NCBI GenBank assembly: GCA_007280905.1
Contig: QYQM01000001.1
Span: forward strand, 37,037-101,036
Source of the DNA: Porphyromonadaceae bacterium
GTDB taxonomy: Bacteria > Bacteroidota > Bacteroidia > Bacteroidales > UBA12481
Length of the DNA stretch: 64,000 bases
Direction: 5' to 3'
A program made the position numbers and the translations under genes. This document shows positions 1-64,000 of the stretch, piece by piece (the stretch's first letter is position 1; the number at the start of each line of letters is the position of its first letter). The notes below the pieces were generated by a model. It was not told the DNA's origin. It searched no databases and saw nothing but the letters and a program-made list of their open reading frames with translations.

Positions 1-835
1 GGATACCGGCTGTGTCAATGAACCGGAATTCAATACCTCCCAGATGAATGCAATCTTCAATGCTATCGCGTGTGGTACCGGCAATCTCGGAAACAATCGC
101 CTTATCTTCTTTCAGCAGAGCGTTTAACAGGGTGGATTTGCCAACATTGGTTTCCCCGGCTATTGCTACCGGAACTCCGGATTTTATGGCATTTCCCAGT
201 TCAAATGATGCAACTAAACCGGAGATCTTTTCTATGATGGTATTCACGAGGTTTTTTAACCGGGTGCGATCGGCAAATTCCACATCTTCTTCAGCAAAAT
301 CCAATTCCAGTTCAATCAGCGTGACGAAATTCAACAAATGGGTTCTGATGAGAGCTAATTCACTCGAAAAGCCGCCCCGAATCTGGTCAATAGCCAACCG
401 ATGAGCTGCGGCACCTGAAGAAGCGATCAGATCGGCAACGGCTTCAGCCTGGGTCAGATCCATCTTGCCATTCAGAAATGCACGTTCGGTAAATTCGCCC
501 GGTTTGGCCATTCTCGCGCCTTCATTTATCAAAAGTTTTAGGATCTCTTGCTGGATGTAAGTTGAACCATGACAGCTGATCTCAATAAGATCTTCACCGG
601 TATAGGTTTTCGGTGATTTAAAATGGCTGATCAACACTTCATCAATGAGCTGTTTCCCGGATTTTATCCATCCATGATGCAACCCTTTGGTCCCGGTTAT
701 TGAAAATGGCTTCCTGCTGCCGGAAACCTGAAAGAGCGATTGAATGATTTTGAAGGAATCAGGTCCGGATAAACGAACGATTGCTATGGCCCCCTGACCG
801 GAAGGTGTTGAAATTGCAGCAATTGTATCGTTCAT
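1..835 (-). CDS. mnmE: tRNA modification GTPase MnmE/TrmE, N-terminal ~278 codons (3' end runs off the window start)
   Basis: Absent from the ORF track because it is open at the window edge. My reverse-strand translation from the ATG (complement of 833-835) gives [26 protein letters not shown]... Near the window start it reads [24 protein letters not shown]...IAGTTRD, the P-loop and G2 motif typical of the MnmE G-domain. Confidence 0.9.
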
Positions 836-953
836 CACTGGACTTGAAGGGTTAAAAAAAACTTATGAAAATTAACAATTATTTGACAATCACTGAATTC
901 AATAATTGCAATCTTTGTCCGAAATTCAAGTTTGATAATTTAAACAGTTAACA

Positions 954-1286
954 ATGAAAACAAAAGTTGTGATTTTGATGGCCGGAATTTTATTGATCAG
1001 CATGGGCGCATTTGCCATGGGCAAGAAAACGGAAAAGATCAATGTTGCCGGAAAATGCGGTATGTGCGAAACCCGTATTGAAAAAGCCGCACTCGCAATT
1101 GATGGAGTGAAAAAAGCAGATTATGATCTGAAAACCAAGACACTCACTGTTACCTTCGACCAAAAGAAAACCAGTGTCGACGGCATTGAAAAGGCGGAAG
1201 CAGCAGTTGGTCATGATACCGACAAATACAAAGCAGAAGATGCAGACTATAATAAACTGCCAGGTTGCTGCAAATACAGGAAATAG
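954..1286 (+). CDS. Secreted heavy-metal-associated (HMA) domain protein
   Basis: 110-aa ORF with an N-terminal hydrophobic signal-like segment, the HMA-type CxxC motif GKCGMCETRIE, and a C-terminal PGCCKYRK. Assignment is by motif only. Confidence 0.7.
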   Translation: MKTKVVILMAGILLISMGAFAMGKKTEKINVAGKCGMCETRIEKAALAIDGVKKADYDLKTKTLTVTFDQKKTSVDGIEKAEAAVGHDTDKYKAEDADYNKLPGCCKYRK

Positions 1287-1309
1287 TACCGATTTTTTGA
1301 TTTAGTGGA

Positions 1310-1345
1310 AAAATGGCTCACCTGATCGGGGGCCATTTTCATTTT
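1310..1345 (+). terminator. Putative intrinsic terminator after the HMA gene
   Basis: 8-bp stem AAAATGGC (1310-1317) / GCCATTTT (1332-1339) with a 14-nt loop, followed by CATTTTAT. It lies 24 nt after the stop codon. Confidence 0.45.
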
Positions 1346-1416
1346 ATCCCGGACTTAAATTCCCACCGCCTTAAATTTGTTTTCTATATTCGCACTTTAT
1401 AAAAATATTTAAATCG

Positions 1417-2289
1417 ATGTCAATTCTGGTAAACAAGCAATCCCGCATTCTGGTTCAAGGTTTTACGGGCAAGGAGGGATCCTTTCATGCCTCACAGATG
1501 ATCGAATATGGAACTCAGGTTGTTGGAGGTATTACACCTGGTAAAGGAGGAACACGGCATCTCGACCGGCCTGTCTTTGATACGGTTGCCCACTGTGTTA
1601 AAGAAACCGGAGCCGATGTTTCCTTGATTTTTGTACCGCCTGCCGTAGCATCTGATGCGATTATGGAAGCAGCGAATGCTGGTATCAGACTGGTGGTTTG
1701 TATATCCGAAGGTATACCAACAGCCGACATGGTAAAAGTGAAATCCTATCTTTCAAACCGGCCGACAAGGCTTATCGGACCCAATTGCCCGGGAATCATA
1801 ACGCCCGGAGAATGCAAAGTGGGAATCATGCCCGGTTTCATTCACATGAAAGGCAATGTTGGGGTTGTTTCCCGCTCAGGCACTCTTACCTATGAGGCTG
1901 TAGATCAGCTTACCCGTCTGGGAATCGGACAATCAACCTGTATAGGAATCGGCGGCGATCCGATTATAGGAACAACAATGCTTGATGCGTTGAAACTCTT
2001 TATGGCAGATCCGGATACAGCCGGAGTGGTATTAATCGGCGAGATTGGTGGCTCTATGGAACCGGATGCCGCCAGATGGTATAAGGAACATGCCAACAAG
2101 CCTGTTGTAGGTTTTATTGCAGGCCAAACAGCTCCAAAGGGCCGTAGAATGGGCCATGCCGGGGCAATTATCGGCGGGGCTGATGACACTGCCGCTGCCA
2201 AGATGGCCATTCTGCGTGAATGCGGTATTCATGTGATTGAATCGCCCGCCAATATCGGCTCAGCAATGAAATCCGCCTTGAAATTCTGA
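1417..2289 (+). CDS. sucD: Succinyl-CoA synthetase alpha subunit
   Basis: 290 aa with [23 protein letters not shown] and the catalytic-His region RMGHAGAII. No sucC is adjacent. Confidence 0.95.
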
Positions 2290-2328
2290 TTGATATCAAC
2301 AAACAAATGACAAAAAACAAACACAGAG

Positions 2329-2369
2329 CACTTGTCATCCCCGCGAAGGTGGGAACCCCGTCACGCTAC
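2329..2369 (+). repeat. GC-rich hairpin repeat (REP-like), copy 1
   Basis: CACTTGTCATCCCCGCGAAGGTGGGAACCCCGTCACGCTAC. It is 35/41 identical, without gaps, to the reverse complement of 57901-57941, and shares its core with 3165-3199. Confidence 0.8.
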
Positions 2370-2403
2370 ATTGAATTCCCCGATAATTAACAACTGATAT
2401 ACG

Positions 2404-3150
2404 ATGAAATTATTAGAAGGAAAAACCGCCCTGATAACCGGGGCATCGCGAGGAATTGGAAAGGCAATAGCTGAAAGATTTGCGGATGAAGGAGCCAATC
2501 TGATTCTTACCGATCTTTTTTATGATGATATTGCTAAAGCTTTGGAGGAAGAACTCAGGGCTAAAGGTGTGAAGGTTAAAATGTACGCTTCTGATGCAAG
2601 CAAGTTTGATCAGGCCCAAAGTGTGGTTGAAGAGGCTTCCAGGGAATTCGGGCAAATTCATATTCTGGTCAATAATGCCGGGATTACCCGGGATACATTG
2701 CTTATGAGAATGACTGAGGAGCAGTGGGATTTGGTTATTAATATTAACCTGAAATCTGTTTTTAACCTGACAAAAGCGGTACAATCCCTGATGTTAAAGC
2801 AACGCAGCGGCTCTATAATCAATATGTCATCGGTCGTAGGTGTAAGCGGTAATGCCGGTCAGGCCAACTACAGCGCATCAAAGGCCGGAATTATCGGTTT
2901 TACCAAAACCATAGCTCGTGAACTCGGATCCAGGAATATCCGTTGCAATGCAATAGCACCGGGATTTATTATTACGGAAATGACAGATAAGCTTCCTGAA
3001 GATGTAAGAAAGGAATGGGCTGAGAAAATTCCGCTTAAACGCGGTGGTACACCGGATGAGGTAGCCAAAGTCGCCCTCTTCCTGGCCTCTGATCTTTCAT
3101 CCTATGTCAGCGGTCAGGTTATCCAGGTATGCGGTGCTATGTTAACGTAA
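2404..3150 (+). CDS. fabG: 3-oxoacyl-[ACP] reductase (SDR family)
   Basis: 248 aa with the TGASRGIG cofactor motif, NNAG, and the catalytic YSASKAG. Length and layout are typical of FabG. Confidence 0.9.
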   Translation: MKLLEGKTALITGASRGIGKAIAERFADEGANLILTDLFYDDIAKALEEELRAKGVKVKMYASDASKFDQAQSVVEEASREFGQIHILVNNAGITRDTLLMRMTEEQWDLVININLKSVFNLTKAVQSLMLKQRSGSIINMSSVVGVSGNAGQANYSASKAGIIGFTKTIARELGSRNIRCNAIAPGFIITEMTDKLPEDVRKEWAEKIPLKRGGTPDEVAKVALFLASDLSSYVSGQVIQVCGAMLT

Positions 3151-3164
3151 TAACACATAAGGAG

Positions 3165-3199
3165 CGCTGTCATCCCGGCGAAGGCCGGGACCCCGTTCC
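3165..3199 (+). repeat. GC-rich hairpin repeat (REP-like), copy 2
   Basis: CGCTGTCATCCCGGCGAAGGCCGGGACCCCGTTCC, with stem TCCCGGC/GCCGGGA around a GAAG loop. It starts 15 nt after the fabG stop. Confidence 0.8.
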
Positions 3200-3213
3200 T
3201 AACAACGATAACT

Positions 3214-5295
3214 ATGCACGCAGAGTCTACATTACCTCTCTGGTTGGTGCTGCCTTTGGTAGTACTTGCCGTTTTTGTGGTGTGGATGATCTATTTTCGT
3301 AAGCAGCAGGAATTAGTGCTGCTAAAGCCGGTCCGGATTTTATTAGGTATATCCAGAATGCTGGTTCTGATACTCGTCGGTTTGCTCATCATCTCCCCAT
3401 GGATCCGAATTTCAGTAAACCGGCAAAAGAAACCGTATTTTATTGTTGTCCAGGATAATAGTGTTTCGATTCCGCCTGTTCAGGATAAAACCGGCTTTAC
3501 TGTGAAGAGGTCGAACCTGATCGAGAACCTGGTTAAAAGTATTGGTAACCGTTTTCAGGTAAAGGAAGTTCTTTTTGGATCCCAGACAGTGGAAGGTGAA
3601 AAGAGTAATTTTTCTGATCCTGTTACCGATCCCGGAGAACTTTTCGCTTACCTTCGGATTTTTTCGCAAACTCATGACTTGGGAGGTGTGTTTATTACAT
3701 CAGATGGAGTTGCAACAAAAGGAATTACCTTTTCTGAGGCAGCTAAAAATTTCCCATGCCCAATATCTGTTCTGGCTTCCGGAGATTCAACCAGATTCCC
3801 GGATGTTCGTATACAGGAGGTGGTCAGCAACGATTGGGTGCGAAAAAACAGCATATTTCCGGTACGTGTCTATTACAATACCGGTGGCTGGACCGGCGGA
3901 GGGTTTAAGCTGCAAATTTCAGGGCCAAAAGGCATTATCGATGAAAAGTTTATCGAAACCTCAGCGCAGGTATCACCTTTTGCAGAGTTCCTGATACAGG
4001 CTCCGGACAAAGGAACCATGCAGCTTGTAGCCCGAATCATACCGGATCAACCCGATAAGAATCAAGACAATAACTCGAAAAGTTTTTCAGTTAAAGTGAT
4101 TGAACAGGAGGGTGAAATTCTATGCCTGTATGAATCGGCCCATCCGGATATAGATGCTATCGTTCAGGCTTTAAAAGGAACCAATTCGTTGAATATTAAG
4201 CTGGTGGAAGCGTCTGATTTCACCGGGACCGACAAAGACTATGATTTGATTATCCTGCATGGATTGCCATCACAGAAACATCCTCTTGGAGAACTGTTAA
4301 AGAAAGCGGCAGACCAGCAGATTCCGTTATTGTTTGTCATTGGTAAATCCACCGATCCAGAGCAGTTCAACAGGTTAAATCATGGCATGGTCATTGATAA
4401 CCGGCGTAAAACCGGAGAGGCTTCCAAGGGAATTCTGAACCCTTCTTTTACCCTCTTTACACTTCCTGACGATTTTAAAAATCATCTGAATACTTGGCCA
4501 CCGCTTGATTTGAGCTTTGAAACTTTTTTGTTGGATCCGGGATCTCAAATTTTACTGAAGCAAAGAATCCTGAATATTGAATTGTCAGATCCATTGGTAG
4601 CTTTTTCGAACACGCGGGGAGTTAAATTCGGATTTTTCTGCGGTGAAGGTGTTTGGCTTTGGAGATTACATGAATTCCTTGAGCAAAAGAATCACGACTA
4701 TTTTGATGAGTGGCTTTCCCGCACCATACAATATCTGATGTTGGATGAAAAGAAAGATAAGTTCAGGGTAGTCATTCCTGAAGAACTTTTTGCCTATTCA
4801 CCGGTACGGATCAATAGCCATCTTTTAAACAACTCATTGGAGGCTGTTAATGATCCGGACGTACTTTTTGCGGTTACCGACTCGAGCGGTCAAAAGACGG
4901 AATTCAAGATGGGACGGATTAATGATTATTACGAGTTGAATATTAATGGATTTGCACCCGGTACCTATCGCTATACCGCGGAATCTAAACTTGGAAACGA
5001 AAATTTTCGGCGTGAGGGAGCGATGACTATGATGGTCCGGCCGATTGAACAAATAGAGCCGGTTGCCGATTTTGAATCTCTCAGATCTCTTGCCAGGAGT
5101 ACGAATGGTAAATTCTTTATTCCGGGCCAGGAGAGCAGCTTATTATCATACTTTAATGACCTCAAGCCATCTGAAATGCGGATCAATGAGGAGTTTAAGT
5201 GGTATGAGCTGATTAACTTTAAATGGTTGCTTCCTTTCCTGATTTTCTTGCTCGCCATGGAATGGTTTTTGCGACGGTGGTTTGGTATTCGTTAA
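3214..5295 (+). CDS. Membrane protein of unknown function (N-terminal double-TM hairpin, C-terminal TM anchor)
   Basis: 693 aa. Hydrophobic segments LPLWLVLPLVVLAVFVVWMIYF and MLVLILVGLLIISPW lie at the N-terminus and WLLPFLIFLLAMEWFL at the C-terminus. The layout resembles BatA-N/TIGR02226-type double-TM proteins (from memory, unverified). Confidence 0.6.
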   Translation: MHAESTLPLWLVLPLVVLAVFVVWMIYFRKQQELVLLKPVRILLGISRMLVLILVGLLIISPWIRISVNRQKKPYFIVVQDNSVSIPPVQDKTGFTVKRSNLIENLVKSIGNRFQVKEVLFGSQTVEGEKSNFSDPVTDPGELFAYLRIFSQTHDLGGVFITSDGVATKGITFSEAAKNFPCPISVLASGDSTRFPDVRIQEVVSNDWVRKNSIFPVRVYYNTGGWTGGGFKLQISGPKGIIDEKFIETSAQVSPFAEFLIQAPDKGTMQLVARIIPDQPDKNQDNNSKSFSVKVIEQEGEILCLYESAHPDIDAIVQALKGTNSLNIKLVEASDFTGTDKDYDLIILHGLPSQKHPLGELLKKAADQQIPLLFVIGKSTDPEQFNRLNHGMVIDNRRKTGEASKGILNPSFTLFTLPDDFKNHLNTWPPLDLSFETFLLDPGSQILLKQRILNIELSDPLVAFSNTRGVKFGFFCGEGVWLWRLHEFLEQKNHDYFDEWLSRTIQYLMLDEKKDKFRVVIPEELFAYSPVRINSHLLNNSLEAVNDPDVLFAVTDSSGQKTEFKMGRINDYYELNINGFAPGTYRYTAESKLGNENFRREGAMTMMVRPIEQIEPVADFESLRSLARSTNGKFFIPGQESSLLSYFNDLKPSEMRINEEFKWYELINFKWLLPFLIFLLAMEWFLRRWFGIR

Positions 5296-5307
5296 TCAAT
5301 ATATCCT

Positions 5308-6318
5308 ATGAAGAAATTGACGTTGTTATTGTTGGTTGTGCTGACGTTCCTGTGTTCTTGTCAGTTGCAGAAGGTTATGGTTAATGTTTATACACCTTCA
5401 AAACTTGTTTTTCCTCCTGATGTCAGATCCGTTCTCGTTACTTCCAGGTATGTTCCGGCAACAGGACCGTATGAAGAGGTTCAATGGGGGGCCTATGAGT
5501 CAATCGACAGCTTAAAGTGGGCACTTTCAGAGTCCCTGGTCGATACTTTGGCAAAACGGATGGTTACAGGGAATAACTATCTCGTTAAGGTTAAGCATTT
5601 TCCGCGCATGCTGCGGCACAATGAAGCCAGCCTGCCAGATCCGCTGCCCTGGGAAGGTTTGTTAAATCTGTCAAAGAAGGAATACGTTCAGGCCCTTTTA
5701 ATCATTGAAGGATTCGGCCTGAAGAAAACTCCGGTGATTGTTACTGATAATAACGGCAATTACCTGGCACAATATTCTGTCGGGGTCACCTTGGCTCTCA
5801 GGGTTTATGAACCCGACAAAATGAGAATAATCGACGATTCAGTTTATATTTTTTCCAGTGAATTCAAAGGGACAGGGAAAACTGAGCAGGAAGCCTTAAA
5901 GCAGCTTCCGGATGATCAGAAAGCAATGCTTACGGCTTGTTCCAATGCCGCAGAAGCCTATTTTACGCTGATAAATCCCGGAGAAGTTCTCGCAAAACGT
6001 TACTATTATAATGAAGGCGACAGTTCCATGCTCCAGGCCGATCAAGCTGTTAAGAAAGGTAAATGGGGCAGGGCAGAATCGAAATGGAAATGGCTGGCAT
6101 ACAATAGCCAGGATTCTGTCATCCAGGCAAAAGCTTCCTATAATATGGCGCTGGTTTGTGAACGGGATGGGCGTATCAATCAAGCAATTGGTTTTGCCCG
6201 GCGATCACAGCGGCTTAAGCCGGATAACCATACTTTGGAATACATCAATGTCCTGAATAAAAAGATTTTGGATTACGAGGACCAAATAAAACAAAAAAAG
6301 CTAATCAGGAGGTGGTAA
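5308..6318 (+). CDS. Lipoprotein of unknown function with TPR-like C-terminal tail (paralog A)
   Basis: 336 aa with signal plus Cys (LTFLCSCQ). The C-terminal KGKWGRAESKWKWL...AKASYNMALVCE aligns with the next gene. Confidence 0.65.
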   Translation: MKKLTLLLLVVLTFLCSCQLQKVMVNVYTPSKLVFPPDVRSVLVTSRYVPATGPYEEVQWGAYESIDSLKWALSESLVDTLAKRMVTGNNYLVKVKHFPRMLRHNEASLPDPLPWEGLLNLSKKEYVQALLIIEGFGLKKTPVIVTDNNGNYLAQYSVGVTLALRVYEPDKMRIIDDSVYIFSSEFKGTGKTEQEALKQLPDDQKAMLTACSNAAEAYFTLINPGEVLAKRYYYNEGDSSMLQADQAVKKGKWGRAESKWKWLAYNSQDSVIQAKASYNMALVCERDGRINQAIGFARRSQRLKPDNHTLEYINVLNKKILDYEDQIKQKKLIRRW

Positions 6319-6322
6319 CAGG

Positions 6323-7315
6323 ATGAAACGGTTTGCCCGGCTCCCGGTTTTTGCAATTCTTGTGCTTTTATCAGGCTGCTATGTGGCCAATATGCTTGAA
6401 TTCGACGGACTCAAACCGGCGGAAGTAGCCATTTCGGCATCTATACAATCATTGACAGTGGTTTCCAGATGTGATCTGGATAGTGTATACAAAGTATCAT
6501 TAGAGTCATTAGGCCGCATTAAGGATTTCGATCGCGACAGCATCATGGCGAAACAGGTAGTTCTCGGATGTTCAGATGCTTTGGTTGAAAGTCCAAGGTT
6601 TGATTTATTTAATCCGATTGTTCGCAGAAGCCTTGTTGGAGATTTCTCCGACCCTTCAAGAAAAATACCCTGGGATATGATTCAAATCATTGCAGGCGAC
6701 CCTCCACGGGATGCCGTTTTATCCCTTGAAATTGGTGTTATCAAGGATACCATAAAATATAGCCTTCAGGATGGATGGTTAAGAACGTATACATACAACG
6801 TGGTTGTTAAAACATTGTGGCGATTATATCGCTTGAGCGACTTCCAGTCGAAGGAATTTAATTTTGCCGATACCGTTGCTTTTGATATTGATTCTCCATC
6901 CGAATTTACATCCTCTCCCGATCAGAGGCTTGAATGTATCAGGAATGCGATGTATGAGGCCGGTGTGCAGACTGCTGAGAGACTGGCTCCCTGGTGGACC
7001 AATTTTCAACGGTACTATTTCACGATGGGTTCGCAGAAATTTATAAACGGTGCCAAATTGCTTAGAGATGGTAAATGGCAGGAAGCAGCAGAAATCTGGA
7101 GGCCTTATACCGAATCATCGAATAAATTGGTTGCCGCGAAAGCTTGCTTTAATATGTCGCTCACGTGTGAGATAGCAAACAATATCCCGGCCGCACTCGA
7201 CTGGCTGAAACAGTCTGAAAAACTCGGAATGCATGAGTTTTATATCAAGGACTATCAGTCGAAATTGGAAAAGAGGAAAGCGGAAACGGATAAATTGGAT
7301 GAACAAATGAGGTAA
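6323..7315 (+). CDS. Lipoprotein of unknown function with TPR-like C-terminal tail (paralog B)
   Basis: 330 aa with lipobox LLSGC. The C-terminal DGKWQEAAEIWRPY...AKACFNMSLTCE parallels paralog A. The gap from the upstream gene is 4 nt. Confidence 0.65.
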   Translation: MKRFARLPVFAILVLLSGCYVANMLEFDGLKPAEVAISASIQSLTVVSRCDLDSVYKVSLESLGRIKDFDRDSIMAKQVVLGCSDALVESPRFDLFNPIVRRSLVGDFSDPSRKIPWDMIQIIAGDPPRDAVLSLEIGVIKDTIKYSLQDGWLRTYTYNVVVKTLWRLYRLSDFQSKEFNFADTVAFDIDSPSEFTSSPDQRLECIRNAMYEAGVQTAERLAPWWTNFQRYYFTMGSQKFINGAKLLRDGKWQEAAEIWRPYTESSNKLVAAKACFNMSLTCEIANNIPAALDWLKQSEKLGMHEFYIKDYQSKLEKRKAETDKLDEQMR

Positions 7316-7332
7316 ATAACTTGCAGGCGAAC

Positions 7333-7340
7333 TACTTTTG
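7333..7340 (+). promoter_or_regulatory. Bacteroidota -7 promoter box (TAnnTTTG) upstream of cinA
   Basis: TACTTTTG at 7333-7340, 7 nt before the ATG at 7347. Confidence 0.35.
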
Positions 7341-7346
7341 AATAAA

Positions 7347-8609
7347 ATGAAGAACCCAACCTCAGAAATTATCACCATCGGTGATGAAATACTAATCGGC
7401 CAGACCATCGATACCAATTCGGCCTGGATTGGCGAGCGGATGTCGATGATTGGCATTCCGGTAAAGAGAATTATCTCTATTTCAGATAGTTCCGATGAAA
7501 TTCGTTTAGCTCTGGCTGATTCAATCAGCCGTGCCGATGTGGTACTGATAACCGGTGGACTGGGCCCTACCAATGACGACCGGACCAAATCAACTTTGGC
7601 AGAATTTTTCAATTCTGAACTTATTGAGGATAAGACGGTTCTGGAAGATATTCTTCAGCTTTTAAAAGTCAGGAATGTTCCCGTCTCATCTCTGAATCGT
7701 GCGCAGGCCTTAGTGCCGCATAATTGTCGTGTTATCCGGAACCCGCAGGGAACCGCACCGTGTATGTGGTTTGAAAAAGATGGAAAGGTGGTGATTTCGA
7801 TGCCGGGGGTGCCGTATGAAATGATATCCATCATGGAGACGTCTGTTTTATCATTACTGAAAACCCATTTTAAAACGCCGGCGATTCTTCATAAAACAAT
7901 CATGACCACCGGAGTGCCGGAATCAAAATTGGCGACCATGCTGGTTGACTGGGAGATGGCACTTCCCGGAAACTTTTCAATTGCTTATCTGCCATCACCG
8001 GGTATGGTCAGGCTAAGAATCAGTGGTATAGGTGATAGCAGGACTGGGTTAGAAACAGAGATGTCTTATTTAACCGAATCATTGGTAGCGATAGTTAAAG
8101 ATTATCATTTTGGATATGACGAGATCTCGCTCGAAGAGAAGATCGGCCAAATACTATCTGAAAGTCATCGGTCCATTGCCACGGCCGAGAGTTGCACGGG
8201 AGGCAACATTGCAAGGCTCCTCACCCGGATACCCGGAAGTTCCTCATATTACAAAGGCAGTATTGTTGCCTATGCCAATGAAATTAAGGTGAAATATCTT
8301 GATGTCCCGGAACTCATGCTGAATCAGTATGGTGCCGTGAGTCAACAGGTGGTTGAACAGATGGCAAAAAGTTGCCTGTTACATTTTGATACCGACTTTT
8401 CCGTGGCTACTTCGGGCATTGCCGGCCCCGAAGGAGGAACTATTGCTAAGCCTGTGGGTACCACCTGGATTGCCGTTGCCAGCCGTGAAGGTGTTTTTTC
8501 GCAATGTTTTCAATTTGGGGAACACCGTGAGCGTAATGTAGTTAAGGCTTCATTGGCTGCCTTGAATATGCTCCGGATTGAGGTTTTGAAAGAAACAATC
8601 TCTAAGTAA
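7347..8609 (+). CDS. cinA: CinA-family protein (competence/damage-inducible; NMN deamidase-type C-terminal domain)
   Basis: N-terminal MoCF-biosynthesis-like ITIGDEILIGQTIDTNSAWIG and VLITGGLGPTNDD, plus C-terminal CinA domain ATAESCTGG. I prefer the ATG at 7347 over the track's TTG at 7338, which lies inside the -7 box. Confidence 0.88.
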   Translation: MKNPTSEIITIGDEILIGQTIDTNSAWIGERMSMIGIPVKRIISISDSSDEIRLALADSISRADVVLITGGLGPTNDDRTKSTLAEFFNSELIEDKTVLEDILQLLKVRNVPVSSLNRAQALVPHNCRVIRNPQGTAPCMWFEKDGKVVISMPGVPYEMISIMETSVLSLLKTHFKTPAILHKTIMTTGVPESKLATMLVDWEMALPGNFSIAYLPSPGMVRLRISGIGDSRTGLETEMSYLTESLVAIVKDYHFGYDEISLEEKIGQILSESHRSIATAESCTGGNIARLLTRIPGSSSYYKGSIVAYANEIKVKYLDVPELMLNQYGAVSQQVVEQMAKSCLLHFDTDFSVATSGIAGPEGGTIAKPVGTTWIAVASREGVFSQCFQFGEHRERNVVKASLAALNMLRIEVLKETISK

Positions 8610-8716
8610 ACCTTCTATAAACATCGATCGGTTAGTAAGATCAGGCCATTTTTTTACTCAATCTCTTGAATATTTGAATAAAATTGCCGTAATTTGCGAT
8701 CCAAAATTCAAAGAGC

Positions 8717-8959
8717 ATGTCGAAGATGTGTCAGATAACCGGTAAGAAAATGATGGTGGGCAACCATGTGTCCCACTCTAACCGGAGAGTAAAGAGGCGT
8801 TTTTATCCAAATCTGTTTACCCGGAAGTTTTGGCTGCCGGAAGAAAACCGCTGGATAACGCTGAAAGTGTCAGCCAATGGTATTCGTACCATAACGAAAA
8901 ATGGACTGGCAGCCTGTCTCAAAAAAGCCAAAGATGAAGGTTTGATCACCAAATATTAA
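8717..8959 (+). CDS. rpmB: 50S ribosomal protein L28
   Basis: 80 aa, MSKMCQITGKKMMVGNHVSHSNRRVKRRFYPNL. Confidence 0.95.
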   Translation: MSKMCQITGKKMMVGNHVSHSNRRVKRRFYPNLFTRKFWLPEENRWITLKVSANGIRTITKNGLAACLKKAKDEGLITKY

Positions 8960-8974
8960 GAGGAGCAGTAACAA

Positions 8975-9163
8975 ATGGGAAAAAAAGCTAAAGGCAATCG
9001 GGTTCAGGTGATCCTAGAATGCACTGAGCATAAAACCTCAGGTCAGCCAGGTACTTCACGTTACATTACCACCAAGAACCGGAAAAATACCCCGGATCGC
9101 ATGGAGTTCCGGAAGTACAATCCAATTCTTCAGAAAGTAACCATTCACCGGGAAATTAAATAG
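8975..9163 (+). CDS. rpmG: 50S ribosomal protein L33
   Basis: 62 aa, [45 protein letters not shown]. Confidence 0.95.
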
Positions 9164-9171
9164 TTCAGAAT

Positions 9172-9327
9172 ATGGCAAAGAAAGTTGTTGCTACTATGCA
9201 AACCGGCAAAGGAAGACACTATGCCAAGGTTATCAAAATGGTGAAGTCACCGAAAACCGGAGCCTATTCTTTTAAGGAAGAAATGGTTCACAATGATCAC
9301 GTCAAAGACTATTTCAACCAGAAGTAA
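9172..9327 (+). CDS. Small conserved protein, DUF4295-like
   Basis: Below the ORF-track size cutoff. My translation is MAKKVVATMQTGKGRHYAKVIKMVKSPKTGAYSFKEEMVHNDHVKDYFNQK*. The position directly after rpmB-rpmG matches the DUF4295 family as I remember it. Confidence 0.75.
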   Translation: MAKKVVATMQTGKGRHYAKVIKMVKSPKTGAYSFKEEMVHNDHVKDYFNQK

Positions 9328-9344
9328 TCTGGACCTGTTGTTTC

Positions 9345-10307
9345 ATGGGCATATTCAGTTGGTTTTCGGCAGATAAGAAAAAGAACCTCGATCAGGGCCT
9401 TGCCCAAACCAAAGAGAGTGTTCTCAAGAAACTGACCCGCGTTATTGCCGGAAAGAGCAAGGTTGATGATGAGGTACTGGATAACCTCGAAGAGGTGCTG
9501 ATTTCCTCTGATGTAGGAGTAACCACAACCGTAAGGATTATTGATCGCATCCAAAAGCGGGCAGCGCGTGACAAATACATGAGTACCGATGAACTGAACC
9601 GGATACTTAAAGAAGAGATCGGTGCACTCTTATCAGAAAATAATAACGTGGATCAGGAGGATCTTCCATTTCCTGAAACAGGTGGCCCCTATGTTATCAT
9701 GGTTGTCGGAGTTAATGGTGTTGGAAAAACCACAACGATCGGTAAACTGGCTTACCAATATAAAAGCAGGGGTAAAAAGGTTCTGCTTGGAGCAGCCGAT
9801 ACTTTCCGCGCAGCTGCAATCGAACAACTGGAAATTTGGGCTCAACGTGCCGGTGTTCCATTGATCAAGCAGAAAATGGGAGCGGATCCTGCATCGGTTG
9901 CATTCGACACCTTGCATTCAGCTGTTGCACAGCAATCTGATGTGGTGATCATCGATACGGCAGGAAGGCTCCATAACAAAATCAACCTGATGAACGAGCT
10001 TACCAAAATTCGCAGCGTGATGAAAAAGGTGATTCCCGATGCACCCCATGAAGTGCTTTTGGTGCTTGACGGATCTACCGGTCAGAACGCTTTCGAACAG
10101 GCAAAACAATTCACAGCAGCAACCGAAGTCACAGCCCTGGCACTTACCAAATTGGATGGAACGGCCAAAGGCGGTGTCGTAATCGGTATCAGCGATCAAT
10201 TTAAAATACCAGTCAGATATATTGGTATTGGCGAGAAGATAGAAGACCTTCAGGTTTTTAACAAAACTGCGTTCATCGATTCCCTTTTTGGGCCAGATGC
10301 TTCTTAA
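9345..10307 (+). CDS. ftsY: Signal recognition particle receptor FtsY
   Basis: 320 aa with SRP-GTPase motifs GVNGVGKTTTIGKLA, DTAGR and TKLDGTAKGG. Confidence 0.95.
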   Translation: MGIFSWFSADKKKNLDQGLAQTKESVLKKLTRVIAGKSKVDDEVLDNLEEVLISSDVGVTTTVRIIDRIQKRAARDKYMSTDELNRILKEEIGALLSENNNVDQEDLPFPETGGPYVIMVVGVNGVGKTTTIGKLAYQYKSRGKKVLLGAADTFRAAAIEQLEIWAQRAGVPLIKQKMGADPASVAFDTLHSAVAQQSDVVIIDTAGRLHNKINLMNELTKIRSVMKKVIPDAPHEVLLVLDGSTGQNAFEQAKQFTAATEVTALALTKLDGTAKGGVVIGISDQFKIPVRYIGIGEKIEDLQVFNKTAFIDSLFGPDAS

Positions 10308-10346
10308 CACGCAAATGTTAACCCGCAACTCCTAATTTTTACTCTC

Positions 10347-11642
10347 GTGCGCGTTGACATCATTAATCTCGGCTGCTCAAAAAATCTCGTGGATTCAGAA
10401 AAACTTCTGAGCCAATTGCGTGCCCAGGGGATAAAAACCAGGCTTGATCCCGGTCGAGTGAATGCTGATGTTCTGATTATCAATACATGCGGATTTATCC
10501 TCGATGCTAAGGAAGAATCAGTCAATACCATCCTCCAGGCCATCGAGGCTAAAAAGAACGGCCAGATCACGAAAATCTATGCAATGGGTTGCCTCATACA
10601 GCGTTACCGAAATGAATTGGTACCTGAGATGCCTGAAGTGGATGCCTGGTTTGGTATTGAACAAATCCCTGACATTGTTACCTCCCTCAACCTGGCCTTT
10701 CATCCGGAAATCCTTAACCAGCGTGTTTCTTCGACTCCTCCGCATTATGCTTATCTGAAGGTCTCAGAAGGTTGCAGCCGGAATTGCTCATTTTGTGCCA
10801 TCCCTGATATCAGGGGAAAACATGTGTCCAGAAAAATGGAGGATATTCTGGAAGAAGCATCCTGGCTGGCAAAGAAAGGGGTGAGGGAACTGCTCCTTAT
10901 CGCACAGGATCTCTCCTATTATGGACGTGATCTGTACAGGAAGAGCATGCTGGTACCCCTGCTGACCAGGCTTTCCCGCATTGAAGGCATCACCTGGATC
11001 AGACTGCATTATGCCTATCCGGAAAGTTTTCCTTCAGGACTGCTCGATCTGATGCAGTCGAACGATAAAATCTGTAACTATCTTGATATTCCCTTTCAGC
11101 ATATCAGCGACAGAATGCTGAAGATGATGAACCGGGGCTACAGTAAGGCTGACACTTACAATCTGATCCGCGAAATCCGGGTTAAAATACCGGATGCAGC
11201 TATCCGGACCACCTTCCTCGTTGGACATCCCGGAGAAACCGGGGAGGATTTTATGGAACTGCTGGATTTTATCAGAGAAGCCAGATTTGAACGGCTGGGA
11301 GTTTTTACCTATTCGCCGGAAGAAGGAACCCGATCAGGCGACCTTTTCCCTGATGATGTTTCGGAAGAGATCAAACAGGAAAGATATTCCCGGATCATGG
11401 AATTGCAGCAGCAGATTTCAGCAGATATTAACCATTCGCGTATCGGACAGGAATTCCAGGTAATTATTGATCGGGTTGATGGTGAGTTTCATGTGGGACG
11501 TTCACAATTTGATTCACCTGAAGTGGATCAGGAAATTCTGATCCCATTATCATCCGGCAAAGCTAATCCCGGTGAATTCCATCAGGTTATAATAACTAAA
11601 GCTGATGATTACGATCTTTACGCCAATCTTATCCTATCTTAA
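10347..11642 (+). CDS. rimO: Ribosomal protein S12 methylthiotransferase RimO
   Basis: 431 aa with N-terminal LGCSKN, radical-SAM CSRNCSFCAIP, and a C-terminal TRAM-like region. GTG start. Confidence 0.9.
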   Translation: MRVDIINLGCSKNLVDSEKLLSQLRAQGIKTRLDPGRVNADVLIINTCGFILDAKEESVNTILQAIEAKKNGQITKIYAMGCLIQRYRNELVPEMPEVDAWFGIEQIPDIVTSLNLAFHPEILNQRVSSTPPHYAYLKVSEGCSRNCSFCAIPDIRGKHVSRKMEDILEEASWLAKKGVRELLLIAQDLSYYGRDLYRKSMLVPLLTRLSRIEGITWIRLHYAYPESFPSGLLDLMQSNDKICNYLDIPFQHISDRMLKMMNRGYSKADTYNLIREIRVKIPDAAIRTTFLVGHPGETGEDFMELLDFIREARFERLGVFTYSPEEGTRSGDLFPDDVSEEIKQERYSRIMELQQQISADINHSRIGQEFQVIIDRVDGEFHVGRSQFDSPEVDQEILIPLSSGKANPGEFHQVIITKADDYDLYANLILS

Positions 11643-11711
11643 CGTCTTCTTAACGTCTCTTTTCGTCTTTTTTCTTGTTCTTGTCTTATAGTCTTCTCGT
11701 CTTAAAGTCTG
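11643..11711 (+). repeat. Polypyrimidine spacer with CGTCT/GTCTT direct repeats
   Basis: GTCT occurs at 11644, 11655, 11665, 11683, 11691, 11699 and 11707. The first three (TAACGTCTTCT / TAACGTCTCTT / TTTCGTCTTTT) are spaced 11 and 10 bp apart. Confidence 0.6.
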
Positions 11712-11719
11712 CTTTTTTT

Positions 11720-12142
11720 ATGTATACCTGCGACATCCACCAACGTATCCGCTACGGAGAAACCGATCAGATGGGATATGTCTACTATGGCCGCTATGCA
11801 GAGTTTTATGAAATCGGAAGAACCGAGTTAATCAGGTTACTGGGAATGACTTACCGCGATCTTGAATCCCAGGGAATCCTTTTGCCGGTTGTAAAGATGG
11901 TCGCAAGATATTACAGGCCGGCTGCCTATGATGAATTGATTACCATCCGTACGATATTACGTTCACTGCCAACAGCCAGGATTACCTTTTTTTATGAAAT
12001 ATATAACGAAGCTGGTGATTTGATCAATGAGGCTGAATGTCAGCTTGTTTTTACCGATTCTGCAACCAGGAAGCCGGTGCGGCCTCCTAAAGATTTGCTT
12101 GACGCTTTAAAACCTTTCTTTACCAGCCGGGTTAATAGTTAA
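11720..12142 (+). CDS. Acyl-CoA thioesterase, 4HBT/YbgC family
   Basis: RIRYGETDQMGYVYYGRYAEFYEIGRTELIR is typical of hotdog-fold thioesterases. I prefer the ATG at 11720 over the track's TTG at 11675. Confidence 0.8.
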   Translation: MYTCDIHQRIRYGETDQMGYVYYGRYAEFYEIGRTELIRLLGMTYRDLESQGILLPVVKMVARYYRPAAYDELITIRTILRSLPTARITFFYEIYNEAGDLINEAECQLVFTDSATRKPVRPPKDLLDALKPFFTSRVNS

Positions 12143-12155
12143 AGTGATTTTCAAT

Positions 12156-14531
12156 ATGAAAAAGATTGCATTTTCTTCCCTGCTGATAGTTTTTTCACTG
12201 TCCTTACAGGCGCAGCGTTATACCATCAGAGGAACAGTGGAAGATAACCTGACCGGGGAAAAACTGATCAGTTCCAATGTATATGATGCCATGTCACTCA
12301 AAGGGATCACTACCAATGCGTTTGGTTTCTATAGCCTAACATTTCCGGCAGGGATAGTTAAACTGACTGTCTCCTATATCGGATACCAAACGGTTGTTCT
12401 GGATTTAAATCTGCGCCAGGATACCCTGATAAATATTCGTCTCTCGCCGGTTATCAATCTGGATGAAGTTGTTATTTCGGCCGAAAGGGCCAAGTCGGCT
12501 GTTTTAAGCACCCAGATGAGTATGACTGAACTAAGTGCAAAATCCATCAAAAGTCTGCCCATGCTTCTCGGAGAGGTCGATGTTTTGAAAGCTTTGCAGC
12601 TTTTACCCGGGGTGAAGGGTGGAAACGAAGGTACAAGCGGAATTTACGTGAGGGGTGGGGGACCTGATCAAAACCTTATTCTGCTCGATGGAGTCCCGGT
12701 TTATAATGCAAATCACCTGTTTGGTTTTTTTTCAGTGTTTAACCCCGATGCCATCCAAAGCGTAAAACTCATAACAGGCGGATTTCCTGCCCGTTATGGT
12801 GGCCGTCTATCCTCAGTTCTTGATATTCGCATGCGTGATGGTAACAATAAGAAATTCAGCGCGGAAGGCAGTGTCGGTATTATTGCCAGCAAACTTACCA
12901 TTGAAGGCCCGATCATAAAGGATAAAACGTCTTTTATTGTATCAGGCCGGCGAACTTACATTGATGTGCTTGCACAGCCGCTGATTAAATTGCAGGCAAA
13001 AGGCAGCAATAGCAATATCAACGCCGGGTATTACTTTTACGATCTGAATGCCAAGATAAACCATAAATTCTCGGATAAAAGCCGCCTCTTTCTGAGTGCT
13101 TATTCAGGCCGGGATAAGGCCTATTTTTGGACCGTGGATAAAGGAGATAAGCAGGGTGTAAACTTTCGATCTGAAGCTGATGCCGGACTTGGCTGGGGCA
13201 ATCTCACTGCTGCAGTGCGCTGGAATTATGTCATCACACCAAAGTTGTTCAGCAATACAACATTAACCTATAGCCGGTACAATTTCGTAACCTCGATGAT
13301 GAATCAACAAGTTAATAATGATACCCTTACCTATAAGTTTCAATATATATACGATACGGGAATCATTGACTGGGCCGGCAAAATTGATTTTGAATACCTC
13401 CCCGATCCAAATCATACCATCCGTTTCGGATATAATCAGATATACCACATTTTCAAACCAGGTGTGAGCGTGTTGTCGATGCAGGGCGGGAATAATTTCG
13501 GAATTGATACCACCTTCGGAAATAAAGACATTTACGCGCATGAAGGTGCTTTGTTTGTGGAAGATGACTGGACTATTTCACCCCGGCTGAAAGCCAATAT
13601 CGGCTTGCATTTTTCTGGTTTTAAAGTACAGGATTCGACCTATACCTCTCTGCAGCCCAGGATCTCAGCAAGGTTTCTCGTGAATGAAAAGGTTTCGATA
13701 AAGGCTGCTTTTACCACCATGAGCCAGTATATTCATCTCCTGACCAACTCAACCATCGGACTGCCAACCGATTTATGGCTTCCTTCAACGGAAAAAATCA
13801 AACCCGAAAGAGCCACTCAATATGCTTTAGGTGTGGTTTATGAGCCCGCTGACGGCATTGGGATCAGTGTGGAAGGTTATTATAAATCGATGAAAAACCT
13901 GATCGAATACAAAGAGGGCGCAAGTTTCTTCTCCTTCACCAATGACTGGCAGGATAAAATCGAAATCGGGGAAGGCAGGGCCTACGGTGTTGAAATCCTC
14001 GCAAGAAAACAACTGGGAAAAACTTCCGGATGGATTGGGTACACCCTTTCCTGGAGTGACCGGAAATTCGAAAATATCAGCTTCGGTGAATGGTTCCCTT
14101 ACCGGTATGACCGCCGTCATGACGTATCGTTTGTTCTGAACCAGAAAATTTCCGATAACATCGATTTAGGGATTACCTGGGTTTATGGTACGGGGAATGC
14201 GGTCACGCTTCCCCTTGAAAAATATGCATCACTTGCAAGTATATGGTCAGAGTATCGTTATTTTAACGGGATCGAGGCTTTTGACAACCGGAATTCCTAC
14301 CGGATGCCTGCCTACCATAGGCTCGACATCGGTATCAACTTTAAAAAAGATACCAAATGGGGCGAGAGCGTCTGGTCAATAGGTGCATATAATGTCTATA
14401 ACCGCAAGAATGCTTTTTATCTCCAATTCAGCCAGCAATATATGGCCGACGGATCTTCTAAAACGGTTCTTAAGCAGTATTCGCTTTTCCCGATAATACC
14501 ATCTATCAGTTACAGCTTTAAGATTAAGTAA
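12156..14531 (+). CDS. TonB-dependent outer-membrane receptor with N-terminal carboxypeptidase-regulatory-like domain
   Basis: Signal MKKIAFSSLLIVFSLSLQAQ, then the CarboxypepD_reg-like RGTVEDNLTGEKLISSNVY...YIGYQ. It also has a plug region (DVLKALQLLPGV, GIYVRGGGPDQN) and a long beta-barrel. Confidence 0.85.
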   Translation: MKKIAFSSLLIVFSLSLQAQRYTIRGTVEDNLTGEKLISSNVYDAMSLKGITTNAFGFYSLTFPAGIVKLTVSYIGYQTVVLDLNLRQDTLINIRLSPVINLDEVVISAERAKSAVLSTQMSMTELSAKSIKSLPMLLGEVDVLKALQLLPGVKGGNEGTSGIYVRGGGPDQNLILLDGVPVYNANHLFGFFSVFNPDAIQSVKLITGGFPARYGGRLSSVLDIRMRDGNNKKFSAEGSVGIIASKLTIEGPIIKDKTSFIVSGRRTYIDVLAQPLIKLQAKGSNSNINAGYYFYDLNAKINHKFSDKSRLFLSAYSGRDKAYFWTVDKGDKQGVNFRSEADAGLGWGNLTAAVRWNYVITPKLFSNTTLTYSRYNFVTSMMNQQVNNDTLTYKFQYIYDTGIIDWAGKIDFEYLPDPNHTIRFGYNQIYHIFKPGVSVLSMQGGNNFGIDTTFGNKDIYAHEGALFVEDDWTISPRLKANIGLHFSGFKVQDSTYTSLQPRISARFLVNEKVSIKAAFTTMSQYIHLLTNSTIGLPTDLWLPSTEKIKPERATQYALGVVYEPADGIGISVEGYYKSMKNLIEYKEGASFFSFTNDWQDKIEIGEGRAYGVEILARKQLGKTSGWIGYTLSWSDRKFENISFGEWFPYRYDRRHDVSFVLNQKISDNIDLGITWVYGTGNAVTLPLEKYASLASIWSEYRYFNGIEAFDNRNSYRMPAYHRLDIGINFKKDTKWGESVWSIGAYNVYNRKNAFYLQFSQQYMADGSSKTVLKQYSLFPIIPSISYSFKIK

Positions 14532-14532
14532 A

Positions 14533-15462
14533 ATGAAAAAATATCCAACCCGATACCGACTGCAACTGGCCGCAATCCTGGCAGTTTTTGGATTAGTATC
14601 CTGCGAAAAGATCATCGATATTTCTATTCCTGATAAAGAACGGAAAATTGTGGTTAACGGGTTGATCAGTCCTAATCATCAGGTTAGGGTCAACCTTAGC
14701 AGGAGCTTGTCCGTTCTGGAAAATGACAGCCTTATTTCCATCACCGGCGGTGATGTCAGTCTTTTTCATGGTACCGATCTGATCGGAAAATTTCAGGAAG
14801 AAACCGGGGGGTATTATTCTTTGCCGGATTTCAAACCCCAGGTTGGCCAAACTTACCGGTTAACCGCCTCATACGATGGTCTGAATCCGGTGGAAGCCAA
14901 TGCAATTTTACCGCCACTGGTACCTATAGTCTCTGTTGATACTGCAACGCTTATAGGCGAATGGGGGCAGCAGGAACTACGTCTCTCAGTAAAATTCAAT
15001 GATCCTGCAGGAGTGCATAATGTTTACGGATTTGGTGTTGACGTTACCTACAAAGAGTTTGATTATGGCACCATGACGTATACCGGTAAAAAACTATCCC
15101 ATCCTTCTTACATTTTCGGTAATTCGGATAAATTTCTGAAGGATGAATCCACTAATTTCGAGGGAAAACTCTTTTTCGAGGATTTGTTGTTTGACGGGCT
15201 GATGAAGACCGTTGAATTTGGTATCACCGACTATTCATTTTTTGAGTCTGATACGGTCTGGCTGGATGTTAAAATGGAACAGATTGATCCGTCTTATTAT
15301 CTATACGTGCTGAGTTATGACGCTTATCAGCAGGCACATGGAAATCCATTTTCCGAACCGGTTCAGGTTTACACGAATGTTAAAGGCGGGTTTGGTATTT
15401 TCTCTGGCTCCTCATCGGCCAGTTTTTCGATAATTACCAGCGGGATGAGGAAATTCGAGTGA
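14533..15462 (+). CDS. DUF4249-like lipoprotein (usual partner of this receptor class)
   Basis: 309 aa with lipobox GLVSC, starting 1 nt after the receptor stop. Family assignment is from memory of the N-terminal pattern (IDISIPDKERKIVVNGLISP). Confidence 0.7.
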   Translation: MKKYPTRYRLQLAAILAVFGLVSCEKIIDISIPDKERKIVVNGLISPNHQVRVNLSRSLSVLENDSLISITGGDVSLFHGTDLIGKFQEETGGYYSLPDFKPQVGQTYRLTASYDGLNPVEANAILPPLVPIVSVDTATLIGEWGQQELRLSVKFNDPAGVHNVYGFGVDVTYKEFDYGTMTYTGKKLSHPSYIFGNSDKFLKDESTNFEGKLFFEDLLFDGLMKTVEFGITDYSFFESDTVWLDVKMEQIDPSYYLYVLSYDAYQQAHGNPFSEPVQVYTNVKGGFGIFSGSSSASFSIITSGMRKFE

Positions 15463-15477
15463 AATGTTAATTTCTAT

Positions 15478-15502
15478 GTAACAAGAAGCGGCCAGATTCG
15501 TC
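15478..15502 (+). promoter_or_regulatory. Putative ECF-type promoter (GTAAC-N16-CGTC) upstream of the ECF sigma gene
   Basis: tGTAACaagaagcggccagattCGTCTAtaagATG. The AAC / CGT elements with a 16-nt spacer match the general ECF -35/-10 architecture. The motif ends 6 nt before the ATG at 15509. Confidence 0.4.
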
Positions 15503-15508
15503 TATAAG

Positions 15509-16057
15509 ATGATGACAGCACAAGAATTCAACGAAAAAGTCGTTCCATTAAACCGGCAGCTTTACCGGTACGCTTTCCGTTACCTGGAGAACCAGGAGGA
15601 TTCAAAAGATGCTGTTCAGGATATCTTTGTAAAACTTTGGAACTTAAGATCTGAACTTGTCACGGTCAATAGTATCGAGGCATTTTCAATCAGGGTAATG
15701 CGAAATTATTGTCTCGATAGGATTAAGCTGAGAAAAACGGTCAGCCTGGATGTGAACGAGTATTTTAGCAACCGGCCAGGAAATGAGCCTGCACCGGACC
15801 GCCACCTCGAAGTCAATAATTCTGTTGATATTGTCCGAAATGCCATTACAGACATGCAGGAACCTCAGCGATCTGTAGTGCGGATGAGAGATATTGAGGG
15901 TTATTCAAATGAGGAAATAGCAGAAGCTCTGGGTATTGCGGATGGAACAGTTCGCGTAATTTTATCACGTGGAAGGAATAAGATCAGGCAAATCCTGGCT
16001 AAAATGTATGGATATGAAAACGAACGGAGTAAAAATCTTATTGCAGAAATACTATGA
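15509..16057 (+). CDS. RNA polymerase ECF sigma factor (sigma-70 family)
   Basis: 182 aa with region 2 (DAVQDIFVKLW) and region 4 (YSNEEIAEALGIADGTVRVILSRGRNKI). Confidence 0.9.
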   Translation: MMTAQEFNEKVVPLNRQLYRYAFRYLENQEDSKDAVQDIFVKLWNLRSELVTVNSIEAFSIRVMRNYCLDRIKLRKTVSLDVNEYFSNRPGNEPAPDRHLEVNNSVDIVRNAITDMQEPQRSVVRMRDIEGYSNEEIAEALGIADGTVRVILSRGRNKIRQILAKMYGYENERSKNLIAEIL

Positions 16058-16553
16058 CGGATTGACTTCCTCCAGGGAAGAGTCCGATCTTGAAGAGTAT
16101 TTCCTGAATGGTCAGGTTGATCCGGAATTGGAGGCTGATAAACTTCATTTCCTGGCTGTTGCAGCTATGAGAGACGTAGAAATACCTGTACCTGACGATT
16201 TGGAGGCTTCTGTCCTGAATACTCTGAAAGAGGCACAAAAAGATCGGGTGCACGGCCACCGGAGAATTATGTATTTAGCTTTCAGCGTTGCAGCTGGTCT
16301 GCTCATGATGGTTTCAACATTCATTTTCCTTTCAAGGCAGAATCAAACCCAGTATATCAGTGATCCGAAAATTGCCTATGCTGAATCACGTGAGGCCCTC
16401 GAAATGGTTTCAAAATTCTTCAATGAAGGTACTTCCCAGCTATCTGGCCTGAGCAGGATCAACCAGGCGGTTGAGCCTCTACAGAAATTGAACTCATTGG
16501 ATAAGGCTGCAAAAAGTTTGTCAATATTGGGAAAACTGCAAAATCAAAAGTAA
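16008..16553 (+). CDS. Putative anti-sigma / single-pass membrane protein
   Basis: Start at MDMKTNGVKILLQKYYDGLTSSREESDLEEYF, with one TM (IMYLAFSVAAGLLMMVSTFIFL). It overlaps the sigma gene 3' end by about 44-50 nt in another frame. Position and N-terminal pattern resemble Bacteroidota anti-sigma partners. Confidence 0.6.
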   Translation: MDMKTNGVKILLQKYYDGLTSSREESDLEEYFLNGQVDPELEADKLHFLAVAAMRDVEIPVPDDLEASVLNTLKEAQKDRVHGHRRIMYLAFSVAAGLLMMVSTFIFLSRQNQTQYISDPKIAYAESREALEMVSKFFNEGTSQLSGLSRINQAVEPLQKLNSLDKAAKSLSILGKLQNQK

Positions 16554-16563
16554 ATCAAGAATC

Positions 16564-17076
16564 ATGAAAAAATATTTCATCCTGATAATATTATTCTGTA
16601 TGACAGCGAGCCTGTCTGCGCAGAATAAGGCTATTGAACAACTATTTCAGAAATATTCCGATAAGGAAGGATTCACCTCAGTAGTCATTACAAAAAACAT
16701 GTTTCAGCTTTTTGCCAATGTTGATAACCCAAACAATGACGATTTTTTAAGAACAGTTAAAAATCTGGAATTCATTAAAATATTATCCATCAAAGGGGAG
16801 AACGACGGCAAAGCTTTTTATCAGGATATACAGGCAGCAATCCCCGAAAAGGATTATAAGGAATTAATGACCATCAAGGAGACCGGCAATCAGGTTAAAT
16901 TCCTGACCCTTGAGAAAGACGGGGTTATCAAAGAACTCATCATGATCAGCGGTGGCAAGGAAGAGAGCACGATGATCTGGATGGCAGGAATTATTGACAT
17001 GAAGACTGTGGCTAAAATTGCCCAGGGAATGCAGATTAACGGTATGGAAAACCTGGAGAAGGTGGAAAAAAAGTAG
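16564..17076 (+). CDS. DUF4252-like secreted protein
   Basis: 170 aa with a signal ending SLSAQ and the pattern IEQLFQKYSDKEGFTSVVITKNMFQL. Family commonly follows ECF/anti-sigma pairs in Bacteroidota (from memory). Confidence 0.7.
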   Translation: MKKYFILIILFCMTASLSAQNKAIEQLFQKYSDKEGFTSVVITKNMFQLFANVDNPNNDDFLRTVKNLEFIKILSIKGENDGKAFYQDIQAAIPEKDYKELMTIKETGNQVKFLTLEKDGVIKELIMISGGKEESTMIWMAGIIDMKTVAKIAQGMQINGMENLEKVEKK

Positions 17077-17098
17077 AGACGCATACTTGCGTCTTTAC
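17073..17098 (+). promoter_or_regulatory. Palindrome 1 (GTAGAGACGCA-TACT-TGCGTCTTTAC) overlapping the DUF4252 stop codon
   Basis: 11-bp arms with one mismatch. The core AGACGCA-N4-TGCGTCT is identical to palindrome 2. The T-run is weak (TTTACCC), so it is not a clear intrinsic terminator. Confidence 0.5.
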
Positions 17099-17122
17099 CC
17101 AACCTTTCGCGGTATGTCGGCC

Positions 17123-17140
17123 AGACGCAAATATGCGTCT
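17123..17140 (+). promoter_or_regulatory. Palindrome 2 (AGACGCA-AATA-TGCGTCT) covering the ATG at 17133
   Basis: Perfect 7-bp arms. The annotated ATG (17133-17135) spans the loop/3' arm junction. Centre-to-centre distance to palindrome 1 is 46 bp. Confidence 0.5.
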
Positions 17141-19997
17141 CAACAATCCCGGGGTTTTCTATTTTTGTGGTGTGAAAAGAATTTCATCAACAACATTTCA
17201 CAGATTATTCCTATTGGTGCTCCTGGTTTTATCGATCCAAGGGCACGCACAATACTATTCCATGGGTTCCGATCCTTCGGCAATTAAATGGAGCCAGACA
17301 AATGTTCACCAATTCCATCTGATTTATCCGAAAAATCAGATCAGGCTGGCCGGAAAGTACAGCGAAATTTTAAATGATATAGGTGCTCCGGTAACCGCTT
17401 CCATGCAGTCAGATATCAGGAGTATTCCGGTTATCATGCATCCGTTTACATCCTATTCAAATGGCAGTTCAATATTGGCACCCCGTCGTATTGAACTTTT
17501 TCCAAAGCAGCCCATTGCACTGGAAACCAATGATTTTGCATCACAGTTAATCATTCATGAAGTGAGGCACTTTGCACAAATGGATAGATTGAATACCGGG
17601 ATAACCAGGGTTGCGGGTTTTATTCTGGGCGAACAGGCACAATCAATAGTCCTGGGGCTGCATGTTCCGAAATGGTTGTTGGAAGGCGATGCGGTTCTGA
17701 CCGAAACCTTACTGAGCCATGCCGGACGAGGCAGATTAGCCAGTTTTATTCAGCCTTTAAGGTCACGGCTGGTAGATAATAAGGACCTTTCCTGGGACCG
17801 GGTTTGGTTCGGCTCCTATCATGAATTGCTGCCGGATGAATACGTCTTTGGTTATTTCCTGACGGCCCGTGCCAGAATGCTAGCCGATCCGCTAATCTGG
17901 TCCGATGCTCTCGGGCAAATTGGAAGAAATCCTTTTAATATTAAGGGCCTCTCCGGTTTAACACGACCGAAAACGGGATTCAGGTTTTCTAAACTGTACG
18001 TGGAAACTTTGGATTGGCTGCGTGACTTCTGGACAAATCCTTCCCTGGCGGTTAAAACTCCTGATAGCCTTTTTAACATTACCAGGGATTCCCATGAATT
18101 TTTGAATTATTACAGGCCACAACAATTTAGCAATCATGAAGTTATCTGTTTAAAAAAAACAATGGGGGATTTACCTGCTTTTGTGATTATTGATTCTTCT
18201 GCGAATGAAAGAATAATTGCAAGGCCCGGAACCATTGAAGATGCCGGGTTTTCATATCATCAGGGAAAACTGGTTTGGTCCGAATTGATCCAGGATCCAA
18301 GATGGGAGAACCGGTCATGGTCAGAATTATTTGTTTACGATTTTAAAACCGGTCGAAAAACCAGATTAACTTACGGACAAAGATACTTTTCTCCGGTTTT
18401 CAGTCCTTCCGGGGATCGCATTGCCGCAATTGATGAACAGGTGGATGGCTCATCATACCTGCGAATCATAGATCCTTTGGATGGCAGGATAGTCAGATCG
18501 ATGCCGGAAGCCAGGAATGACCATTTCAGCTATTTATGTTGGGGCAAGGGTCCGGATGAACTGTATGCCATCACTACTGGTTCAGAGGGCAGAAAACTGA
18601 TTCATATCGACTTCAGAGAAATGGTGCAGGAGATTCTTCTGGATGCGGGATACACAGATATTGCCTGCCCGGCCGCATACGGCGATTGGATCTATTTCTC
18701 CGGTCCGGCAGGAGCTACGCAGGGACTTTACCGGATTAACAGCAATACTCATATTACGGAAATTGTATTTGGTCATCCTCATGGGATTAATTATTTAAGT
18801 ACACAGGACCAGAACTTATTTCTGTCTGTTTATTCTGCAAATGGTTACCGGCCTGCCAAAGTCGCCTTCGGTTCCTTGCGAGGTAAAACAGTTTATCGTA
18901 TCGATCCTCTTATTGAACCTGTTACAGCGATCATTCAAAGGGCTTATGGAGAATTTCCCGTGGTCTATTCCGATACAATTCAGACAGTTGCAATAAAACA
19001 GTATAGTAAGATCGGTCATCTTTTCAAACTCCACTCCTGGTCTCCCTTGTTTCTTAATCCGGATTCCTATCAAATTAGCCCCGGAGTGGTTTTGATGTCG
19101 CAAAATGATTTGAGCACCCTAACCTGCTGGGCTGGTTATCAATACAATAAAACAGATTTGTCCCACAATCTGTTATCATCGTTGCGCTATACCGGTCTTT
19201 ATCCCACGCTGGAAATGGATTATAGCAGAAAATACCGGAATCCTGATCCTGAGTCCGATTCAACAGGTCATCGATCTGGAAAATTTCCTGGTGCTTACTG
19301 GCAGTTTTTACGTTTTGGGTCGGGTATACCGCTGAACTTTTCTTCCGGGGCCTGGAGCCGGAAAATTCAACCGACTCTTTTTTTCGAGCAGGTCAGCTAT
19401 TTGTTGGACCGCAATTCCGAATTAAATAATTCTGCATGGATGGCCGGGTTGTCCTTTTCATCTGTTTTTCTGCGAAAAACCAGTTACCGTGATCTGTTTC
19501 CCAAGTGGGGTGTATCGATGAATTTCAGCTATTTCAAGGCATTCAGTCTGGTCAGGCGGGGTAACAATATGACGGGTAGAATTATACTGTATTTACCCGG
19601 CTTACTGCCCAATAGCAGCTTGCGGATACTGAATTCTGCAACTTTTTTGACCTTTGATCAGTATTTCAACTCCATACAGGATTTTCCCAGGGGCCAGGTT
19701 GTTTATCAGGCGCGTGACAGGTACAACCTGAAAATTGATTATGCGTTCCCGATAGCCTATCCGGATTACCATCTCAGTTGGCTGATTTACATTAAACGAA
19801 TAAAAACCGACCTGTTCTTCGATGCTGGTACACAGTTATATATCAAAAATTGGTTTATATCGACAGGGCTTGACCTGACTTTCGACTATCATCTGGTTCG
19901 TTCAGGAATTCAGCTGGAATCAGGAATCAGAATGATGTATTTTCCGACAGCACGGAAAATTGGTGCAGAATTTTTATTTGCCTTTTCAGTTAACTGA
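17133..19997 (+). CDS. Large secreted/outer-membrane protein: HExxH (peptidase-MA-like) region + PD40/TolB-like beta-propeller + Omp85-like C-terminal barrel (putative)
   Basis: 954 aa with signal ...LLVLLVLSIQGHAQ, IIHEVRHFAQ followed by WLLEGDAV (HExxH...EGxA pattern), and the PD40-like YFSPVFSPSGDRIAA. The C-terminal third has alternating beta pattern with DLFFDAGT. An alternative GTG start exists at 17172. Confidence 0.6.
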   Translation: MRLNNPGVFYFCGVKRISSTTFHRLFLLVLLVLSIQGHAQYYSMGSDPSAIKWSQTNVHQFHLIYPKNQIRLAGKYSEILNDIGAPVTASMQSDIRSIPVIMHPFTSYSNGSSILAPRRIELFPKQPIALETNDFASQLIIHEVRHFAQMDRLNTGITRVAGFILGEQAQSIVLGLHVPKWLLEGDAVLTETLLSHAGRGRLASFIQPLRSRLVDNKDLSWDRVWFGSYHELLPDEYVFGYFLTARARMLADPLIWSDALGQIGRNPFNIKGLSGLTRPKTGFRFSKLYVETLDWLRDFWTNPSLAVKTPDSLFNITRDSHEFLNYYRPQQFSNHEVICLKKTMGDLPAFVIIDSSANERIIARPGTIEDAGFSYHQGKLVWSELIQDPRWENRSWSELFVYDFKTGRKTRLTYGQRYFSPVFSPSGDRIAAIDEQVDGSSYLRIIDPLDGRIVRSMPEARNDHFSYLCWGKGPDELYAITTGSEGRKLIHIDFREMVQEILLDAGYTDIACPAAYGDWIYFSGPAGATQGLYRINSNTHITEIVFGHPHGINYLSTQDQNLFLSVYSANGYRPAKVAFGSLRGKTVYRIDPLIEPVTAIIQRAYGEFPVVYSDTIQTVAIKQYSKIGHLFKLHSWSPLFLNPDSYQISPGVVLMSQNDLSTLTCWAGYQYNKTDLSHNLLSSLRYTGLYPTLEMDYSRKYRNPDPESDSTGHRSGKFPGAYWQFLRFGSGIPLNFSSGAWSRKIQPTLFFEQVSYLLDRNSELNNSAWMAGLSFSSVFLRKTSYRDLFPKWGVSMNFSYFKAFSLVRRGNNMTGRIILYLPGLLPNSSLRILNSATFLTFDQYFNSIQDFPRGQVVYQARDRYNLKIDYAFPIAYPDYHLSWLIYIKRIKTDLFFDAGTQLYIKNWFISTGLDLTFDYHLVRSGIQLESGIRMMYFPTARKIGAEFLFAFSVN

Positions 19998-21257
19998 TCA
20001 GCCTCTTTTCATCTCAATCAGGGTAATCTCAGGCCAGATTCCAACACGACCGGGAAATGCCAGGTAACCCAAACCCCGGTTTACATAGAGATATTGGTTG
20101 TTTGATTTATAGAGCCCTGCCCAATATTTGTAAATCAATTGAACCGGACTGATTTTAAAATTGCCGATTTCCAAACCAAATTGAAATCCATGGGTATGCC
20201 CCGAAAGAGTTAGGGGAATCTGTGTTTTTTCGTTTACTTTCTTTACCCAATGGTCAGGGTTATGTGACATCAGGATCACAAAGGCATCTTTCGGAATCCC
20301 TGTCATGGCTTTGTTGAGATCGCCATATTGTTTAAAAGGCAGGAGACCCCAGTTTTCCACCCCGGCCAGATAAATCCGTTCATTATTTCTTTCAATGGCC
20401 ACATTTTCATTACGAAGAATCCGGAAACCCATTTCTTCCTCCTGTCTGAGAATGGCATCGAGATTGGCCTTTTTGGCAGCCTTGGTATGCCATGAAGAGT
20501 AGTCCCCGTAATCGTGATTACCAAGAATTGCAAATTTTCCCATCGGAGCATTCATCCTCGACCACATGGAGGTCCAACCCTCCATCTCTGATGCAAAATT
20601 ATTGACCATATCTCCCGTGAACAGCAGCAGATCCGGCTTGATGTCATCGATAATGCTGACCACTTCTTCGAGTTTTCCAGAGTTACTATAAAAACTTCCA
20701 AGATGTGCATCGGAAAGTTGAACTATTCGTAATCCATGAAAGGCTTGTGGAAGGTCAGGAAATTTGATTTCCGAGTGATGAACCGTAAATCGAAAACGTC
20801 CCCAGCCAACTCCGTGGAGAACTCCGAGAAATGGCAATGCGGCAACAATTATTCCGATTTTTCGGATAAAATCGCGACGGTTAACCATGGAATCCATCGG
20901 TGGGGGCGATTCTTTATAATTTCGTTTGCGGGTCAATCTCAGGACCCCATTTTTCAGATCTTCAAGACCTTCAAAAATGATATAAAACAATTTGAAAACG
21001 AAAAATGCGATAAAGACGGAATTGAACCAGATTAATCTTTGATATCGGGCTGGATCTTCCGGGGATTTCTGGTAATTCAGATAAAACAGGATAAACAGGG
21101 CAATCAAGCTTAAGGAAAACGTCAGGTAAACCACGGATGCTCTTATTCGGAATTTTCGGGACCTGCTTTTGATCAAACCCATTAATCCCTTGTATGTATA
21201 CAGGTCAATCAACAGGAGAATGGGTATGATCAGGATAATGGACTGAAATGAACGCAT
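19998..21257 (-). CDS. Membrane-anchored metallophosphoesterase (calcineurin-like)
   Basis: Motifs LSDAHLG, GDMVN, GNHD and SGHTHG, with N-terminal TM helices. I prefer the start at MRSFQSIILI (21257). The track's 508-aa version extends over the divergent gene at 21388. Confidence 0.85.
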   Translation of the reverse strand: MRSFQSIILIIPILLLIDLYTYKGLMGLIKSRSRKFRIRASVVYLTFSLSLIALFILFYLNYQKSPEDPARYQRLIWFNSVFIAFFVFKLFYIIFEGLEDLKNGVLRLTRKRNYKESPPPMDSMVNRRDFIRKIGIIVAALPFLGVLHGVGWGRFRFTVHHSEIKFPDLPQAFHGLRIVQLSDAHLGSFYSNSGKLEEVVSIIDDIKPDLLLFTGDMVNNFASEMEGWTSMWSRMNAPMGKFAILGNHDYGDYSSWHTKAAKKANLDAILRQEEEMGFRILRNENVAIERNNERIYLAGVENWGLLPFKQYGDLNKAMTGIPKDAFVILMSHNPDHWVKKVNEKTQIPLTLSGHTHGFQFGLEIGNFKISPVQLIYKYWAGLYKSNNQYLYVNRGLGYLAFPGRVGIWPEITLIEMKRG

Positions 21258-21387
21258 ATAGTAAGCCGGGTTATGGAACAATTTGAACAGAAAATCCGTA
21301 GTAAAACAATATAAGCCCTTCTTTGTTTCGGGGTGCAAGATTAGTTGTTTAATCTGAATTCCAATAGAATTCGCAATTCTAATTATT

Positions 21388-22083
21388 ATGGAAAACTTAC
21401 TAATCAAGTATTTTGAAGCCCGGATCAAAAATGAAACTAAAAACAAGGAGCCCGGGCCGGTCATTACCATTTCCAGGGAATATGGATGCCCTTCTAAAGT
21501 ACTCGCTGGAATTGTGGTGGACAAACTCAGGTCGTTGGATCAGGAAACCCCGGCACATCCCTATCGATGGAGATGGATTAGCCGTGAAGTATTGGAAGAA
21601 TCTGCCAAGGACCTGAAAGTCGATCCCAGGCACATCAACCATATTTTTGATTATCAGGAGAGGTCGATAATTGATGATATCCTGGCATCAACCCGAAAGG
21701 ATGGCAGTTACAAGTCGGATCATGCGATTAAGAAATCTGTTGGTAAAGTTATTCGTTCCATGGGTGAACACGGGCATGTGGTCATTGTTGGCCGTGCCGG
21801 AGTCGTGTTGAACAGGGATATTAAAAAATCACTGCATATACGCCTCATGGCACCGCTGGAATGGAGGATTAACAGTACCATGCAAATGCAGAATCTGCCT
21901 AAGGACAAGGCTTTGGAAATGATAATAAGTAAGGACGCAAACCGTAAAAGATTTCTGGAATATTACCTGGGACAAAAATTCCAGATCCAGATTTTCGATA
22001 CAGTGTATAACTGCGCATATCTTACCCTGGAAGAGATTGCAGATTCAATAGTGTATTCGGCAGGGCAGCGAAAAATGATCTGA
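21388..22083 (+). CDS. Cytidylate kinase-like family protein
   Basis: 231 aa. ITISREYGCPSKVLA and VVIVGRAGV resemble the Cytidylate_kin2-type family. Function unknown. Confidence 0.6.
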   Translation: MENLLIKYFEARIKNETKNKEPGPVITISREYGCPSKVLAGIVVDKLRSLDQETPAHPYRWRWISREVLEESAKDLKVDPRHINHIFDYQERSIIDDILASTRKDGSYKSDHAIKKSVGKVIRSMGEHGHVVIVGRAGVVLNRDIKKSLHIRLMAPLEWRINSTMQMQNLPKDKALEMIISKDANRKRFLEYYLGQKFQIQIFDTVYNCAYLTLEEIADSIVYSAGQRKMI

Positions 22084-22085
22084 AA

Positions 22086-22853
22086 TTAAATCCTCTCAAC
22101 ACTGTTTTCCGGAATCCAGGCTTCTTTGCCATCTGCCAGCCTGATCCTGATCCAGGAGCCTACCCGGTCAGTTATTTTTACTTTAACCCCCTCATGAATC
22201 ACAAATAAGTCGGTTCCGCCTGGATCTGGCGAACTTTTTGCGGTTAATGATGATGAAAAAACAATCGCTGAATCCGGATGCACCGATTGTTTGTTCTGAA
22301 TACTTCCCAGCAGCCATGAAAATACCAGGATAACAATCAGCAATGCTCCCCCGGAAAGCATCCACTTTCTAAATTTGAAAACCCTTTTCACATAGACGAA
22401 AATGACCACGGATAATAGGAGAAAAAATGCAATCAAGCTAATATAGCCCCAGGCATCAGCCTTAATTATACAGGCGAAGGTGCGGATCCATTTTCTGAAA
22501 AAGAATTCATTTACGGGATTGATTTTATCGACCACCAACCGGTTTGCCAGATCGAGATTGAACTGGATATCCACATCTTTCGGATTCAGGATTAAAGCTT
22601 TCTCATAGTACAAGATAGCCGATGGAATCTGGCCCAGCTTGTAAAACGTATTCCCCAGATTGTAATACAATTCCACAGATTCAAATCCTGAATTGACTAT
22701 TTTCTGATATTCCTCCCTGGCAGAGGAATATTCTCCGTTCAGATAGAGTTGGTTGGCTTTGTCAAATACCATCTGTTCCACCTTGGATTGTCCGGCAACC
22801 GGAAGCCAGACGAGTAAAGAGAAAACCAGGCCGATCAGTACTTTCTTAATCAT
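22086..22853 (-). CDS. batE: BatE-like protein (TPR + TM + C-terminal SH3-like domain)
   Basis: 255 aa with TPR repeats (YYNLGNTFYKLGQIPSAILYYEKAL), a mid TM segment, and C-terminal GSWIRIRLADGKEAWIP. It is the last gene of the Bat operon. Confidence 0.75.
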   Translation of the reverse strand: MIKKVLIGLVFSLLVWLPVAGQSKVEQMVFDKANQLYLNGEYSSAREEYQKIVNSGFESVELYYNLGNTFYKLGQIPSAILYYEKALILNPKDVDIQFNLDLANRLVVDKINPVNEFFFRKWIRTFACIIKADAWGYISLIAFFLLLSVVIFVYVKRVFKFRKWMLSGGALLIVILVFSWLLGSIQNKQSVHPDSAIVFSSSLTAKSSPDPGGTDLFVIHEGVKVKITDRVGSWIRIRLADGKEAWIPENSVERI

Positions 22854-22855
22854 GA

Positions 22856-24679
22856 TTACCTCCGATAGGTTTTTTCTATACTAATAATAACTTGTTCCGA
22901 GCGGGTCAGAAGCTGGTGGAGGTCACCTTCGCCCGTTCCCGGTGCAAACCGTAAAAACTCTGCATGGTCAATGGTCTCAATGAAGTTTTTGATCGTTTCC
23001 GCATCAACACCGCGATTCACCAGGAGGTCGCGGATATTGTCGCGGTTCAGATTCGAAAAATTAATATTGAATTTATCACTGACATAGCCCCAGAGTGCTT
23101 TTGTCAAAGCTTCGAGGAACTCATCACGGCTCAATGATTCAAGGAATTTTCGTGCAAGTGCCAGCCGTTTGCGGCTGATTACATTGGCCTTCCTGAATCG
23201 GCTTCCTTCAACATCAGCCAGATTCTTAAAACGTGATCTGAAATAAAGGATAATTACTATAAATATCAGGGAAAGAATAATATAGTTAAAAATGAAACCG
23301 GTTGATGCGAAAAAATGATCACCTCTGACTTTAAAATTCGGCTTGCCGGTTTTAATAAAACGGATATCCTGTCCGATAACCCGTATGTCTTCCTTACCGG
23401 GAGTGCTGACAATGGTAGCTTCAGAATCATTCTCCCCTTTGGTGACATTGATCCTCATGATGTCGCTCGTAAACGATTTAAAACTTCCGGCCGTAGGATC
23501 AAAATAGCTGAAATTCCATGCAGGGATCTCAAAAGCACCGGCATGCCTTGGAATAATCAGGTATTCAAAGGTTTTGGATCCGGTAATCCCATTGCTTCCG
23601 GCATCAATATTATCGGTTATTTTCGGGTCGTACACTTCCAGATCAGCCGGGAACCGGAAAGCAGGTAACTCAATCAGTTTAATATTGCCATTCCCTTTAA
23701 CGTTAACTTTCAGTGTTATGGCCTCATTGGTTTTGACTTCGTGCTTGTCAATACCGGCGGATATGGTAAACTTGCCAACTGCTCCGTTAAAACCGGCCGG
23801 CTGATTATCAGGAAATGGTTTTACCGTTATTTCAACCGGGAGGCTCTTTATCCTTTTGGAAACCGTTTCATAATTGCCAAAGAAATCATCAAAGGGGCTA
23901 CGCTGTCCTTTTCGCTGGACATTTACAAAACACTCGATTTCAAATGGTTCAATACTGATCTTCCCGGTTTTTTGGGGAACCAAAATAGTTTTCCGGATCA
24001 TGCCCATATTATAAATCCGGCCGTTGTAGTTGGTTCTTTCCAGGCTAACCTGCTCTGATGTAGGAATTTCCTGATTCCAGAATCCACCAAAAGCAGGCAT
24101 CTTGATCTCTCCGAACCGTGCCAGGGTGACCCGTGTGTAAATCTTAATAGTGGCGAAAATCTGTTCTCCTTTATAAACCTGGCTGTGATCGACCTCAATT
24201 TTAACGAAAAGGTCATCTGGACTTACCCCGTCAGAACTGCCTCCGCCTTGTGCTCCCTGCTGTTTATCCTGATTCCCTTTCACTACTTCAATCCTCACCG
24301 GACCACTGGTAAAGGTTTTTCCTTTGACTACCGCACTGGCGGAAGGAATGGTGAAAACTCCCTCCACTGTAGCCTGAATATTATAATTGTAGGTATAAGA
24401 AACCGATTGACTAACCTGGCTATTTATAATCTGGGTGCTCATGCTGGTGGATAGCATTGGACCTGAGAATAGAAAGCCATCAATTTTGGGACCGGTGAAT
24501 CCTTCAGCTTTGGCATTAATGGTATAGGCCAGACGGGCAACTTCGCCAACTGCCATAACCTTAGGCCCTTCCGCGGTCAATTGGATACTTTCCTGGGCTA
24601 AGCATGCCCCCGGTATCCATAACCCTAACAGGATAAGCAGTGATAATGTCTTCATCGTTACAAAAGTTTCTCTTTTCAT
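22856..24679 (-). CDS. batD: BatD-like oxygen-tolerance protein
   Basis: About 607 aa with a signal peptide, a large beta-rich ectodomain, a TM segment (FIFNYIILSLIFIVIILYF) and a cytoplasmic tail. The start overlaps the batC stop as TAATG. Confidence 0.75.
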   Translation of the reverse strand: MKRETFVTMKTLSLLILLGLWIPGACLAQESIQLTAEGPKVMAVGEVARLAYTINAKAEGFTGPKIDGFLFSGPMLSTSMSTQIINSQVSQSVSYTYNYNIQATVEGVFTIPSASAVVKGKTFTSGPVRIEVVKGNQDKQQGAQGGGSSDGVSPDDLFVKIEVDHSQVYKGEQIFATIKIYTRVTLARFGEIKMPAFGGFWNQEIPTSEQVSLERTNYNGRIYNMGMIRKTILVPQKTGKISIEPFEIECFVNVQRKGQRSPFDDFFGNYETVSKRIKSLPVEITVKPFPDNQPAGFNGAVGKFTISAGIDKHEVKTNEAITLKVNVKGNGNIKLIELPAFRFPADLEVYDPKITDNIDAGSNGITGSKTFEYLIIPRHAGAFEIPAWNFSYFDPTAGSFKSFTSDIMRINVTKGENDSEATIVSTPGKEDIRVIGQDIRFIKTGKPNFKVRGDHFFASTGFIFNYIILSLIFIVIILYFRSRFKNLADVEGSRFRKANVISRKRLALARKFLESLSRDEFLEALTKALWGYVSDKFNINFSNLNRDNIRDLLVNRGVDAETIKNFIETIDHAEFLRFAPGTGEGDLHQLLTRSEQVIISIEKTYRR

Positions 24680-25416
24680 TACCAATCCTTTATGGTTCTA
24701 ACCTTGCTGGCATTCGCCTTTTCCTTTTTCACCTTTTCCTGGACCTTCTTTTCGTCAGTAGCCAAAGCTTCCAATAATCTCTTAGCATCTTCTTTTGAGA
24801 TTTTGACATTCTGAGCTTTAGACTGTTGCTGATCAGATTTTTGATCTTTCTGTTCCTGCTGTTGTTGCTGCTGCTGTTGATCCTGGTTCTGCTGCTGATC
24901 CTTCTTATCGTTATTCTTGTCCTTCTGATCTTTCTTATCTTTCTTATCTTTCTTATCTTTCTTATCGTTCTGTTGTTTCTGTTGATCCTGCTGCTTTTTC
25001 ATATGCTGGGCATAGCACAGATTGTATTTGGTATCAAGATCGCCGGGGTTGCGGCGGAGTGCATCTTTGTAAGCATTTATGCTTCCTTCGATCTTGCCGG
25101 CTTGGAGTAATGAGTTTCCCAGGTTATGAAAGGCTTTTGCAGAATTTGTTTTCACAATTTCATTGGATGCCGCTGCTTCGAATTGCCGGCCGGCTTCTTC
25201 ATATTTCTTCTGCCGGTAAAGAGCATCGCCAAGGTTAAAATCTGCCAATTTATTAACTTTCTTCTCTTCCAGAGCTTTCCGGTACGCCAATTCAGCGTTA
25301 TCGAATTTTTCCTTTTTGAAATACCGGTTCCCCTGCCGGATTTCTCCACGTCCCGGCTGGGCCTCTAATTGAAAAGCCAAATTCAATAATATCAGGCAAA
25401 TAAATAGGTTTTTCAT
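24679..25416 (-). CDS. batC: BatC-like TPR protein with expanded Q/D/K low-complexity linker
   Basis: Signal MKNLFICLILLNLAFQLEAQ, TPR repeats, then KKQQDQQKQQNDKKDKKDKKDKKDQKDKNNDKKDQQQNQDQQQQQQQQEQKDQKSDQQQ. I prefer the ATG at 25416. Confidence 0.75.
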   Translation of the reverse strand: MKNLFICLILLNLAFQLEAQPGRGEIRQGNRYFKKEKFDNAELAYRKALEEKKVNKLADFNLGDALYRQKKYEEAGRQFEAAASNEIVKTNSAKAFHNLGNSLLQAGKIEGSINAYKDALRRNPGDLDTKYNLCYAQHMKKQQDQQKQQNDKKDKKDKKDKKDQKDKNNDKKDQQQNQDQQQQQQQQEQKDQKSDQQQSKAQNVKISKEDAKRLLEALATDEKKVQEKVKKEKANASKVRTIKDW

Positions 25417-25417
25417 A

Positions 25418-26467
25418 TTACATATTCCGTTTACCAAATATCTGAAGACTTTGCAACCATTTATTTTTCCTGCTGTTCAGGATGAAATCGATAAAAAGTA
25501 AGAAAAAGGCGAATCCAGCGTAATACACAAATTGTTCATCATATTCTGAGTATACCTTCATCTGGATTTCCTGTTTCTCCATTTTATTCATTTCATCGAG
25601 AATAGTAGTGAGTCCGGTGCGGGAAGCGGTTGCCCTGACGTATGTGCCGCCACCTGCAGCGGCAATCTGCCGTAACAGGTCTTCATTCAATTTGCTGATA
25701 ATTACCTTCCCTTCATAATCTGTCCGATAATCTTTTTGTCCGCTGGCTGACGTAACCGGAATCGGAACACCCTGAGCCGACCCGATGCCAATGGTATGAA
25801 TAATAATTCCGGCATCTCCAGCTTCCTTGGCAGCCTCTATGGCACCTTCTTCATGGTTCTCACCATCCGTGATCATGACAATTGCCCTGCTCTTATCGGA
25901 ATTTGGAGTGAATGACCTCATGGCCAAATGTATAGCACTTCCAATGGCAGTACCTTGCTTAGGAACGATCTGTGTATTAATGGAATTAAGAAATAGCTTG
26001 GCTGCCATGTAATCAGTGGTCACCGGCATCTGAATATAAGCATCTCCGGCAAAAACAATCAACCCGATTTTATCATTTTCAAGGCGATCGACCAGCCTGC
26101 CGATAGCCATTTTGGCATTTTCCAGGCGGTTTGGCTGGATATCTTCAGCCATCATGGAGTTTGATACATCCAGGGCGATGATCATCTCAATTCCTTTCCG
26201 CTTTACTTCCGATAATTTTGTTCCAAACTGCGGGCGTGCCAGTGCAAGGACCATGATTCCGAATGCAAGAATCCAAATCACCAATTTCACGAAGGTCCGG
26301 GTAGACGAAAAATCAGGCATCAAACGGTTCAGCAATAATTGATCTCCCCATTTCAGTAACTGCCTTTTTTGGTATCTTCTGGTTATCAGATACAATACGA
26401 GCAGTAACGGAATGATCGCTAAACCAATCAGTACTTTTTCATCTTCAAAACGGAATGCGCTATTCAT
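25418..26467 (-). CDS. batB: BatB-like vWA-domain membrane protein
   Basis: 349 aa with N-terminal TMs and vWA MIDAS DVSNSM ... ITDGENH. Confidence 0.85.
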   Translation of the reverse strand: MNSAFRFEDEKVLIGLAIIPLLLVLYLITRRYQKRQLLKWGDQLLLNRLMPDFSSTRTFVKLVIWILAFGIMVLALARPQFGTKLSEVKRKGIEMIIALDVSNSMMAEDIQPNRLENAKMAIGRLVDRLENDKIGLIVFAGDAYIQMPVTTDYMAAKLFLNSINTQIVPKQGTAIGSAIHLAMRSFTPNSDKSRAIVMITDGENHEEGAIEAAKEAGDAGIIIHTIGIGSAQGVPIPVTSASGQKDYRTDYEGKVIISKLNEDLLRQIAAAGGGTYVRATASRTGLTTILDEMNKMEKQEIQMKVYSEYDEQFVYYAGFAFFLLFIDFILNSRKNKWLQSLQIFGKRNM

Positions 26468-26496
26468 AGCTGTTATTCAGATAGTTAGTTCGTGAA

Positions 26497-27489
26497 TCAA
26501 GGGTTCCGTTTAAATAATGTCAGCCTGAGCCCGATCTCGATTAATAAAAGAAGCAGTGCCAGAGACAGAAATCGCTGATATTCTTCAGTTTTGGTATTGA
26601 TTTCTTTGACATCAATCCTGGATTTCTCCATTTTATCGATCTCCTGATAAATCTCCTTTAGTTTCTGATTATTTGTCGCCCTGAAGTATTTACCGCCGGT
26701 CATGCTAGCGATTTCCTGCAAAACACCTTCATCGATTTCGACCTTAACATTCTGATATTGAATGCCGAACGGGGTACGGAAAGGGTAGGGTGCCGTACCC
26801 AGCGATCCAACCCCAATGGTATAAACCCGGATCCCAAATGTTTTAGCAATTTCTGCAGCCGTTATGGGTGCAATTTCGCCGCGGTTGTTCATTCCATCGG
26901 TCAACAAAATGATGACCTTGCTCCTCGCATCAGAATCTTTCAGCCGGCTAACAGAAGTAGCCAGGCCAAGCCCGATGGCCGTACCATCTTCAATGATACC
27001 ACTTTGAATCCCCTGGAAAAGGTTCATGAGAACAGCATGATCGGTTGTGAGCGGACATTGGGTAAAAGATTCTCCGCTGAAAACAACAAGCCCCATCCGG
27101 TCATCCGGTCTCCCTGCAATAAATTCGGTTGCTACCGACTTTGATGCTTCAAGGCGGTTCGGTTTGAAATCTTCAGCCAGCATACTGCCGGAAATATCCA
27201 CAGCAATAATGATATCAATACCTTCAGTGGTAACATTTTCCCATGAGTTGGACGACTGTGGGCGGGCTACAACAATTATCAGCAATCCAAAAACTGCCTG
27301 GCGAAGAACAAATGGAAGGTGCTTCAGGTAATTCTTCCATGAAACCGCGCTCCCTGTAAAGGGTTGGATTCCTGATATCCGAATGGTTGGGGTGATTTTC
27401 AATTGGCGGAAGATATACCAGCCAATCATCACAGGAATCAGGAGGGCTAAATAAATTACCTGTGGATAGGCGAATTGAAGACCGGTCAT
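26497..27489 (-). CDS. batA: BatA-like vWA-domain membrane protein
   Basis: 330 aa with the N-terminal double TM (FAYPQVIYLALLIPVMIGWYIF) and vWA MIDAS DISGSM ... LTDGMNN. Confidence 0.85.
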   Translation of the reverse strand: MTGLQFAYPQVIYLALLIPVMIGWYIFRQLKITPTIRISGIQPFTGSAVSWKNYLKHLPFVLRQAVFGLLIIVVARPQSSNSWENVTTEGIDIIIAVDISGSMLAEDFKPNRLEASKSVATEFIAGRPDDRMGLVVFSGESFTQCPLTTDHAVLMNLFQGIQSGIIEDGTAIGLGLATSVSRLKDSDARSKVIILLTDGMNNRGEIAPITAAEIAKTFGIRVYTIGVGSLGTAPYPFRTPFGIQYQNVKVEIDEGVLQEIASMTGGKYFRATNNQKLKEIYQEIDKMEKSRIDVKEINTKTEEYQRFLSLALLLLLIEIGLRLTLFKRNP

Positions 27490-28457
27490 TTCTCTTCCTC
27501 CGTATTTGTCACCGGGTCGATTTCATCAACAGGTTTTCTGAGATTAACCACCGGTTTTGTCCGCAGAATAAAATCGTAGGCAGACTGCTGGCTGGCTTCA
27601 TGTTCCTCAGCAACAGGATACCACTTGGCAAATTTCACCAGATCAGCCAGTTCAAGTAGGGTTTTAAGCTCCTTGCGGATTCCTTCTTTAATGTGCCCGG
27701 CCTGGGTAAAGTCCCGGATAATATCCTCCGTGGTCTGTTCCATTGCAGGTACTTTAAACCTAAGCTCGATGTATTGACGGATAATATCGGTTAAGCGACT
27801 GTAATACAGCTTAATCTTTCCCTGTTGCCATAGTTTTTCCCTCACGAGTTCATCGAGTTGTTCCAAAGCCAGTAAATGTGCCGGAATTTGTGTGTGGGCG
27901 AGCTTTTCAACGATTTCGGACCCCTGCTTTTTCTTCCGCAAATACCTGATGTAAAGGATAATAATCGTGAGAAGCAATAACCCAACAATGATATAAGGCA
28001 GGATCTCGGTAAAAGTTACCTTGATTTCATAAGGAAGTTTTATATCGGTTATTCCTTTTGTCGTATCTACCGCCATTCCCAATACTTCCAGCGGCAATGC
28101 ACGTGTTTGAATGCTATCATGGTTATTATTAAAGCGAAAAGTGAATGGCGGAATAACATAAAACCCTGTATCAAAAGAGGTTACTACGAGTCTTTGTCTG
28201 ATCTTCCATATCCGGTTCATTTTACTGATAGTATCCGGTTTTGAAGCCGACAGCACTTCAATCTTCCCGGCAAGGGAATCTCCTGTAGCAGGAAAGTCAA
28301 TTCTTAATCCTTCAGGGTGCTCAAGCATGAACCATAAATTAACCTGGTCCCCAAGAAGTATCTTTGTGGTATCAAGCTTTGCATTTACTTTGATCTCCTG
28401 ACCAAAGGAGGGTAGTGCAAAAAGAAACAGTATGACGATGCTTAATCGGGATTTCAT
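27486..28457 (-). CDS. Bat-operon membrane protein of unknown function (BatD-like N-terminal domain, TM, helical tail)
   Basis: 323 aa with signal ...LPSFGQ, an ectodomain, a TM segment (ILPYIIVGLLLLTIIILYI) and a cytoplasmic tail. It has 4-nt overlaps with both neighbours. Confidence 0.6.
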   Translation of the reverse strand: MKSRLSIVILFLFALPSFGQEIKVNAKLDTTKILLGDQVNLWFMLEHPEGLRIDFPATGDSLAGKIEVLSASKPDTISKMNRIWKIRQRLVVTSFDTGFYVIPPFTFRFNNNHDSIQTRALPLEVLGMAVDTTKGITDIKLPYEIKVTFTEILPYIIVGLLLLTIIILYIRYLRKKKQGSEIVEKLAHTQIPAHLLALEQLDELVREKLWQQGKIKLYYSRLTDIIRQYIELRFKVPAMEQTTEDIIRDFTQAGHIKEGIRKELKTLLELADLVKFAKWYPVAEEHEASQQSAYDFILRTKPVVNLRKPVDEIDPVTNTEEEK

Positions 28458-29368
28458 TTCCGGCCTCTCTTTTTAAACAACCGGATTAACGGATTCACGT
28501 AATCCTGTGTAGTCAGCAGGCTGATGTAATCAATACCGCTCGAACGGAAAACTGCCTCCAGTTCAGTTTGAACTTTCTCCCACCATTTATCGTAATGCGA
28601 TCTGATTCTCCGGTTCGATGTATCAATCCAGGGGGATTCCAAAGTCTCCGGATCTGACATCCTGACCATCCCTATATCAGGCAACTGGCGTTCACCCGGA
28701 TCGGTGGTTTGTAATACGATCAGGTCATGCTTCCGGTTGGCAATCCGCAATCCCTCTCTTATTGCTGCAATTTCATCTAAGGATTGAATCATGAAATCTG
28801 AAATGACAAAGACGGTCGATTTTTTTTTGATGGCATGCGTAAAAAACCGCAGCGCCTCGGTAATATTAGTACCCCGGCTTACCGGTTTAAACTCAAGAAG
28901 TTCAAGAATAATGCGAAGGGTATGCTTTTTTCCTTTTTTTGGCGGTATGAATTTCTCAACCCGGTCAGAAAAAAAGATAACCCCGATCTTATCATTATTC
29001 TCAATGGCTGAAAATGCCAGTACTGCAGCCAGTTCAGTCATCAACTCCCGTTTCAGGCGATTTCGGGTACCAAATTCATTTGATCCCGAAACATCAACCA
29101 GGAGCATGACCGTTAACTCACGTTCTTCATCGAAAACTTTGATATAGGGCTTGTTAAACCGGGCTGTCACATTCCAATCGATGTTCCGGATCGGATCACC
29201 ATATTGATATTCACGGACTTCACTGAAGGTCATACCTTGTCCTTTGAAAGCACTATGGTATTGACCCGCAAAAACGTGCTGCGAAAGTCCGCGGGTCTTT
29301 ATCTCAATCCTTCTTACCTTATCTATGAGTTCTGCTGCAATCATTGATCCCCTATTGCCTGTGATCAA
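28454..29368 (-). CDS. DUF58 protein (vWA-like, MoxR partner)
   Basis: 304 aa. VREYQYGDPIRNIDWNVTARFNKPYIKVFDEERE is the DUF58 signature. Confidence 0.85.
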   Translation of the reverse strand: MITGNRGSMIAAELIDKVRRIEIKTRGLSQHVFAGQYHSAFKGQGMTFSEVREYQYGDPIRNIDWNVTARFNKPYIKVFDEERELTVMLLVDVSGSNEFGTRNRLKRELMTELAAVLAFSAIENNDKIGVIFFSDRVEKFIPPKKGKKHTLRIILELLEFKPVSRGTNITEALRFFTHAIKKKSTVFVISDFMIQSLDEIAAIREGLRIANRKHDLIVLQTTDPGERQLPDIGMVRMSDPETLESPWIDTSNRRIRSHYDKWWEKVQTELEAVFRSSGIDYISLLTTQDYVNPLIRLFKKRGRK

Positions 29369-30357
29369 GGGACTTCAACCTGATTTAGAATCCCTGTTAT
29401 AATATTGTCACTCTTAATGTCATCAGCTTCAGCTTCATAAGTGAGTCCGATACGATGCCTTAAAACATCATGGCACACTGTCCTGACGTCTTCCGGAACA
29501 ACGTATCCTCTGCGTTTTATAAAGGCAAAAGCTTTTGCTGCATAAGCAAGCGAGATGCTGGCCCTTGGACTTCCGCCAAACGAGATATAACGCTTATAAT
29601 CCGGCAGTTTATAATTGGCGGGTTCACGTGTGGCAAAAACGATATCCACAATATATTTTTCGATCTTTTCATCCATGTAAACCTCTTTTACCACTTCCCG
29701 TGCACGAAGAATGGCATCGGTCGATAAAACCTTGTTTGCCATAGGAAATTCTTTGGCCAGGTTTTGCCTCATGATAAGGGTTTCCTCTTCCTTATTCGGA
29801 TAATCGATAACCACCTTCAGCATAAACCGGTCAACCTGCGCTTCGGGAAGCGGGTAGGTACCTTCCAGTTCAATCGGGTTTTGAGTAGCCAGTACCAGAA
29901 ATGGTTCAGGTAAGGTATAACTATGTGTTCCGATGGTTACCTGCCTTTCCTGCATTGCCTCCAAAAGAGCGCTCTGAACCTTAGCCGGGGCCCTGTTGAT
30001 CTCGTCAGCCAGAATGAAATTGCTGAAAATCGGACCTTTCCTTACGACAAAATCTTCATTCTTCTGACTGTAAACCAAAGTACCGATCAGGTCAGCGGGC
30101 AAAAGATCAGGAGTAAATTGTATTCTCGAAAAATCAGCGTTTATCGTGCTCGCCAGCGTACGGATCGCCAGGGTTTTTGCTAATCCCGGCACCCCTTCCA
30201 ATAGCAGGTGCCCGTTCGAAAGCAGTCCGATTAATAAGCTATCGATCAGGTGTTTCTGACCAACAATCACCTTATTCATTTCAAGGGTGATCATTTCAAC
30301 AAATCCGCTTTCCTGCTGGATTTTTTCGTTAATCAGCCGGATGTCAATTGAATTCAT
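29365..30357 (-). CDS. MoxR-family AAA+ ATPase
   Basis: Walker A LLEGVPGLAKT, Walker B ILADEINRAP, and VLATQNPIE. I prefer the ATG at 30357 (MNSIDIR) over the GTG at 30369. Confidence 0.9.
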   Translation of the reverse strand: MNSIDIRLINEKIQQESGFVEMITLEMNKVIVGQKHLIDSLLIGLLSNGHLLLEGVPGLAKTLAIRTLASTINADFSRIQFTPDLLPADLIGTLVYSQKNEDFVVRKGPIFSNFILADEINRAPAKVQSALLEAMQERQVTIGTHSYTLPEPFLVLATQNPIELEGTYPLPEAQVDRFMLKVVIDYPNKEEETLIMRQNLAKEFPMANKVLSTDAILRAREVVKEVYMDEKIEKYIVDIVFATREPANYKLPDYKRYISFGGSPRASISLAYAAKAFAFIKRRGYVVPEDVRTVCHDVLRHRIGLTYEAEADDIKSDNIITGILNQVEVP

Positions 30358-30430
30358 ATTGTTTAGCACAGTTTTAACGGGCCGAAAATAGCAGAAACCA
30401 CTATTAATTTTTTGATATTTTTGTTAACGT

Positions 30431-31243
30431 ATGTTAACCACACAAACCATTGGATTTCGGTATTTTATTGAATTGGCATTCAATGGTACCCCTTTTCATG
30501 GCTGGCAGATTCAACCCGGAGCTGATACGGTACAAGAAACAATAAATTATGCTATAGGCACATTGATCGGACAACCCATAAACCTGGTCGGATGCGGAAG
30601 AACCGATGCAGGAGTGCATGCATCACATTTTGTGGCACATTTCGATGTTGAAAATCCTATCTCGGATTGCAACCTCTTGACATATAGGCTTAATCGTTTT
30701 ATAAATAAACCAATCCGCATTGACCGCATTGTTCCGGTAAATGCTGATTTTCATGCCCGTTTCCATGCAGTATCAAGGACGTATCATTACCTGATTTCCC
30801 ATAACAAGGCCCCGTTTATGAAAGATTTCTCGTGGGACTTTTCAATGTCAATCGATATCGATGCCATGAATGTTGCCTGCAGGGTTCTCATAGGCAAGCA
30901 CGATTTTAAAAGCTTCAGTAAACTTCATACCGATATTAAGACTAACGATTGTGAGGTCTTTGAAGCTTTCTGGAGAGAGCATTCAGGTTTCCTTGTTTTC
31001 AAAATCCGCTCCGATCGTTTTCTTAGAAACATGGTCAGGGCTATTGTCGGTACCCTTATCGAAGTTGGAAAGGGCAAAATAAAACCTGCTGAGGTTGAAG
31101 GGATTTTGCAGGCGAAGGATCGCGCGAAGGCTGGCATGTCAGTGCCTGCGAAAGGGTTGTATCTCACAAAGGTAGACTATCCCCCTGAGGTTTTCCGGGT
31201 TGATCCAAAACCTCCCTTTTCCAACTGGTTTTGGGCCGGTTAA
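30431..31243 (+). CDS. truA: tRNA pseudouridine(38-40) synthase TruA
   Basis: 270 aa with the GCGRTDAGVHA catalytic-Asp motif and RFLRNMVR. Confidence 0.92.
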   Translation: MLTTQTIGFRYFIELAFNGTPFHGWQIQPGADTVQETINYAIGTLIGQPINLVGCGRTDAGVHASHFVAHFDVENPISDCNLLTYRLNRFINKPIRIDRIVPVNADFHARFHAVSRTYHYLISHNKAPFMKDFSWDFSMSIDIDAMNVACRVLIGKHDFKSFSKLHTDIKTNDCEVFEAFWREHSGFLVFKIRSDRFLRNMVRAIVGTLIEVGKGKIKPAEVEGILQAKDRAKAGMSVPAKGLYLTKVDYPPEVFRVDPKPPFSNWFWAG

Positions 31244-32004
31244 ACGGGTTGCTTCATCCAGATTTCCCAGGATGCCTCCGCTTGTTCATAAAGCATGGTG
31301 CTGCCATTCATCAACCTGGACCCGGCTTCGATTCCCTTGCTTAGAAATCCGGTGATTTCAGGATTATAAACCAGGTCAAACAGGTAATGGCCTGGTGTTA
31401 AATACTGATAAGGCAGTGATAGCATTTCGTGTACGTCAGGAAACATGCCGACAGGGGTACAATTAACCCACAAAAGATGATCTATAACCATTTCTTCGGT
31501 TAGGGCCTCATAAGGAATAAAGCCTTCCTCTTTTTTTCTTGAAACTGTAGTGAATTCAATATCCAATTGGCCCAATGCGTACCTGATGGCCAGGGAAGAT
31601 CCTCCTGAACCAAAAACAAGAGCCTTGATGGAATTATTTATTGGCCATCGCGTCACACTCTTGGTAAACCCGATGACATCAGTATTATAACCGCTTAAAA
31701 TGCACCTGCTGCTAGTACGGGTAATTTTTATGGTATTGACAGCACCAATTTTCACTGCAACCGGATCAATCTCATCGAGATAGCTCATAACGGTCTGTTT
31801 ATATGGAATAGTTACATTCAGACCGACAAGATCCGTAGTCTCCCTGACGATTTTTTTTATGAGTCCTATAGATGGGATTTCAAAGTTCTCATAACTATGA
31901 TTAACCAACCCTTCCAGTTCAAATTTACGGGAAAAATGGCCTTTTGAGTAGGAGTGACCCAGTGGATAGCCGATTAGACCAAACGTCTTGTTTTGGCTTT
32001 GCAT
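31240..32004 (-). CDS. aroE: Shikimate 5-dehydrogenase
   Basis: 254 aa with FGLIGYPLGHSYSKGHF, LNVTIPYK, NTD and GSGGSS. Confidence 0.88.
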   Translation of the reverse strand: MQSQNKTFGLIGYPLGHSYSKGHFSRKFELEGLVNHSYENFEIPSIGLIKKIVRETTDLVGLNVTIPYKQTVMSYLDEIDPVAVKIGAVNTIKITRTSSRCILSGYNTDVIGFTKSVTRWPINNSIKALVFGSGGSSLAIRYALGQLDIEFTTVSRKKEEGFIPYEALTEEMVIDHLLWVNCTPVGMFPDVHEMLSLPYQYLTPGHYLFDLVYNPEITGFLSKGIEAGSRLMNGSTMLYEQAEASWEIWMKQPV

Positions 32005-32010
32005 GAGAGT

Positions 32011-33579
32011 TTACTGAAATTCTCTATGTTCAGGCCTTAATAAATCATTGATGATTTTAACCGGATTAAAGGTGGTTAGTGGTACTTCAATAAAAATTGT
32101 ATTCCAATCAGACATAGAACCATTCCATAATCCCGGCAGCTCCTGGGCTTTAATAACCTTTCCATCTATCGATTTTTCTGTTATAAGGCCTGTTTCAGGG
32201 TTTACGAAACTCGACAAATCAAATGGCTCACCTTTATAATTACGTGTGGAACAAACCAGGTCGACCGGATTGAAATGGGTGGAATTCTGAAGGATATGCT
32301 CCTGCTCGGGATTTTTCCGGTCAATCTGTGAAGCTTCTACTATCTGCAGACTGGTTGACCCATCTCTGTTTTTTACCCAGCAAGGCCCCCCTCCGGGTTC
32401 GCCTTCATTTTCAACCATACCGCAAATGCGGATTGGCCTGTTGAGTTTTCTTCTCATGTAATCAACCTTTTCTTCCTTCTTCCATTTTTCACTTTCCGGC
32501 GGTGGAATAACATTCAGTTTATTCTCTACAAATGACCACATGGCATCGATAACCTTCATTGAAGATTGAGTAGGATTGTCTAAACCATTGAGGAAGGAAA
32601 ACATTTGATCCTGCAAGGCAATCAGGTACCCTGATAAGACCTTTTTAAACACGTACGTATCATCTTTAAACCGGTCGTGACAAACATTGTCAATATTCTT
32701 AATTATCACCAGGTCGGCATCCAGGTTGGTTAAATTCTGAAGCAGAGCACCATGTCCGCCTGGTCTGAATTCAAGTTGACCGCTTTCATCCCTGAAAGGA
32801 TTGTTCTGCCCGTCAACTGCAATAACATCGGTTGAGGGATCCTGAATGCTGTATGAAATCTGATATTCAATGTTGTACTTTTCTTCGTAGGCTTTCCTGA
32901 TCTCCCGGAAATGTGCTTCCATTAAATCAACATGCTGAGGGAGTGACGTAAAGTGAATAAAGCAATTTTTATTTCCTGAAATGGCATAATAGGCAGCTTC
33001 AGCAAGATGTTCGGCGAAGGCTGTCCTGACTTCATCTCCGTAGGTATGAAAAGGAATAAGAGCTTTAGGAAGGTTACCAAATTCGAGACCCCGCTCCGTA
33101 AGCATCGTATTCAGGATTTTTTCATACCTGCTTTCCTGCATTACAGTGTCAAAGTCAAGTCCGCGTTTCTCCAGAGCATCGAGAAGAATAGGGAAAAAGG
33201 AAAACTCCTGGATATGTTCAAAGAAATAGTAAACGGAATCCGGTCCGCGGTCTTTTAATAATTCGAGTTGGTTTTCACTGGTTCCGCGATAGAAACTCCG
33301 GAATTCATAAAGGTGCTTAAACATTCGCGACGCTGCGCCGGAAGCTGGTACGAACTTAATAACTTTGTGATTTTGAGCGTACAATCGATACAATTCAACC
33401 AGTTCATCAATCCTTCGCGGACTCAGTTGTTGAATGCCATGCTTGACGGTTGCAGCGGCAACCAGAGGAATCGTTGGGAAGCCATTTAGAAAATTCTGCA
33501 ATTGTTTCTTAACATCAGAAATTTTCATACCTCTCCCGGCAATTTGATCTTGGTCATCTGTTGTTAGTATTGCTCCCAT
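32011..33579 (-). CDS. DUF4301-like protein (unknown function; nucleotidyltransferase-like motifs)
   Basis: 522 aa. Family call is from memory of size and sequence pattern. Gly-rich FVPASGAASRMF and RPGGHGALL are noted in the findings. Confidence 0.6.
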   Translation of the reverse strand: MGAILTTDDQDQIAGRGMKISDVKKQLQNFLNGFPTIPLVAAATVKHGIQQLSPRRIDELVELYRLYAQNHKVIKFVPASGAASRMFKHLYEFRSFYRGTSENQLELLKDRGPDSVYYFFEHIQEFSFFPILLDALEKRGLDFDTVMQESRYEKILNTMLTERGLEFGNLPKALIPFHTYGDEVRTAFAEHLAEAAYYAISGNKNCFIHFTSLPQHVDLMEAHFREIRKAYEEKYNIEYQISYSIQDPSTDVIAVDGQNNPFRDESGQLEFRPGGHGALLQNLTNLDADLVIIKNIDNVCHDRFKDDTYVFKKVLSGYLIALQDQMFSFLNGLDNPTQSSMKVIDAMWSFVENKLNVIPPPESEKWKKEEKVDYMRRKLNRPIRICGMVENEGEPGGGPCWVKNRDGSTSLQIVEASQIDRKNPEQEHILQNSTHFNPVDLVCSTRNYKGEPFDLSSFVNPETGLITEKSIDGKVIKAQELPGLWNGSMSDWNTIFIEVPLTTFNPVKIINDLLRPEHREFQ

Positions 33580-33644
33580 ATTGAAAACCCCTTCCAGTTT
33601 GAACGTCCAAATTACAAAAATCCATTCAAAAGGATGCCTTTTTA

Positions 33645-34100
33645 TTAGTCCCTGGTTATCAGACCGATAGTTTTCTCAAGCCATTCGGCATCAGTTTCAT
33701 CAAAGGAGTTAAGACTTTCACTGTCAACGTCCAGCACCCCTGCAACCCCTCCACTGAGGTCATGAAATGGGACAACGATTTCGGATTTTGAACGGGAATC
33801 ACAGGCAATATGACCTTCAAATAAATGCACGTCAGCAACAATAATCGTTTTATCTGATCGGATTCCGGCCCAACAAACGCCCTGATCTTTATTTAGTTCC
33901 ATACAGGCAACTGGTCCCTGATAGGTGGCGACAATAAGCCGTTCATTCTTTAAAAGATAAAACCCGGTCCAGAAAAAACAGGGCATTTTATGGTGTAAAA
34001 CAGCACAAACAGTCGCCATCCTGGCTGGTCTGTCGGTGCATTTCTGCATCAATCCCGAAATTTGTTGATAGATACGCTCGTATCTGGCGGCTTTATTCAT
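33645..34100 (-). CDS. GAF-domain protein, free methionine-(R)-sulfoxide reductase (MsrC/YebR)-like
   Basis: 151 aa with FWTGFYLL...ATYQGPVAC...GVCW...HIACDSRSKSEIVVP, the fRMsr-type GAF pattern. Confidence 0.8.
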   Translation of the reverse strand: MNKAARYERIYQQISGLMQKCTDRPARMATVCAVLHHKMPCFFWTGFYLLKNERLIVATYQGPVACMELNKDQGVCWAGIRSDKTIIVADVHLFEGHIACDSRSKSEIVVPFHDLSGGVAGVLDVDSESLNSFDETDAEWLEKTIGLITRD

Positions 34101-34142
34101 AGTGGCAAAAATAACTAAGATTTTTTCATGAAAAAATATTAA

Positions 34143-34325
34143 AAAACGATTCTTTCAAATCTGAAAAGAGGGAATGCAAGAGCGATCAGGTTTTCAACGC
34201 TGGAGGCTTTGTGCGGGACGTTACGCTGTCAACCTGCAGATTTGCTCGAGTATTCATCAGATAATAATATCTGGAAAGAGAAACCGATCGATCTGATCGG
34301 TATCCTTAAGAACAAATCCAGTTAG
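34143..34325 (+). pseudogene. 5'-truncated relic of a yozG-like XRE-family HTH regulator
   Basis: No ATG, so not in the ORF track. My translation is KTILSNLKRGNARAIRFSTLEALCGTLRCQPADLLEYSSDNNIWKEKPIDLIGILKNKSS*. It matches the C-terminal two thirds of the ~70-aa family (...GITxxNLSxLKxGKAKAIRFSTLEAICxxLxCQPGDLLEY) as I recall it. The first ~27 codons are missing, an in-frame TAA lies at 34140-34142, and there is an apparent 3-codon internal gap. Confidence 0.55.
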
Positions 34326-34347
34326 AAAGATCAGGTGTATTAACAAG

Positions 34348-34373
34348 AAAGGCCGGATCAACCGGCCTTTTTT
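34348..34373. terminator. Bidirectional intrinsic terminator
   Basis: Stem AAAGGCCGG / CCGGCCTTT with loop ATCAA, T-run TTTTTT on the + strand and an A-run on the other side. It sits 23 nt after the relic stop (+) and 12 nt after the stop of the - strand gene ending at 34385. Confidence 0.75.
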
Positions 34374-34384
34374 GTGTTAAGAAG

Positions 34385-36538
34385 TTAATTCCTCCATAAA
34401 TAACTGGCCTTAAAGAAGACTCCCCTGATGGTTTCCAGATAATCCGAACCTGGCTGGTATTCATGACCGTTCCAGGCCACCTTTTGATAAAGCGATCCAT
34501 ATCCGATATGCACAACTGTGCCAGGAATGTAGGTGAATGAAACAAGAAAGTCGGTTGACAGATCCTTTTCGTACGAGTTATATTCCACTATCCCGCGCAC
34601 AAAAAGTTTTGAGGTTAATTGAAAGGTGTTCCGGTTGCGAATGATCAGATAACTGAATTCCCTCACCGGGTTTTCAATTTGGTAAAAGTCGGAATAGTTT
34701 AAAATCAGATCCGACTGAAATTTTTTAAATGGCTGAAAATTAATGCTTAAACTAGCCGTTGTTCCCCAACCGGTATAGGGACCTTCAACATATCGGGTCC
34801 GGTATCCGAATTGATATTGAGTCTTTATCCTGAGGCTTTGAATCACTTGAGAACTGCCATTAAGATGAAAGGAATGAGTCCGGAAACGCTGGTTCAGGTA
34901 AACCTCATCCGATGGATTAAAAAAGAAACTGATCTGGGTGGAACGCTGACCACTAGCGGACATTCCGACTCCAAAATCACGCTCCCACAAACCCGAGCGG
35001 ATATCCTGATTCAGGAAACCGTAAAAATTTGGGGCAAGCTTTCGGAAAAAACCCTTATCGCGGTAAAAACTGTACGCAGCATACACAGTCATATTGTTAA
35101 TCCCCGACCTGAGCAGAAATCCGCTTTGAGTTATAAAACTCCCGCCAATATGCTGTATTTGAAAATCTCCGGATAACCGGTTGGTGTTTTTGGAAAGACT
35201 GACTGTTCCCATCCAATCGGTCTTTTTATTTGCCCCGGGGGCACTTACTGTACCAGAGCCTAAAGCATTAAATTTCAACGAGGTAGATGGATTGAGCCTC
35301 CATCGGCCATCAATTCCTCCAACCCGGTTGTAAATCCCGGACCCTTCCCTGTCGGTGGCTATAGCACCAATATAGGAATCATCATTAAACGAATGATGCA
35401 ACCTTCCGATGGCGTAATTAATAAAGGTATTTACGGAATCGCCGGCAGTGCCCTCAAATGGATCGTCCAGTGCATATAAAAAGCCAATCCGGTCATGATT
35501 GGTTATTTTTCCGGTAAGTTTGATACCGGCCAAAGGATTTATGATCTGACGGGTATGAAAAGCCTGCTGGAAGAAGCCCATCTCGCTCGTTGCGGCAATA
35601 TCAAAATTATCTTTTCCCTCTTGAAAAAAAGGCCGCTTTTCAGGGTAATACAGGGCATAGCGTTGATTTTCAGATATCTGCCCGGCATCTGATTCTACCT
35701 GGCTGAAATCAGGGTTTATGGCCATGTCCAGGATCAACTGGGAATTAATCCCGACAGTGCCTGTTAAACCTATAGACGGTTTATTAGCTGTAATGCCGAA
35801 AATTCCGTTTTCGTGCTGTTGTTTAAAGGAATAGGTCAGTGCCGGAAGCAGTTCAATCAGGGTATAATGTCTAATGCCGACAAAAGAGAAACCTTTGCCT
35901 TGAGTCAGAAAATTCATGCCTTGGTCAGGGTTTAGCGGCGGGTAGGTTGCTTGCTGGGATAACCGCTGAATCCTTCTTTCAAAAATAAACCCCATGGTAA
36001 CAGGTTCTTTTCTTTGGTATCTGAGACTTTTAAAGGGAATCTCGATTTCTACCTGATAACCATCGGGTTGGATTGAAGCTTTTGATTCGAAGACATAATC
36101 CGCTCCTAAATCCTCCTGATTGGAGGATGACCGGCCATCCATCTGGATTCCACGAGGATTAACATATATACAGATAAGACTTTGCTGATCAAAGAACGGA
36201 TCAAAATTAATACACACCCAATCTTCATTCTTGATCTGGTCCCGTGCTGTTATCGTAGCCTTGAGTTTATCCGGTTCAGGGTCTTTGCAATCGAATCCAA
36301 TATAAAGGTTTTCCTCATCATAAGTGATCATCGCAATGGTTGCAAATGCTGCCGGTGATCCAAAATCGGGCACATAAGATTTGAAATCAGAATAACGTGG
36401 AAGTGTTTTCCAGACTTCATCATCGAGCTTTCCATCAATTAAGGGTCGTCCGGAAGCTTTTGCTACCAGGATAGGATCCTGAGAGTAAAGAGCTGAAAAA
36501 CAAATGTTAAATCCCAGTACCAAGATCAAAAATCTCAT
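34385..36538 (-). CDS. CBM9-like / DUF5916-type outer-membrane protein
   Basis: Signal MRFLILVLGFNICFSALYSQD, then PLIDGKLDDEVWKTLPRYSDF...EENLYIGFDC (CBM9/DOMON-like), then a long beta-rich C-terminus. I prefer the start at 36538 over 36586. Confidence 0.7.
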   Translation of the reverse strand: MRFLILVLGFNICFSALYSQDPILVAKASGRPLIDGKLDDEVWKTLPRYSDFKSYVPDFGSPAAFATIAMITYDEENLYIGFDCKDPEPDKLKATITARDQIKNEDWVCINFDPFFDQQSLICIYVNPRGIQMDGRSSSNQEDLGADYVFESKASIQPDGYQVEIEIPFKSLRYQRKEPVTMGFIFERRIQRLSQQATYPPLNPDQGMNFLTQGKGFSFVGIRHYTLIELLPALTYSFKQQHENGIFGITANKPSIGLTGTVGINSQLILDMAINPDFSQVESDAGQISENQRYALYYPEKRPFFQEGKDNFDIAATSEMGFFQQAFHTRQIINPLAGIKLTGKITNHDRIGFLYALDDPFEGTAGDSVNTFINYAIGRLHHSFNDDSYIGAIATDREGSGIYNRVGGIDGRWRLNPSTSLKFNALGSGTVSAPGANKKTDWMGTVSLSKNTNRLSGDFQIQHIGGSFITQSGFLLRSGINNMTVYAAYSFYRDKGFFRKLAPNFYGFLNQDIRSGLWERDFGVGMSASGQRSTQISFFFNPSDEVYLNQRFRTHSFHLNGSSQVIQSLRIKTQYQFGYRTRYVEGPYTGWGTTASLSINFQPFKKFQSDLILNYSDFYQIENPVREFSYLIIRNRNTFQLTSKLFVRGIVEYNSYEKDLSTDFLVSFTYIPGTVVHIGYGSLYQKVAWNGHEYQPGSDYLETIRGVFFKASYLWRN

Positions 36539-36560
36539 TGGCCATGCAATAATTGTATAA

Positions 36561-37448
36561 TTATATAAAAAAGAGTGCAACACCACAAACCGCTATCAAG
36601 GAGCCAAGGATTTCCCTCCAGGTGACTTTTTCTTTCAGCAGGATTATGGCAGGAGGAATCAACAAGACCGGTACCAGGGCCATGATTGTACTTGCAATTC
36701 CGGTGGTTGTATATTTTATGGCCATCAGTGAAAAGGAGACACCCAGAAATGGACCCAAAAACGATCCGGCAGAAACAAAACCTAAAGTTGAGGGCTGGTT
36801 AAAAGCCGGTTTCAGGAGCGACCACTTATTTAAGATCGTAAAGAGCAGGACAAAACCAATGGTTCCTGAAATCACTCTGATTTGCGATGAGGTAAACGGA
36901 TCGGCATTGCGCATCCCGAATTTGCTAAATACCAATCCGATAGCTTGACCCGCCGCCGCACCCAACCCAAATAGCAGGCCTTTAGCCGAATAATGGAAGT
37001 TGAATTTGTTGCCCGGACGACGAAGGACAACGATAATGATCCCGAACAGGGTAATAGACATTCCGAGTAACCCGCGAAGTGATAACTTTTCTCCAACGAT
37101 CATCCAGCCAAACAGGGCAGCCAGTGGGGGAGCCAATGCCATCAGAAGGTTGGCTATCCGCGATCCGATTAGTGCATAAGCGGAGAACAGGCAATAGTCG
37201 CCCAGGACAAACCCGATGATCCCGCTAACAGACAGCCAGACCCACCCATGAAGGTCGATATCAGTAGGAAACAGGTGTCCGTTGCGGATGATTGACAATA
37301 AACAGTAGAATACAAGGGCCAGGCTTAACCTGAGGATATTTACTGCCAGAGAGCCAATGCTTTTTGCTGCCTGTTCAAAAGACAAAGCTGTAACAGTCCA
37401 TAAAACAGCGGTAACCAGTGCAGCAAATTCTCCGGTATGATTTCCCAT
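36561..37448 (-). CDS. EamA/DMT-family transporter
   Basis: 295 aa, about 10 TM helices, in two EamA-like halves. Confidence 0.8.
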   Translation of the reverse strand: MGNHTGEFAALVTAVLWTVTALSFEQAAKSIGSLAVNILRLSLALVFYCLLSIIRNGHLFPTDIDLHGWVWLSVSGIIGFVLGDYCLFSAYALIGSRIANLLMALAPPLAALFGWMIVGEKLSLRGLLGMSITLFGIIIVVLRRPGNKFNFHYSAKGLLFGLGAAAGQAIGLVFSKFGMRNADPFTSSQIRVISGTIGFVLLFTILNKWSLLKPAFNQPSTLGFVSAGSFLGPFLGVSFSLMAIKYTTTGIASTIMALVPVLLIPPAIILLKEKVTWREILGSLIAVCGVALFFI

Positions 37449-37481
37449 GGAAGATTAAAGGCAGGTACAACCTGCCTTTCC

Positions 37482-38912
37482 TTACATCTTAAGTTTCTTT
37501 TCTATCTCTTCGAGGTAGAGCCTGAACCGTTTATCGGTTTCCAAAAGGTTATTTACTGTTTTACAGGCATGCAGAACAGTAGCATGATCCTTTCCTCCGA
37601 TCTGCGAACCGATCAGTGCCAGGGAGGATTTGGTGAGACTTTTGGAGAAATACATAGAGATCTGACGGGCTTGAACAATCTCGCGCTTCCTGGTTTTCGA
37701 ATGCATAATATCTATCGGAATATTGAAATAGTCGCTTACCACTTTCTGGATATAGTCAATAGATAATTCTTTAGTAGTGTTTTTAACGAGCTTATCAATC
37801 ATCTCCCGGACCAGGTCGAGGGTAATTTCTTTCTTGTTCAGTGTCGACTGGGCAAGCAGTGAAATCAGCGCTCCTTCGAGTTCTCTTACGTTGTTGGTAA
37901 TCTGGGAAGCGATATATTCAAGCACCTCATTGGCCATGTGGATACCGTCAGTATATACCTTTTTTTGAAGAATAGCGACACGGGTTTCAAAGTCCGGGAC
38001 CTGCAGATCGGCTGATAATCCCCATTTAAAGCGGGAGAGAAGGCGCTGTTCCATTCCTTTCAGTTCAACCGGAGGCTTATCTGAAGTAAGAACCAATTGC
38101 TTTCCTGATTGATGAAGGTGATTGAAAATATGAAAGAAAGTATCCTGTGTTTTTTCTTTGCCAGCGAATTCCTGAACATCGTCAATGATCAGGACATCGA
38201 TCATCTGGTAGAAATGAAGAAAGTCGTTGCGATTATTGTTTCTGGTAGCTTCAACAAACTGGGTTTGAAACTTATTGGCATTTACATACAGCACGATTTT
38301 ATCCGGAATCCGCTCCTTAACTTCGATCCCAATAGCTTGTGCCAGGTGAGTTTTTCCCAGGCCTGATCCGCCGTAGATGAGAAGTGGATTAAATGCAGTT
38401 CCTCCGGGGTTCTGCGCCACGGCATATCCAGCCGACCGGGCTAGCCGGTTGCAGTCACCCTCAACAAAATTGTCGAAGCAATAATCGGGATTCAGTTGCG
38501 GATCAACATGCAGTTTTTTTATACCCGGAATGATGAAGGGATTCTTGATCGTTCTCTCTTCATCGTCCAGCGGTAAAGATAAGGGCTTGTTTTTCAGCGT
38601 ATTTTTGGCCTGTGTCGGGAATTTTACCGTGTAAGGCTTGGCATTGGAATACCCATTTTGCTCCATGACCACACTGTATTCCAGTTTGGCATCAGGACCC
38701 AACTCCTTCAGGAGTGTTTTGCTGAGTATGTCAATGTACTGTTCTTCAAGGTACTCGTAAAAGAATGGTGACGGAACCTGAATAGTCAGAACGCTTTCAT
38801 CGAGCCGAAGGGGAACGATGGGTTCAAACCAAGTGCGAAAACTTATGGATGGAACATTGTCTTTTATAATCGACAGACACTTATTCCAAACCTCGATGTG
38901 GCTTGACTTCAT
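37482..38912 (-). CDS. dnaA: Chromosomal replication initiator DnaA
   Basis: AAA+ core IYGGSGLGKTHLAQAIG, LIIDDVQEF and the C-terminal DNA-binding domain (KTRKREIVQARQISMYFSKSLT...IGGKDHATVLHA). ATG at 38912; the track begins at the TTG at 38915. Confidence 0.95.
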   Translation of the reverse strand: MKSSHIEVWNKCLSIIKDNVPSISFRTWFEPIVPLRLDESVLTIQVPSPFFYEYLEEQYIDILSKTLLKELGPDAKLEYSVVMEQNGYSNAKPYTVKFPTQAKNTLKNKPLSLPLDDEERTIKNPFIIPGIKKLHVDPQLNPDYCFDNFVEGDCNRLARSAGYAVAQNPGGTAFNPLLIYGGSGLGKTHLAQAIGIEVKERIPDKIVLYVNANKFQTQFVEATRNNNRNDFLHFYQMIDVLIIDDVQEFAGKEKTQDTFFHIFNHLHQSGKQLVLTSDKPPVELKGMEQRLLSRFKWGLSADLQVPDFETRVAILQKKVYTDGIHMANEVLEYIASQITNNVRELEGALISLLAQSTLNKKEITLDLVREMIDKLVKNTTKELSIDYIQKVVSDYFNIPIDIMHSKTRKREIVQARQISMYFSKSLTKSSLALIGSQIGGKDHATVLHACKTVNNLLETDKRFRLYLEEIEKKLKM

Positions 38913-39151
38913 CAATACTGATTTTTAAAGAATTAGAACAAGGGATTAGATACTGCAATATGCTAAAAAAAGATCAACCGAACACAGTAGATACTTTTTT
39001 TTTTAAGGAAAAATCGCATCCGATTTATAGTCAGCCAGATAATTTTAATTTCAATTTCCAGAAAAATTAATAATCAGAAAATCAGTCAATTACGTTTAAT
39101 AATCTGACTGTTAGATCAATCAACGCAAGGGAGAGATCTTCCGTGAAGCCT

Positions 39152-40405
39152 TTATATGGCTAACCGTGTCCATTTCCCGCTAACCCAGGTAAAAACACCC
39201 GCTGAGGGATTCTGTTTGCGTATTTTATCAAGCTTCCTCAGGCAAGGCTCAATATGCTGGTTTTGGTAAGTATAATAGTAAAAAAGAGATCCAACCTGAA
39301 TGTATTGCATGGCTGTATGGCCTTTTAGAGCTGGATCATCCGGTGCAAGAGGGGTTGGACTTTGAAGCAGACAGATATAATAATCTGATGTACCTTCGCC
39401 TGCAAGCACCCGCGCAAGTTCAGAATCATTTGTGGTGTAAACTGATTTGCTTTTGTCGGACAGAGTAACCCGTACATATTTCCCCGGATGTATCCTGACA
39501 TCTTCAATCAGTCGGTTCAGACTGGCATTCGTAGCCAAAATCGCATAGTAGAGGGAGTCATTAATGATGAGTTTTCCAAGAGTGCCTTCACCGGCAGATA
39601 TCTTTTGAGTCAGTTGATGCAGGTTGTCGAGAACCTTGCGAAAGGAGGTAAGTGTTGCCATCAGCGGAACGTTGGTCAAAGTATCGCTGAATCGTTTCAT
39701 GTTGCTCACAAAATCCTGCAATTCGCCTGTCTTTTTAAGAAGGCCAACGCTCAGGGTATCCACTCTGCCAAGGACAGAGGTTATTTTTTTGGACTCTTCT
39801 TTTACATATTCATTCAAAAACCGGGAAGCAGATTCGAGATTATTCAATGTTTGATTGACACTGGAAAAGCTTTCGGTGAGATTGTTGCGGTTACGTTCAC
39901 TAAAAACCAACTGAATACCCATCAGAACAGAATCCATTGACGACATAAGCGATTCAGCTTTTAACTTTAAGGGAAGCATCTGGGCGTTAACCTCATCGCG
40001 AAGATCCCCCTCTATTGAACTGTTCAGTGTATCGTTTGGATTACAAAGTGACGGATTAGCTGTCAGATCCAGTGCGATTCCTTTGGTTCCCATTATGTCA
40101 ATGCTGTATATCCTTGCTGATGAGCCTTTTGGAATTTTGATCGATTTGTAGGAAATAGAGAATTTAACCTCGATGAGACCAGGTTTCTTTTCCGACAACT
40201 GAATAAATCGAACCTGTCCAACCGTGAATCCGTTAATGGTAACCGGATTGGATTTCGCCAAGCCTCCGATTTTTTCATATAAAGCGTAAAATGACCTCTC
40301 AGAGCTGAATAAATTCTTGCCTTTGAGGTAATTAAGCCCCCAAAAAACAACCACTATGGTGGCCAGGAATAGGATAGCCACCCTTATATAAGTCCTGCTT
40401 TTCAT
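39152..40405 (-). CDS. MlaD/MCE-family protein with SPOR-like C-terminal extension
   Basis: N-terminal TM plus MCE domain (KSNPVTINGFTVGQVRFIQL), a helical middle region, and a last ~75 aa that aligns without gaps to the C-terminus of the adjacent amidase. I prefer the start at MKSRTYI (40405). Confidence 0.75.
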   Translation of the reverse strand: MKSRTYIRVAILFLATIVVVFWGLNYLKGKNLFSSERSFYALYEKIGGLAKSNPVTINGFTVGQVRFIQLSEKKPGLIEVKFSISYKSIKIPKGSSARIYSIDIMGTKGIALDLTANPSLCNPNDTLNSSIEGDLRDEVNAQMLPLKLKAESLMSSMDSVLMGIQLVFSERNRNNLTESFSSVNQTLNNLESASRFLNEYVKEESKKITSVLGRVDTLSVGLLKKTGELQDFVSNMKRFSDTLTNVPLMATLTSFRKVLDNLHQLTQKISAGEGTLGKLIINDSLYYAILATNASLNRLIEDVRIHPGKYVRVTLSDKSKSVYTTNDSELARVLAGEGTSDYYICLLQSPTPLAPDDPALKGHTAMQYIQVGSLFYYYTYQNQHIEPCLRKLDKIRKQNPSAGVFTWVSGKWTRLAI

Positions 40406-40418
40406 AACGCTTTTGTAA

Positions 40419-41675
40419 TTAATTTTTCCTCTGGTCAATATTAGTATTCAGCGGAACCCTCTTCCCATTTTTAAAAGCAACAATAAAGGCTCCGCGAAAG
40501 GAGGCACCCAGTTTTTGCCTTAATTCAAGCGCTTCCTGGTAGGTGTTAACCGATTGAGACATATATTTATAATAACCATCTAATTTTATTTCCTTAAGGT
40601 CCTTAACCCCTTTGAAATCCTTGGCATCCGGCGACAATTTTTTCACCGATGCTAAAATTTGAACCCGGTATTCGATTTCAGATTCCAAGCTGAATCTTGA
40701 AATGGTGTCAATCGGATTCGACGTAACTTTTTCCTGTTCTTTTCCTTTCTTCTCGTTTTCTCCCGTCTTCTTAACGGTCTCTATCGTCTTCTTATCGTCT
40801 TCTGCATTGGGAATCGCAGTTTTAGCAAGAACGCTGACCTTTTCATCGATCGATTCTTTATATCCCCGGAATGCTATATATATTGCTGAGGCAATAATAT
40901 CCTGTCCATCGCCTGTCATCAGAAACGCCTCCTCCTGGGGGTTGGAAATAAAACCGGCCTCAACCAGAACACTTGGATTGGCACAACCCCATAATACCAC
41001 CAGGTTACCCTGATGCACACCGATATCCTTACGCTGCCCCCGTGTTCTTAATTGGTCCTGAACCGCAGCAGCGATTTCCAGACTTTGAGTTAAGTTGTTG
41101 TTTTGTACATTATTAAATATAATGTATGATTCCGGGGATGTGGGATCAAAACCCGCATATTTTGTTTGATAATCTTTCTCAAGTAGAATGGCTTTGTTTT
41201 CCTGCATTACCAGATCTAGGTTTTCTGCACTTCTCGAAAACCCCATAACATAGGTTGAAGTACCGGTTGGTGTACTTTTTTTGTTGGCATTGACATGGAT
41301 AGAGATAAACACATCAGATTTGTTCCGGTTGGCTATCTGAGCCCTTTCATATAGCGGAATAAAAACATCGGTTTTGCGGGTATAATATACATCGACATCG
41401 TCCATCAGGCTTTCAATGTAGTGACCTAACTTTAACGCAATTCCGAGAGCAATATTTTTCTCGACCGATTTCTTTCCGGGTGCTCCGGTATCGTGTCCGC
41501 CATGACCGGCATCGATAGTAACCGTAAATTTCTTTCCGGCAGAAGACTGAGCAGATGCAGGCAGGTTATCTATACTAATTAGAAGGACAATGATGATTAA
41601 AAAAGTCACCGGCCGAAACCACCTAATACAATGGTTTCTCTGTTTATCCGTTATGACTCTTAGGTTACTGGGCAT
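40419..41675 (-). CDS. N-acetylmuramoyl-L-alanine amidase (Amidase_3) with C-terminal SPOR domain
   Basis: IDAGHGGHDTGAPG, ISIHVNA and VLVEAGFISN, plus a C-terminal YRVQILASVKKLSPDAKDFKG...GAFIVAFKNGKRV SPOR-type repeat. Confidence 0.88.
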   Translation of the reverse strand: MPSNLRVITDKQRNHCIRWFRPVTFLIIIVLLISIDNLPASAQSSAGKKFTVTIDAGHGGHDTGAPGKKSVEKNIALGIALKLGHYIESLMDDVDVYYTRKTDVFIPLYERAQIANRNKSDVFISIHVNANKKSTPTGTSTYVMGFSRSAENLDLVMQENKAILLEKDYQTKYAGFDPTSPESYIIFNNVQNNNLTQSLEIAAAVQDQLRTRGQRKDIGVHQGNLVVLWGCANPSVLVEAGFISNPQEEAFLMTGDGQDIIASAIYIAFRGYKESIDEKVSVLAKTAIPNAEDDKKTIETVKKTGENEKKGKEQEKVTSNPIDTISRFSLESEIEYRVQILASVKKLSPDAKDFKGVKDLKEIKLDGYYKYMSQSVNTYQEALELRQKLGASFRGAFIVAFKNGKRVPLNTNIDQRKN

Positions 41676-41692
41676 GGTAGCGTTTTTTTCTA

Positions 41693-41700
41693 TAGTTTTG
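41693..41700 (+). promoter_or_regulatory. Bacteroidota -7 promoter box upstream of lptD-like gene
   Basis: TAGTTTTG matches TAnnTTTG, 37 nt before the predicted start. Confidence 0.35.
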
Positions 41701-41736
41701 AGTCGTTCCCTATTCCGGGATTCAACCGGTTAACTA

Positions 41737-44340
41737 TTGATATCGCTTATAAAAATACAAAAATTTCAATTAGGGATATTTATCCTTGCCGTTGGCATGC
41801 TAAAAGCATACGGTCAGGCTGATTCAGTACCTGTCCGTCTGGTAAAACCCGATACTATACGTCAGGTAGTCGCCAAAGGAAAAGCTTACCTCGATTCTCC
41901 AGTGATATACCCCGCTAAAGATTCAACCGTGATCAGCCTGTCGGAAAAGAAAATCCGGATGTACGGTCAGGCTAAGATCACTTACCAGAAAATGGAGATC
42001 ACAGCTGATTATATCGAGATGAGTATCGACCGTAAAGAGATTTACGCTACTGGCCGTAAGGACAGCATCGGACAACTCGCTGGAACCCCTGTAATTAAAG
42101 AAGAGAAAGAGACTTTCGAAACCAAGGAGTTTCGGTTTAATTTCGATACAAAAAAGGCATTCTTAGTTGATGTCAGGATGAAGCAAGAGCCTGAGGGTTT
42201 TATTCACAGCCATTATACCAAAAGAGATTCTACGGGAACCCTTAATATCAGGAATGGAAAATACACCACCTGTGATGCACCTGAACCCCATTTTTACTTT
42301 TTTATCACTAAGGGAATGATGGTTCCGGATAAGATGATCGTGACCGGTCCGCTTTACCTGGTTGCGGAAGGGGTCCCCTTGTATCCGATTGGTTTGCCAT
42401 TTGGATTTCTCCCGAAGCAGCAGAAAAGAGCCTCAGGCATTCTGATGCCCAAATATGGAGAGGAGCGTAACCGCGGCTTCTTTCTTCGGGACGGGGGATA
42501 CTATTTTGCAATTAACGACAGAATGGATCTTTCTCTTACAGGGGGGATTTATTCCCGTGGAAGCTGGCAGTTGGGTGCACAATCGAGGTATAAGAAAATA
42601 TACAAATACTCGGGTAACCTCGGATTTAATATTGCCAATAATATAATGGGGGAGAAGGATTTACCGGGATACTCAAAGAAAAAGGATTTTAGTGTTTCCT
42701 GGTCACATGCCCAGGATCCAAAAGCTAATCCCTACAATGATTTCAATGCCAGCGTAAATTTCAGTTCCAGTTCGTACGACAGGAATAACACTTATACTGA
42801 TAATACTAACCGGTTACAGAATCCGCTGGAACATCTGACCAATCAGAAATCTTCGTCGGTTTCCTATAGGAGGAAATTCAGGAATCCGCTGTTCAATTTC
42901 ACAGCAAAGGTTGGCCATTCGCAGAACAGTATAGACCGGTCGGTAGTGCTGAATGCTCCTTCCGGTTCCTTCACAGTTGGCCGGTTATACCCATTCAAAT
43001 GGGCTTCGAGCGGCGGCCGGCAGAAATGGTACGAAAAAATCGAGATGCGATACACTTCCTCTTTCGAAAATAAGGTTAAAGCGCGCGAAGACTCTATTTT
43101 CATGCCTGACATTTTCAGCAAAATACGCAATGGATTCCAGCATGAGATCCCCTTGTCGGCATCCTTCAAACCGATGCAGAACATGACCTTCACCCCATCG
43201 CTCAACTATCAGGGGATGCTCTATTTTTCCCATATCGGAAAAACATGGGATCCTGTACTGGACAGTATTATCATCAATCGAATCAATCAGTTGCAATATG
43301 TCCAGGCTTTGAGCCCGAATTTTAACCTGAGTTATACTCCGAGACTCTATGGATTTTATGAATTCAAATGGAGCAGGATCAAGACCATCCGACATGTCAT
43401 GAGCCCATCAATTTCTTTTGGTTACCGCCCCGATTTGGGCTATGATTTCGGTAAATTCCAGCGGACATTGGTTACGTTGGATAAGAATGCACAAGGTCAA
43501 ACAATAACCAATTTGCAGTCCTATTCGATTTTCGATGAGGGAATATACAGGCTTCCTTCAGTGGCAGGCCGGTATGGGAATATAAGTTTCAGTTTGGGTA
43601 ACAACCTGGAAATGAAGGTAAAAAATCCATCGGATACCACCGGTCAGTTGAAAAAGGTAAAACTACTGGAGAGCCTCAGCATTAGTACTTCCTATGACAT
43701 TTTCAGGGACTCCCTGAATTTGTCGCCGATCCAGCTTCAGGCGCGCACTATGATCATGGGACAGTTTAACCTGTCATTCCGATCTGTTTTTAATGCTTAT
43801 GCCATCGATTCTACCATTAAATACGGGCGGACTACCTACAGGACCATCAATTCTTTTGAAGTCACAAAAACCGGAAAACTAATGCGTTTAACCGATGCCG
43901 ACTTCTCTTTAGGTTTTACCCTCCCTCTTAAATCACAGCAGAAGGGTGGGAGCCAGGCTCAGCCAAAATCGAAACCCCTTGATTATGAATCAGATGGTCA
44001 GGTAGATTTTAAATCCGATTGGAATCTGAGACTCGACTACAATTTCCGGTACACCAAGCCTTATCTGGTAAGTACCATTACGCAGTCACTTCGGTTAACA
44101 GGGGATCTTTCTCTAACAAAAAAATGGAAGATCAGTTTTTCCTCAGGATATGATTTTGAACATAAGCAATTTACTTACACTTCACTGGGAATTCACCGGG
44201 ATTTACACTGCTGGCAGATGAACATTGATGTTGTCCCGTTTGGCGAACGCAAAAGCTATACTTTTACCATCAGTGCTAATGGTTCTTTGCTAAAAGATAT
44301 CAAATATCAAAAATTTAAAGACTGGAGAGATCAATACTAA
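41737..44340 (+). CDS. lptD: LPS-assembly protein LptD-like (OstA-family) outer-membrane protein
   Basis: 867 aa with an N-terminal OstA-like region (IRMYGQAKITYQKMEITADYIEMSIDRKEIYATG) followed by a very large beta-barrel. TTG start is uncertain. Confidence 0.7.
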   Translation: MISLIKIQKFQLGIFILAVGMLKAYGQADSVPVRLVKPDTIRQVVAKGKAYLDSPVIYPAKDSTVISLSEKKIRMYGQAKITYQKMEITADYIEMSIDRKEIYATGRKDSIGQLAGTPVIKEEKETFETKEFRFNFDTKKAFLVDVRMKQEPEGFIHSHYTKRDSTGTLNIRNGKYTTCDAPEPHFYFFITKGMMVPDKMIVTGPLYLVAEGVPLYPIGLPFGFLPKQQKRASGILMPKYGEERNRGFFLRDGGYYFAINDRMDLSLTGGIYSRGSWQLGAQSRYKKIYKYSGNLGFNIANNIMGEKDLPGYSKKKDFSVSWSHAQDPKANPYNDFNASVNFSSSSYDRNNTYTDNTNRLQNPLEHLTNQKSSSVSYRRKFRNPLFNFTAKVGHSQNSIDRSVVLNAPSGSFTVGRLYPFKWASSGGRQKWYEKIEMRYTSSFENKVKAREDSIFMPDIFSKIRNGFQHEIPLSASFKPMQNMTFTPSLNYQGMLYFSHIGKTWDPVLDSIIINRINQLQYVQALSPNFNLSYTPRLYGFYEFKWSRIKTIRHVMSPSISFGYRPDLGYDFGKFQRTLVTLDKNAQGQTITNLQSYSIFDEGIYRLPSVAGRYGNISFSLGNNLEMKVKNPSDTTGQLKKVKLLESLSISTSYDIFRDSLNLSPIQLQARTMIMGQFNLSFRSVFNAYAIDSTIKYGRTTYRTINSFEVTKTGKLMRLTDADFSLGFTLPLKSQQKGGSQAQPKSKPLDYESDGQVDFKSDWNLRLDYNFRYTKPYLVSTITQSLRLTGDLSLTKKWKISFSSGYDFEHKQFTYTSLGIHRDLHCWQMNIDVVPFGERKSYTFTISANGSLLKDIKYQKFKDWRDQY

Positions 44341-44361
44341 TATTTATGTAAAAGTGCGAGT

Positions 44362-44748
44362 ATGAAAAAAGTAATTACAACACGTTATGCACCTGCCGCA
44401 ATCGGGCCATACAGCCAGGCTATCGAAACAGGGGATTTAGTTTTTATTTCGGGTCAGATACCGATTGTTCCCGAAACAGGTAAACTCCTGGAAGGGGATA
44501 TCAGGGTGCAAACCGAACAGGTGATGAAAAACATTGGAGCCATTCTGGCTGCCGCAGGGCTGCAGTTCGGGAATGTGGTGAAATGCACCTGTTTCCTTGC
44601 TGACATCGGCGATTTCAAAGAGATGAATGAAGTTTATGGAAGCTATTTCACTTCCGAGCCACCGGCAAGGGCAACCTTCCAGGTTGCTAAAATTCCTATG
44701 GGGTCGAAAGTTGAGATTGATGCAATAGCTACAAAAAAAATAGAGTAG
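44362..44748 (+). CDS. ridA: RidA (YjgF/YER057c) reactive-intermediate deaminase
   Basis: 128 aa with PAAIGPYSQA, FISGQIP and PARATFQVAKIPMGSKVEI. Confidence 0.92.
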   Translation: MKKVITTRYAPAAIGPYSQAIETGDLVFISGQIPIVPETGKLLEGDIRVQTEQVMKNIGAILAAAGLQFGNVVKCTCFLADIGDFKEMNEVYGSYFTSEPPARATFQVAKIPMGSKVEIDAIATKKIE

Positions 44749-44760
44749 GGAGCTATGCCC

Positions 44761-44802
44761 AAAAAAAGAAAGTAGACAACTTTTCCTTAAGTTGTCTACT
44801 TT
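44761..44802 (-). terminator. Intrinsic terminator of the rpsF-rpsR-rplI operon (also faces ridA)
   Basis: 12-bp perfect stem AGTAGACAACTT / AAGTTGTCTACT with loop TTCCTT. On the - strand it is followed by TTCTTTTTTT. Confidence 0.8.
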
Positions 44803-44819
44803 CCAGCATCGGCGATGCG

Positions 44820-45266
44820 TTACTCTGAGTAAACCTCAAAGTTGATTTCAGCCTTGATGTCTTTATAGATCTTAACAGTAGCCTTGAAGGTTCCGATTTC
44901 TTTGATCGCATTTTCACTCATCGTGATGTTCTTGCGATCGACATCAAATCCTTTCTCGATAAGGGCTTCAGCAATCTGAAGCGTGTTCACCGAACCGAAT
45001 ATTTTTCCAGTGGTTGATGTTTTTGCCCCGATCTTCAGTTCAACGGTTCCGAGTTTAGCAGCAATTGCCAAAGCATCGGAGCGTTTCTTCTGTTCCTTAT
45101 GTGCACGCTGACGCATATTTTCGGCATGCATTTTCTTTGCAGATTCAGTAGCCAGCATAGCAAAACCCTGAGGAATCAGATAATTCCGGCCGTAGCCATT
45201 GCGGACTTTAATCACATCGTCCTTATGACCCAGGTTGGTCAAATCCTGTAACAAAATTATTTCCAT
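44820..45266 (-). CDS. rplI: 50S ribosomal protein L9
   Basis: 148 aa, MEIILLQDLTNLGHKDDVIKVRNGYGRNYLIPQG. Confidence 0.95.
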   Translation of the reverse strand: MEIILLQDLTNLGHKDDVIKVRNGYGRNYLIPQGFAMLATESAKKMHAENMRQRAHKEQKKRSDALAIAAKLGTVELKIGAKTSTTGKIFGSVNTLQIAEALIEKGFDVDRKNITMSENAIKEIGTFKATVKIYKDIKAEINFEVYSE

Positions 45267-45282
45267 GACTTACCTCCGGTTA

Positions 45283-45552
45283 TTATTTCATCATATCGGT
45301 TACATACGGCAGGATGGCAATATGCCGGGCCCGCTTAACTGCCTGAGCAATTTTTCTCTGGAATTTCAGGGAGGTACCGGTTAAACGGCGAGGAAGAATT
45401 TTTCCCTGTTCATTAAGAAACTTCTTGAGGAAGTTGGGATCTTTATAATCAATGTACTTGATTTTGTTCCTTTTAAAACGGCAATACTTTTTCCGCTTCA
45501 CATCAACTGTGGGCGGTGTAAGATACCTGATTTCTGATTGACTGGTTGCCAT
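45283..45552 (-). CDS. rpsR: 30S ribosomal protein S18
   Basis: 89 aa, [18 protein letters not shown]...[28 protein letters not shown]. Confidence 0.95.
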
Positions 45553-45555
45553 AAC

Positions 45556-45918
45556 TTACCCCTCCTTTTTTTCGCGGGTTGGTTCATTACCTGCCAATCT
45601 ACGGCGTTTCAGGTTGTACTCAACTGCAAATTTGTCGAGCCTTACTGAAAGAAAGCGGATGATCCTCTCATCACGACGAAACTCCACCTCGAGGCGGTTA
45701 ATTAGTTCTCCACCGGATTTGAACTCAATAAGATGGTAAAAACCCGTCGATTTCTTTTGAATCGGGTATGCCAGCTTACGGAGGCCCCAGTTGTCCTCAT
45801 GCATAATCTCCCCGCCATTTTCGGCAAGGTAACCAGAGAACTTTTTAACCGTTTCCTTCATCTGTTCTTCAGACAAAACGGGAGTTACAATGAAAACGGT
45901 TTCGTACTGATTCATCAT
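45556..45918 (-). CDS. rpsF: 30S ribosomal protein S6
   Basis: 120 aa, [18 protein letters not shown]...[10 protein letters not shown]. Confidence 0.95.
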
Positions 45919-45955
45919 GTGTTATTAATAATTAATAAATCTCATTATTGGGCTG

Positions 45956-45963
45956 CAAAGTTA
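45956..45963 (-). promoter_or_regulatory. Bacteroidota -7 promoter box for rpsF operon
   Basis: Reverse strand reads TAACTTTG (TAnnTTTG), about 38 nt upstream of the rpsF start. Confidence 0.4.
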
Positions 45964-46033
45964 GAAATTATTCTGATTACTGCAAGGGTTTTGCCTATCA
46001 CAAAATGAGGCGCAAATTTATGCATCTTATTTT

Positions 46034-46041
46034 TACTTTTG
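46034..46041 (+). promoter_or_regulatory. Bacteroidota -7 promoter box for dnaX
   Basis: TACTTTTG, 22 nt before the ATG at 46063. Confidence 0.4.
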
Positions 46042-46062
46042 CATAGCTCAATACCGCCAGAA

Positions 46063-47709
46063 ATGGAAAAACAATTTATCGTCAGTGCCCGTAAATATCG
46101 ACCAGATAGTTTTGAAACTGTTATTGGCCAGCCTTCGATTACCCGTACCCTCAAGAATGCTATTGCAGGCAACCATCTGGCCCATGCATACCTGTTCACT
46201 GGTCCGAGGGGGGTGGGAAAGACTACCTGTGCGAGAATTTTTGCGAAGACCATCAACTGTAGCAATCTGACTTCTGATACAGAAGCCTGCAATGTATGCG
46301 AGGCCTGTCTTACTTTCCAGGAGAGCCGGTCATTTAATATTCATGAACTCGATGCAGCTTCCAACAACCATGTCGAGGATATTCGTAATCTGATTGAACA
46401 GGTGAGAATCCCTCCCCAGATGGGTAAGTACAGCGTTTATATTATTGATGAGGTTCACATGCTCTCACAGGCAGCTTTCAATGCCTTCCTGAAAACACTG
46501 GAGGAGCCTCCCGCTCACGCAATATTTATTCTGGCCACCACGGAAAAACACAAAATTCTGCCAACCATTTTATCACGCTGCCAGGTTTTTGATTTCCACA
46601 GAATCCAGATCCGGGATATAATTGCTCAATTACAGCGTATTGCCGATAAGGAAGGCATTGCTACCGAAAATTCTGCCCTGAATATCATTGCTCAGAAAGC
46701 AGATGGTGCAATGAGGGACGCCCTTTCGATTTTTGATCAGGTAGTCAGTTTTTGCGGTACCGAGGTCACCTATCAACAGGTAATAGATCATTTGAATGTT
46801 CTCGATTACGAATACTATTTTCAGCTGACTGAACTGTTTCTTGCCGGTGAATTTAAGCAGGCACTCCTGGTTTTTAACCGCATTCTGGAAGAAGGTTTTG
46901 ATGGACACAATTTTATTTCCGGACTTTCTACTCATTTCAGAGACCTATTAGTTAGCAGAGATCCTCAAACAATTGAATTACTAGAAGTTGGAGAAGAAAT
47001 TGGCAGAAGGTATCAGCAAATGTCATCTTCGTGTTCAATAAACTTCCTGTATGAGGGATTGAAGATATTGAATGGCTGCGATTTATCCTTTAAGCAGGCT
47101 AAAGATCCGCGATTAATGGTGGAACTGGCTTTGATGAGTTTAGCCAGGATCCAGGAAATGCCGGCAGAAACGCCGAAACCCGCTATAAAACCTGCCATTC
47201 AACCGCAATCTCAGCAAGTTCCTCCACGCAGCCCGAAAGGGCAAATGACCCGGCTCAGTGACTTGCAACCAAGGAAACTAGTTCCAACTGAGATTTCTGC
47301 CACCATCCCAGTACCCCCGGAACTTAAGAAAGAACAAAAGGAACCTGATGAACTTACCGGTACGCTTCTGAAATCTTACTGGATGGAGTTCGCAGAACAG
47401 CTGAAAGACGATCAGCCGAGGTTATACAGCACCCTGACTACTCAAATACCAGATCTTTCTCCGGACAAGAAGATCATATTGAAATTAAATAATCCTTTAC
47501 AGGAGAAGGCAATCCGGAGTATTCAAACAGAATTGCTGCAATTTCTCCGGGACCGGTCGGGCCATAGTGATCTTGAAATACAGACAGCTGTTCCTGAGGA
47601 GCATGCTGAAAAAAAGCTCTACACCCAGGAGGAAAAATACCAACATCTGCAAAAGAAAAACCCGGATCTTGATCTTTTTCGGCAATCTTTGAATCTGGAA
47701 TTGGAATAG
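46063..47709 (+). CDS. dnaX: DNA polymerase III subunit gamma/tau
   Basis: MEKQFIVSARKYRPDSFETVIGQ, GPRGVGKTTCARIFAK, the Zn module CNVCEAC, and IIDEVHMLS. I prefer the ATG at 46063 over the TTG at 46039. Confidence 0.93.
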   Translation: MEKQFIVSARKYRPDSFETVIGQPSITRTLKNAIAGNHLAHAYLFTGPRGVGKTTCARIFAKTINCSNLTSDTEACNVCEACLTFQESRSFNIHELDAASNNHVEDIRNLIEQVRIPPQMGKYSVYIIDEVHMLSQAAFNAFLKTLEEPPAHAIFILATTEKHKILPTILSRCQVFDFHRIQIRDIIAQLQRIADKEGIATENSALNIIAQKADGAMRDALSIFDQVVSFCGTEVTYQQVIDHLNVLDYEYYFQLTELFLAGEFKQALLVFNRILEEGFDGHNFISGLSTHFRDLLVSRDPQTIELLEVGEEIGRRYQQMSSSCSINFLYEGLKILNGCDLSFKQAKDPRLMVELALMSLARIQEMPAETPKPAIKPAIQPQSQQVPPRSPKGQMTRLSDLQPRKLVPTEISATIPVPPELKKEQKEPDELTGTLLKSYWMEFAEQLKDDQPRLYSTLTTQIPDLSPDKKIILKLNNPLQEKAIRSIQTELLQFLRDRSGHSDLEIQTAVPEEHAEKKLYTQEEKYQHLQKKNPDLDLFRQSLNLELE

Positions 47710-47781
47710 CCCGGCCTGACAATAATTCAGATGATCGGGTTTGGCTTATGAATTGACTACGAAAACAAGAAAAACATAGAA

Positions 47782-50700
47782 ATGTCTATAATAAACAGTT
47801 TAATATCAGGTTTTTTTGGGAATAAATCTGATAAAGATTACAAAAATGCTCTTCCTGTCGTTGAACAGGTAAATGCTTTTACGGCTGAACTGATTAATCT
47901 GTCGAATGATGAATTGAGGGATCGCTCAGCTGCCATGCGACAGGCCATCAAAGAACATATTAAGGATGAGGAGCAGGAAATCAGCGAAATCAAGGCGAAA
48001 ATTGAAGCTGACGAGATTCCTATGGAGGACCGGGAGAAAGCTTTTATTCATATTGACAAGCTTGAAGTACAGATTAAGGAAAAGCTGGAATTGAAACTTA
48101 ATGAGTTGCTTCCCCTTGTGTTTGCCATAGTGAAGGAAACTGCCCGTCGTTTCAAGGAGAATGAGGTGCTGGTGGTTACACCCCGCGATTATGACCGGGA
48201 TCTGGCGGCACAGCGTGATGGTATTGAAATAATGGGTGATAAAGCAATCTGGAAAAACCATTGGATGGCTGGAGGGAATGAGATTACCTGGGACATGGTT
48301 CATTATGATGTCCAGTTGATTGGGGGCCTCAACCTTCACCAGGGAAAAATTGCCGAGATGGCAACAGGGGAAGGTAAAACTCTCGTAGCCACCCTTCCTG
48401 TGTTTCTTAATGCCTTACCTGGCAGAGGTGTTCATATCGTAACCGTTAACGATTATCTGGCTAAGCGTGACTCCGAATGGATGGGGCCGATTTTTCAATT
48501 CCACGGATTAACTGTCGATTGCATCGACAGACATCAACCAAACTCTGAAGCGCGCCGATCGGCCTATCTGGCTGATATTACTTTTGGTACCAATAACGAA
48601 TTTGGTTTCGATTACCTTCGTGACAATATGGCCATATCCCCTGACGATCTGGTGCAACGGGGTCATAACTATGCAATTGTTGATGAGGTTGACTCGGTAC
48701 TTATTGATGATGCCCGTACCCCTCTGATCATTTCAGGACCAGTGCCTAAAGGTGAAGATCAACTCTTCGGGGAATTGAAACCACGTGTGGTGAAACTGGT
48801 AAATGCACAAAGAAATATTTTTAACGAGACCTTTACCCAGGCTAAAAAGCTCATCGCTGAGCAAAATGAACAAGAAGGCGGAAAACTCTTGCTAAGAGCA
48901 CATAAAGGCCTTCCTAAAACCAAGGCTCTGATCAAGTATTTGAGCGAAGAGGGAATGAAGGCCCTCATGCATAAAACAGAGAATGTGTATATGCAGGAGA
49001 ACAGCAAAAATATGCACATCGTAACGGATGACCTCTTTTTCGTTATCGATGAAAAGAATAATTCGGTTGAGCTGACGGAAAAAGGTATCGACATGATCAC
49101 CGGCGATGGTGAGGATCCGGAATTCTTTGTGCTTCCTGATATTGGAGTTGAAATGGCCGAGATTGAAAGAACTTCTAAGGATGACAATGAAATTTTGCGT
49201 CGTAAAGATGATCTGATACGTGAATTCTCGGTGAAATCAGAACGCGTTCATACGATTAACCAACTCCTGAAGGCTTATACCATTTTTGAAAAGGATGTCG
49301 AATACGTCCTGATTGATAATAAAGTTAAGATTGTTGATGAACAAACCGGCCGTATTATGGAAGGCCGGAGATATTCTGATGGTCTTCACCAGGCTATCGA
49401 ATCAAAGGAAAACGTTAAAGTTGAAGCGGCTACCCAGACTTTTGCCACGATTACCCTCCAGAACTATTTCCGTATGTACCATAAGCTGTCGGGGATGACC
49501 GGTACTGCTGAAACAGAAGCTGGTGAGCTCTGGAGTATATATAAACTTGAAGTCGTTGTAACACCAACCAACAGGAAAATCATCCGGGATGACCGTGAAG
49601 ATCTTGTTTATAAAACGAAAAGGGAAAAATACAACGCGGTTATCGAGGAAATCGCCGCTATAGTAAATAACGGACGTGCTGTGCTGGTCGGTACCACCTC
49701 GGTTGAGATTTCTGAATTGTTAAGCCGGATGTTGAAGATCCGGGGAATCAAGCATAATGTACTGAATGCCAAACTGCACCAGCGTGAGGCGGAAATTGTT
49801 CTCGGTGCAGGACAGCCAGGTGCGGTAACCATTGCAACCAACATGGCCGGTAGGGGAACCGACATCAAACTGCATCCAACTGTAAGAGATGCAGGAGGTT
49901 TGGCCATTTTGGGAACAGAACGCCATGAATCACGCCGTGTCGACCGTCAGTTGAGGGGCCGTGCCGGCCGTCAGGGCGACCCGGGAAGTTCTCAGTTCTT
50001 TGTTTCTCTTGAAGATGACCTGATGCGCTTATTCGGGTCCGACCGGATCGCGAAGATGATGGACCGCCTGGGGTTGAAAGAGGGTGAAGTTATTCAGCAT
50101 TCGATGATTACCAAGTCGATCCAGCGTGCCCAGACAAAAGTTGAGGAAAACAACTTTGGGATCCGCAAGAGGCTGCTGGAATATGATGATGTGATGAACA
50201 ATCAGCGCGAGGTTGTTTACGGCCGCCGCCGTCATGCCCTGTATGGTGAAAGGATCGAGATAGACATAGCTAACATGATGTTCGATCTGAGCTCTACGGT
50301 TGTTGAAGAAAATAAGGATAATGAGGATTTTGATTCATTCAGGCTCGACCTGATCCGCTACCTGGCCGTTGATTCACCGGTATCCGAGTCGGAATTTCAT
50401 GAATTAAAGACAGATCAGGTCAGTCAAAAACTGAATGAAAAATTATTAAAAGCCTTCGAAGGTAAGAATAACTACATGGCCCAGCAGGCATGGCCGGTTA
50501 TAAAGGATGTTTATGAACGTGCGTCGCATCAGTATGAGAATATCATGGTGCCGATAACTGACGGGCAAAAGACCATCCATATCAGCACAAACCTGCGTAA
50601 ATCTTATGAAACTAAAAACAGGGAACTGGTCAAAGCTTTTGAAAAAGCAGTTATATTGGCAACGATTGATGATGCGTGGAAAGAACATCTTCGCGAAATG

Positions 50701-51105
50701 GATGATCTGAAACAGTCTGTCCAGAATGCCAGTTACGAGCAAAAGGATCCGCTTTTGATTTATAAACTGGAATCCTTTGACCTTTTCAAAAATATGATCG
50801 ATAAGGTTAACAAGGAAGTGATCTCCATGCTGATGAAGGGACAGATTCCGATCAGCCAGCCTGAACAGGTAAAACAAGCGCAAGCTCGTCAGAAACTGGA
50901 TATGAGTAAGTATCAAACCAGTAAAACGGATATGCCTTCGTACAGTCCCGGATCATCAACAGTTCCCGGAGGACCGCCACCTCCTAAACAGGTTCAGCAG
51001 ATACGGGTTGAGAAAAAAATTGGCCGTAATGATCCCTGCCCGTGCGGAAGCGGCAAAAAATACAAGCAATGCCACGGCCGGGCGGAACTACAGGGAATGG
51101 CCTGA
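47782..51105 (+). CDS. secA: Preprotein translocase ATPase SecA
   Basis: 1107 aa with [33 protein letters not shown], and the C-terminal Zn finger [14 protein letters not shown]. Confidence 0.97.
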
Positions 51106-51987
51106 TAAATTTGTTTTCAGATAATCCCGGATCCGGATGCTCAATGCTTCGGATACCGGAGTTAATGGCAATCTTACATTTTCATCACAGAAACCCATGT
51201 GATGCAAAGCGGCCTTGATACCTGCCGGACTGCCTTCGGCAAAGATGAGTTGTATAAGTTCCAGCATTTCGTAATGCAGCTTTTGAGCCTTGCCAAGATT
51301 TCTTTCGTCCATTGCACTGACCATCTGGCTCATACGGTCGGGACAAGCATTGGCAATCACCGAAATAACCCCTTCTGCTCCCAGGGAAAGAATAGGCAGC
51401 GTCAGAGCATCATCTCCCGATAATAATGCGAAGCCTTTAGGACGATCGCGGAGAATGGCCATAATCTGATCGAAATTACCGCTGGCTTCTTTGGTGGCAA
51501 TAATGTTTTTTTTATCCCGGGCAAGGCGAAGTGTGGTATCAGCCGAAATATTTGATCCGGTTCGCCCGGGTACATTATAGAGAATCACCGGAACCGGGCT
51601 GCAATCAGCTATCGCCTCAAAGTGCTTGTAAAGTCCGGATTGATTGGGTTTATTGTAATAAGGTGCTACGTTCAGCAGATAGTTGATCCCTTTAAAGGAT
51701 TGTTCTCCGATCTGTTTGACTAAAGTACGTGTATCATTGCCGCCAATCCCCAGTACCACAGGCTTTCGTCCATTATTGGTTTCGAGAATGACGCGCACGA
51801 TTTCCAGTTTTTCATCCTTATCCAGGGTTGGTGTTTCGGCAGTTGTTCCCAGAGCTACCAGAAAATCAATCCCTTTGGATATCGTAAATTCAGTTACCCG
51901 TTTCAATGCCGGATAATCAACATTACCATTGTTGGCAAATGGGGTGACCAGGGCTACCCCGGCACCCCGAATTGGGGTGGTTTGCAT
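51088..51987 (-). CDS. dapA: 4-hydroxy-tetrahydrodipicolinate synthase
   Basis: 299 aa with [30 protein letters not shown] and the Schiff-base Lys context IIATKEASG. Its 3' end overlaps the secA 3' end by 18 nt. Confidence 0.92.
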
Positions 51988-51988
51988 A

Positions 51989-52585
51989 TTAGAAAAGCTT
52001 AAAAGATTCAGATTGAGGCTTGAAATCCTGCCGGTTTTGAATCGATTGAAGGTACTTTAAGAGGTTGTCCGTGAGATAGGGCAAATCTGTCCGTTCTTTC
52101 AAACCGATCTCGAAATCAAACACACCTCGGCAAAAACCTTTGGGTCCGGCATACATTTTAGCCTGAGATTGCCATAAAACAGATTGGAGGGTGAAATTTT
52201 CCTCGGTTTCGAGATAGAAGACAATGTCAAAAGCATTGGCAGTGAAATGCTTAAACTGCTCCTTTTTAGGAGACCTGAACAGGGATAATTCTTCCTGGCA
52301 GATAAGCTCAAGGGGCATTCCGGGAAAATTTTTCTCGTAATCGAAAGGGTTGAATTCTTTTCTTTTATCCGGGATGATTAATAATACATGGCAACGCCGG
52401 TCTTGCCGGTGAATTGCCTTTGCAAATTGGACGACCGGGGGCATGTTTTCGGATTTCCGCAGATCCGCGAGAATACCGATACTCTTGGCTTCTTTCAAAG
52501 GAATAAAGGCCTTTTTACTGCGAATCCGGTGGAAATGAGCCAATAGCCTTGGAATTAAAAATATCCGTTGAATGAATGAGATCAT
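51989..52585 (-). CDS. Conserved hypothetical protein (between dapA and ligA)
   Basis: 198-aa ORF tightly packed in the ligA-dapA operon (4-nt and 1-nt spacers). I recognise no motif. Confidence 0.55.
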   Translation of the reverse strand: MISFIQRIFLIPRLLAHFHRIRSKKAFIPLKEAKSIGILADLRKSENMPPVVQFAKAIHRQDRRCHVLLIIPDKRKEFNPFDYEKNFPGMPLELICQEELSLFRSPKKEQFKHFTANAFDIVFYLETEENFTLQSVLWQSQAKMYAGPKGFCRGVFDFEIGLKERTDLPYLTDNLLKYLQSIQNRQDFKPQSESFKLF

Positions 52586-52589
52586 AGCG

Positions 52590-54816
<2,227 letters not shown>

Positions 54817-54857
54817 TGCAAGTATTAACCATTAGGTTCGGAATAAACCTTAAGGAG

Positions 54858-56822
54858 ATGACCAGATTAAATTATACCATTTTTCTGATTTCGGTTCTGG
54901 CAAGGTGCCTGTTCAGCAGTAATGATACCCTGTTGGCTCAATCTATTGAGGTACAGCTGGATGAGGTTCAGATCATGGGATCCAGAAAAAGTTCTTACAC
55001 CACCGACCTCCATACGGTAAAGATTGATACCATACTAAAAACCAAATACTTCGGTTCTGATTTATCACAGATCCTTAAGAATGAGACAAATCTGAATATC
55101 ACACAATATGGAGGGCAAGGTTCACTGGCTTCGATACGGCTGAGAGGTTCAGCACCTTCTCAAACCCAGATCAACTGGAATGGGATACCGGTAAACAGCC
55201 CGACAACGGGTAGTATCGATCTGTCGCTGTTATCAGGGGGAATGGCAGATGCAATTGAGATTGCCTATGGAGCCTGCGGATCACTCTTTGGAAATGGAAC
55301 TTTCGGAGGATCAATTAACCTGTTTAACAATCCTGATTGGGAAAACCGCATATCTGTAAACCTGGCCGGAGAAGCGGGGTCGTGGAATCATTACAAATCA
55401 GGTATCAGCCTTCGCACCGGCAATAATTCCTGGCAATATCACCTGACCGGATTGTACCAGACAAGCCCGAATACCTATCGCTTCCATAATACATTCAAAG
55501 AGGGTAATCCGATTGAATACCGGATGAATGACTCTATGAACCTGCTGACTTTTCAACAGCACATTTTTCTCCGGTTACCTCATAACTGGTTCTTCCAATA
55601 TGGCGCATGGTACCATAACCGTGATAAACAACTGCCGGCCTCAATGAGTTCGACACCCGTATTTACTGCATTCCAGAGAGATCAAAGTATCCGGCAATTT
55701 GTAAGGGCCACTAAATGGTATCGTAGATCCTCTGTTGAAATGGTTGCCGCTTATTTTACTGACAGCCTGTTGTATGCTGAAAAAATATCTAAAACAGACT
55801 CGATAGTAAAACTATCCGGAATCCGGTCATCCGATTCTTACCTGAGTATTTATCATCGTTGGTTCATTTCAAACAATCTGACGTTGGAGAATGGGGCCGA
55901 CTTTGAATACCAAACTGCTAAAGTTGAGGCTTATAACGGTTTAGCTGATGAATCGCGCGGAGCATTTTTCAGCTTGCTGAAATTCATGATTAAGCAATTC
56001 TCGGCTAATCTTTCGTACAGGCAGGTGTTTTATTCCATGACCGGGCCCAAACCGCTCTTTTCAGCGGCATTTCAATATCACCTGCCGGTTAATGGATTTT
56101 CTTTTAAGGGCCAGATTTCAAATAAGTTCAGGTTTCCAACCTTGAATGACCGGTTTTGGCAACCAGGCGGCAACCCCGGACTGCTGCCTGAAACGGGCAT
56201 AGGGTACGACCTCGGGTTTGTCTGGGATGCTGCAAGTCACACAAAATCAAGTATTAAACTGAGTTCCTTACTATTCATTCAGCAGATTAACAACTGGATA
56301 CAGTGGGTGCCAACCAGCACTTACTGGTCGCCCCAGAATATCAGGCAGGTGAAATGCCAGGGCCTTGAGCTGAATATTACCGGCCGTTGGAAAATTGGAA
56401 CTGTAGGTTTGGATGCCAAAACCATGTACGCCTATACAGAAAGCTTTGACATGAGTCTTCCGGCGGCAGAAAAAAGATATCATCGCCAATTGGCTTATGT
56501 TCCATTCCATCTGCTTAAAATTCAGACTGGTATTAATTTCCATGGGTTTGAGGCAACAATGAGTTATAAATTTACCGGACGACGATTTACATCAGATGAT
56601 CATGACCCCTGGCTGGATCTGAATCCCTACCATCTGGCCGACTTTTCGATCGGTTATACTTTTTTAACGAAGAAGGATAAGATAATTCTCAAGGGAAATA
56701 TTTCTAACCTGTTCGATACCAGTTACCAATTGATACGTGCGTATCCCGCTCCCGGGAGATCATTCTATTTATCTATAAATTATTTATTTAATCAAAAAAT
56801 CAGCAAAGATGATGAGAAGTAA
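54858..56822 (+). CDS. btuB: TonB-dependent receptor, BtuB-like (riboswitch-controlled)
   Basis: Start at MTRLNYTIFLISV, preceded by AAGGAG, with a plug (ASIRLRGSAPSQTQINWNGIPVNS) and a barrel. The B12 role is inferred from the upstream riboswitch. Confidence 0.8.
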   Translation: MTRLNYTIFLISVLARCLFSSNDTLLAQSIEVQLDEVQIMGSRKSSYTTDLHTVKIDTILKTKYFGSDLSQILKNETNLNITQYGGQGSLASIRLRGSAPSQTQINWNGIPVNSPTTGSIDLSLLSGGMADAIEIAYGACGSLFGNGTFGGSINLFNNPDWENRISVNLAGEAGSWNHYKSGISLRTGNNSWQYHLTGLYQTSPNTYRFHNTFKEGNPIEYRMNDSMNLLTFQQHIFLRLPHNWFFQYGAWYHNRDKQLPASMSSTPVFTAFQRDQSIRQFVRATKWYRRSSVEMVAAYFTDSLLYAEKISKTDSIVKLSGIRSSDSYLSIYHRWFISNNLTLENGADFEYQTAKVEAYNGLADESRGAFFSLLKFMIKQFSANLSYRQVFYSMTGPKPLFSAAFQYHLPVNGFSFKGQISNKFRFPTLNDRFWQPGGNPGLLPETGIGYDLGFVWDAASHTKSSIKLSSLLFIQQINNWIQWVPTSTYWSPQNIRQVKCQGLELNITGRWKIGTVGLDAKTMYAYTESFDMSLPAAEKRYHRQLAYVPFHLLKIQTGINFHGFEATMSYKFTGRRFTSDDHDPWLDLNPYHLADFSIGYTFLTKKDKIILKGNISNLFDTSYQLIRAYPAPGRSFYLSINYLFNQKISKDDEK

Positions 56823-57879
56823 ATTGACTGTGTGTCTAGTTTTCGGAGCCTTATTTCTGGCTTCATGTGGCAAAGAGAATCCTGCAGGTGATAGTGATGC
56901 CGGATTTCTGCATGGTGCCTATATAACTAATGAAGGAGCTTTTGGTAACAGTAATGGTTCAGTCAGCTATTTCGATACCGACTCAGCCTACATGATCAAC
57001 CATGTTTTTGAATCGGTTAATGGGCGTCCGTTGGGTGATGTGGTGCAATCGGTTTCAATTGCCGGTGATAAAGCGTTTATCGTGGTAAATAATTCGCAAA
57101 AAGTGGAAGTTGTTGATCTGAAAACCTTTGAATCTATTGGTGTTATAGATGGCCTTGAATACCCCAGATCTTTCCTGGCTATTAATGATCAAAAAGGGTA
57201 TCTCACCGATGGCAATTTCAATGGACGTGTTTATGTAATAGATTTGGAATCACTTAAAATTACAGATACGATTCCTTGCGGTTCAGGTCCGGAAAAAATG
57301 ATCCCCTATGAACAAACCGTCCTGGTTGCCAATTCAGGGGGGTGGGGTAATGACAGTACCCTTACGGTTATTGATACGGGAACTGATAAGGTTTCCGATA
57401 CCTGGGTCGTTGGGATGAATCCGGCAGATTTGGTGCTGGACAAGGACAACCAACTTTGGATTCTGTGTGTAGGAAAGGTTGTTTGGAACCCGGATTGGAC
57501 CATCGGAGAAGAAACCTCATCATCTTTGGTCGTTTTGGACCCGGTATCGGGGAAATTGAAACAAACCGTAAATATTGGTTCAGTGGGCGACTTTTATTGG
57601 CCGCTACGGATCGGAATCAATAAGAACAAAGACCGGATTTATTACCTGGAGGCAGGAGGAATCTATTCAATAAGCAGCAGTGGCAGCAGCAGTGGCAGTC
57701 AGCCAGTGATTTCCAAAAACCTGTATGGTTTTGGGATCGATCCAGAAACTGACCTGATTTATGCACTTTATGCTCCATCGTTTACCACTTCAGGTTGGAT
57801 GTTCAGGTATAAACCCGATGGACTTCGGCTGGATTCATTAGAGGTAGGCATCGGACCCAGCCAAATAGTTTTTAATTAG
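56809..57879 (+). CDS. Surface lipoprotein beta-propeller (YncE/DUF5074-like), candidate BtuG-type B12-capture protein
   Basis: 356 aa with lipobox FLASCG and the repeated propeller pattern GAYITNEGAFGNSNGSVSYFD... It overlaps the btuB-like 3' end by 14 nt. The BtuG analogy rests on position and fold type only. Confidence 0.55.
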   Translation: MMRSKLTVCLVFGALFLASCGKENPAGDSDAGFLHGAYITNEGAFGNSNGSVSYFDTDSAYMINHVFESVNGRPLGDVVQSVSIAGDKAFIVVNNSQKVEVVDLKTFESIGVIDGLEYPRSFLAINDQKGYLTDGNFNGRVYVIDLESLKITDTIPCGSGPEKMIPYEQTVLVANSGGWGNDSTLTVIDTGTDKVSDTWVVGMNPADLVLDKDNQLWILCVGKVVWNPDWTIGEETSSSLVVLDPVSGKLKQTVNIGSVGDFYWPLRIGINKNKDRIYYLEAGGIYSISSSGSSSGSQPVISKNLYGFGIDPETDLIYALYAPSFTTSGWMFRYKPDGLRLDSLEVGIGPSQIVFN

Positions 57880-57900
57880 GCGGACAAAGGTGGACCCGGA

Positions 57901-57941
57901 GTAGCGTGACGAGATCCCGGCCTTCGCCGGGATGACAAGTG
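57901..57941 (-). repeat. GC-rich hairpin repeat (REP-like), copy 3, inverted
   Basis: The reverse complement CACTTGTCATCCCGGCGAAGGCCGGGATCTCGTCACGCTAC has a perfect 8-bp stem ATCCCGGC/GCCGGGAT (57914-57933) with a 4-nt loop. Confidence 0.8.
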
Positions 57942-57953
57942 TACCTGGAAGCC

Positions 57954-57981
57954 CACTGCCCACTGCCTAGTGCCCACTGCC
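57954..57981 (+). repeat. CACTGCC micro-repeat
   Basis: CACTGCC at 57954, 57961 and 57975, with a TAGTGCC variant in between, immediately beside REP-like copy 3. Confidence 0.6.
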
Positions 57982-57998
57982 TTCTGCTAAAAAATTTC

Positions 57999-58006
57999 TA
58001 CTTTTG
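57999..58006 (+). promoter_or_regulatory. Bacteroidota -7 promoter box for protease gene
   Basis: TACTTTTG, 28 nt before the ATG at 58034. Confidence 0.4.
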
Positions 58007-58033
58007 ACGGATATTTCAGACACAGGGGAGTTC

Positions 58034-60652
58034 ATGAAAAAGCCGGTATTGATTTTTGTTACATTCCTTTTGCCATTTGTGCTGAATGCCCAGATTGAAT
58101 ATCCGGGAAAGCCCTGGAGTCAGGAGCTGAAACTGAAATCTTCTCCGGCAATCGCCACTTTTTCCGGATTATCTCCCAAAGCTGCCATTGCCTATCTTTC
58201 ATCATTTTTTAATCCCGAACTGAAGGCGATGGTTTTTGCTTATCCGTTTGATACATTGCTAACTGCAGATCGTCAGGGGACCTGGGAAACACTTCACGAC
58301 GGATCCAGGATCTGGCGCCTTTCAATTTACTCCCCCAAAGCACTTTCAATAAATTTGATTTTCAGCCGGTTTAAATTACCTGCCGGAGCTGATGTATACC
58401 TCTATACACCGGATTATCAAACTATTCGCGGAGCTTTTACATCAAAAAACCAGACAGCATCAGGCGTTTTGGCTACAGTTCCCCTGCCTGGCGACAGGGT
58501 GACCGTTGAACTTAACCTTCCTGCAAACGCAGAGTTTATGCCGATCCTGGAAATTTCGAAAGTTTCACATGATTTTAAAGGTTTTTTCAGCTCATCATTA
58601 AGTGAGCATTCCGGAGACTGCAACGTTGATATAAACTGTCCTGCGGGGGCCAATTGGCAGACAGAGAAGAGATCTGTGGTTAAATTTATTCGCGGAGGAG
58701 TTTGGCTTTGCTCCGGCGCCCTGATCAACAATGTCCGGAATGATGGCCGGCCATTGCTGTTAACAGCCAACCATACCATTGGTAATGAAACACATGCTGA
58801 GCAAACGGTTTTCTTTTTCCGGTATGAACGTCCCTCCTGCGGAAACGGGAACGGAACACTGCAATATACTTTGTCGGGTTCGAAACTGCTTGCAACAACC
58901 AGTAGATTGGATTTCAGCCTGGTAGAGCTTAGTTCTGCTCCCCCGCAGAATTATGAGCCTTTTTATGCAGGCTGGGATCGGAGAGTTGTTACTTATCTGG
59001 ATACCGTAACCTGTATTCACCATCCCAACGGCGACGTAAAAAAAATATCGAAATCATATCGAAAAGTGTTTACCCGGAATTTTGGGGGAGGATATGATTC
59101 ACTTGCTCACTGGAACATAAGTGCATGGGATATAGGTACTACCGAACCCGGTTCATCAGGCTCACCATTGTTTAATAATGACCATCGGATTGTAGGAGAC
59201 CTCACAGGAGGGGATGCCAGCTGTGCATCCAATTTCAACGACTATTTTCAGAAGTTTTCGGTTAGCTGGGATAAATACCCGGATTCATCCAACCAATTGA
59301 AGCACTGGCTTGATCCGGCACAAACAGGACTGTTCGTTCTCAATGGTTATGATCCTTTTTCAGGAGGTAAACCAATAGCCAACTTCACCATCCGTCCGGA
59401 ACAGATACAGGTTGGAAGAAAAGTTTATTTTACCGACCGGTCCACAGGCCTGCCGTATTCATGGTCATGGTCATTCGAGAATGGTAAGCCGGCTGTTTCA
59501 AAACTTCAGGTACCAGAACCGGTTAAGTTCTCACTCCCGGGAACCTACCATATTACTTTACTTGTAAAGAATGAACAGGGAATCGACTCGCTGCAGCAAA
59601 CGATAACGGTTTCCGATTACCCTTCCTATGCAATTAGCGAAACCCGGATTGTGCCGGAGCGTCAAATCGAATTAACAGATCAAAGTACCGGACATCCGGT
59701 TTCCGTTTCCTGGTCTGTAACAGGTGCATCAACACCGGTGTATGCAGGACCAACAGTGGAATTGAGGTTCCTGAATCCGGGTGAATATTCTGTATCCGAA
59801 ATCGTTGAATTTCCGGACTTTACTGATACGCTGAACCATTATAACCAGATTAGGGTCATTCCTGATGTGCTTGCATACCGGTCATATACCTTCCGGAATG
59901 TTCAAACAGATGAACATACCGGCTATTCAACAATGGGGAGTCAGGGATACCTCCCGGGATCCAATAGCCTGGGAATTCTTGCATTTGCTGAAGCCTTTCG
60001 TAATCCGTCTGATACCACCTTCATCATTAATGGAATTACTATTCCCATTGAAGTAAGATCTAAATGGTCGGCGAATTATTACCTGCCTTTGGTTGTGTGG
60101 AACGCTAATAAACAGGTGGTTGTGAGAGATTCGGTTTTGGTATCCAACTACCAGCCTGAAAGCCGCTTAACGAAGTGGCTCAGGAGTCCTGTGAATTTTG
60201 ATACCCTGGTTTATGTCGGGTTTGAAGTGCGGCCCTGGGATCAGGGAACCTTTGTGTCAAAAATGGCCACTGACCGAGGCGAGATTGGAAACAATACCGC
60301 TTTTGTGGTTAAGGGTACTCAATGGCAGCCCATTACCGATGTTGCCGGTATCCATACCTCCTTTGATTTTTCCCTGGAAACTTCGGTTCTCATGAATTCC
60401 TATAATCAGGAAATCAGAATTCTTCCTAATTATAATGATGGAAATTTTACAATCAACCTGGGTACCCTGGTGTTTAATAAAGTGGATTTATCAATCTATA
60501 ATATTAAGGGTCAGAAGGTTATTGCGGATGTATCTAAAAGCGATAACCAGATCACCTTCCAGATTTTACCACCGGTTCCCGGAGTTTATGTGGTCCGGTT
60601 AATTATCGACAACTTTCAGTTTGCCACTAAATTGATGATCATCCGGCATTAG
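58034..60652 (+). CDS. Secreted trypsin-fold (S1, lysyl-endopeptidase-like) protease with PKD domains and T9SS C-terminal sorting domain
   Basis: Signal MKKPVLIFVTFLLPFVLNAQ. Catalytic contexts are LLTANHT (His), DFSLVEL (Asp) and EPGSSGSPLF (Ser). Two PKD-like repeats are present (FTDRSTGLPYSWSWSF...; LTDQSTGHPVSVSWSV...), and the C-terminal VDLSIYNIKGQKV...PGVYVVRLI is a T9SS CTD pattern. Confidence 0.8.
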   Translation: MKKPVLIFVTFLLPFVLNAQIEYPGKPWSQELKLKSSPAIATFSGLSPKAAIAYLSSFFNPELKAMVFAYPFDTLLTADRQGTWETLHDGSRIWRLSIYSPKALSINLIFSRFKLPAGADVYLYTPDYQTIRGAFTSKNQTASGVLATVPLPGDRVTVELNLPANAEFMPILEISKVSHDFKGFFSSSLSEHSGDCNVDINCPAGANWQTEKRSVVKFIRGGVWLCSGALINNVRNDGRPLLLTANHTIGNETHAEQTVFFFRYERPSCGNGNGTLQYTLSGSKLLATTSRLDFSLVELSSAPPQNYEPFYAGWDRRVVTYLDTVTCIHHPNGDVKKISKSYRKVFTRNFGGGYDSLAHWNISAWDIGTTEPGSSGSPLFNNDHRIVGDLTGGDASCASNFNDYFQKFSVSWDKYPDSSNQLKHWLDPAQTGLFVLNGYDPFSGGKPIANFTIRPEQIQVGRKVYFTDRSTGLPYSWSWSFENGKPAVSKLQVPEPVKFSLPGTYHITLLVKNEQGIDSLQQTITVSDYPSYAISETRIVPERQIELTDQSTGHPVSVSWSVTGASTPVYAGPTVELRFLNPGEYSVSEIVEFPDFTDTLNHYNQIRVIPDVLAYRSYTFRNVQTDEHTGYSTMGSQGYLPGSNSLGILAFAEAFRNPSDTTFIINGITIPIEVRSKWSANYYLPLVVWNANKQVVVRDSVLVSNYQPESRLTKWLRSPVNFDTLVYVGFEVRPWDQGTFVSKMATDRGEIGNNTAFVVKGTQWQPITDVAGIHTSFDFSLETSVLMNSYNQEIRILPNYNDGNFTINLGTLVFNKVDLSIYNIKGQKVIADVSKSDNQITFQILPPVPGVYVVRLIIDNFQFATKLMIIRH

Positions 60653-60660
60653 CTGAGGGA

Positions 60661-62076
60661 TTAATGACCGGCCAGATACTGTATGAAAAATGGCTTTACC
60701 TGATCAACCGAAATATTCTTGGCAATTATCCGGCGCTCAGCATCAAGAATGTACAGTATTGGTGTGGTGAAGGCCTGGTATTTTTCGATCATATCCCTGA
60801 CCTTTTGAGGGGAATAGACGTTAATCCAGCTTAACTGTTTATCAGTGATGAAATTAATCCATAAATTCTTATCTATCCGGGTATTCAAAGCCACTATTTC
60901 AATTCCCATTTGCTTCAGATCGGCATACTGGCTATGCAATTTGGGGGTTGCTTCTTTGCAAAATCCGCAATCCGGGCTCCAAAAGTAAAGAATCAGGTAT
61001 TTCGACTTAATATCTTTGATTTCAACTGGTTGTTCATCTGTATTGACCAGACCTTCCAAAACGGGAGCAACAGTGCCAAGCAACAATGGCTTAAGCTCTT
61101 TTACCCTGTAGCGGATTCCCCGCAAATTGGCCGAATCTATCCAGGGGGTTTGACCGGTAAGGTAATAGTTCTCAGCTATATACACGTACACAGCATCAGT
61201 TCCCATGATCTCGGGATCAGTATATAGATTAAAAAGATACTGAACTACAAATTGATACATATTCTTTGCAGGCTTTGATCGCTCAATGATCTGTCTGGCT
61301 TCCTGGATAATGGTATCCGGTATCGGGGGCACAACCTGCTTAAAGTATTGGTCCAGCTTCGTCTCAATCAAGGGAGTTCTTAGAAGCTTTTCATCGGTCA
61401 AATCCACACCATCGAAAAAGTGTGCCCTGACGAATTGGTATTGCTTCATCTGATTGTCCTGAGTATCAGGTTTTCCTAATGATTCCGGGATTCTTACCGG
61501 CTTCATTCCTTTGATAAAATTTCCGGGTAATGTCCCTGCAAGATCATGAATAGCCGAATCCCACAAATGGTTGTTCGATTTTTGTATTTGCTGTAATTCC
61601 TTGTTAAGCAATTGTGTACTATCCGGAGCCAGATTTCCATTTTTCAATCGGTTCTGGATCAGACTGTTACGGATCCTGTTGGCTGCGTATTTCTGCTGCC
61701 ACTCCTGGAATCGGCTGTTTTCAGGAGAACCTGAGAAAGATAAACTATCCGCGGGAGCCTTAGCTCGGGTGGATATGCTGAAAATCTGATTCTTATCCAG
61801 AAAAAATTCCGCAAATTTTTTATCCGGGAAAACCATTTGATACATTCCTTCAGGCATAGGATTAATCCCTTCAAACACTGCACTGCCGTTAATGTCGGTT
61901 TTAATGGTATCATCAGTATAAAATTTTAATCCCATCCGATGAGAGAGAATTACTTCCTTGTTCGGCAGATCAGGCACAAACAGGGAAATCCTGAATCCCT
62001 GGCCGGCCAGTCCACTCGACGAAAAGCAGATTATTAACGTTATAAGGAATGAAAATCGAATTGGCTTCATGCTCAT
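60661..62076 (-). CDS. TlpA/AhpC-family thioredoxin-fold protein with large N-terminal domain
   Basis: Signal MSMKPIRFSFLITLIICFSSSG, a C-terminal thioredoxin fold with YLILYFWSPDCGFCKE (CxxC), and an N-terminal ~330 aa of unknown function. Confidence 0.75.
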   Translation of the reverse strand: MSMKPIRFSFLITLIICFSSSGLAGQGFRISLFVPDLPNKEVILSHRMGLKFYTDDTIKTDINGSAVFEGINPMPEGMYQMVFPDKKFAEFFLDKNQIFSISTRAKAPADSLSFSGSPENSRFQEWQQKYAANRIRNSLIQNRLKNGNLAPDSTQLLNKELQQIQKSNNHLWDSAIHDLAGTLPGNFIKGMKPVRIPESLGKPDTQDNQMKQYQFVRAHFFDGVDLTDEKLLRTPLIETKLDQYFKQVVPPIPDTIIQEARQIIERSKPAKNMYQFVVQYLFNLYTDPEIMGTDAVYVYIAENYYLTGQTPWIDSANLRGIRYRVKELKPLLLGTVAPVLEGLVNTDEQPVEIKDIKSKYLILYFWSPDCGFCKEATPKLHSQYADLKQMGIEIVALNTRIDKNLWINFITDKQLSWINVYSPQKVRDMIEKYQAFTTPILYILDAERRIIAKNISVDQVKPFFIQYLAGH

Positions 62077-62130
62077 TTTTTCCCGCAAAGATAAATAGAC
62101 ATTGACTACATTTGACGAAACGATTAGTTT

Positions 62131-63024
62131 ATGCTATCCGTATTGATCCCCGTAATAGATTGGAATCCTTACAGCCTGGTTGCATCGCTGGCTGCTCAAT
62201 TAATTCAATGCGGACAATCCTATGAGATATTGGTCAGCGACGATAGCGATTTCACGGAATCATCCAAGATTTCACAGCTGGTTGGTCAGATACCGGGTGT
62301 AATATACTTTTGCCGCGAAAATCCTTTAGGGCGAAGTGCCAACCGGAACTTTCTTGGCGATCAGGCGAAGCACGAATTTCTCCTGTTTATGGATGGTGAC
62401 GCCGGTATGGCGGAGGGGAATTATATACAGAATTATCTGGACCGGTTAAGTTCTGATACTGTATTGTGCGGTGGAACACTATATAATGAAGAGCCACCGG
62501 AAAATTCCGATTTTCTGCTGAGATGGAAATATGGCAGATCCAGGGAACAATCTGATGCCAAAAACAGGCAGAAACGCCCTTGGAAATCATTCTCAACTTT
62601 CAATTTTCTGATTCCGGCCAAGGTTTTCAAAGGCATTCGGTTTGATGAGTCCATTAAGGGATACGGTCATGAAGACACCATTTTCGGAATAAACCTGCAT
62701 CAATCCGGGGTGAAAATTATACACCTGAATAACGGTTTGATCCATCTTGGACTGGAACCATCATCAATTTATCTCGAGAAAATCAGGGAATCGGGGGCCA
62801 ATCTTTGCCTTCTGGATTCAAGAATGAGGTTTCCTTCCAAATATATTGGTGATTTCAGCCTGCTGGCTTCATGGAAGCGGTTAAAAAAACTTAAGATCGC
62901 CTGGCTGGTGGCAGCCTGGTTCAGATATCGCAGAAAAAGCATCGAGAAGAGATTGTGCGGTCCGGATCCATCCCTGGTACTCCTTGATTTATACAAACTT
63001 GGCGCAATAAGTCACATTGGCTGA
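62131..63024 (+). CDS. Family 2 glycosyltransferase
   Basis: 297 aa with LSVLIPV...ILVSDD and FMDGDA (DxD). Confidence 0.75.
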   Translation: MLSVLIPVIDWNPYSLVASLAAQLIQCGQSYEILVSDDSDFTESSKISQLVGQIPGVIYFCRENPLGRSANRNFLGDQAKHEFLLFMDGDAGMAEGNYIQNYLDRLSSDTVLCGGTLYNEEPPENSDFLLRWKYGRSREQSDAKNRQKRPWKSFSTFNFLIPAKVFKGIRFDESIKGYGHEDTIFGINLHQSGVKIIHLNNGLIHLGLEPSSIYLEKIRESGANLCLLDSRMRFPSKYIGDFSLLASWKRLKKLKIAWLVAAWFRYRRKSIEKRLCGPDPSLVLLDLYKLGAISHIG

Positions 63025-63031
63025 TCTTTAT

Positions 63032-63039
63032 TATCTTTG
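63032..63039 (+). promoter_or_regulatory. Bacteroidota -7 promoter box for argS
   Basis: TATCTTTG, 20 nt before the ATG at 63059. Confidence 0.4.
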
Positions 63040-63058
63040 CGGCTCTTAATTTCAAAAG

Positions 63059-64000
63059 ATGGAGCGTATTGAAAATCGTATTGCCCGAATAACATCTTTG
63101 GCAATCCGGGAATTGTATAATAGCGGGGAGAATCCGGAAAATATCCAGGTAAAAAGCACCCGTAAGGACCAGAAAGGGGATTACACGGTTGTTACATTTC
63201 CTTTGACCAGGATTTCCCGGAAAAAACCAGAGGAAACCGGAACCGAAATTGGCAATTACCTGAAAACCCATCTTCCTGAAATTTCAGATTTTGAGGTGGT
63301 TAAAGGTTTTTTAAACCTGATTCTGGCAGATAAATTCTGGGTCGACTTCTTTAATGGGATAGCCGGTGATCTTGAATATGGCCATAAACCGGTACACTTT
63401 GATTCACCAGTGGTAGTGGTGGAATATTCATCACCCAATACAAACAAACCGCTGCATCTCGGGCACATCCGGAATAACCTTCTCGGATTTGCCGTTTCAA
63501 AGATCATCTCCGCCGCAGGTAATCATGTGATAATGGTCAACCTGGTCAACGACAGGGGAATCCATATCTGCAAATCGATGCTGGCCTGGCAAAAATGGGG
63601 TTACGGGATTACTCCGGAATCATCCGGAATAAAAGGAGATAAGCTGGTTGGGGAATTCTATATCCGTTTCGATAAAGAATATAAAATTGAGATAAAGGAA
63701 CTGATATCCAAAGGATTAAGCGAAGAGCAGGCAAAGGTAGAGGCCCCGATTATGAAAGAGGCCCAGGATATGTTGCTCAAATGGGAGAACAGTGATCCTG
63801 AAACCATTGAATTATGGTCGAGGATGAACAGCTGGGTTTATGAGGGCTTCGACAAAACCTACCAGCAGCTGGGCGTTTCGTTCGATAAATTTTATCATGA
63901 ATCAGAAACCTATAAGCTCGGTAAGGATTTGGTCACAGCCGGTCTTGACAACGGGGCCTTGTTCCGTAAAAAGGATGGCTCAGTTTGGGCAGATCTGACC
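63059..64000 (+). CDS. argS: Arginine--tRNA ligase, N-terminal ~314 codons (runs off window end)
   Basis: Absent from the track because it is open at the edge. My translation is MERIENRIARITSLAIRELYN... with VVEYSSPNTNKPLHLGHIRNNLLG (class I HIGH motif). Confidence 0.9.
   Translation, partial: MERIENRIARITSLAIRELYNSGENPENIQVKSTRKDQKGDYTVVTFPLTRISRKKPEETGTEIGNYLKTHLPEISDFEVVKGFLNLILADKFWVDFFNGIAGDLEYGHKPVHFDSPVVVVEYSSPNTNKPLHLGHIRNNLLGFAVSKIISAAGNHVIMVNLVNDRGIHICKSMLAWQKWGYGITPESSGIKGDKLVGEFYIRFDKEYKIEIKELISKGLSEEQAKVEAPIMKEAQDMLLKWENSDPETIELWSRMNSWVYEGFDKTYQQLGVSFDKFYHESETYKLGKDLVTAGLDNGALFRKKDGSVWADLT

Follow-up and report, generated by a model that had tools for sequence, protein, structure and literature searches.

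In the window, the stretch of 64,000 nucleotides of Porphyromonadaceae DNA that was analysed, an open reading frame at 17133..19997 (+) encodes a 954-residue protein that is predicted to be secreted. The ECF module noted directly upstream in the initial annotation is real, and consists of genes for a sigma factor, a single-pass membrane protein and a DUF4252 protein (Table 1). The membrane protein, a putative anti-sigma factor, had no family match in Pfam or NCBIfam; three other loci (L001, L002 and L004) also have a called gene in this position. The DUF4252 protein scored 95.7 bits against NF058626, below the cut-off of 150. The gap between this cassette and the target gene is 56 nt here and 0 to 12 nt in L002 and L004. 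Around the gene, scans for promoters and terminators, which model neither Bacteroidota nor ECF promoters, found no more sites than in shuffled sequence.

Table 1. Features of the locus, in window coordinates.
Feature	Coordinates	Strand	Basis
ECF sigma factor, GFO_1088/PG0214 family	15509..16057	+	NF058625 172 bits (cut-off 130); Pfam Sigma70_r2, r4_2
Putative anti-sigma factor, single-pass membrane protein	16008..16553	+	ORF overlaps end of sigma gene
DUF4252 (GFO_1090-like) secreted protein, last gene of ECF cassette	16564..17076	+	PF14060 E=5.6e-25
Predicted signal peptide, residues 1-39	17133..17249	+	predicted SPase I cleavage between GHA and Q40
Predicted gluzincin clan MA(E), Peptidase_MA_2-like catalytic domain, residues ~41-312	17253..18068	+	model, Foldseek, hhalign
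HEVRH, predicted zinc-binding/catalytic motif (H142, E143, H146)	17556..17570	+	invariance; helix 135-153 of model
WLLEGDAVLTE motif, E184 presumed third zinc ligand	17673..17705	+	conservation; helix 180-194 of model
Predicted six-bladed TolB/PD40-like beta-propeller, residues ~320-588	18090..18896	+	model, profile, Foldseek, hhalign
PD40-type YFSPVFSPSGDRIAA, residues 418-432, inside propeller	18384-18428	+	sequence
Propeller-barrel linker, 44 residues (589-632)	18897..19028	+	DSSP on model
Predicted 16-stranded Omp85-type beta-barrel, residues 633-952	19029..19988	+	model, hhalign, BamA profile match
P852-R853-G854, counterpart of loop-6 (V/I)RG(Y/F) lid-lock motif	19686..19694	+	conservation, alignments
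F895-F-D897-A-G899, counterpart of strand-13 (F/G)xDxG motif	19815..19829	+	conservation; 13th long strand

The signal peptide that had been proposed is present. Q40 is conserved in 54 of the 56 homologs (21 to 88% identity) whose alignment underlies all conservation counts given here, and the structural model places a helix at residues 19-32, at low pLDDT. An alternative GTG start at 17172 would yield a canonical 26-residue signal peptide, MKRISSTTFHRLFLLVLLVLSIQGHA, followed by Q. For the identical protein P0001, NCBI places the start at M44, which gives 911 residues and would delete the signal peptide. As judged from its sequence, the 954-residue protein is predicted to be Sec-exported.

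Three domains and their relatives

The product is a real three-domain protein, which confirms the earlier observation: the metalloprotease, propeller and barrel calls were all borne out by the model and by profile homology, and the four strings quoted for it (IIHEVRHFAQ, WLLEGDAV, YFSPVFSPSGDRIAA and DLFFDAGT) each occur exactly once. The full-length AlphaFold2 model (pLDDT 87.6, pTM 0.87) and the alignments point to the order gluzincin peptidase, TolB-like propeller and Omp85-type barrel from N to C terminus. Searches with the query itself returned no significant Pfam family (DUF5050 only, sub-threshold), no NCBIfam match, and noise only when phmmer was run on the single sequence against the PDB. 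In distant relatives, Peptidase_MA_2, PD40 and Omp85 (PF13485, PF07676 and PF01103) score above the Pfam gathering thresholds, and hhalign joins the full-length query family to these relatives at 100% probability (E=1.8e-69). Domain by domain, the probabilities are 99.8% for the peptidase (E=1.2e-29), 99.9% for the propeller and 98.5% for the barrel (E=2.6e-15 over 309 columns), while cross-domain controls gave 0.1 to 0.2%.

The PD40-type propeller appears in the model as 24 strands forming six blades. TolB of the Tol-Pal system, itself a six-bladed PD40 propeller, is its best match in both sequence (family profile against 7mx5, E=1.6e-14) and fold, and is among the top matches of the full-length Foldseek search of the PDB; profile and fold also resemble the propellers of DPP-IV, acylaminoacyl peptidase and tricorn. 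Unlike TolB, the query has a peptidase domain at the place of the TolB N-terminal domain and continues into a barrel, and its gene lies outside any tol-pal operon. Membership in TolB was rejected because only the propeller matches: the NCBIfam TolB equivalog does not match the query, and a distant homolog (P0071) reaches 164.6 bits against the TIGR02800 cut-off of 343. The full-length fold search was dominated by propellers and uninformative on the other two domains, and the N-terminal domain was therefore modelled separately.

Modelled alone, this domain reaches a pLDDT of 90.4 and a pTM of 0.89. Its best 50 Foldseek matches in the PDB are nearly all MA(E) peptidases (M9, M1 and M61), headed by the peptidase domains of M9 collagenases (4ar8, E=1.5e-4, TMq 0.53) and followed by 4fgm, M61 and M1/LTA4H. 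The initial annotation had described an HExxH...EGxA pattern with a spacing of 34, and exactly 34 residues separate H146 from W181, within IIHEVRHFAQ (residues 140-149) and WLLEGDAV (residues 181-188). About 0.02 HExxH motifs are expected by chance in a protein of such composition. Conservation, on which the claim could have failed, is strict: H142, E143, H146, E184, G185, A187 and E191 are invariant in all 56 homologs, and W181 is kept in 54. PF13485 does not match the query itself, and two of its homologs exceed the cut-off of 32.4 bits (P0071, 38.2 bits; P0074, 44.7 bits). The domain thus has the HExxH and downstream Glu of clan MA(E) and, by Foldseek, its thermolysin-like catalytic fold; sequence and model together predict a thermolysin-fold gluzincin whose full catalytic signature (HExxH plus Glu) is invariant.

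With the M9, M1 and M61 families the domain shares this fold, an HExxH on one helix with the Glu on a later helix, and a WxxEGxA motif, which resembles the WLNEGFA of M1 aminopeptidases. It differs from them in lacking the GxMEN exopeptidase motif, absent from all 56 family members and all 8 distant members searched, and in a longer spacing, E184 standing 38 residues after H146 (37 to 38 residues in the query family versus 29 to 34 in the distant group). M1 membership was rejected because this motif is missing. TM-scores against MA(E) structures are only about 0.5, at 11 to 15% sequence identity.

For the C-terminal 320 residues, where an Omp85-like barrel had been suspected, the model shows 16 long strands, mostly at a pLDDT of about 85 to 95. 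PF01103 gave no match on the query at E<=0.1, nor any precomputed match among P0001-P0066; P0070, P0071 and P0074 pass its threshold. Against PDB sequences, BamA (8xnb) is the sole match of the barrel profile below E=0.1, marginal at E=0.035, with both lid-lock motifs in register. The first of these, P852-R853-G854-[Y/Q], lies in loop 840-861 between strands 11 and 12; R853 is kept in 54 homologs and G854 in 55, and the RG aligns to LRGY of the distant group and RELRG of BamA. The second, DLFFDAGT (893-900), had been compared with the FxDxG motif and indeed lies on the 13th long strand (885-901), aligned to LFADYG of BamA. F895 and D897 are each kept in 54/56 homologs; the final Gly is poorly conserved (18/56), being A, S or T elsewhere. 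The C-terminal Phe typical of barrel proteins is mostly missing in the query clade. In the linker, DSSP finds no POTRA (beta-alpha-alpha-beta-beta) and one 3-residue helix only.

These data argue for a 16-strand outer-membrane barrel of the Omp85 type with RG and FxD lid-lock motifs. Strand number, loop-6 RG and strand-13 FxDxG are as in BamA and TamA; in contrast to these the query has no POTRA, its similarity to solved BamA is marginal, and an insertase role is unsupported. Having no POTRA, it falls outside the classical Omp85 definition, but Heinz & Lithgow accept Omp85 subfamilies without this domain (PMC4104836).

Relation to a catalogued Omp85 subfamily

The initial annotation knew of no characterised protein with this three-part architecture. 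This holds insofar as we found no experiments in the literature on any family member; the architecture itself is uncharacterised rather than unknown, because it was catalogued computationally in 2014 as the 'WD40-like' Omp85 subfamily (Heinz & Lithgow, Front Microbiol 5:370, PMC4104836). In that study, the cluster is defined by PF07676 repeats plus PF01103 (Table S2 therein), and Phyre2 matches are BamA/TamA for the barrel, TolB (2w8b, 2ivz) for the propeller and, as 'best aminopeptidase hit' per member, 1z5h, 4fgm and 4kxd (Table S3 therein). The main text speaks of the propeller only, as BamB- or TolB-like, and never mentions a peptidase. The query has the same layout, with an aminopeptidase-like (MA clan) N-terminal domain, for which 4fgm is common to both match lists, and a PD40/TolB-like propeller preceding the Omp85 barrel. 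It differs in that its Bacteroidota clade is too divergent for Pfam and NCBIfam, which miss all three domains, in its His-to-Glu spacing, and in the frequent loss of the C-terminal Phe. Our assignment to this subfamily, for which the 2014 study lists accessions such as A1ZR83, D0MEQ5 and H1XQ58, is by homology to proteins of identical Pfam composition, and sequence and model comparisons make the query a predicted divergent Bacteroidota member of this peptidase/TolB-like propeller/Omp85-barrel family.

The family is large and under purifying selection. It comprises 3,662 clusters at 50% identity, each at E<=1e-30; among the top 150, almost every match spans nearly the full length. It is present in at least 524 GTDB species, commonly in Bacteroidota and also in Myxococcota, Aerophobetes and other phyla. 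The Bacteroidota branch, to which Pfam and NCBIfam are blind, is annotated as 'hypothetical protein', and recognising it would improve the annotation of the genomes of at least 524 GTDB species. Members occur in the cultured strains Mangrovibacterium marinum DSM 28823 and Labilibacter marinus Y11, so that the role of a protease-bearing Omp85 is directly testable.

For the 'WD40-like' subfamily, Heinz & Lithgow proposed a factor for assembly or translocation similar to BamA or TamA (PMC4104836); the propeller would be a built-in BamB-like scaffold. The peptidase would in that case be accessory or regulatory. The conserved lid-lock motifs of the barrel agree with this, as does the fact that all Omp85 proteins studied before PlpD, the patatin-like Omp85 of Pseudomonas aeruginosa, work in assembly or translocation (PMC11116518). 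However, the query has no POTRA domain, its propeller is TolB-like with six blades where the prototypical BamB has eight (PMC11358297), and PlpD shows that Omp85 scaffolds are re-used for other functions. Moreover, the strict invariance of HExxH...E indicates that catalysis is under selection, and we consider an assembly factor improbable.

Likely location and role of the enzyme

In a 16-strand barrel, both termini are on the periplasmic side. Experiments on PlpD located its enzyme domain in the periplasm only (PMC11116518). The peptidase and propeller would therefore most likely sit on the periplasmic face of the outer membrane. PlpD is comparable in that an Omp85 barrel carries an N-terminal enzyme domain and is not a classical insertase; it differs in being a patatin lipase with one POTRA that forms homodimers, whereas the query combines a zinc peptidase with a propeller and has no POTRA.

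Alternatively, the barrel could act as in type-V-like autotransporters, exporting the peptidase, alone or together with the propeller, to the surface to degrade external proteins. M9 collagenases, whose peptidase domains are the nearest folds, are secreted enzymes. Export was also the original model for PlpD, and was raised by Heinz & Lithgow for enzyme-bearing Omp85 subfamilies (PMC4104836). The periplasmic location of the PlpD enzyme now speaks against it, a folded propeller and peptidase of about 550 residues would be hard to thread through a 16-strand barrel filled by a conserved loop 6, and the high pTM of the full-length model (0.87) suggests that the domains are docked together. In addition, surface proteases of Bacteroidota normally leave by the T9SS or as lipoproteins. 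Export to the surface thus appears very unlikely.

Most likely, the protein functions as a zinc peptidase that is anchored in the outer membrane and faces the periplasm. We give a probability of about 0.6 to the reading in which this divergent peptidase/propeller/Omp85 protein is such an enzyme and has a possible role in quality control. Here the barrel carries the propeller and gluzincin domain in place of POTRA domains, and the peptidase would most likely be an active zinc endo- or oligopeptidase. By analogy with tricorn, DPP-IV and prolyl oligopeptidases, where propellers gate substrates, the propeller probably selects or gates the substrates. The barrel would anchor the enzyme and may also recruit unfolded beta-barrel clients; the protein could then be a one-polypeptide analogue of BepA at BAM, acting in the turnover or quality control of envelope proteins.

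This quality-control role we infer from analogy only. BepA is described as a periplasmic HExxH zinc protease that acts in outer-membrane protein quality control at an Omp85 barrel (PMC13478230; bioRxiv 10.64898/2026.07.01.735768), and the likeness is functional. BepA belongs to family M48, has a TPR and not a propeller, and is a separate soluble protein that docks on BAM; no M48 structure was found among the best 50 fold matches of the N-terminal domain. A bolder version, a self-contained quality-control machine equal to BamA plus BepA in a single chain and ECF-induced in the query lineage, seems to us rather unlikely. The lateral seam of the barrel would capture stalled or misfolded beta-barrel clients and pass them via the TolB-like propeller to the attached periplasmic zinc protease; the ECF envelope-stress sigma factor would switch the gene on in the query lineage, and across lineages the protein may cooperate with a 4TM metallophosphoesterase often encoded next to it.

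A nutritional role may also be considered: the barrel would be an outer-membrane anchor only, and the enzyme on it would shorten imported oligopeptides in the periplasm so that they can be taken up, in the manner of the DPP-IV, DPP5 and PTP-A peptidases of Bacteroidota, which are propeller-gated. Similarities of the propeller to DPP-IV, acylaminoacyl peptidase and tricorn fit this scenario, as do the M1 and M61 aminopeptidases among the relatives of the catalytic domain, and a TonB-dependent receptor/DUF4249 pair lies directly upstream of the gene in the query clade and in L070. Yet the GxMEN exopeptidase motif is found in 0/64 members, the best fold matches are M9 endopeptidases, a plain anchor would need no conserved lid-lock motifs, and a peptide-uptake context is absent at most loci. 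A peptidase devoted to nutrition is thus unlikely.

The genomic context points in a further direction. In the query clade, where the whole neighbourhood is collinear, the gene follows the sigma/anti-sigma/DUF4252 cassette directly on its 3' side with operon-like spacing, down to 34 to 36% identity, and in P. gingivalis the genes of the homologous cluster PG0214-PG0218 are regulated together. In the query lineage only, the gene is probably co-transcribed with the cassette, which would place it in the envelope-stress response. The protein might even be a dedicated protease of the ECF cascade, cleaving the anti-sigma factor or the DUF4252 protein upon an outer-membrane signal. Against this, the cassette precedes the target at only 5 to 6 of 86 loci, all in the query clade; the GFO_1088/1090/1091 cassette has its own NCBIfam models, none of which covers the target protein; and in L070 the TonB receptor/DUF4249 pair is immediately next to the gene, without an intervening sigma cassette. 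We regard such a dedicated role as highly improbable. On the same count, the ECF module was rejected as a family-wide partner. In most of the family, the gene is surrounded by unrelated housekeeping genes and has no envelope-stress context.

Omp85 proteins have a central part in the biogenesis of the outer membrane, and PlpD recently showed that their scaffold has been re-used for periplasmic enzymes. As a periplasmic zinc peptidase on an Omp85 anchor, the present family would be a second such re-use, with a protease instead of a lipase, and far more widespread.

The commonest neighbour of family members is the 4TM metallophosphoesterase, at 26 of 79 loci. It carries an RR motif, which might send its catalytic domain to the periplasm. 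In the 'Metallo' subfamily (PMC4104836), its calcineurin-like phosphoesterase family, PF00149 (Metallophos), likewise occurs as a fusion to Omp85 barrels; this subfamily was rejected as a match for the HExxH domain because the domain that it carries is this phosphoesterase and not a peptidase.

Domain composition of the protein

The 954-aa ORF described in the initial annotation is present in the window (see table), and each of the strings quoted from its product occurs there once: IIHEVRHFAQ at residues 140-149, WLLEGDAV at 181-188 (exactly 34 residues lie between H146 and W181), YFSPVFSPSGDRIAA at 418-432 and DLFFDAGT at 893-900. Because Pfam and NCBIfam scans of the protein gave nothing significant, the domains had to be assigned by other means. 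Based on an alignment of 56 homologs, AlphaFold2 gave a confident model, with a mean pLDDT of 87.6 and a pTM of 0.87.

Features of the window around the protein under study
Feature	Position	Strand	Remarks
TonB-dependent receptor and DUF4249 protein	12144-15462		receptor with CarboxypepD_reg N-terminal domain
ECF sigma factor	15509-16057		NF058625 (GFO_1088/PG0214 family), 172 bits, cut-off 130
Putative anti-sigma, single-pass membrane protein	15969-16553		overlaps 3' end of sigma gene
Inverted repeats AGACGCA-N4-TGCGTCT	17077-17094; 17123-17140		46 nt apart
Peptidase/propeller/barrel protein	17133-19997	+	954 aa
Region upstream of deposited start M44	17133-17262
Motif H634-S-W-x-P638	19032-19046		barrel strand 1
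4TM metallophosphoesterase	19998-21260	-	PF00149
Bat-type aerotolerance-like cluster	22086-24685 and beyond	-	TPR/SH3 protein, BatD

The model places an alpha/beta domain at residues 41-312. Modelled alone, the N-terminal domain reached a pLDDT of 90.4, and its 50 best fold matches in the PDB are almost all gluzincins of clan MA(E), the sole exception being the M1-like domain of a TFIID subunit. They include M9 collagenase peptidase domains (4ar8, E=1.5e-4, TMq 0.53), the aminopeptidase-N-like 4fgm, an M61 enzyme, LTA4H and further M1 enzymes. Helix 135-153 bears HExxH. E184, on helix 180-194, belongs to WLLEGDAVLTE, a motif similar to the WLNEGFA of M1 enzymes. About 0.02 HExxH motifs would be expected at random in a protein of this composition, and conservation settles that the present one is not due to chance: H142, E143, H146, E184, G185, A187 and E191 are invariant in all 56 homologs, down to 21% identity (range 21-88%). 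The metalloprotease-like region was therefore correctly recognized, as judged from fold matches, invariant motif and a 99.8% homology probability with Peptidase_MA_2-positive relatives. As the exopeptidase motif GxMEN is found in no family member, we rejected an M1 aminopeptidase identity; from its motifs, the domain is more likely an endo- or oligopeptidase. That it serves as a nutritional periplasmic oligopeptidase is unlikely.

Next come 24 strands forming six four-stranded blades (residues 324-587). TolB is matched by the family profile (E=1.6e-14), and TolB structures rank first in the full-length fold search; together with a 99.9% homology probability with the PD40-positive group, this agrees with the propeller initially proposed. 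A linker of 44 residues, without a POTRA unit, leads to a barrel of 16 long strands (residues 633-952). P-R853-G854, in the loop between strands 11 and 12, is kept in 54 to 55 of the 56 homologs, and F895 and D897 of the F-x-D motif on the 13th strand are each kept in 54. Loop RG and strand-13 FxD correspond to the pair of 'lid-lock' motifs by which Omp85 barrels are recognized (PMC11358297). When the barrel-only profile was compared with PDB sequences, BamA 8xnb was the sole match below E=0.1 (E=0.035), with both motifs in register. The Omp85-like barrel, first suspected from a motif and strand content, thus stands on the modelled strands, both lid-lock motifs and a 98.5% homology probability with the Omp85-positive group.

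Three family-specific motifs are near-invariant: HSWxP on barrel strand 1 and, near the barrel start, SQNxLxT (656-662) and PLNFSSG (733-739). We know of no BamA/TamA counterpart of these motifs, which may mark the barrel seam or the docking site of the soluble domains.

The N-terminus is a signal peptide, as the initial annotation had it, with predicted cleavage after GHA and before Q40, a residue conserved in 54 of the 56 homologs. Bacteroidota favour Gln following the signal peptidase I cut, with which this conservation is consistent. In the NCBI annotation, the identical protein P0001 (911 aa, D4R64_00230) begins at M44, so that the signal peptide is missing. Upstream of this start lie a conserved AQYY cleavage region and a hydrophobic core, which make it doubtful, and the deposited start is probably wrong. 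A start at GTG 17172 gives a more canonical signal peptide and is plausibly the true one.

Relatives, distribution and earlier descriptions

The most distant matches of the homolog search, P0070, P0071 and P0074, score above Pfam gathering thresholds for Peptidase_MA_2 (~110-235), PD40 (~360-580) and Omp85 (~656-907), in this order. Compared profile to profile, the query family and this Pfam-positive group matched at 100% probability over 887 columns. The alignments were then split by domain, so that the propeller alone would not drive the score: the N-terminal domain reached a probability of 99.8%, the propeller 99.9% and the barrel 98.5%, against 0.1-0.2% in cross-domain controls. Together with the preceding domain evidence, this confirms all three parts of the architecture. 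The C-terminal residue is Phe, the canonical barrel beta-signal, in seven of eight distant Pfam-positive sequences; in the query's Bacteroidota clade it is mostly Asn or another residue (Phe in 8 of 56), and an F-x-F pattern is retained a few residues before the C-terminus.

The phyletic survey of the fusion revealed a large family. An exhaustive profile search retrieved 3,662 cluster representatives (50% identity) at E<=1e-30; of the best 150, nearly all aligned over almost the full length. A GTDB scan (one genome per species, single motif EGDAV..ET) confirmed at least 524 loci, mostly in Bacteroidales, Prolixibacteraceae and Marinilabiliaceae, others being in Sporocytophaga and a Chlorobiota MAG. 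Cultured carriers include Mangrovibacterium marinum DSM 28823, Labilibacter marinus Y11, Carboxylicivirga sp. A043 and Plebeiibacterium sediminum. The Pfam-positive sister group reaches Aerophobetes, Polyangia/Myxococcales, Deltaproteobacteria and Pseudomonadota, under generic names only ('PD40 domain-containing protein', 'Tol biopolymer transport system component', 'peptidase MA family metallohydrolase').

The initial annotation knew of no characterized protein of this kind. Our full-text literature searches likewise found no experimental work on any family member, but the architecture itself is already catalogued. Among the ten subfamilies into which Heinz & Lithgow (2014, PMC4104836) divided the Omp85/TpsB superfamily is 'WD40-Omp85'. 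Their main text discusses the TolB/BamB-like propeller alone; in Table S2 the cluster is characterized by PF07676 repeats together with PF01103, and Table S3 gives for each member Phyre2 matches to BamA/TamA and to TolB, as well as a 'best aminopeptidase hit' (1z5h, 4kxd, 4fgm). A 2024 paper summarizes the group as having 'divergent WD40 and peptidase domains'. Their 'Metallo' subfamily has PF00149 (Metallophos) fused to the barrel and no peptidase (PMC4104836); it shares this domain type with the neighbouring 4TM metallophosphoesterase. The finding is thus real and its domain interpretation right, the protein being a divergent member of a catalogued but functionally unexplored Omp85 subfamily. 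The three-part architecture is no surprise to an Omp85 specialist; the family is large and present in culturable organisms, and its Bacteroidota branch was missed by all curated models.

Possible mode of action

The protein combines a Sec signal, a gluzincin fold whose catalytic signature is invariant, a TolB-like propeller of six blades and a 16-strand Omp85-type barrel without POTRA. PlpD, a patatin-like Omp85 protein of Pseudomonas aeruginosa, also carries an N-terminal enzyme domain on its barrel, and this domain was found by experiment to be exclusively periplasmic (PMC11116518). Given this precedent, and since both ends of a 16-strand barrel point toward the periplasm, peptidase and propeller most likely hang below the outer membrane; a surface-exposed passenger is very unlikely. 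The high whole-chain pTM suggests that, in the model, both dock onto the barrel in a defined manner. In tricorn, DPP-IV and prolyl oligopeptidases, a propeller filters substrates, and by analogy this one plausibly does the same.

The conserved lid-lock motifs speak against the barrel being just a passive anchor. A BamA/TamA-like assembly factor with the peptidase as an accessory seems quite improbable. An attractive but unproven scenario is that the barrel would engage unfolded beta-barrel clients and the tethered protease degrade them, which would make it a single-chain analogue of BepA, the M48 protease acting at BAM.

Genomic neighbourhood

As initially noted, the gene lies directly downstream of an ECF module. 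The cassette is genuine (sigma factor, single-pass membrane protein, DUF4252 protein), and its distance from the target, 56 nt here and 0-12 nt in the homologous loci L002 and L004, is operon-like. The putative anti-sigma protein has no family-model match. Its ORF overlaps the sigma ORF by ~45-90 nt, depending on the start chosen; gene calls in L001, L002 and L004 show this overlap too, suggestive of translational coupling. In P. gingivalis, the genes of the homologous PG0214-PG0218 cluster are co-regulated, and strains deficient in PG1236 show a strong down-regulation of this cluster in control and nitric-oxide stress conditions alike (PMC11018363). Co-transcription with the cassette would, in this lineage, suit a stress-induced role. 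The cassette accompanies the target in just 5-6 of 86 loci, all of the query's clade (at least 34% identity), where the entire neighbourhood is collinear; at 27-30% identity, homologs sit among housekeeping genes. The association with the ECF cassette is thus specific to this lineage. Of the roles considered, that of a protease dedicated to the ECF cascade is the least probable. In the Chlorobiota MAG locus L070, the TonB-dependent receptor/DUF4249 pair is found upstream of the target and the ECF cassette has no match, suggesting its insertion or loss between pair and target.

The gap that separates the target from the DUF4252 stop codon holds two copies of a perfect 7-bp inverted repeat, the second of which contains ATG 17133; these are the only matches in the window (0.08 expected). 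By pairing crosswise, their arms can also form a single long hairpin (MFE -36.2 kcal/mol, z=-3.3). In the aligned stretches of L007, L002 and L004 the repeats are missing, and L001 retains only a degenerate second copy. They could be a leader/attenuator structure or a small palindromic element.

Unbiased clustering of surrounding ORFs identified the 4TM metallophosphoesterase as the family's commonest neighbour. Among NCBIfam models, LpxG (108 bits, cut-off 350) and YaeI (93 bits, cut-off 188) fit it best. It is directly downstream in 26 of 79 assessable loci, convergent in 21 (3' ends abut or overlap in 20) and co-directional in 5, at 27-217 nt; in three further loci it lies ~2.5 kb upstream. 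This adjacency is seen in two clades whose targets are only 28-30% identical, although in Prolixibacteraceae-type loci the gene belongs to a longer syntenic block including pyrK and pyrD. The adjacency may reflect a functional link, or only slow-decaying synteny. After the TM segments, RRDFIRK resembles a putative twin-arginine (Tat) signal. The Bat-type cluster is collinear in the query's clade, with VWA/BatA-like genes further along in homologous loci.

Follow-up and report, generated by a model that had tools for sequence, protein, structure and literature searches.

A C-terminal domain of probable SPOR ancestry on an MCE lipid-transport protein encoded beside a peptidoglycan amidase in Bacteroidota

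Organisation of the locus

Two adjacent minus-strand genes, one for an N-acetylmuramoyl-L-alanine amidase and the other for a protein of the MCE/MlaD family, lie divergent from an lptD-like gene in the window, the term used here for the whole 64-kb stretch of DNA that was analysed (Table 1). The initial annotation had placed the two genes 13 nt apart and divergent from the lptD-like gene, and the ORF coordinates agree. The listed ORF of the MCE gene is longer than the version counted from the ATG and reaches a TTG at position 40438. The product of the divergent gene matches LptD_2 (PF19838) over model positions 1-464 of 464 in Pfam (509.7 bits, E 9e-153). The amidase and MCE genes are likely to be co-transcribed because the spacer is short, the genes are adjacent in related loci and a terminator scan found no convincing terminator between them. 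Scans for sigma-70 promoters and terminators and for DnaA boxes returned nothing beyond chance.

No ORF of 150 aa or longer in the 64-kb window encodes an ABC ATPase, defined by a Walker A and an LSGG motif in the same ORF. A scan of ten ORFs, five with the size expected of MlaE or MlaF and five others, placed all of them in other families and found neither MlaE nor MlaF; the genes for these partners may lie in another part of the genome.

Table 1. Genes and domains of the amidase-MCE locus (positions are those of the window)
Feature	Coordinates	Strand	Remarks
MCE/MlaD-family gene	39152..40405	-	417 aa + stop, counted from ATG; ORF table
N-terminal hydrophobic membrane anchor, YIRVAILFLATIVVVFWGLNYLK	40325..40393	-	about residues 5-27; read from translation
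MCE (MlaD) domain	40067..40294	-	residues 38-113; Pfam PF02470, 46.9 bits (cut-off 25.1), E 3.3e-12
Helical region	39473..40048	-	about residues 120-311; precomputed PF28544; closes with conserved P-x-K-Y-V motif; limits approximate
Linker	39386..39472	-	residues 312-340 (tail positions 1-29); AlphaFold pLDDT 38-59 over tail positions 1-30
C-terminal domain, probably SPOR-derived	39155..39385	-	residues 341-417 (tail positions 30-106); AlphaFold pLDDT 80-91
Spacer, amidase stop to MCE ATG	40406..40418	-	13 nt
Amidase gene (N-acetylmuramoyl-L-alanine amidase)	40419..41675	-	418 aa; signal/anchor sequence, Amidase_3, C-terminal SPOR-type domain
Amidase_3 catalytic domain	40875..41522	-	residues 52-267; Pfam PF01520, 156 bits, E 1.3e-45
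Amidase C-terminal SPOR-type domain	40455..40676	-	residues 334-407; AlphaFold pLDDT 85.6
LptD-like outer-membrane gene	41737..44340	+	867 aa; divergent, 61 nt from amidase start
dnaA	37482..38915	-	next gene downstream of MCE gene; context, outside the module

Domain architecture of the two proteins

The MCE protein belongs to the MCE/MlaD family (PF02470), with an MCE domain behind an N-terminal membrane anchor. Its closest solved relative in a search of the PDB is MlaD (E 6e-6), and the alignment of residues 7-115 with MlaD residues 8-117 places the anchor in agreement with the MlaD anchor region. The protein has no equivalog-level identity to MlaD, PqiB or mycobacterial Mce, since its NCBIfam scores fall far under the respective cut-offs (MlaD 48 against 135, Mtu_fam_mce 61.8 against 140.5, PqiB 9.5 against 525); the NCBIfam MCE model likewise matches the MCE domain only beneath its cut-off. 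The PqiB and Leptospira Mce models of NCBIfam give weak matches at residues 225-299. For P0001, a database protein of 417 aa identical to the window MCE protein, the precomputed domains are PF28542 (DUF8434), PF02470 and PF28544 (Helical_needle), the last of which is also assigned to all full-length homologues. Where the tail sits relative to the membranes hinges on the fold of the helical region of about 190 residues. Among NCBIfam models the amidase scores best with AmiA, AmiC, CwlD and AmiB, each under its equivalog cut-off.

Distribution, tail classes and gene order

MCE proteins of the window type (417 aa, here class A) form 70 clusters that extend down to 42% identity and carry the full 106-aa tail. 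Tailed MCE proteins are widespread, with about 70 class-A clusters alongside other types in Bacteroidales and Marinilabiliales. The initial reading would have been refuted by an extension confined to this genome, but the tail is present across the 70 clusters and in other MCE types. The idea that the tail is a decaying remnant was rejected on the full length of the tail in the 70 clusters, in which Pro89 and Trp101 are invariant. Two further types, class B (about 430 aa) and a Draconibacterium type (about 420 aa), are orthologous MCE proteins that carry a homologous tail in the corresponding place and share the gene neighbourhood. Class B differs from the window class in having a Lys-rich linker and in keeping the Gln and Lys of canonical SPOR domains, and looks canonical; the window class is the most diverged of the tail classes, about 17% identical to all others.

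The amidase-MCE pair is divergent from lptD in 21 of 25 related loci, including loci of Chlorobiota, and the same order is present in a class-B locus as well as where the MCE protein has no tail. As judged by tblastn, dnaA matches the downstream gene with 74-99% identity in 14 related loci and with 48% in one more (L022); one class-B locus has ligA rather than dnaA downstream. The divergent arrangement of the pair is thus conserved, while the proposal of a coordinated septal module at this locus is conjecture.

Homology of the MCE tail to the amidase tail

The reported gap-free alignment of the last 75 or so residues of the MCE protein with the C-terminus of the amidase, with 16 identities, was confirmed: the two quoted 75-residue segments align ungapped, with 31 positions positive and BLOSUM62 scores that add up to +49. 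Shuffling 100,000 times gave a mean alignment score of -73 (sd 17.5), which places the real score at z = 7; a fraction of 1e-5 of the shuffles had at least 16 identities, and none attained the real score. BLASTP between the two window tails gives E = 1e-5 across the first 45 residues. Comparisons of MCE tails with amidase tails by hhalign, run against two independent alignments, gave 97.1-97.2% (E 4e-11 to 7e-11) over 76-78 ungapped columns, in the same register as the pairwise alignment, and the window-class MCE tails matched the other MCE tail class at 97.3%. Used as a tblastn query, the window amidase tail retrieved the MCE tails of Draconibacterium and Prolixibacteraceae (E 1e-7 to 1e-11). 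Mean identity to amidase tails is 17% for the window-class MCE tails and 31% (up to 45%) for the intermediate tails that orthologous MCE proteins carry in the same place, and MCE and amidase tails have fold-core residues in common. Taken at the level of sequence, these comparisons indicate that the C-terminal 77 or so residues of the MCE protein are homologous to the C-terminal domain of the amidase. The possibility that one of the neighbouring genes was recently copied from, or converted by, the other was considered and rejected: the window MCE tail is 21% identical to the tail of its own amidase and up to 23.5% identical to those of others, and four other loci are alike in this respect.

Relationship of both tails to SPOR domains

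Pfam SPOR (PF05036; gathering score 21 bits) has no match in the window MCE tail or in the window amidase tail by hmmscan, even with the isolated tails scanned to E <= 10, and no SPOR match was obtained for the full-length proteins and isolated tails against Pfam and NCBIfam. The model found none of 36 class-A MCE tails and one of 15 class-B tails (E 0.033), and precomputed PF05036 is absent from 120 MCE homologues and from the 120 closest homologues of the window amidase. The expectation that hmmscan would reveal a SPOR domain at both C-termini thus fails for the two window proteins, although some orthologous tails and some matches of the MCE-tail profile do score above the cut-off. Eight of the 20 tails in alignment A3, which holds 17 amidase tails and 3 MCE tails, match Pfam SPOR at E <= 10, two amidase tails exceeding the cut-off with 22.1 and 22.0 bits.

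A connection with SPOR comes from a profile of MCE tails (A1), which was searched against 1.84 billion proteins and returned only 21 matches with E no higher than 1e-3. Once MCE proteins and three repeat proteins are left out, the matches are Bacteroidota YxVQIxAS domains, and the profile finds SPOR-type domains in the same register with E 1e-5 to 1e-3. Four of the matched proteins pass Pfam SPOR themselves (P0247 with 26.2 bits, P0252 with 42.2, P0253 with 25.7 and P0255 with 30.4); in P0247 the profile match at residues 21-96 (E 1.2e-5) coincides with Pfam SPOR at residues 26-91. The strongest non-MCE matches, P0244-P0246, were set aside as compositional because they match in multiple stretches and two of them carry type IX secretion sorting domains. 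Comparison of the tails by hhalign with the E. coli SPOR domains of FtsN, DamX, DedD and RlpA was not significant (2-6%), with the right register for the amidase tails; in our judgement a profile of only four sequences, and such distant ones, cannot decide the matter. When tail alignments A1, A2, A3 and A5 were used for HMM searches of PDB sequences, no SPOR chains emerged, only noise such as YdfO, the Rubisco small subunit and antibodies. By profile search, then, the MCE tail is detectably homologous to validated SPOR domains.

The reference SPOR fold is RNP-like, with the order beta-alpha-beta-beta-alpha-beta. AlphaFold models of the MCE tail and the amidase tail have the same order of elements (b1, loop, b2, b3, helix, b4, b5), with helix 1 of SPOR replaced by a loop or a single turn in both. 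The beta-alpha-beta-beta repeat that had been read into the amidase segment is not borne out by these models. The top Foldseek match of the amidase-tail model in the PDB is the SPOR domain of CwlC (1x60; prob 1.00, TM 0.63/0.69, rmsd 3.0, 28% identity), with the FtsN and RlpA SPOR domains also among its matches, and the window amidase tail retains both hallmark residues, Gln within YRVQ and Lys within YYKY. The amidase tail combines a predicted SPOR fold, with helix 1 only a turn, with the hallmark residues, and a SPOR relationship of its domain family is supported. For the MCE-tail model the best Foldseek E-value against the PDB is 0.1, that of CwlC is 1.2 and none is significant; the highest TM-score is again that of the CwlC SPOR domain (0.46/0.59), with many ferredoxin-like folds scoring alike. 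As modelled, the MCE tail shares the topology of the amidase tail, that of a SPOR domain without helix 1.

The low mean identity to amidase tails, the lack of a Pfam SPOR match and a Foldseek result shared with many ferredoxin-like folds would also be expected if the tail were an unrelated small alpha/beta domain that resembles SPOR by chance or convergence and had been wrongly labelled. We consider this highly improbable in view of the hhalign result (97%, E about 1e-11, in two independent alignments), the recovery of SPOR-type domains in the same register from 1.84e9 proteins, the intermediate orthologous tails and the shared fold-core residues. The similarity of the MCE and amidase tails to SPOR reflects homology, and the MCE tail is SPOR-derived.

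The ligand face of the MCE tails

SPOR domains recognise their ligand largely through main-chain contacts of the fold, and where side chains take part in solved SPOR complexes, they are those of a conserved Gln and a basic patch (PMC6895207). FtsN Q251, S254, W283, R285 and I313 are required for septal localisation, which is lowered when the residues of FtsN or DamX that correspond to this Gln and basic patch are mutated (PMC6895207). Ligand-facing positions in the tails were assigned by alignment to FtsN and RlpA, with FtsN Q251, DamX Q351 and RlpA Q270 as references for the Gln site and FtsN R285 and RlpA R302/R309/R311 for the basic patch.

In this alignment the window MCE tail has Cys345 at the Gln site and Tyr376 at the basic site, and the strand-1 Gln and the basic patch of the sheet are absent from it as from the 70 class-A tails. 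The strand-1 Gln is present in 125 of 125 amidase tails and 15 of 16 class-B MCE tails, and is replaced in the 70 class-A tails by Cys (62), Val (7) or Ser (1). Likewise, the strand-3 basic site holds Lys or Arg in all 125 amidase and all 16 class-B tails, against Tyr (61), Phe (7) or His (2) in class A, where a strand-1 Arg/Lys site has also become Tyr (60) or Phe (8). Further class-A changes are the replacement of a strand-4 Phe by Gly and the appearance of Phe, Tyr or Trp at neighbouring positions, so that the predicted ligand face reads Y, C, L / L, Y, Y / G, F/Y, W; Trp101 is invariant, Trp96 nearly so, and the fold-determining Tyr31, Tyr66, Pro89 and Ala91 are retained. Tails of the Draconibacterium type have His and Thr, Asn or Ser at the Gln and basic sites, and Gln and Lys are also lost in most MCE-linked tails of other lineages and never in amidase-linked ones. 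A disulfide between Cys345 and Cys388 was rejected on the independent variation of both Cys among class-A sequences. The residue patterns describe the class-A tail as a conserved, SPOR-derived domain with a predicted aromatic and uncharged face.

These substitutions bear directly on the initial suggestion that the tail tethers a lipid transporter to the division septum through denuded glycan. A working SPOR domain that reads the denuded septal peptidoglycan made by the amidase would fit the homology of the tail to a SPOR-type domain, the conserved synteny and co-transcription with an AmiA/B/C-like amidase, the maker of the SPOR ligand. It is important to point out that recognition by SPOR domains is mostly a main-chain affair (PMC6895207), and that class-B tails keep the Gln and Lys, which means that the ancestral fusion may have worked in this way. 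Yet the only conserved SPOR side-chain contacts are missing in 70 of 70 class-A tails, FtsN and DamX localise less to the septum once the equivalents are mutated (PMC6895207), denuded glycan has lactyl carboxylates that call for a basic patch, of which two positions are Tyr here, and Pfam SPOR does not match the window tail or 36 class-A tails. Septal tethering through denuded glycan is unsupported because the Gln and basic contact residues are replaced in every class-A MCE tail, while every amidase tail keeps them, and on these sequence patterns the window MCE tail is unlikely to be a canonical reader of septal glycan. Its class-B relatives, with their Lys-rich linkers and retained Gln and Lys, would by analogy be better candidates for true peptidoglycan tethering beside the amidase that produces the ligand.

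The nearly all-aromatic and hydrophobic character of the predicted face could alternatively mean that the SPOR-derived sheet has become a hydrophobic surface of the lipid path or of the oligomer. In this view the six tails at the end of a hexameric needle would either make up a cap or portal or lie packed against the needle, and they would handle lipid or dock a partner in the outer membrane, not the wall. The position of the domain after the Pfam Helical_needle would suit such a role, as would the invariant Trp101 and nearly invariant Trp96 and the loss of Gln and Lys in most MCE-linked tails elsewhere but never in amidase-linked ones. A precedent exists in the long MlaD of Veillonella with its C-terminal beta-barrel (PMC10665443). 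Aromatic platforms are typical of sugar-binding sites too, and the canonical face of class-B tails means that not every MCE tail fits, which leaves this alternative rather unlikely.

Proposed function

The explanation that we favour, with a probability of about 0.6, is that the tail is a functional domain, derived from SPOR but re-purposed, whose face is aromatic and uncharged and which would act as a docking module rather than as a canonical reader of septal glycan. The protein would be anchored in the inner membrane, resemble MlaD, take part in lipid trafficking and possess a long helical needle, and its last 77 or so residues would be a copy, since diverged, of the SPOR-type domain with which the co-transcribed amidase binds peptidoglycan. 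Placed after the needle, this domain could dock the transporter at its periplasmic end, either to a protein or to a feature of the wall other than the canonical denuded-glycan epitope. Aromatic faces can bind sugars by CH/pi contacts, and the tail may bind the wall through its aromatic face.

A broader scenario, which we put forward tentatively and regard as doubtful on balance, is that the SPOR-type domains linked to MCE proteins constitute a branch of their own within the SPOR superfamily, one that has been re-purposed. The amidase domain would have been copied to the needle tip and, in most lineages and in all 70 members of the window class, its Gln and basic residues exchanged for Cys and aromatic residues, creating a hydrophobic platform that caps or extends the lipid conduit or docks an outer-membrane or wall partner.

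Comparison with known systems and outlook

Like the SPOR domains of CwlC, FtsN, DamX, DedD and RlpA, the two window domains are small alpha/beta domains, putatively RNP-like, at the C-termini of periplasmic or envelope proteins, and B. subtilis CwlC, the top structural match of the amidase tail, likewise combines an amidase with a SPOR domain. Unlike known SPOR domains, both lack helix 1 in the models and are unmatched by Pfam, and the MCE copy has its Gln and basic residues replaced in all 70 members of its class (Cys and Tyr in the window). With MlaD, PqiB, LetB and mycobacterial Mce the window protein shares an N-terminal anchor, an MCE domain and a helical extension, and it has weak matches to solved MlaD and Mce1 chains; it differs in having just one MCE domain, after which come about 190 helical residues and then an additional globular domain, and in the pairing of its gene with an amidase gene in a 64-kb window that holds no ABC ATPase gene. 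The long MlaD of Veillonella parvula has a long helical region and a C-terminal beta-barrel and is proposed to span the periplasm; the barrel is reported to be absent from Bacteroidetes/Chlorobi MlaD proteins (PMC10665443). It resembles the window protein as an elongated helical MCE protein with an added C-terminal domain, although that domain is an outer-membrane beta-barrel rather than, as here, a soluble putative SPOR derivative. No description of an MCE protein with a SPOR domain was found in the literature searched.

The current Pfam SPOR model overlooks a large Bacteroidota branch of the family. Within this branch, the retention of SPOR ligand residues in amidase-linked copies and their loss in most MCE-linked ones offer a clean and testable case of re-purposing, for which the amidase, class-B and class-A tails are natural experimental controls. 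Phospholipid movement between the membranes of Bacteroidota is poorly understood, and long-needle MCE proteins are candidate bridges; the gene described here is paired with one for a cell-separation-type amidase and lies close to lptD. If a needle of this kind ends in a domain of the wall-binding type, MCE lipid transport would for the first time be connected directly, at the level of sequence, with the peptidoglycan layer or the division site, and if the broader scenario is true, phospholipid trafficking in Bacteroidota would be physically coupled to the amidase/LptD envelope neighbourhood.

Gene organization and protein architecture

The components of the locus are familiar: the MCE/MlaD family, the Amidase_3 family, the SPOR superfamily and amidase–SPOR fusions such as CwlC are already known. 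Pfam assigns MlaD to residues 38–113 of the MCE protein (46.9 bits), Amidase_3 to residues 52–267 of the amidase (156 bits) and LptD_2 to the product of the divergent gene (509.7 bits). By domain, the MCE protein is a member of the MCE family; in NCBIfam its kinship with MlaD, mycobacterial Mce and PqiB is loose, and the amidase falls near AmiA, AmiC, AmiB and CwlD, with every score below the equivalog cut-off. The precomputed Pfam annotation of an identical database protein adds PF28542 (DUF8434) and PF28544 (Helical_needle) to the MCE protein, so that its predicted order is membrane anchor, MCE domain, helical region of ~190 residues, linker of ~30 residues and globular tail of ~77 residues. 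Chain I of PDB entry 13hr, a 312-aa 'Mce/MlaD domain-containing protein', matches residues 34–228 (E = 6e-4), reaching the helical region, and could show how such a needle is built. A mechanical ORF list places the MCE start further upstream, at TTG 40438; the ATG is adopted because of the identical 417-aa protein and ~70 full-length homologues.

Features of the window (window positions)
Feature	Position	Strand	Remarks
ORF run	22086-30369	-	same-strand run with two TPR proteins, one with C-terminal SH3_3
TPR protein	22086-22853	-	
TPR protein	24679-25437	-	
CBM9-like/DUF5916 gene	34385-36586	-	733 aa, CBM9-like domain then DUF5916; overlaps ORF of EamA transporter gene by ~26 nt
dnaA	37482-38915	-	directly downstream of MCE gene; 236-nt spacer 38916-39151
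MCE gene	39152..40405	-	417 aa counted from ATG
Amidase gene	40419..41675	-	418 aa from ATG 41675; MCE gene next after 13 nt
Ambiguous amidase start	41610-41675	-	identical protein P0121 called 22 residues shorter, which would stretch the spacer to lptD from 61 to ~127 nt
lptD-like gene	41737..44340	+	divergent; 61 nt from amidase start
Genes around lptD	44362-47709		RidA-family gene, ribosomal protein genes rpsF-rpsR-rplI (-), dnaX-like gene; named from translations only

Synteny of the amidase–MCE pair, divergent from lptD, holds in 21 of 25 related loci, drawn from Bacteroidales, Marinilabiliales, Flavobacteriales and one Chlorobiota MAG. Since the order is kept even with tailless MCE proteins, the gene trio is old and independent of the tail. 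Among the ORFs of at least 150 aa in the 64-kb window, none combines a Walker A motif with an ABC signature, and no candidate MlaE or MlaF emerged from the ORFs tested; the membrane partners of the transporter may therefore be encoded elsewhere.

The position of dnaA directly after the MCE gene is kept in 15 related loci, and a class-B locus (see below) retains the lptD–amidase–MCE order with ligA in place of dnaA. No part of the window shows a DnaA-box cluster (19 one-mismatch matches versus 18.9 expected). Cumulative GC skew peaks near 22 kb, declines to its minimum near 46–48 kb and climbs again, giving two turning points within one window, neither of them at dnaA. Judged from the part of its ORFs that was scanned, the run at the left of the window may be a Bat-like aerotolerance operon.

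Distribution of tailed MCE proteins

Relatives of the MCE protein gathered by homology search fall into three classes, to which genome contigs add a fourth type. Class-A proteins have 417 aa and the 106-residue tail of the window protein (~70 clusters, identity down to 42%), class-B proteins (~430 aa) have a Lys-rich linker and the tail motif YKIQIKSS...RYKYTVG...FPDAFVVAF, and class-C proteins (310–360 aa) lack any domain beyond the needle; the fourth type (~420 aa) comes from Draconibacterium and Prolixibacteraceae. With ~70 class-A clusters plus class B and the Draconibacterium type, tailed MCE proteins extend well beyond a single genome. Uncultured Bacteroidales MAGs provide the nearest relatives, with the best match in MAG contig JBBAAF010000027.1 of 'Bacteroidales bacterium isolate SO_2017_GW3_35' (locus L001; MCE protein 89% and DnaA 99% identical). 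Class-B and class-C homologues (e.g. P0105, P0089, P0120) carry long poly-Lys stretches after the needle, such as KKEKKEKKKKKKKKNK, which form either a linker ahead of a SPOR-type tail or the C-terminus itself.

Homology of the MCE and amidase tails

The initial annotation had noted that the last ~75 residues of the MCE protein can be aligned gap-free with the amidase C-terminus, and had related both to SPOR domains. The similarity is borne out: over 75 ungapped residues (16 identities, 31 positives) the BLOSUM62 sum is +49, against a mean of -73 for shuffled sequences (z = 7), and 16 identities are reached by one in 100,000 shuffles. BLASTP gives E = 1e-5 across the first 45 residues. Profile–profile comparison of the class-A tails yields a probability of 97.3% with class-B tails, 97.1% (E = 7e-11) with mixed amidase tails of related loci and 97.2% (E = 3.6e-11) with a set of 45 amidase tails, both amidase comparisons covering 76–78 ungapped columns in the register first proposed. 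In tblastn, the window amidase tail matches MCE tails directly in six loci of the Draconibacterium type (E = 1e-7 to 1e-11). On these sequence comparisons, the two tails are homologous.

Class-B and Draconibacterium-type MCE tails share ~31% identity with amidase tails (best pairs near 45%), and class-A tails ~17% with every other group. Plausibly, the tail arose when the 3′ domain of the amidase gene was copied onto the adjacent gene. Recent copying between neighbours is ruled out, as the MCE tail is no closer to the tail of its own amidase than to other amidase tails.

A divergent branch of the SPOR superfamily

The direct Pfam test of the SPOR assignment failed: neither window tail matches SPOR even at E <= 10, and precomputed PF05036 is found in 0 of 120 MCE and 0 of 120 amidase homologues. 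PDB sequence-profile searches with the tail alignments and comparison of the tail profiles with four E. coli SPOR domains gave nothing significant.

The relationship itself nevertheless holds, and emerges from related tails, a library-wide profile search and predicted structures. Among 20 related tails (17 amidase, 3 MCE), eight match Pfam SPOR at E <= 10, and two of the amidase tails score above the gathering threshold (22.1 and 22.0 bits versus 21). The class-A profile finds just 21 matches at E <= 1e-3 among 1.84 billion proteins: MCE proteins, either of class A or with divergent tails, three proteins rich in repeats, and YxVQIxAS domains of Bacteroidota. Within this last group, P0247 (26.2 bits), P0252 (42.2), P0253 (25.7) and P0255 (30.4) pass Pfam SPOR. 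In P0247 the class-A and Pfam SPOR matches span the same residues, with 'YYvCllqs' aligned to 'YYVQILAS'. The amidase-tail model (pLDDT 85.6) has the CwlC SPOR domain (1x60) as its best Foldseek PDB match (probability 1.00, TM 0.63/0.69, rmsd 3.0 A, 28% identity), with FtsN and RlpA SPOR domains also among its matches. The MCE-tail model (pLDDT 80–91 over the domain) has the same element order and its highest TM-score with CwlC SPOR (0.46/0.59), none of its Foldseek matches being statistically significant; in both models SPOR helix 1 is missing, shrunk to a loop or single turn. We therefore assign both tails to the SPOR superfamily, in a divergent Bacteroidota branch that is largely missed by the Pfam model.

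This branch is found in several architectures: in P0252 (742 aa), four or more SPOR-type copies alternate with CarboxypepD_reg/SdrD_B-like domains, and P0253 and P0255 are amidases, each with two tandem copies.

Loss of the canonical ligand residues

In crystal structures of RlpA SPOR with glycan, side-chain contacts to denuded glycan come only from the conserved Gln (Q270) and from a basic patch, and septal localization needs Q251, S254, W283, R285 and I313 in FtsN and Q351, S354 and W416 in DamX (PMC6895207). A census of 215 aligned tails shows how these sites have fared.

Residues at two ligand sites in the aligned tails
Site	Amidase (125)	Class-B MCE (16)	Draconibacterium-type MCE (4)	Class-A MCE (70)
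Gln site	Q 125	Q 15, H 1	H 4	C 62, V 7, S 1
Basic site (FtsN R285)	K/R 125	K 16	T/N/S	Y 61, F 7, H 2

In class A, the strand-1 Arg/Lys site has also become Tyr or Phe, and the strand-4 Phe (equivalent to FtsN I313) Gly or Ala, with Phe/Tyr and Trp at adjoining positions. Six more divergent MCE tails from the profile search likewise lack the Gln and Lys. Tyr31, Tyr66, Pro89 and Ala91 (tail numbering), expected residues of the fold core, are common to class-A and amidase tails; an invariant Trp101 and near-invariant Trp96 are class A's own. The class-A tail is thus conserved and presumably functional, with a predicted ligand face that is uncharged and aromatic, its residues assigned by alignment to FtsN and RlpA rather than from model coordinates.

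The initial annotation had proposed that the tail tethers lipid transport to the division septum. Binding of denuded glycan in the canonical manner is unlikely for class A, because the Gln and basic residues are replaced in 70 of 70 tails; the MCE proteins of class B retain the canonical residues and would be better candidates for such a tether. We rather favour the tail as a docking module, placed at the transporter's periplasmic end, whose partner in class A would be another wall feature or a protein. The MCE protein is likely co-transcribed with the SPOR-bearing amidase. Less likely, the tail would contribute a hydrophobic cap or portal to the hexamer. By homology the MCE tail is a relative of the SPOR superfamily; by function it is not a demonstrated member of the SPOR family, because two defining features that were tested are absent.

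Relation to known systems and significance

In the literature searched, an MCE and a SPOR-type domain were not found in one protein, the two terms occurring together only in a general review, and current Pfam annotation does not reveal the combination. Conceptually closest is the long MlaD of Veillonella, which differs in that its added C-terminal domain is a beta-barrel; Bacteroidetes and Chlorobi are reported to lack that barrel (PMC10665443). With a SPOR-derived domain at the end of an MCE needle protein, the locus would offer above all a testable link, in Bacteroidota, between lipid transport and the cell wall or division machinery, and also a clear natural example of a re-purposed SPOR domain.
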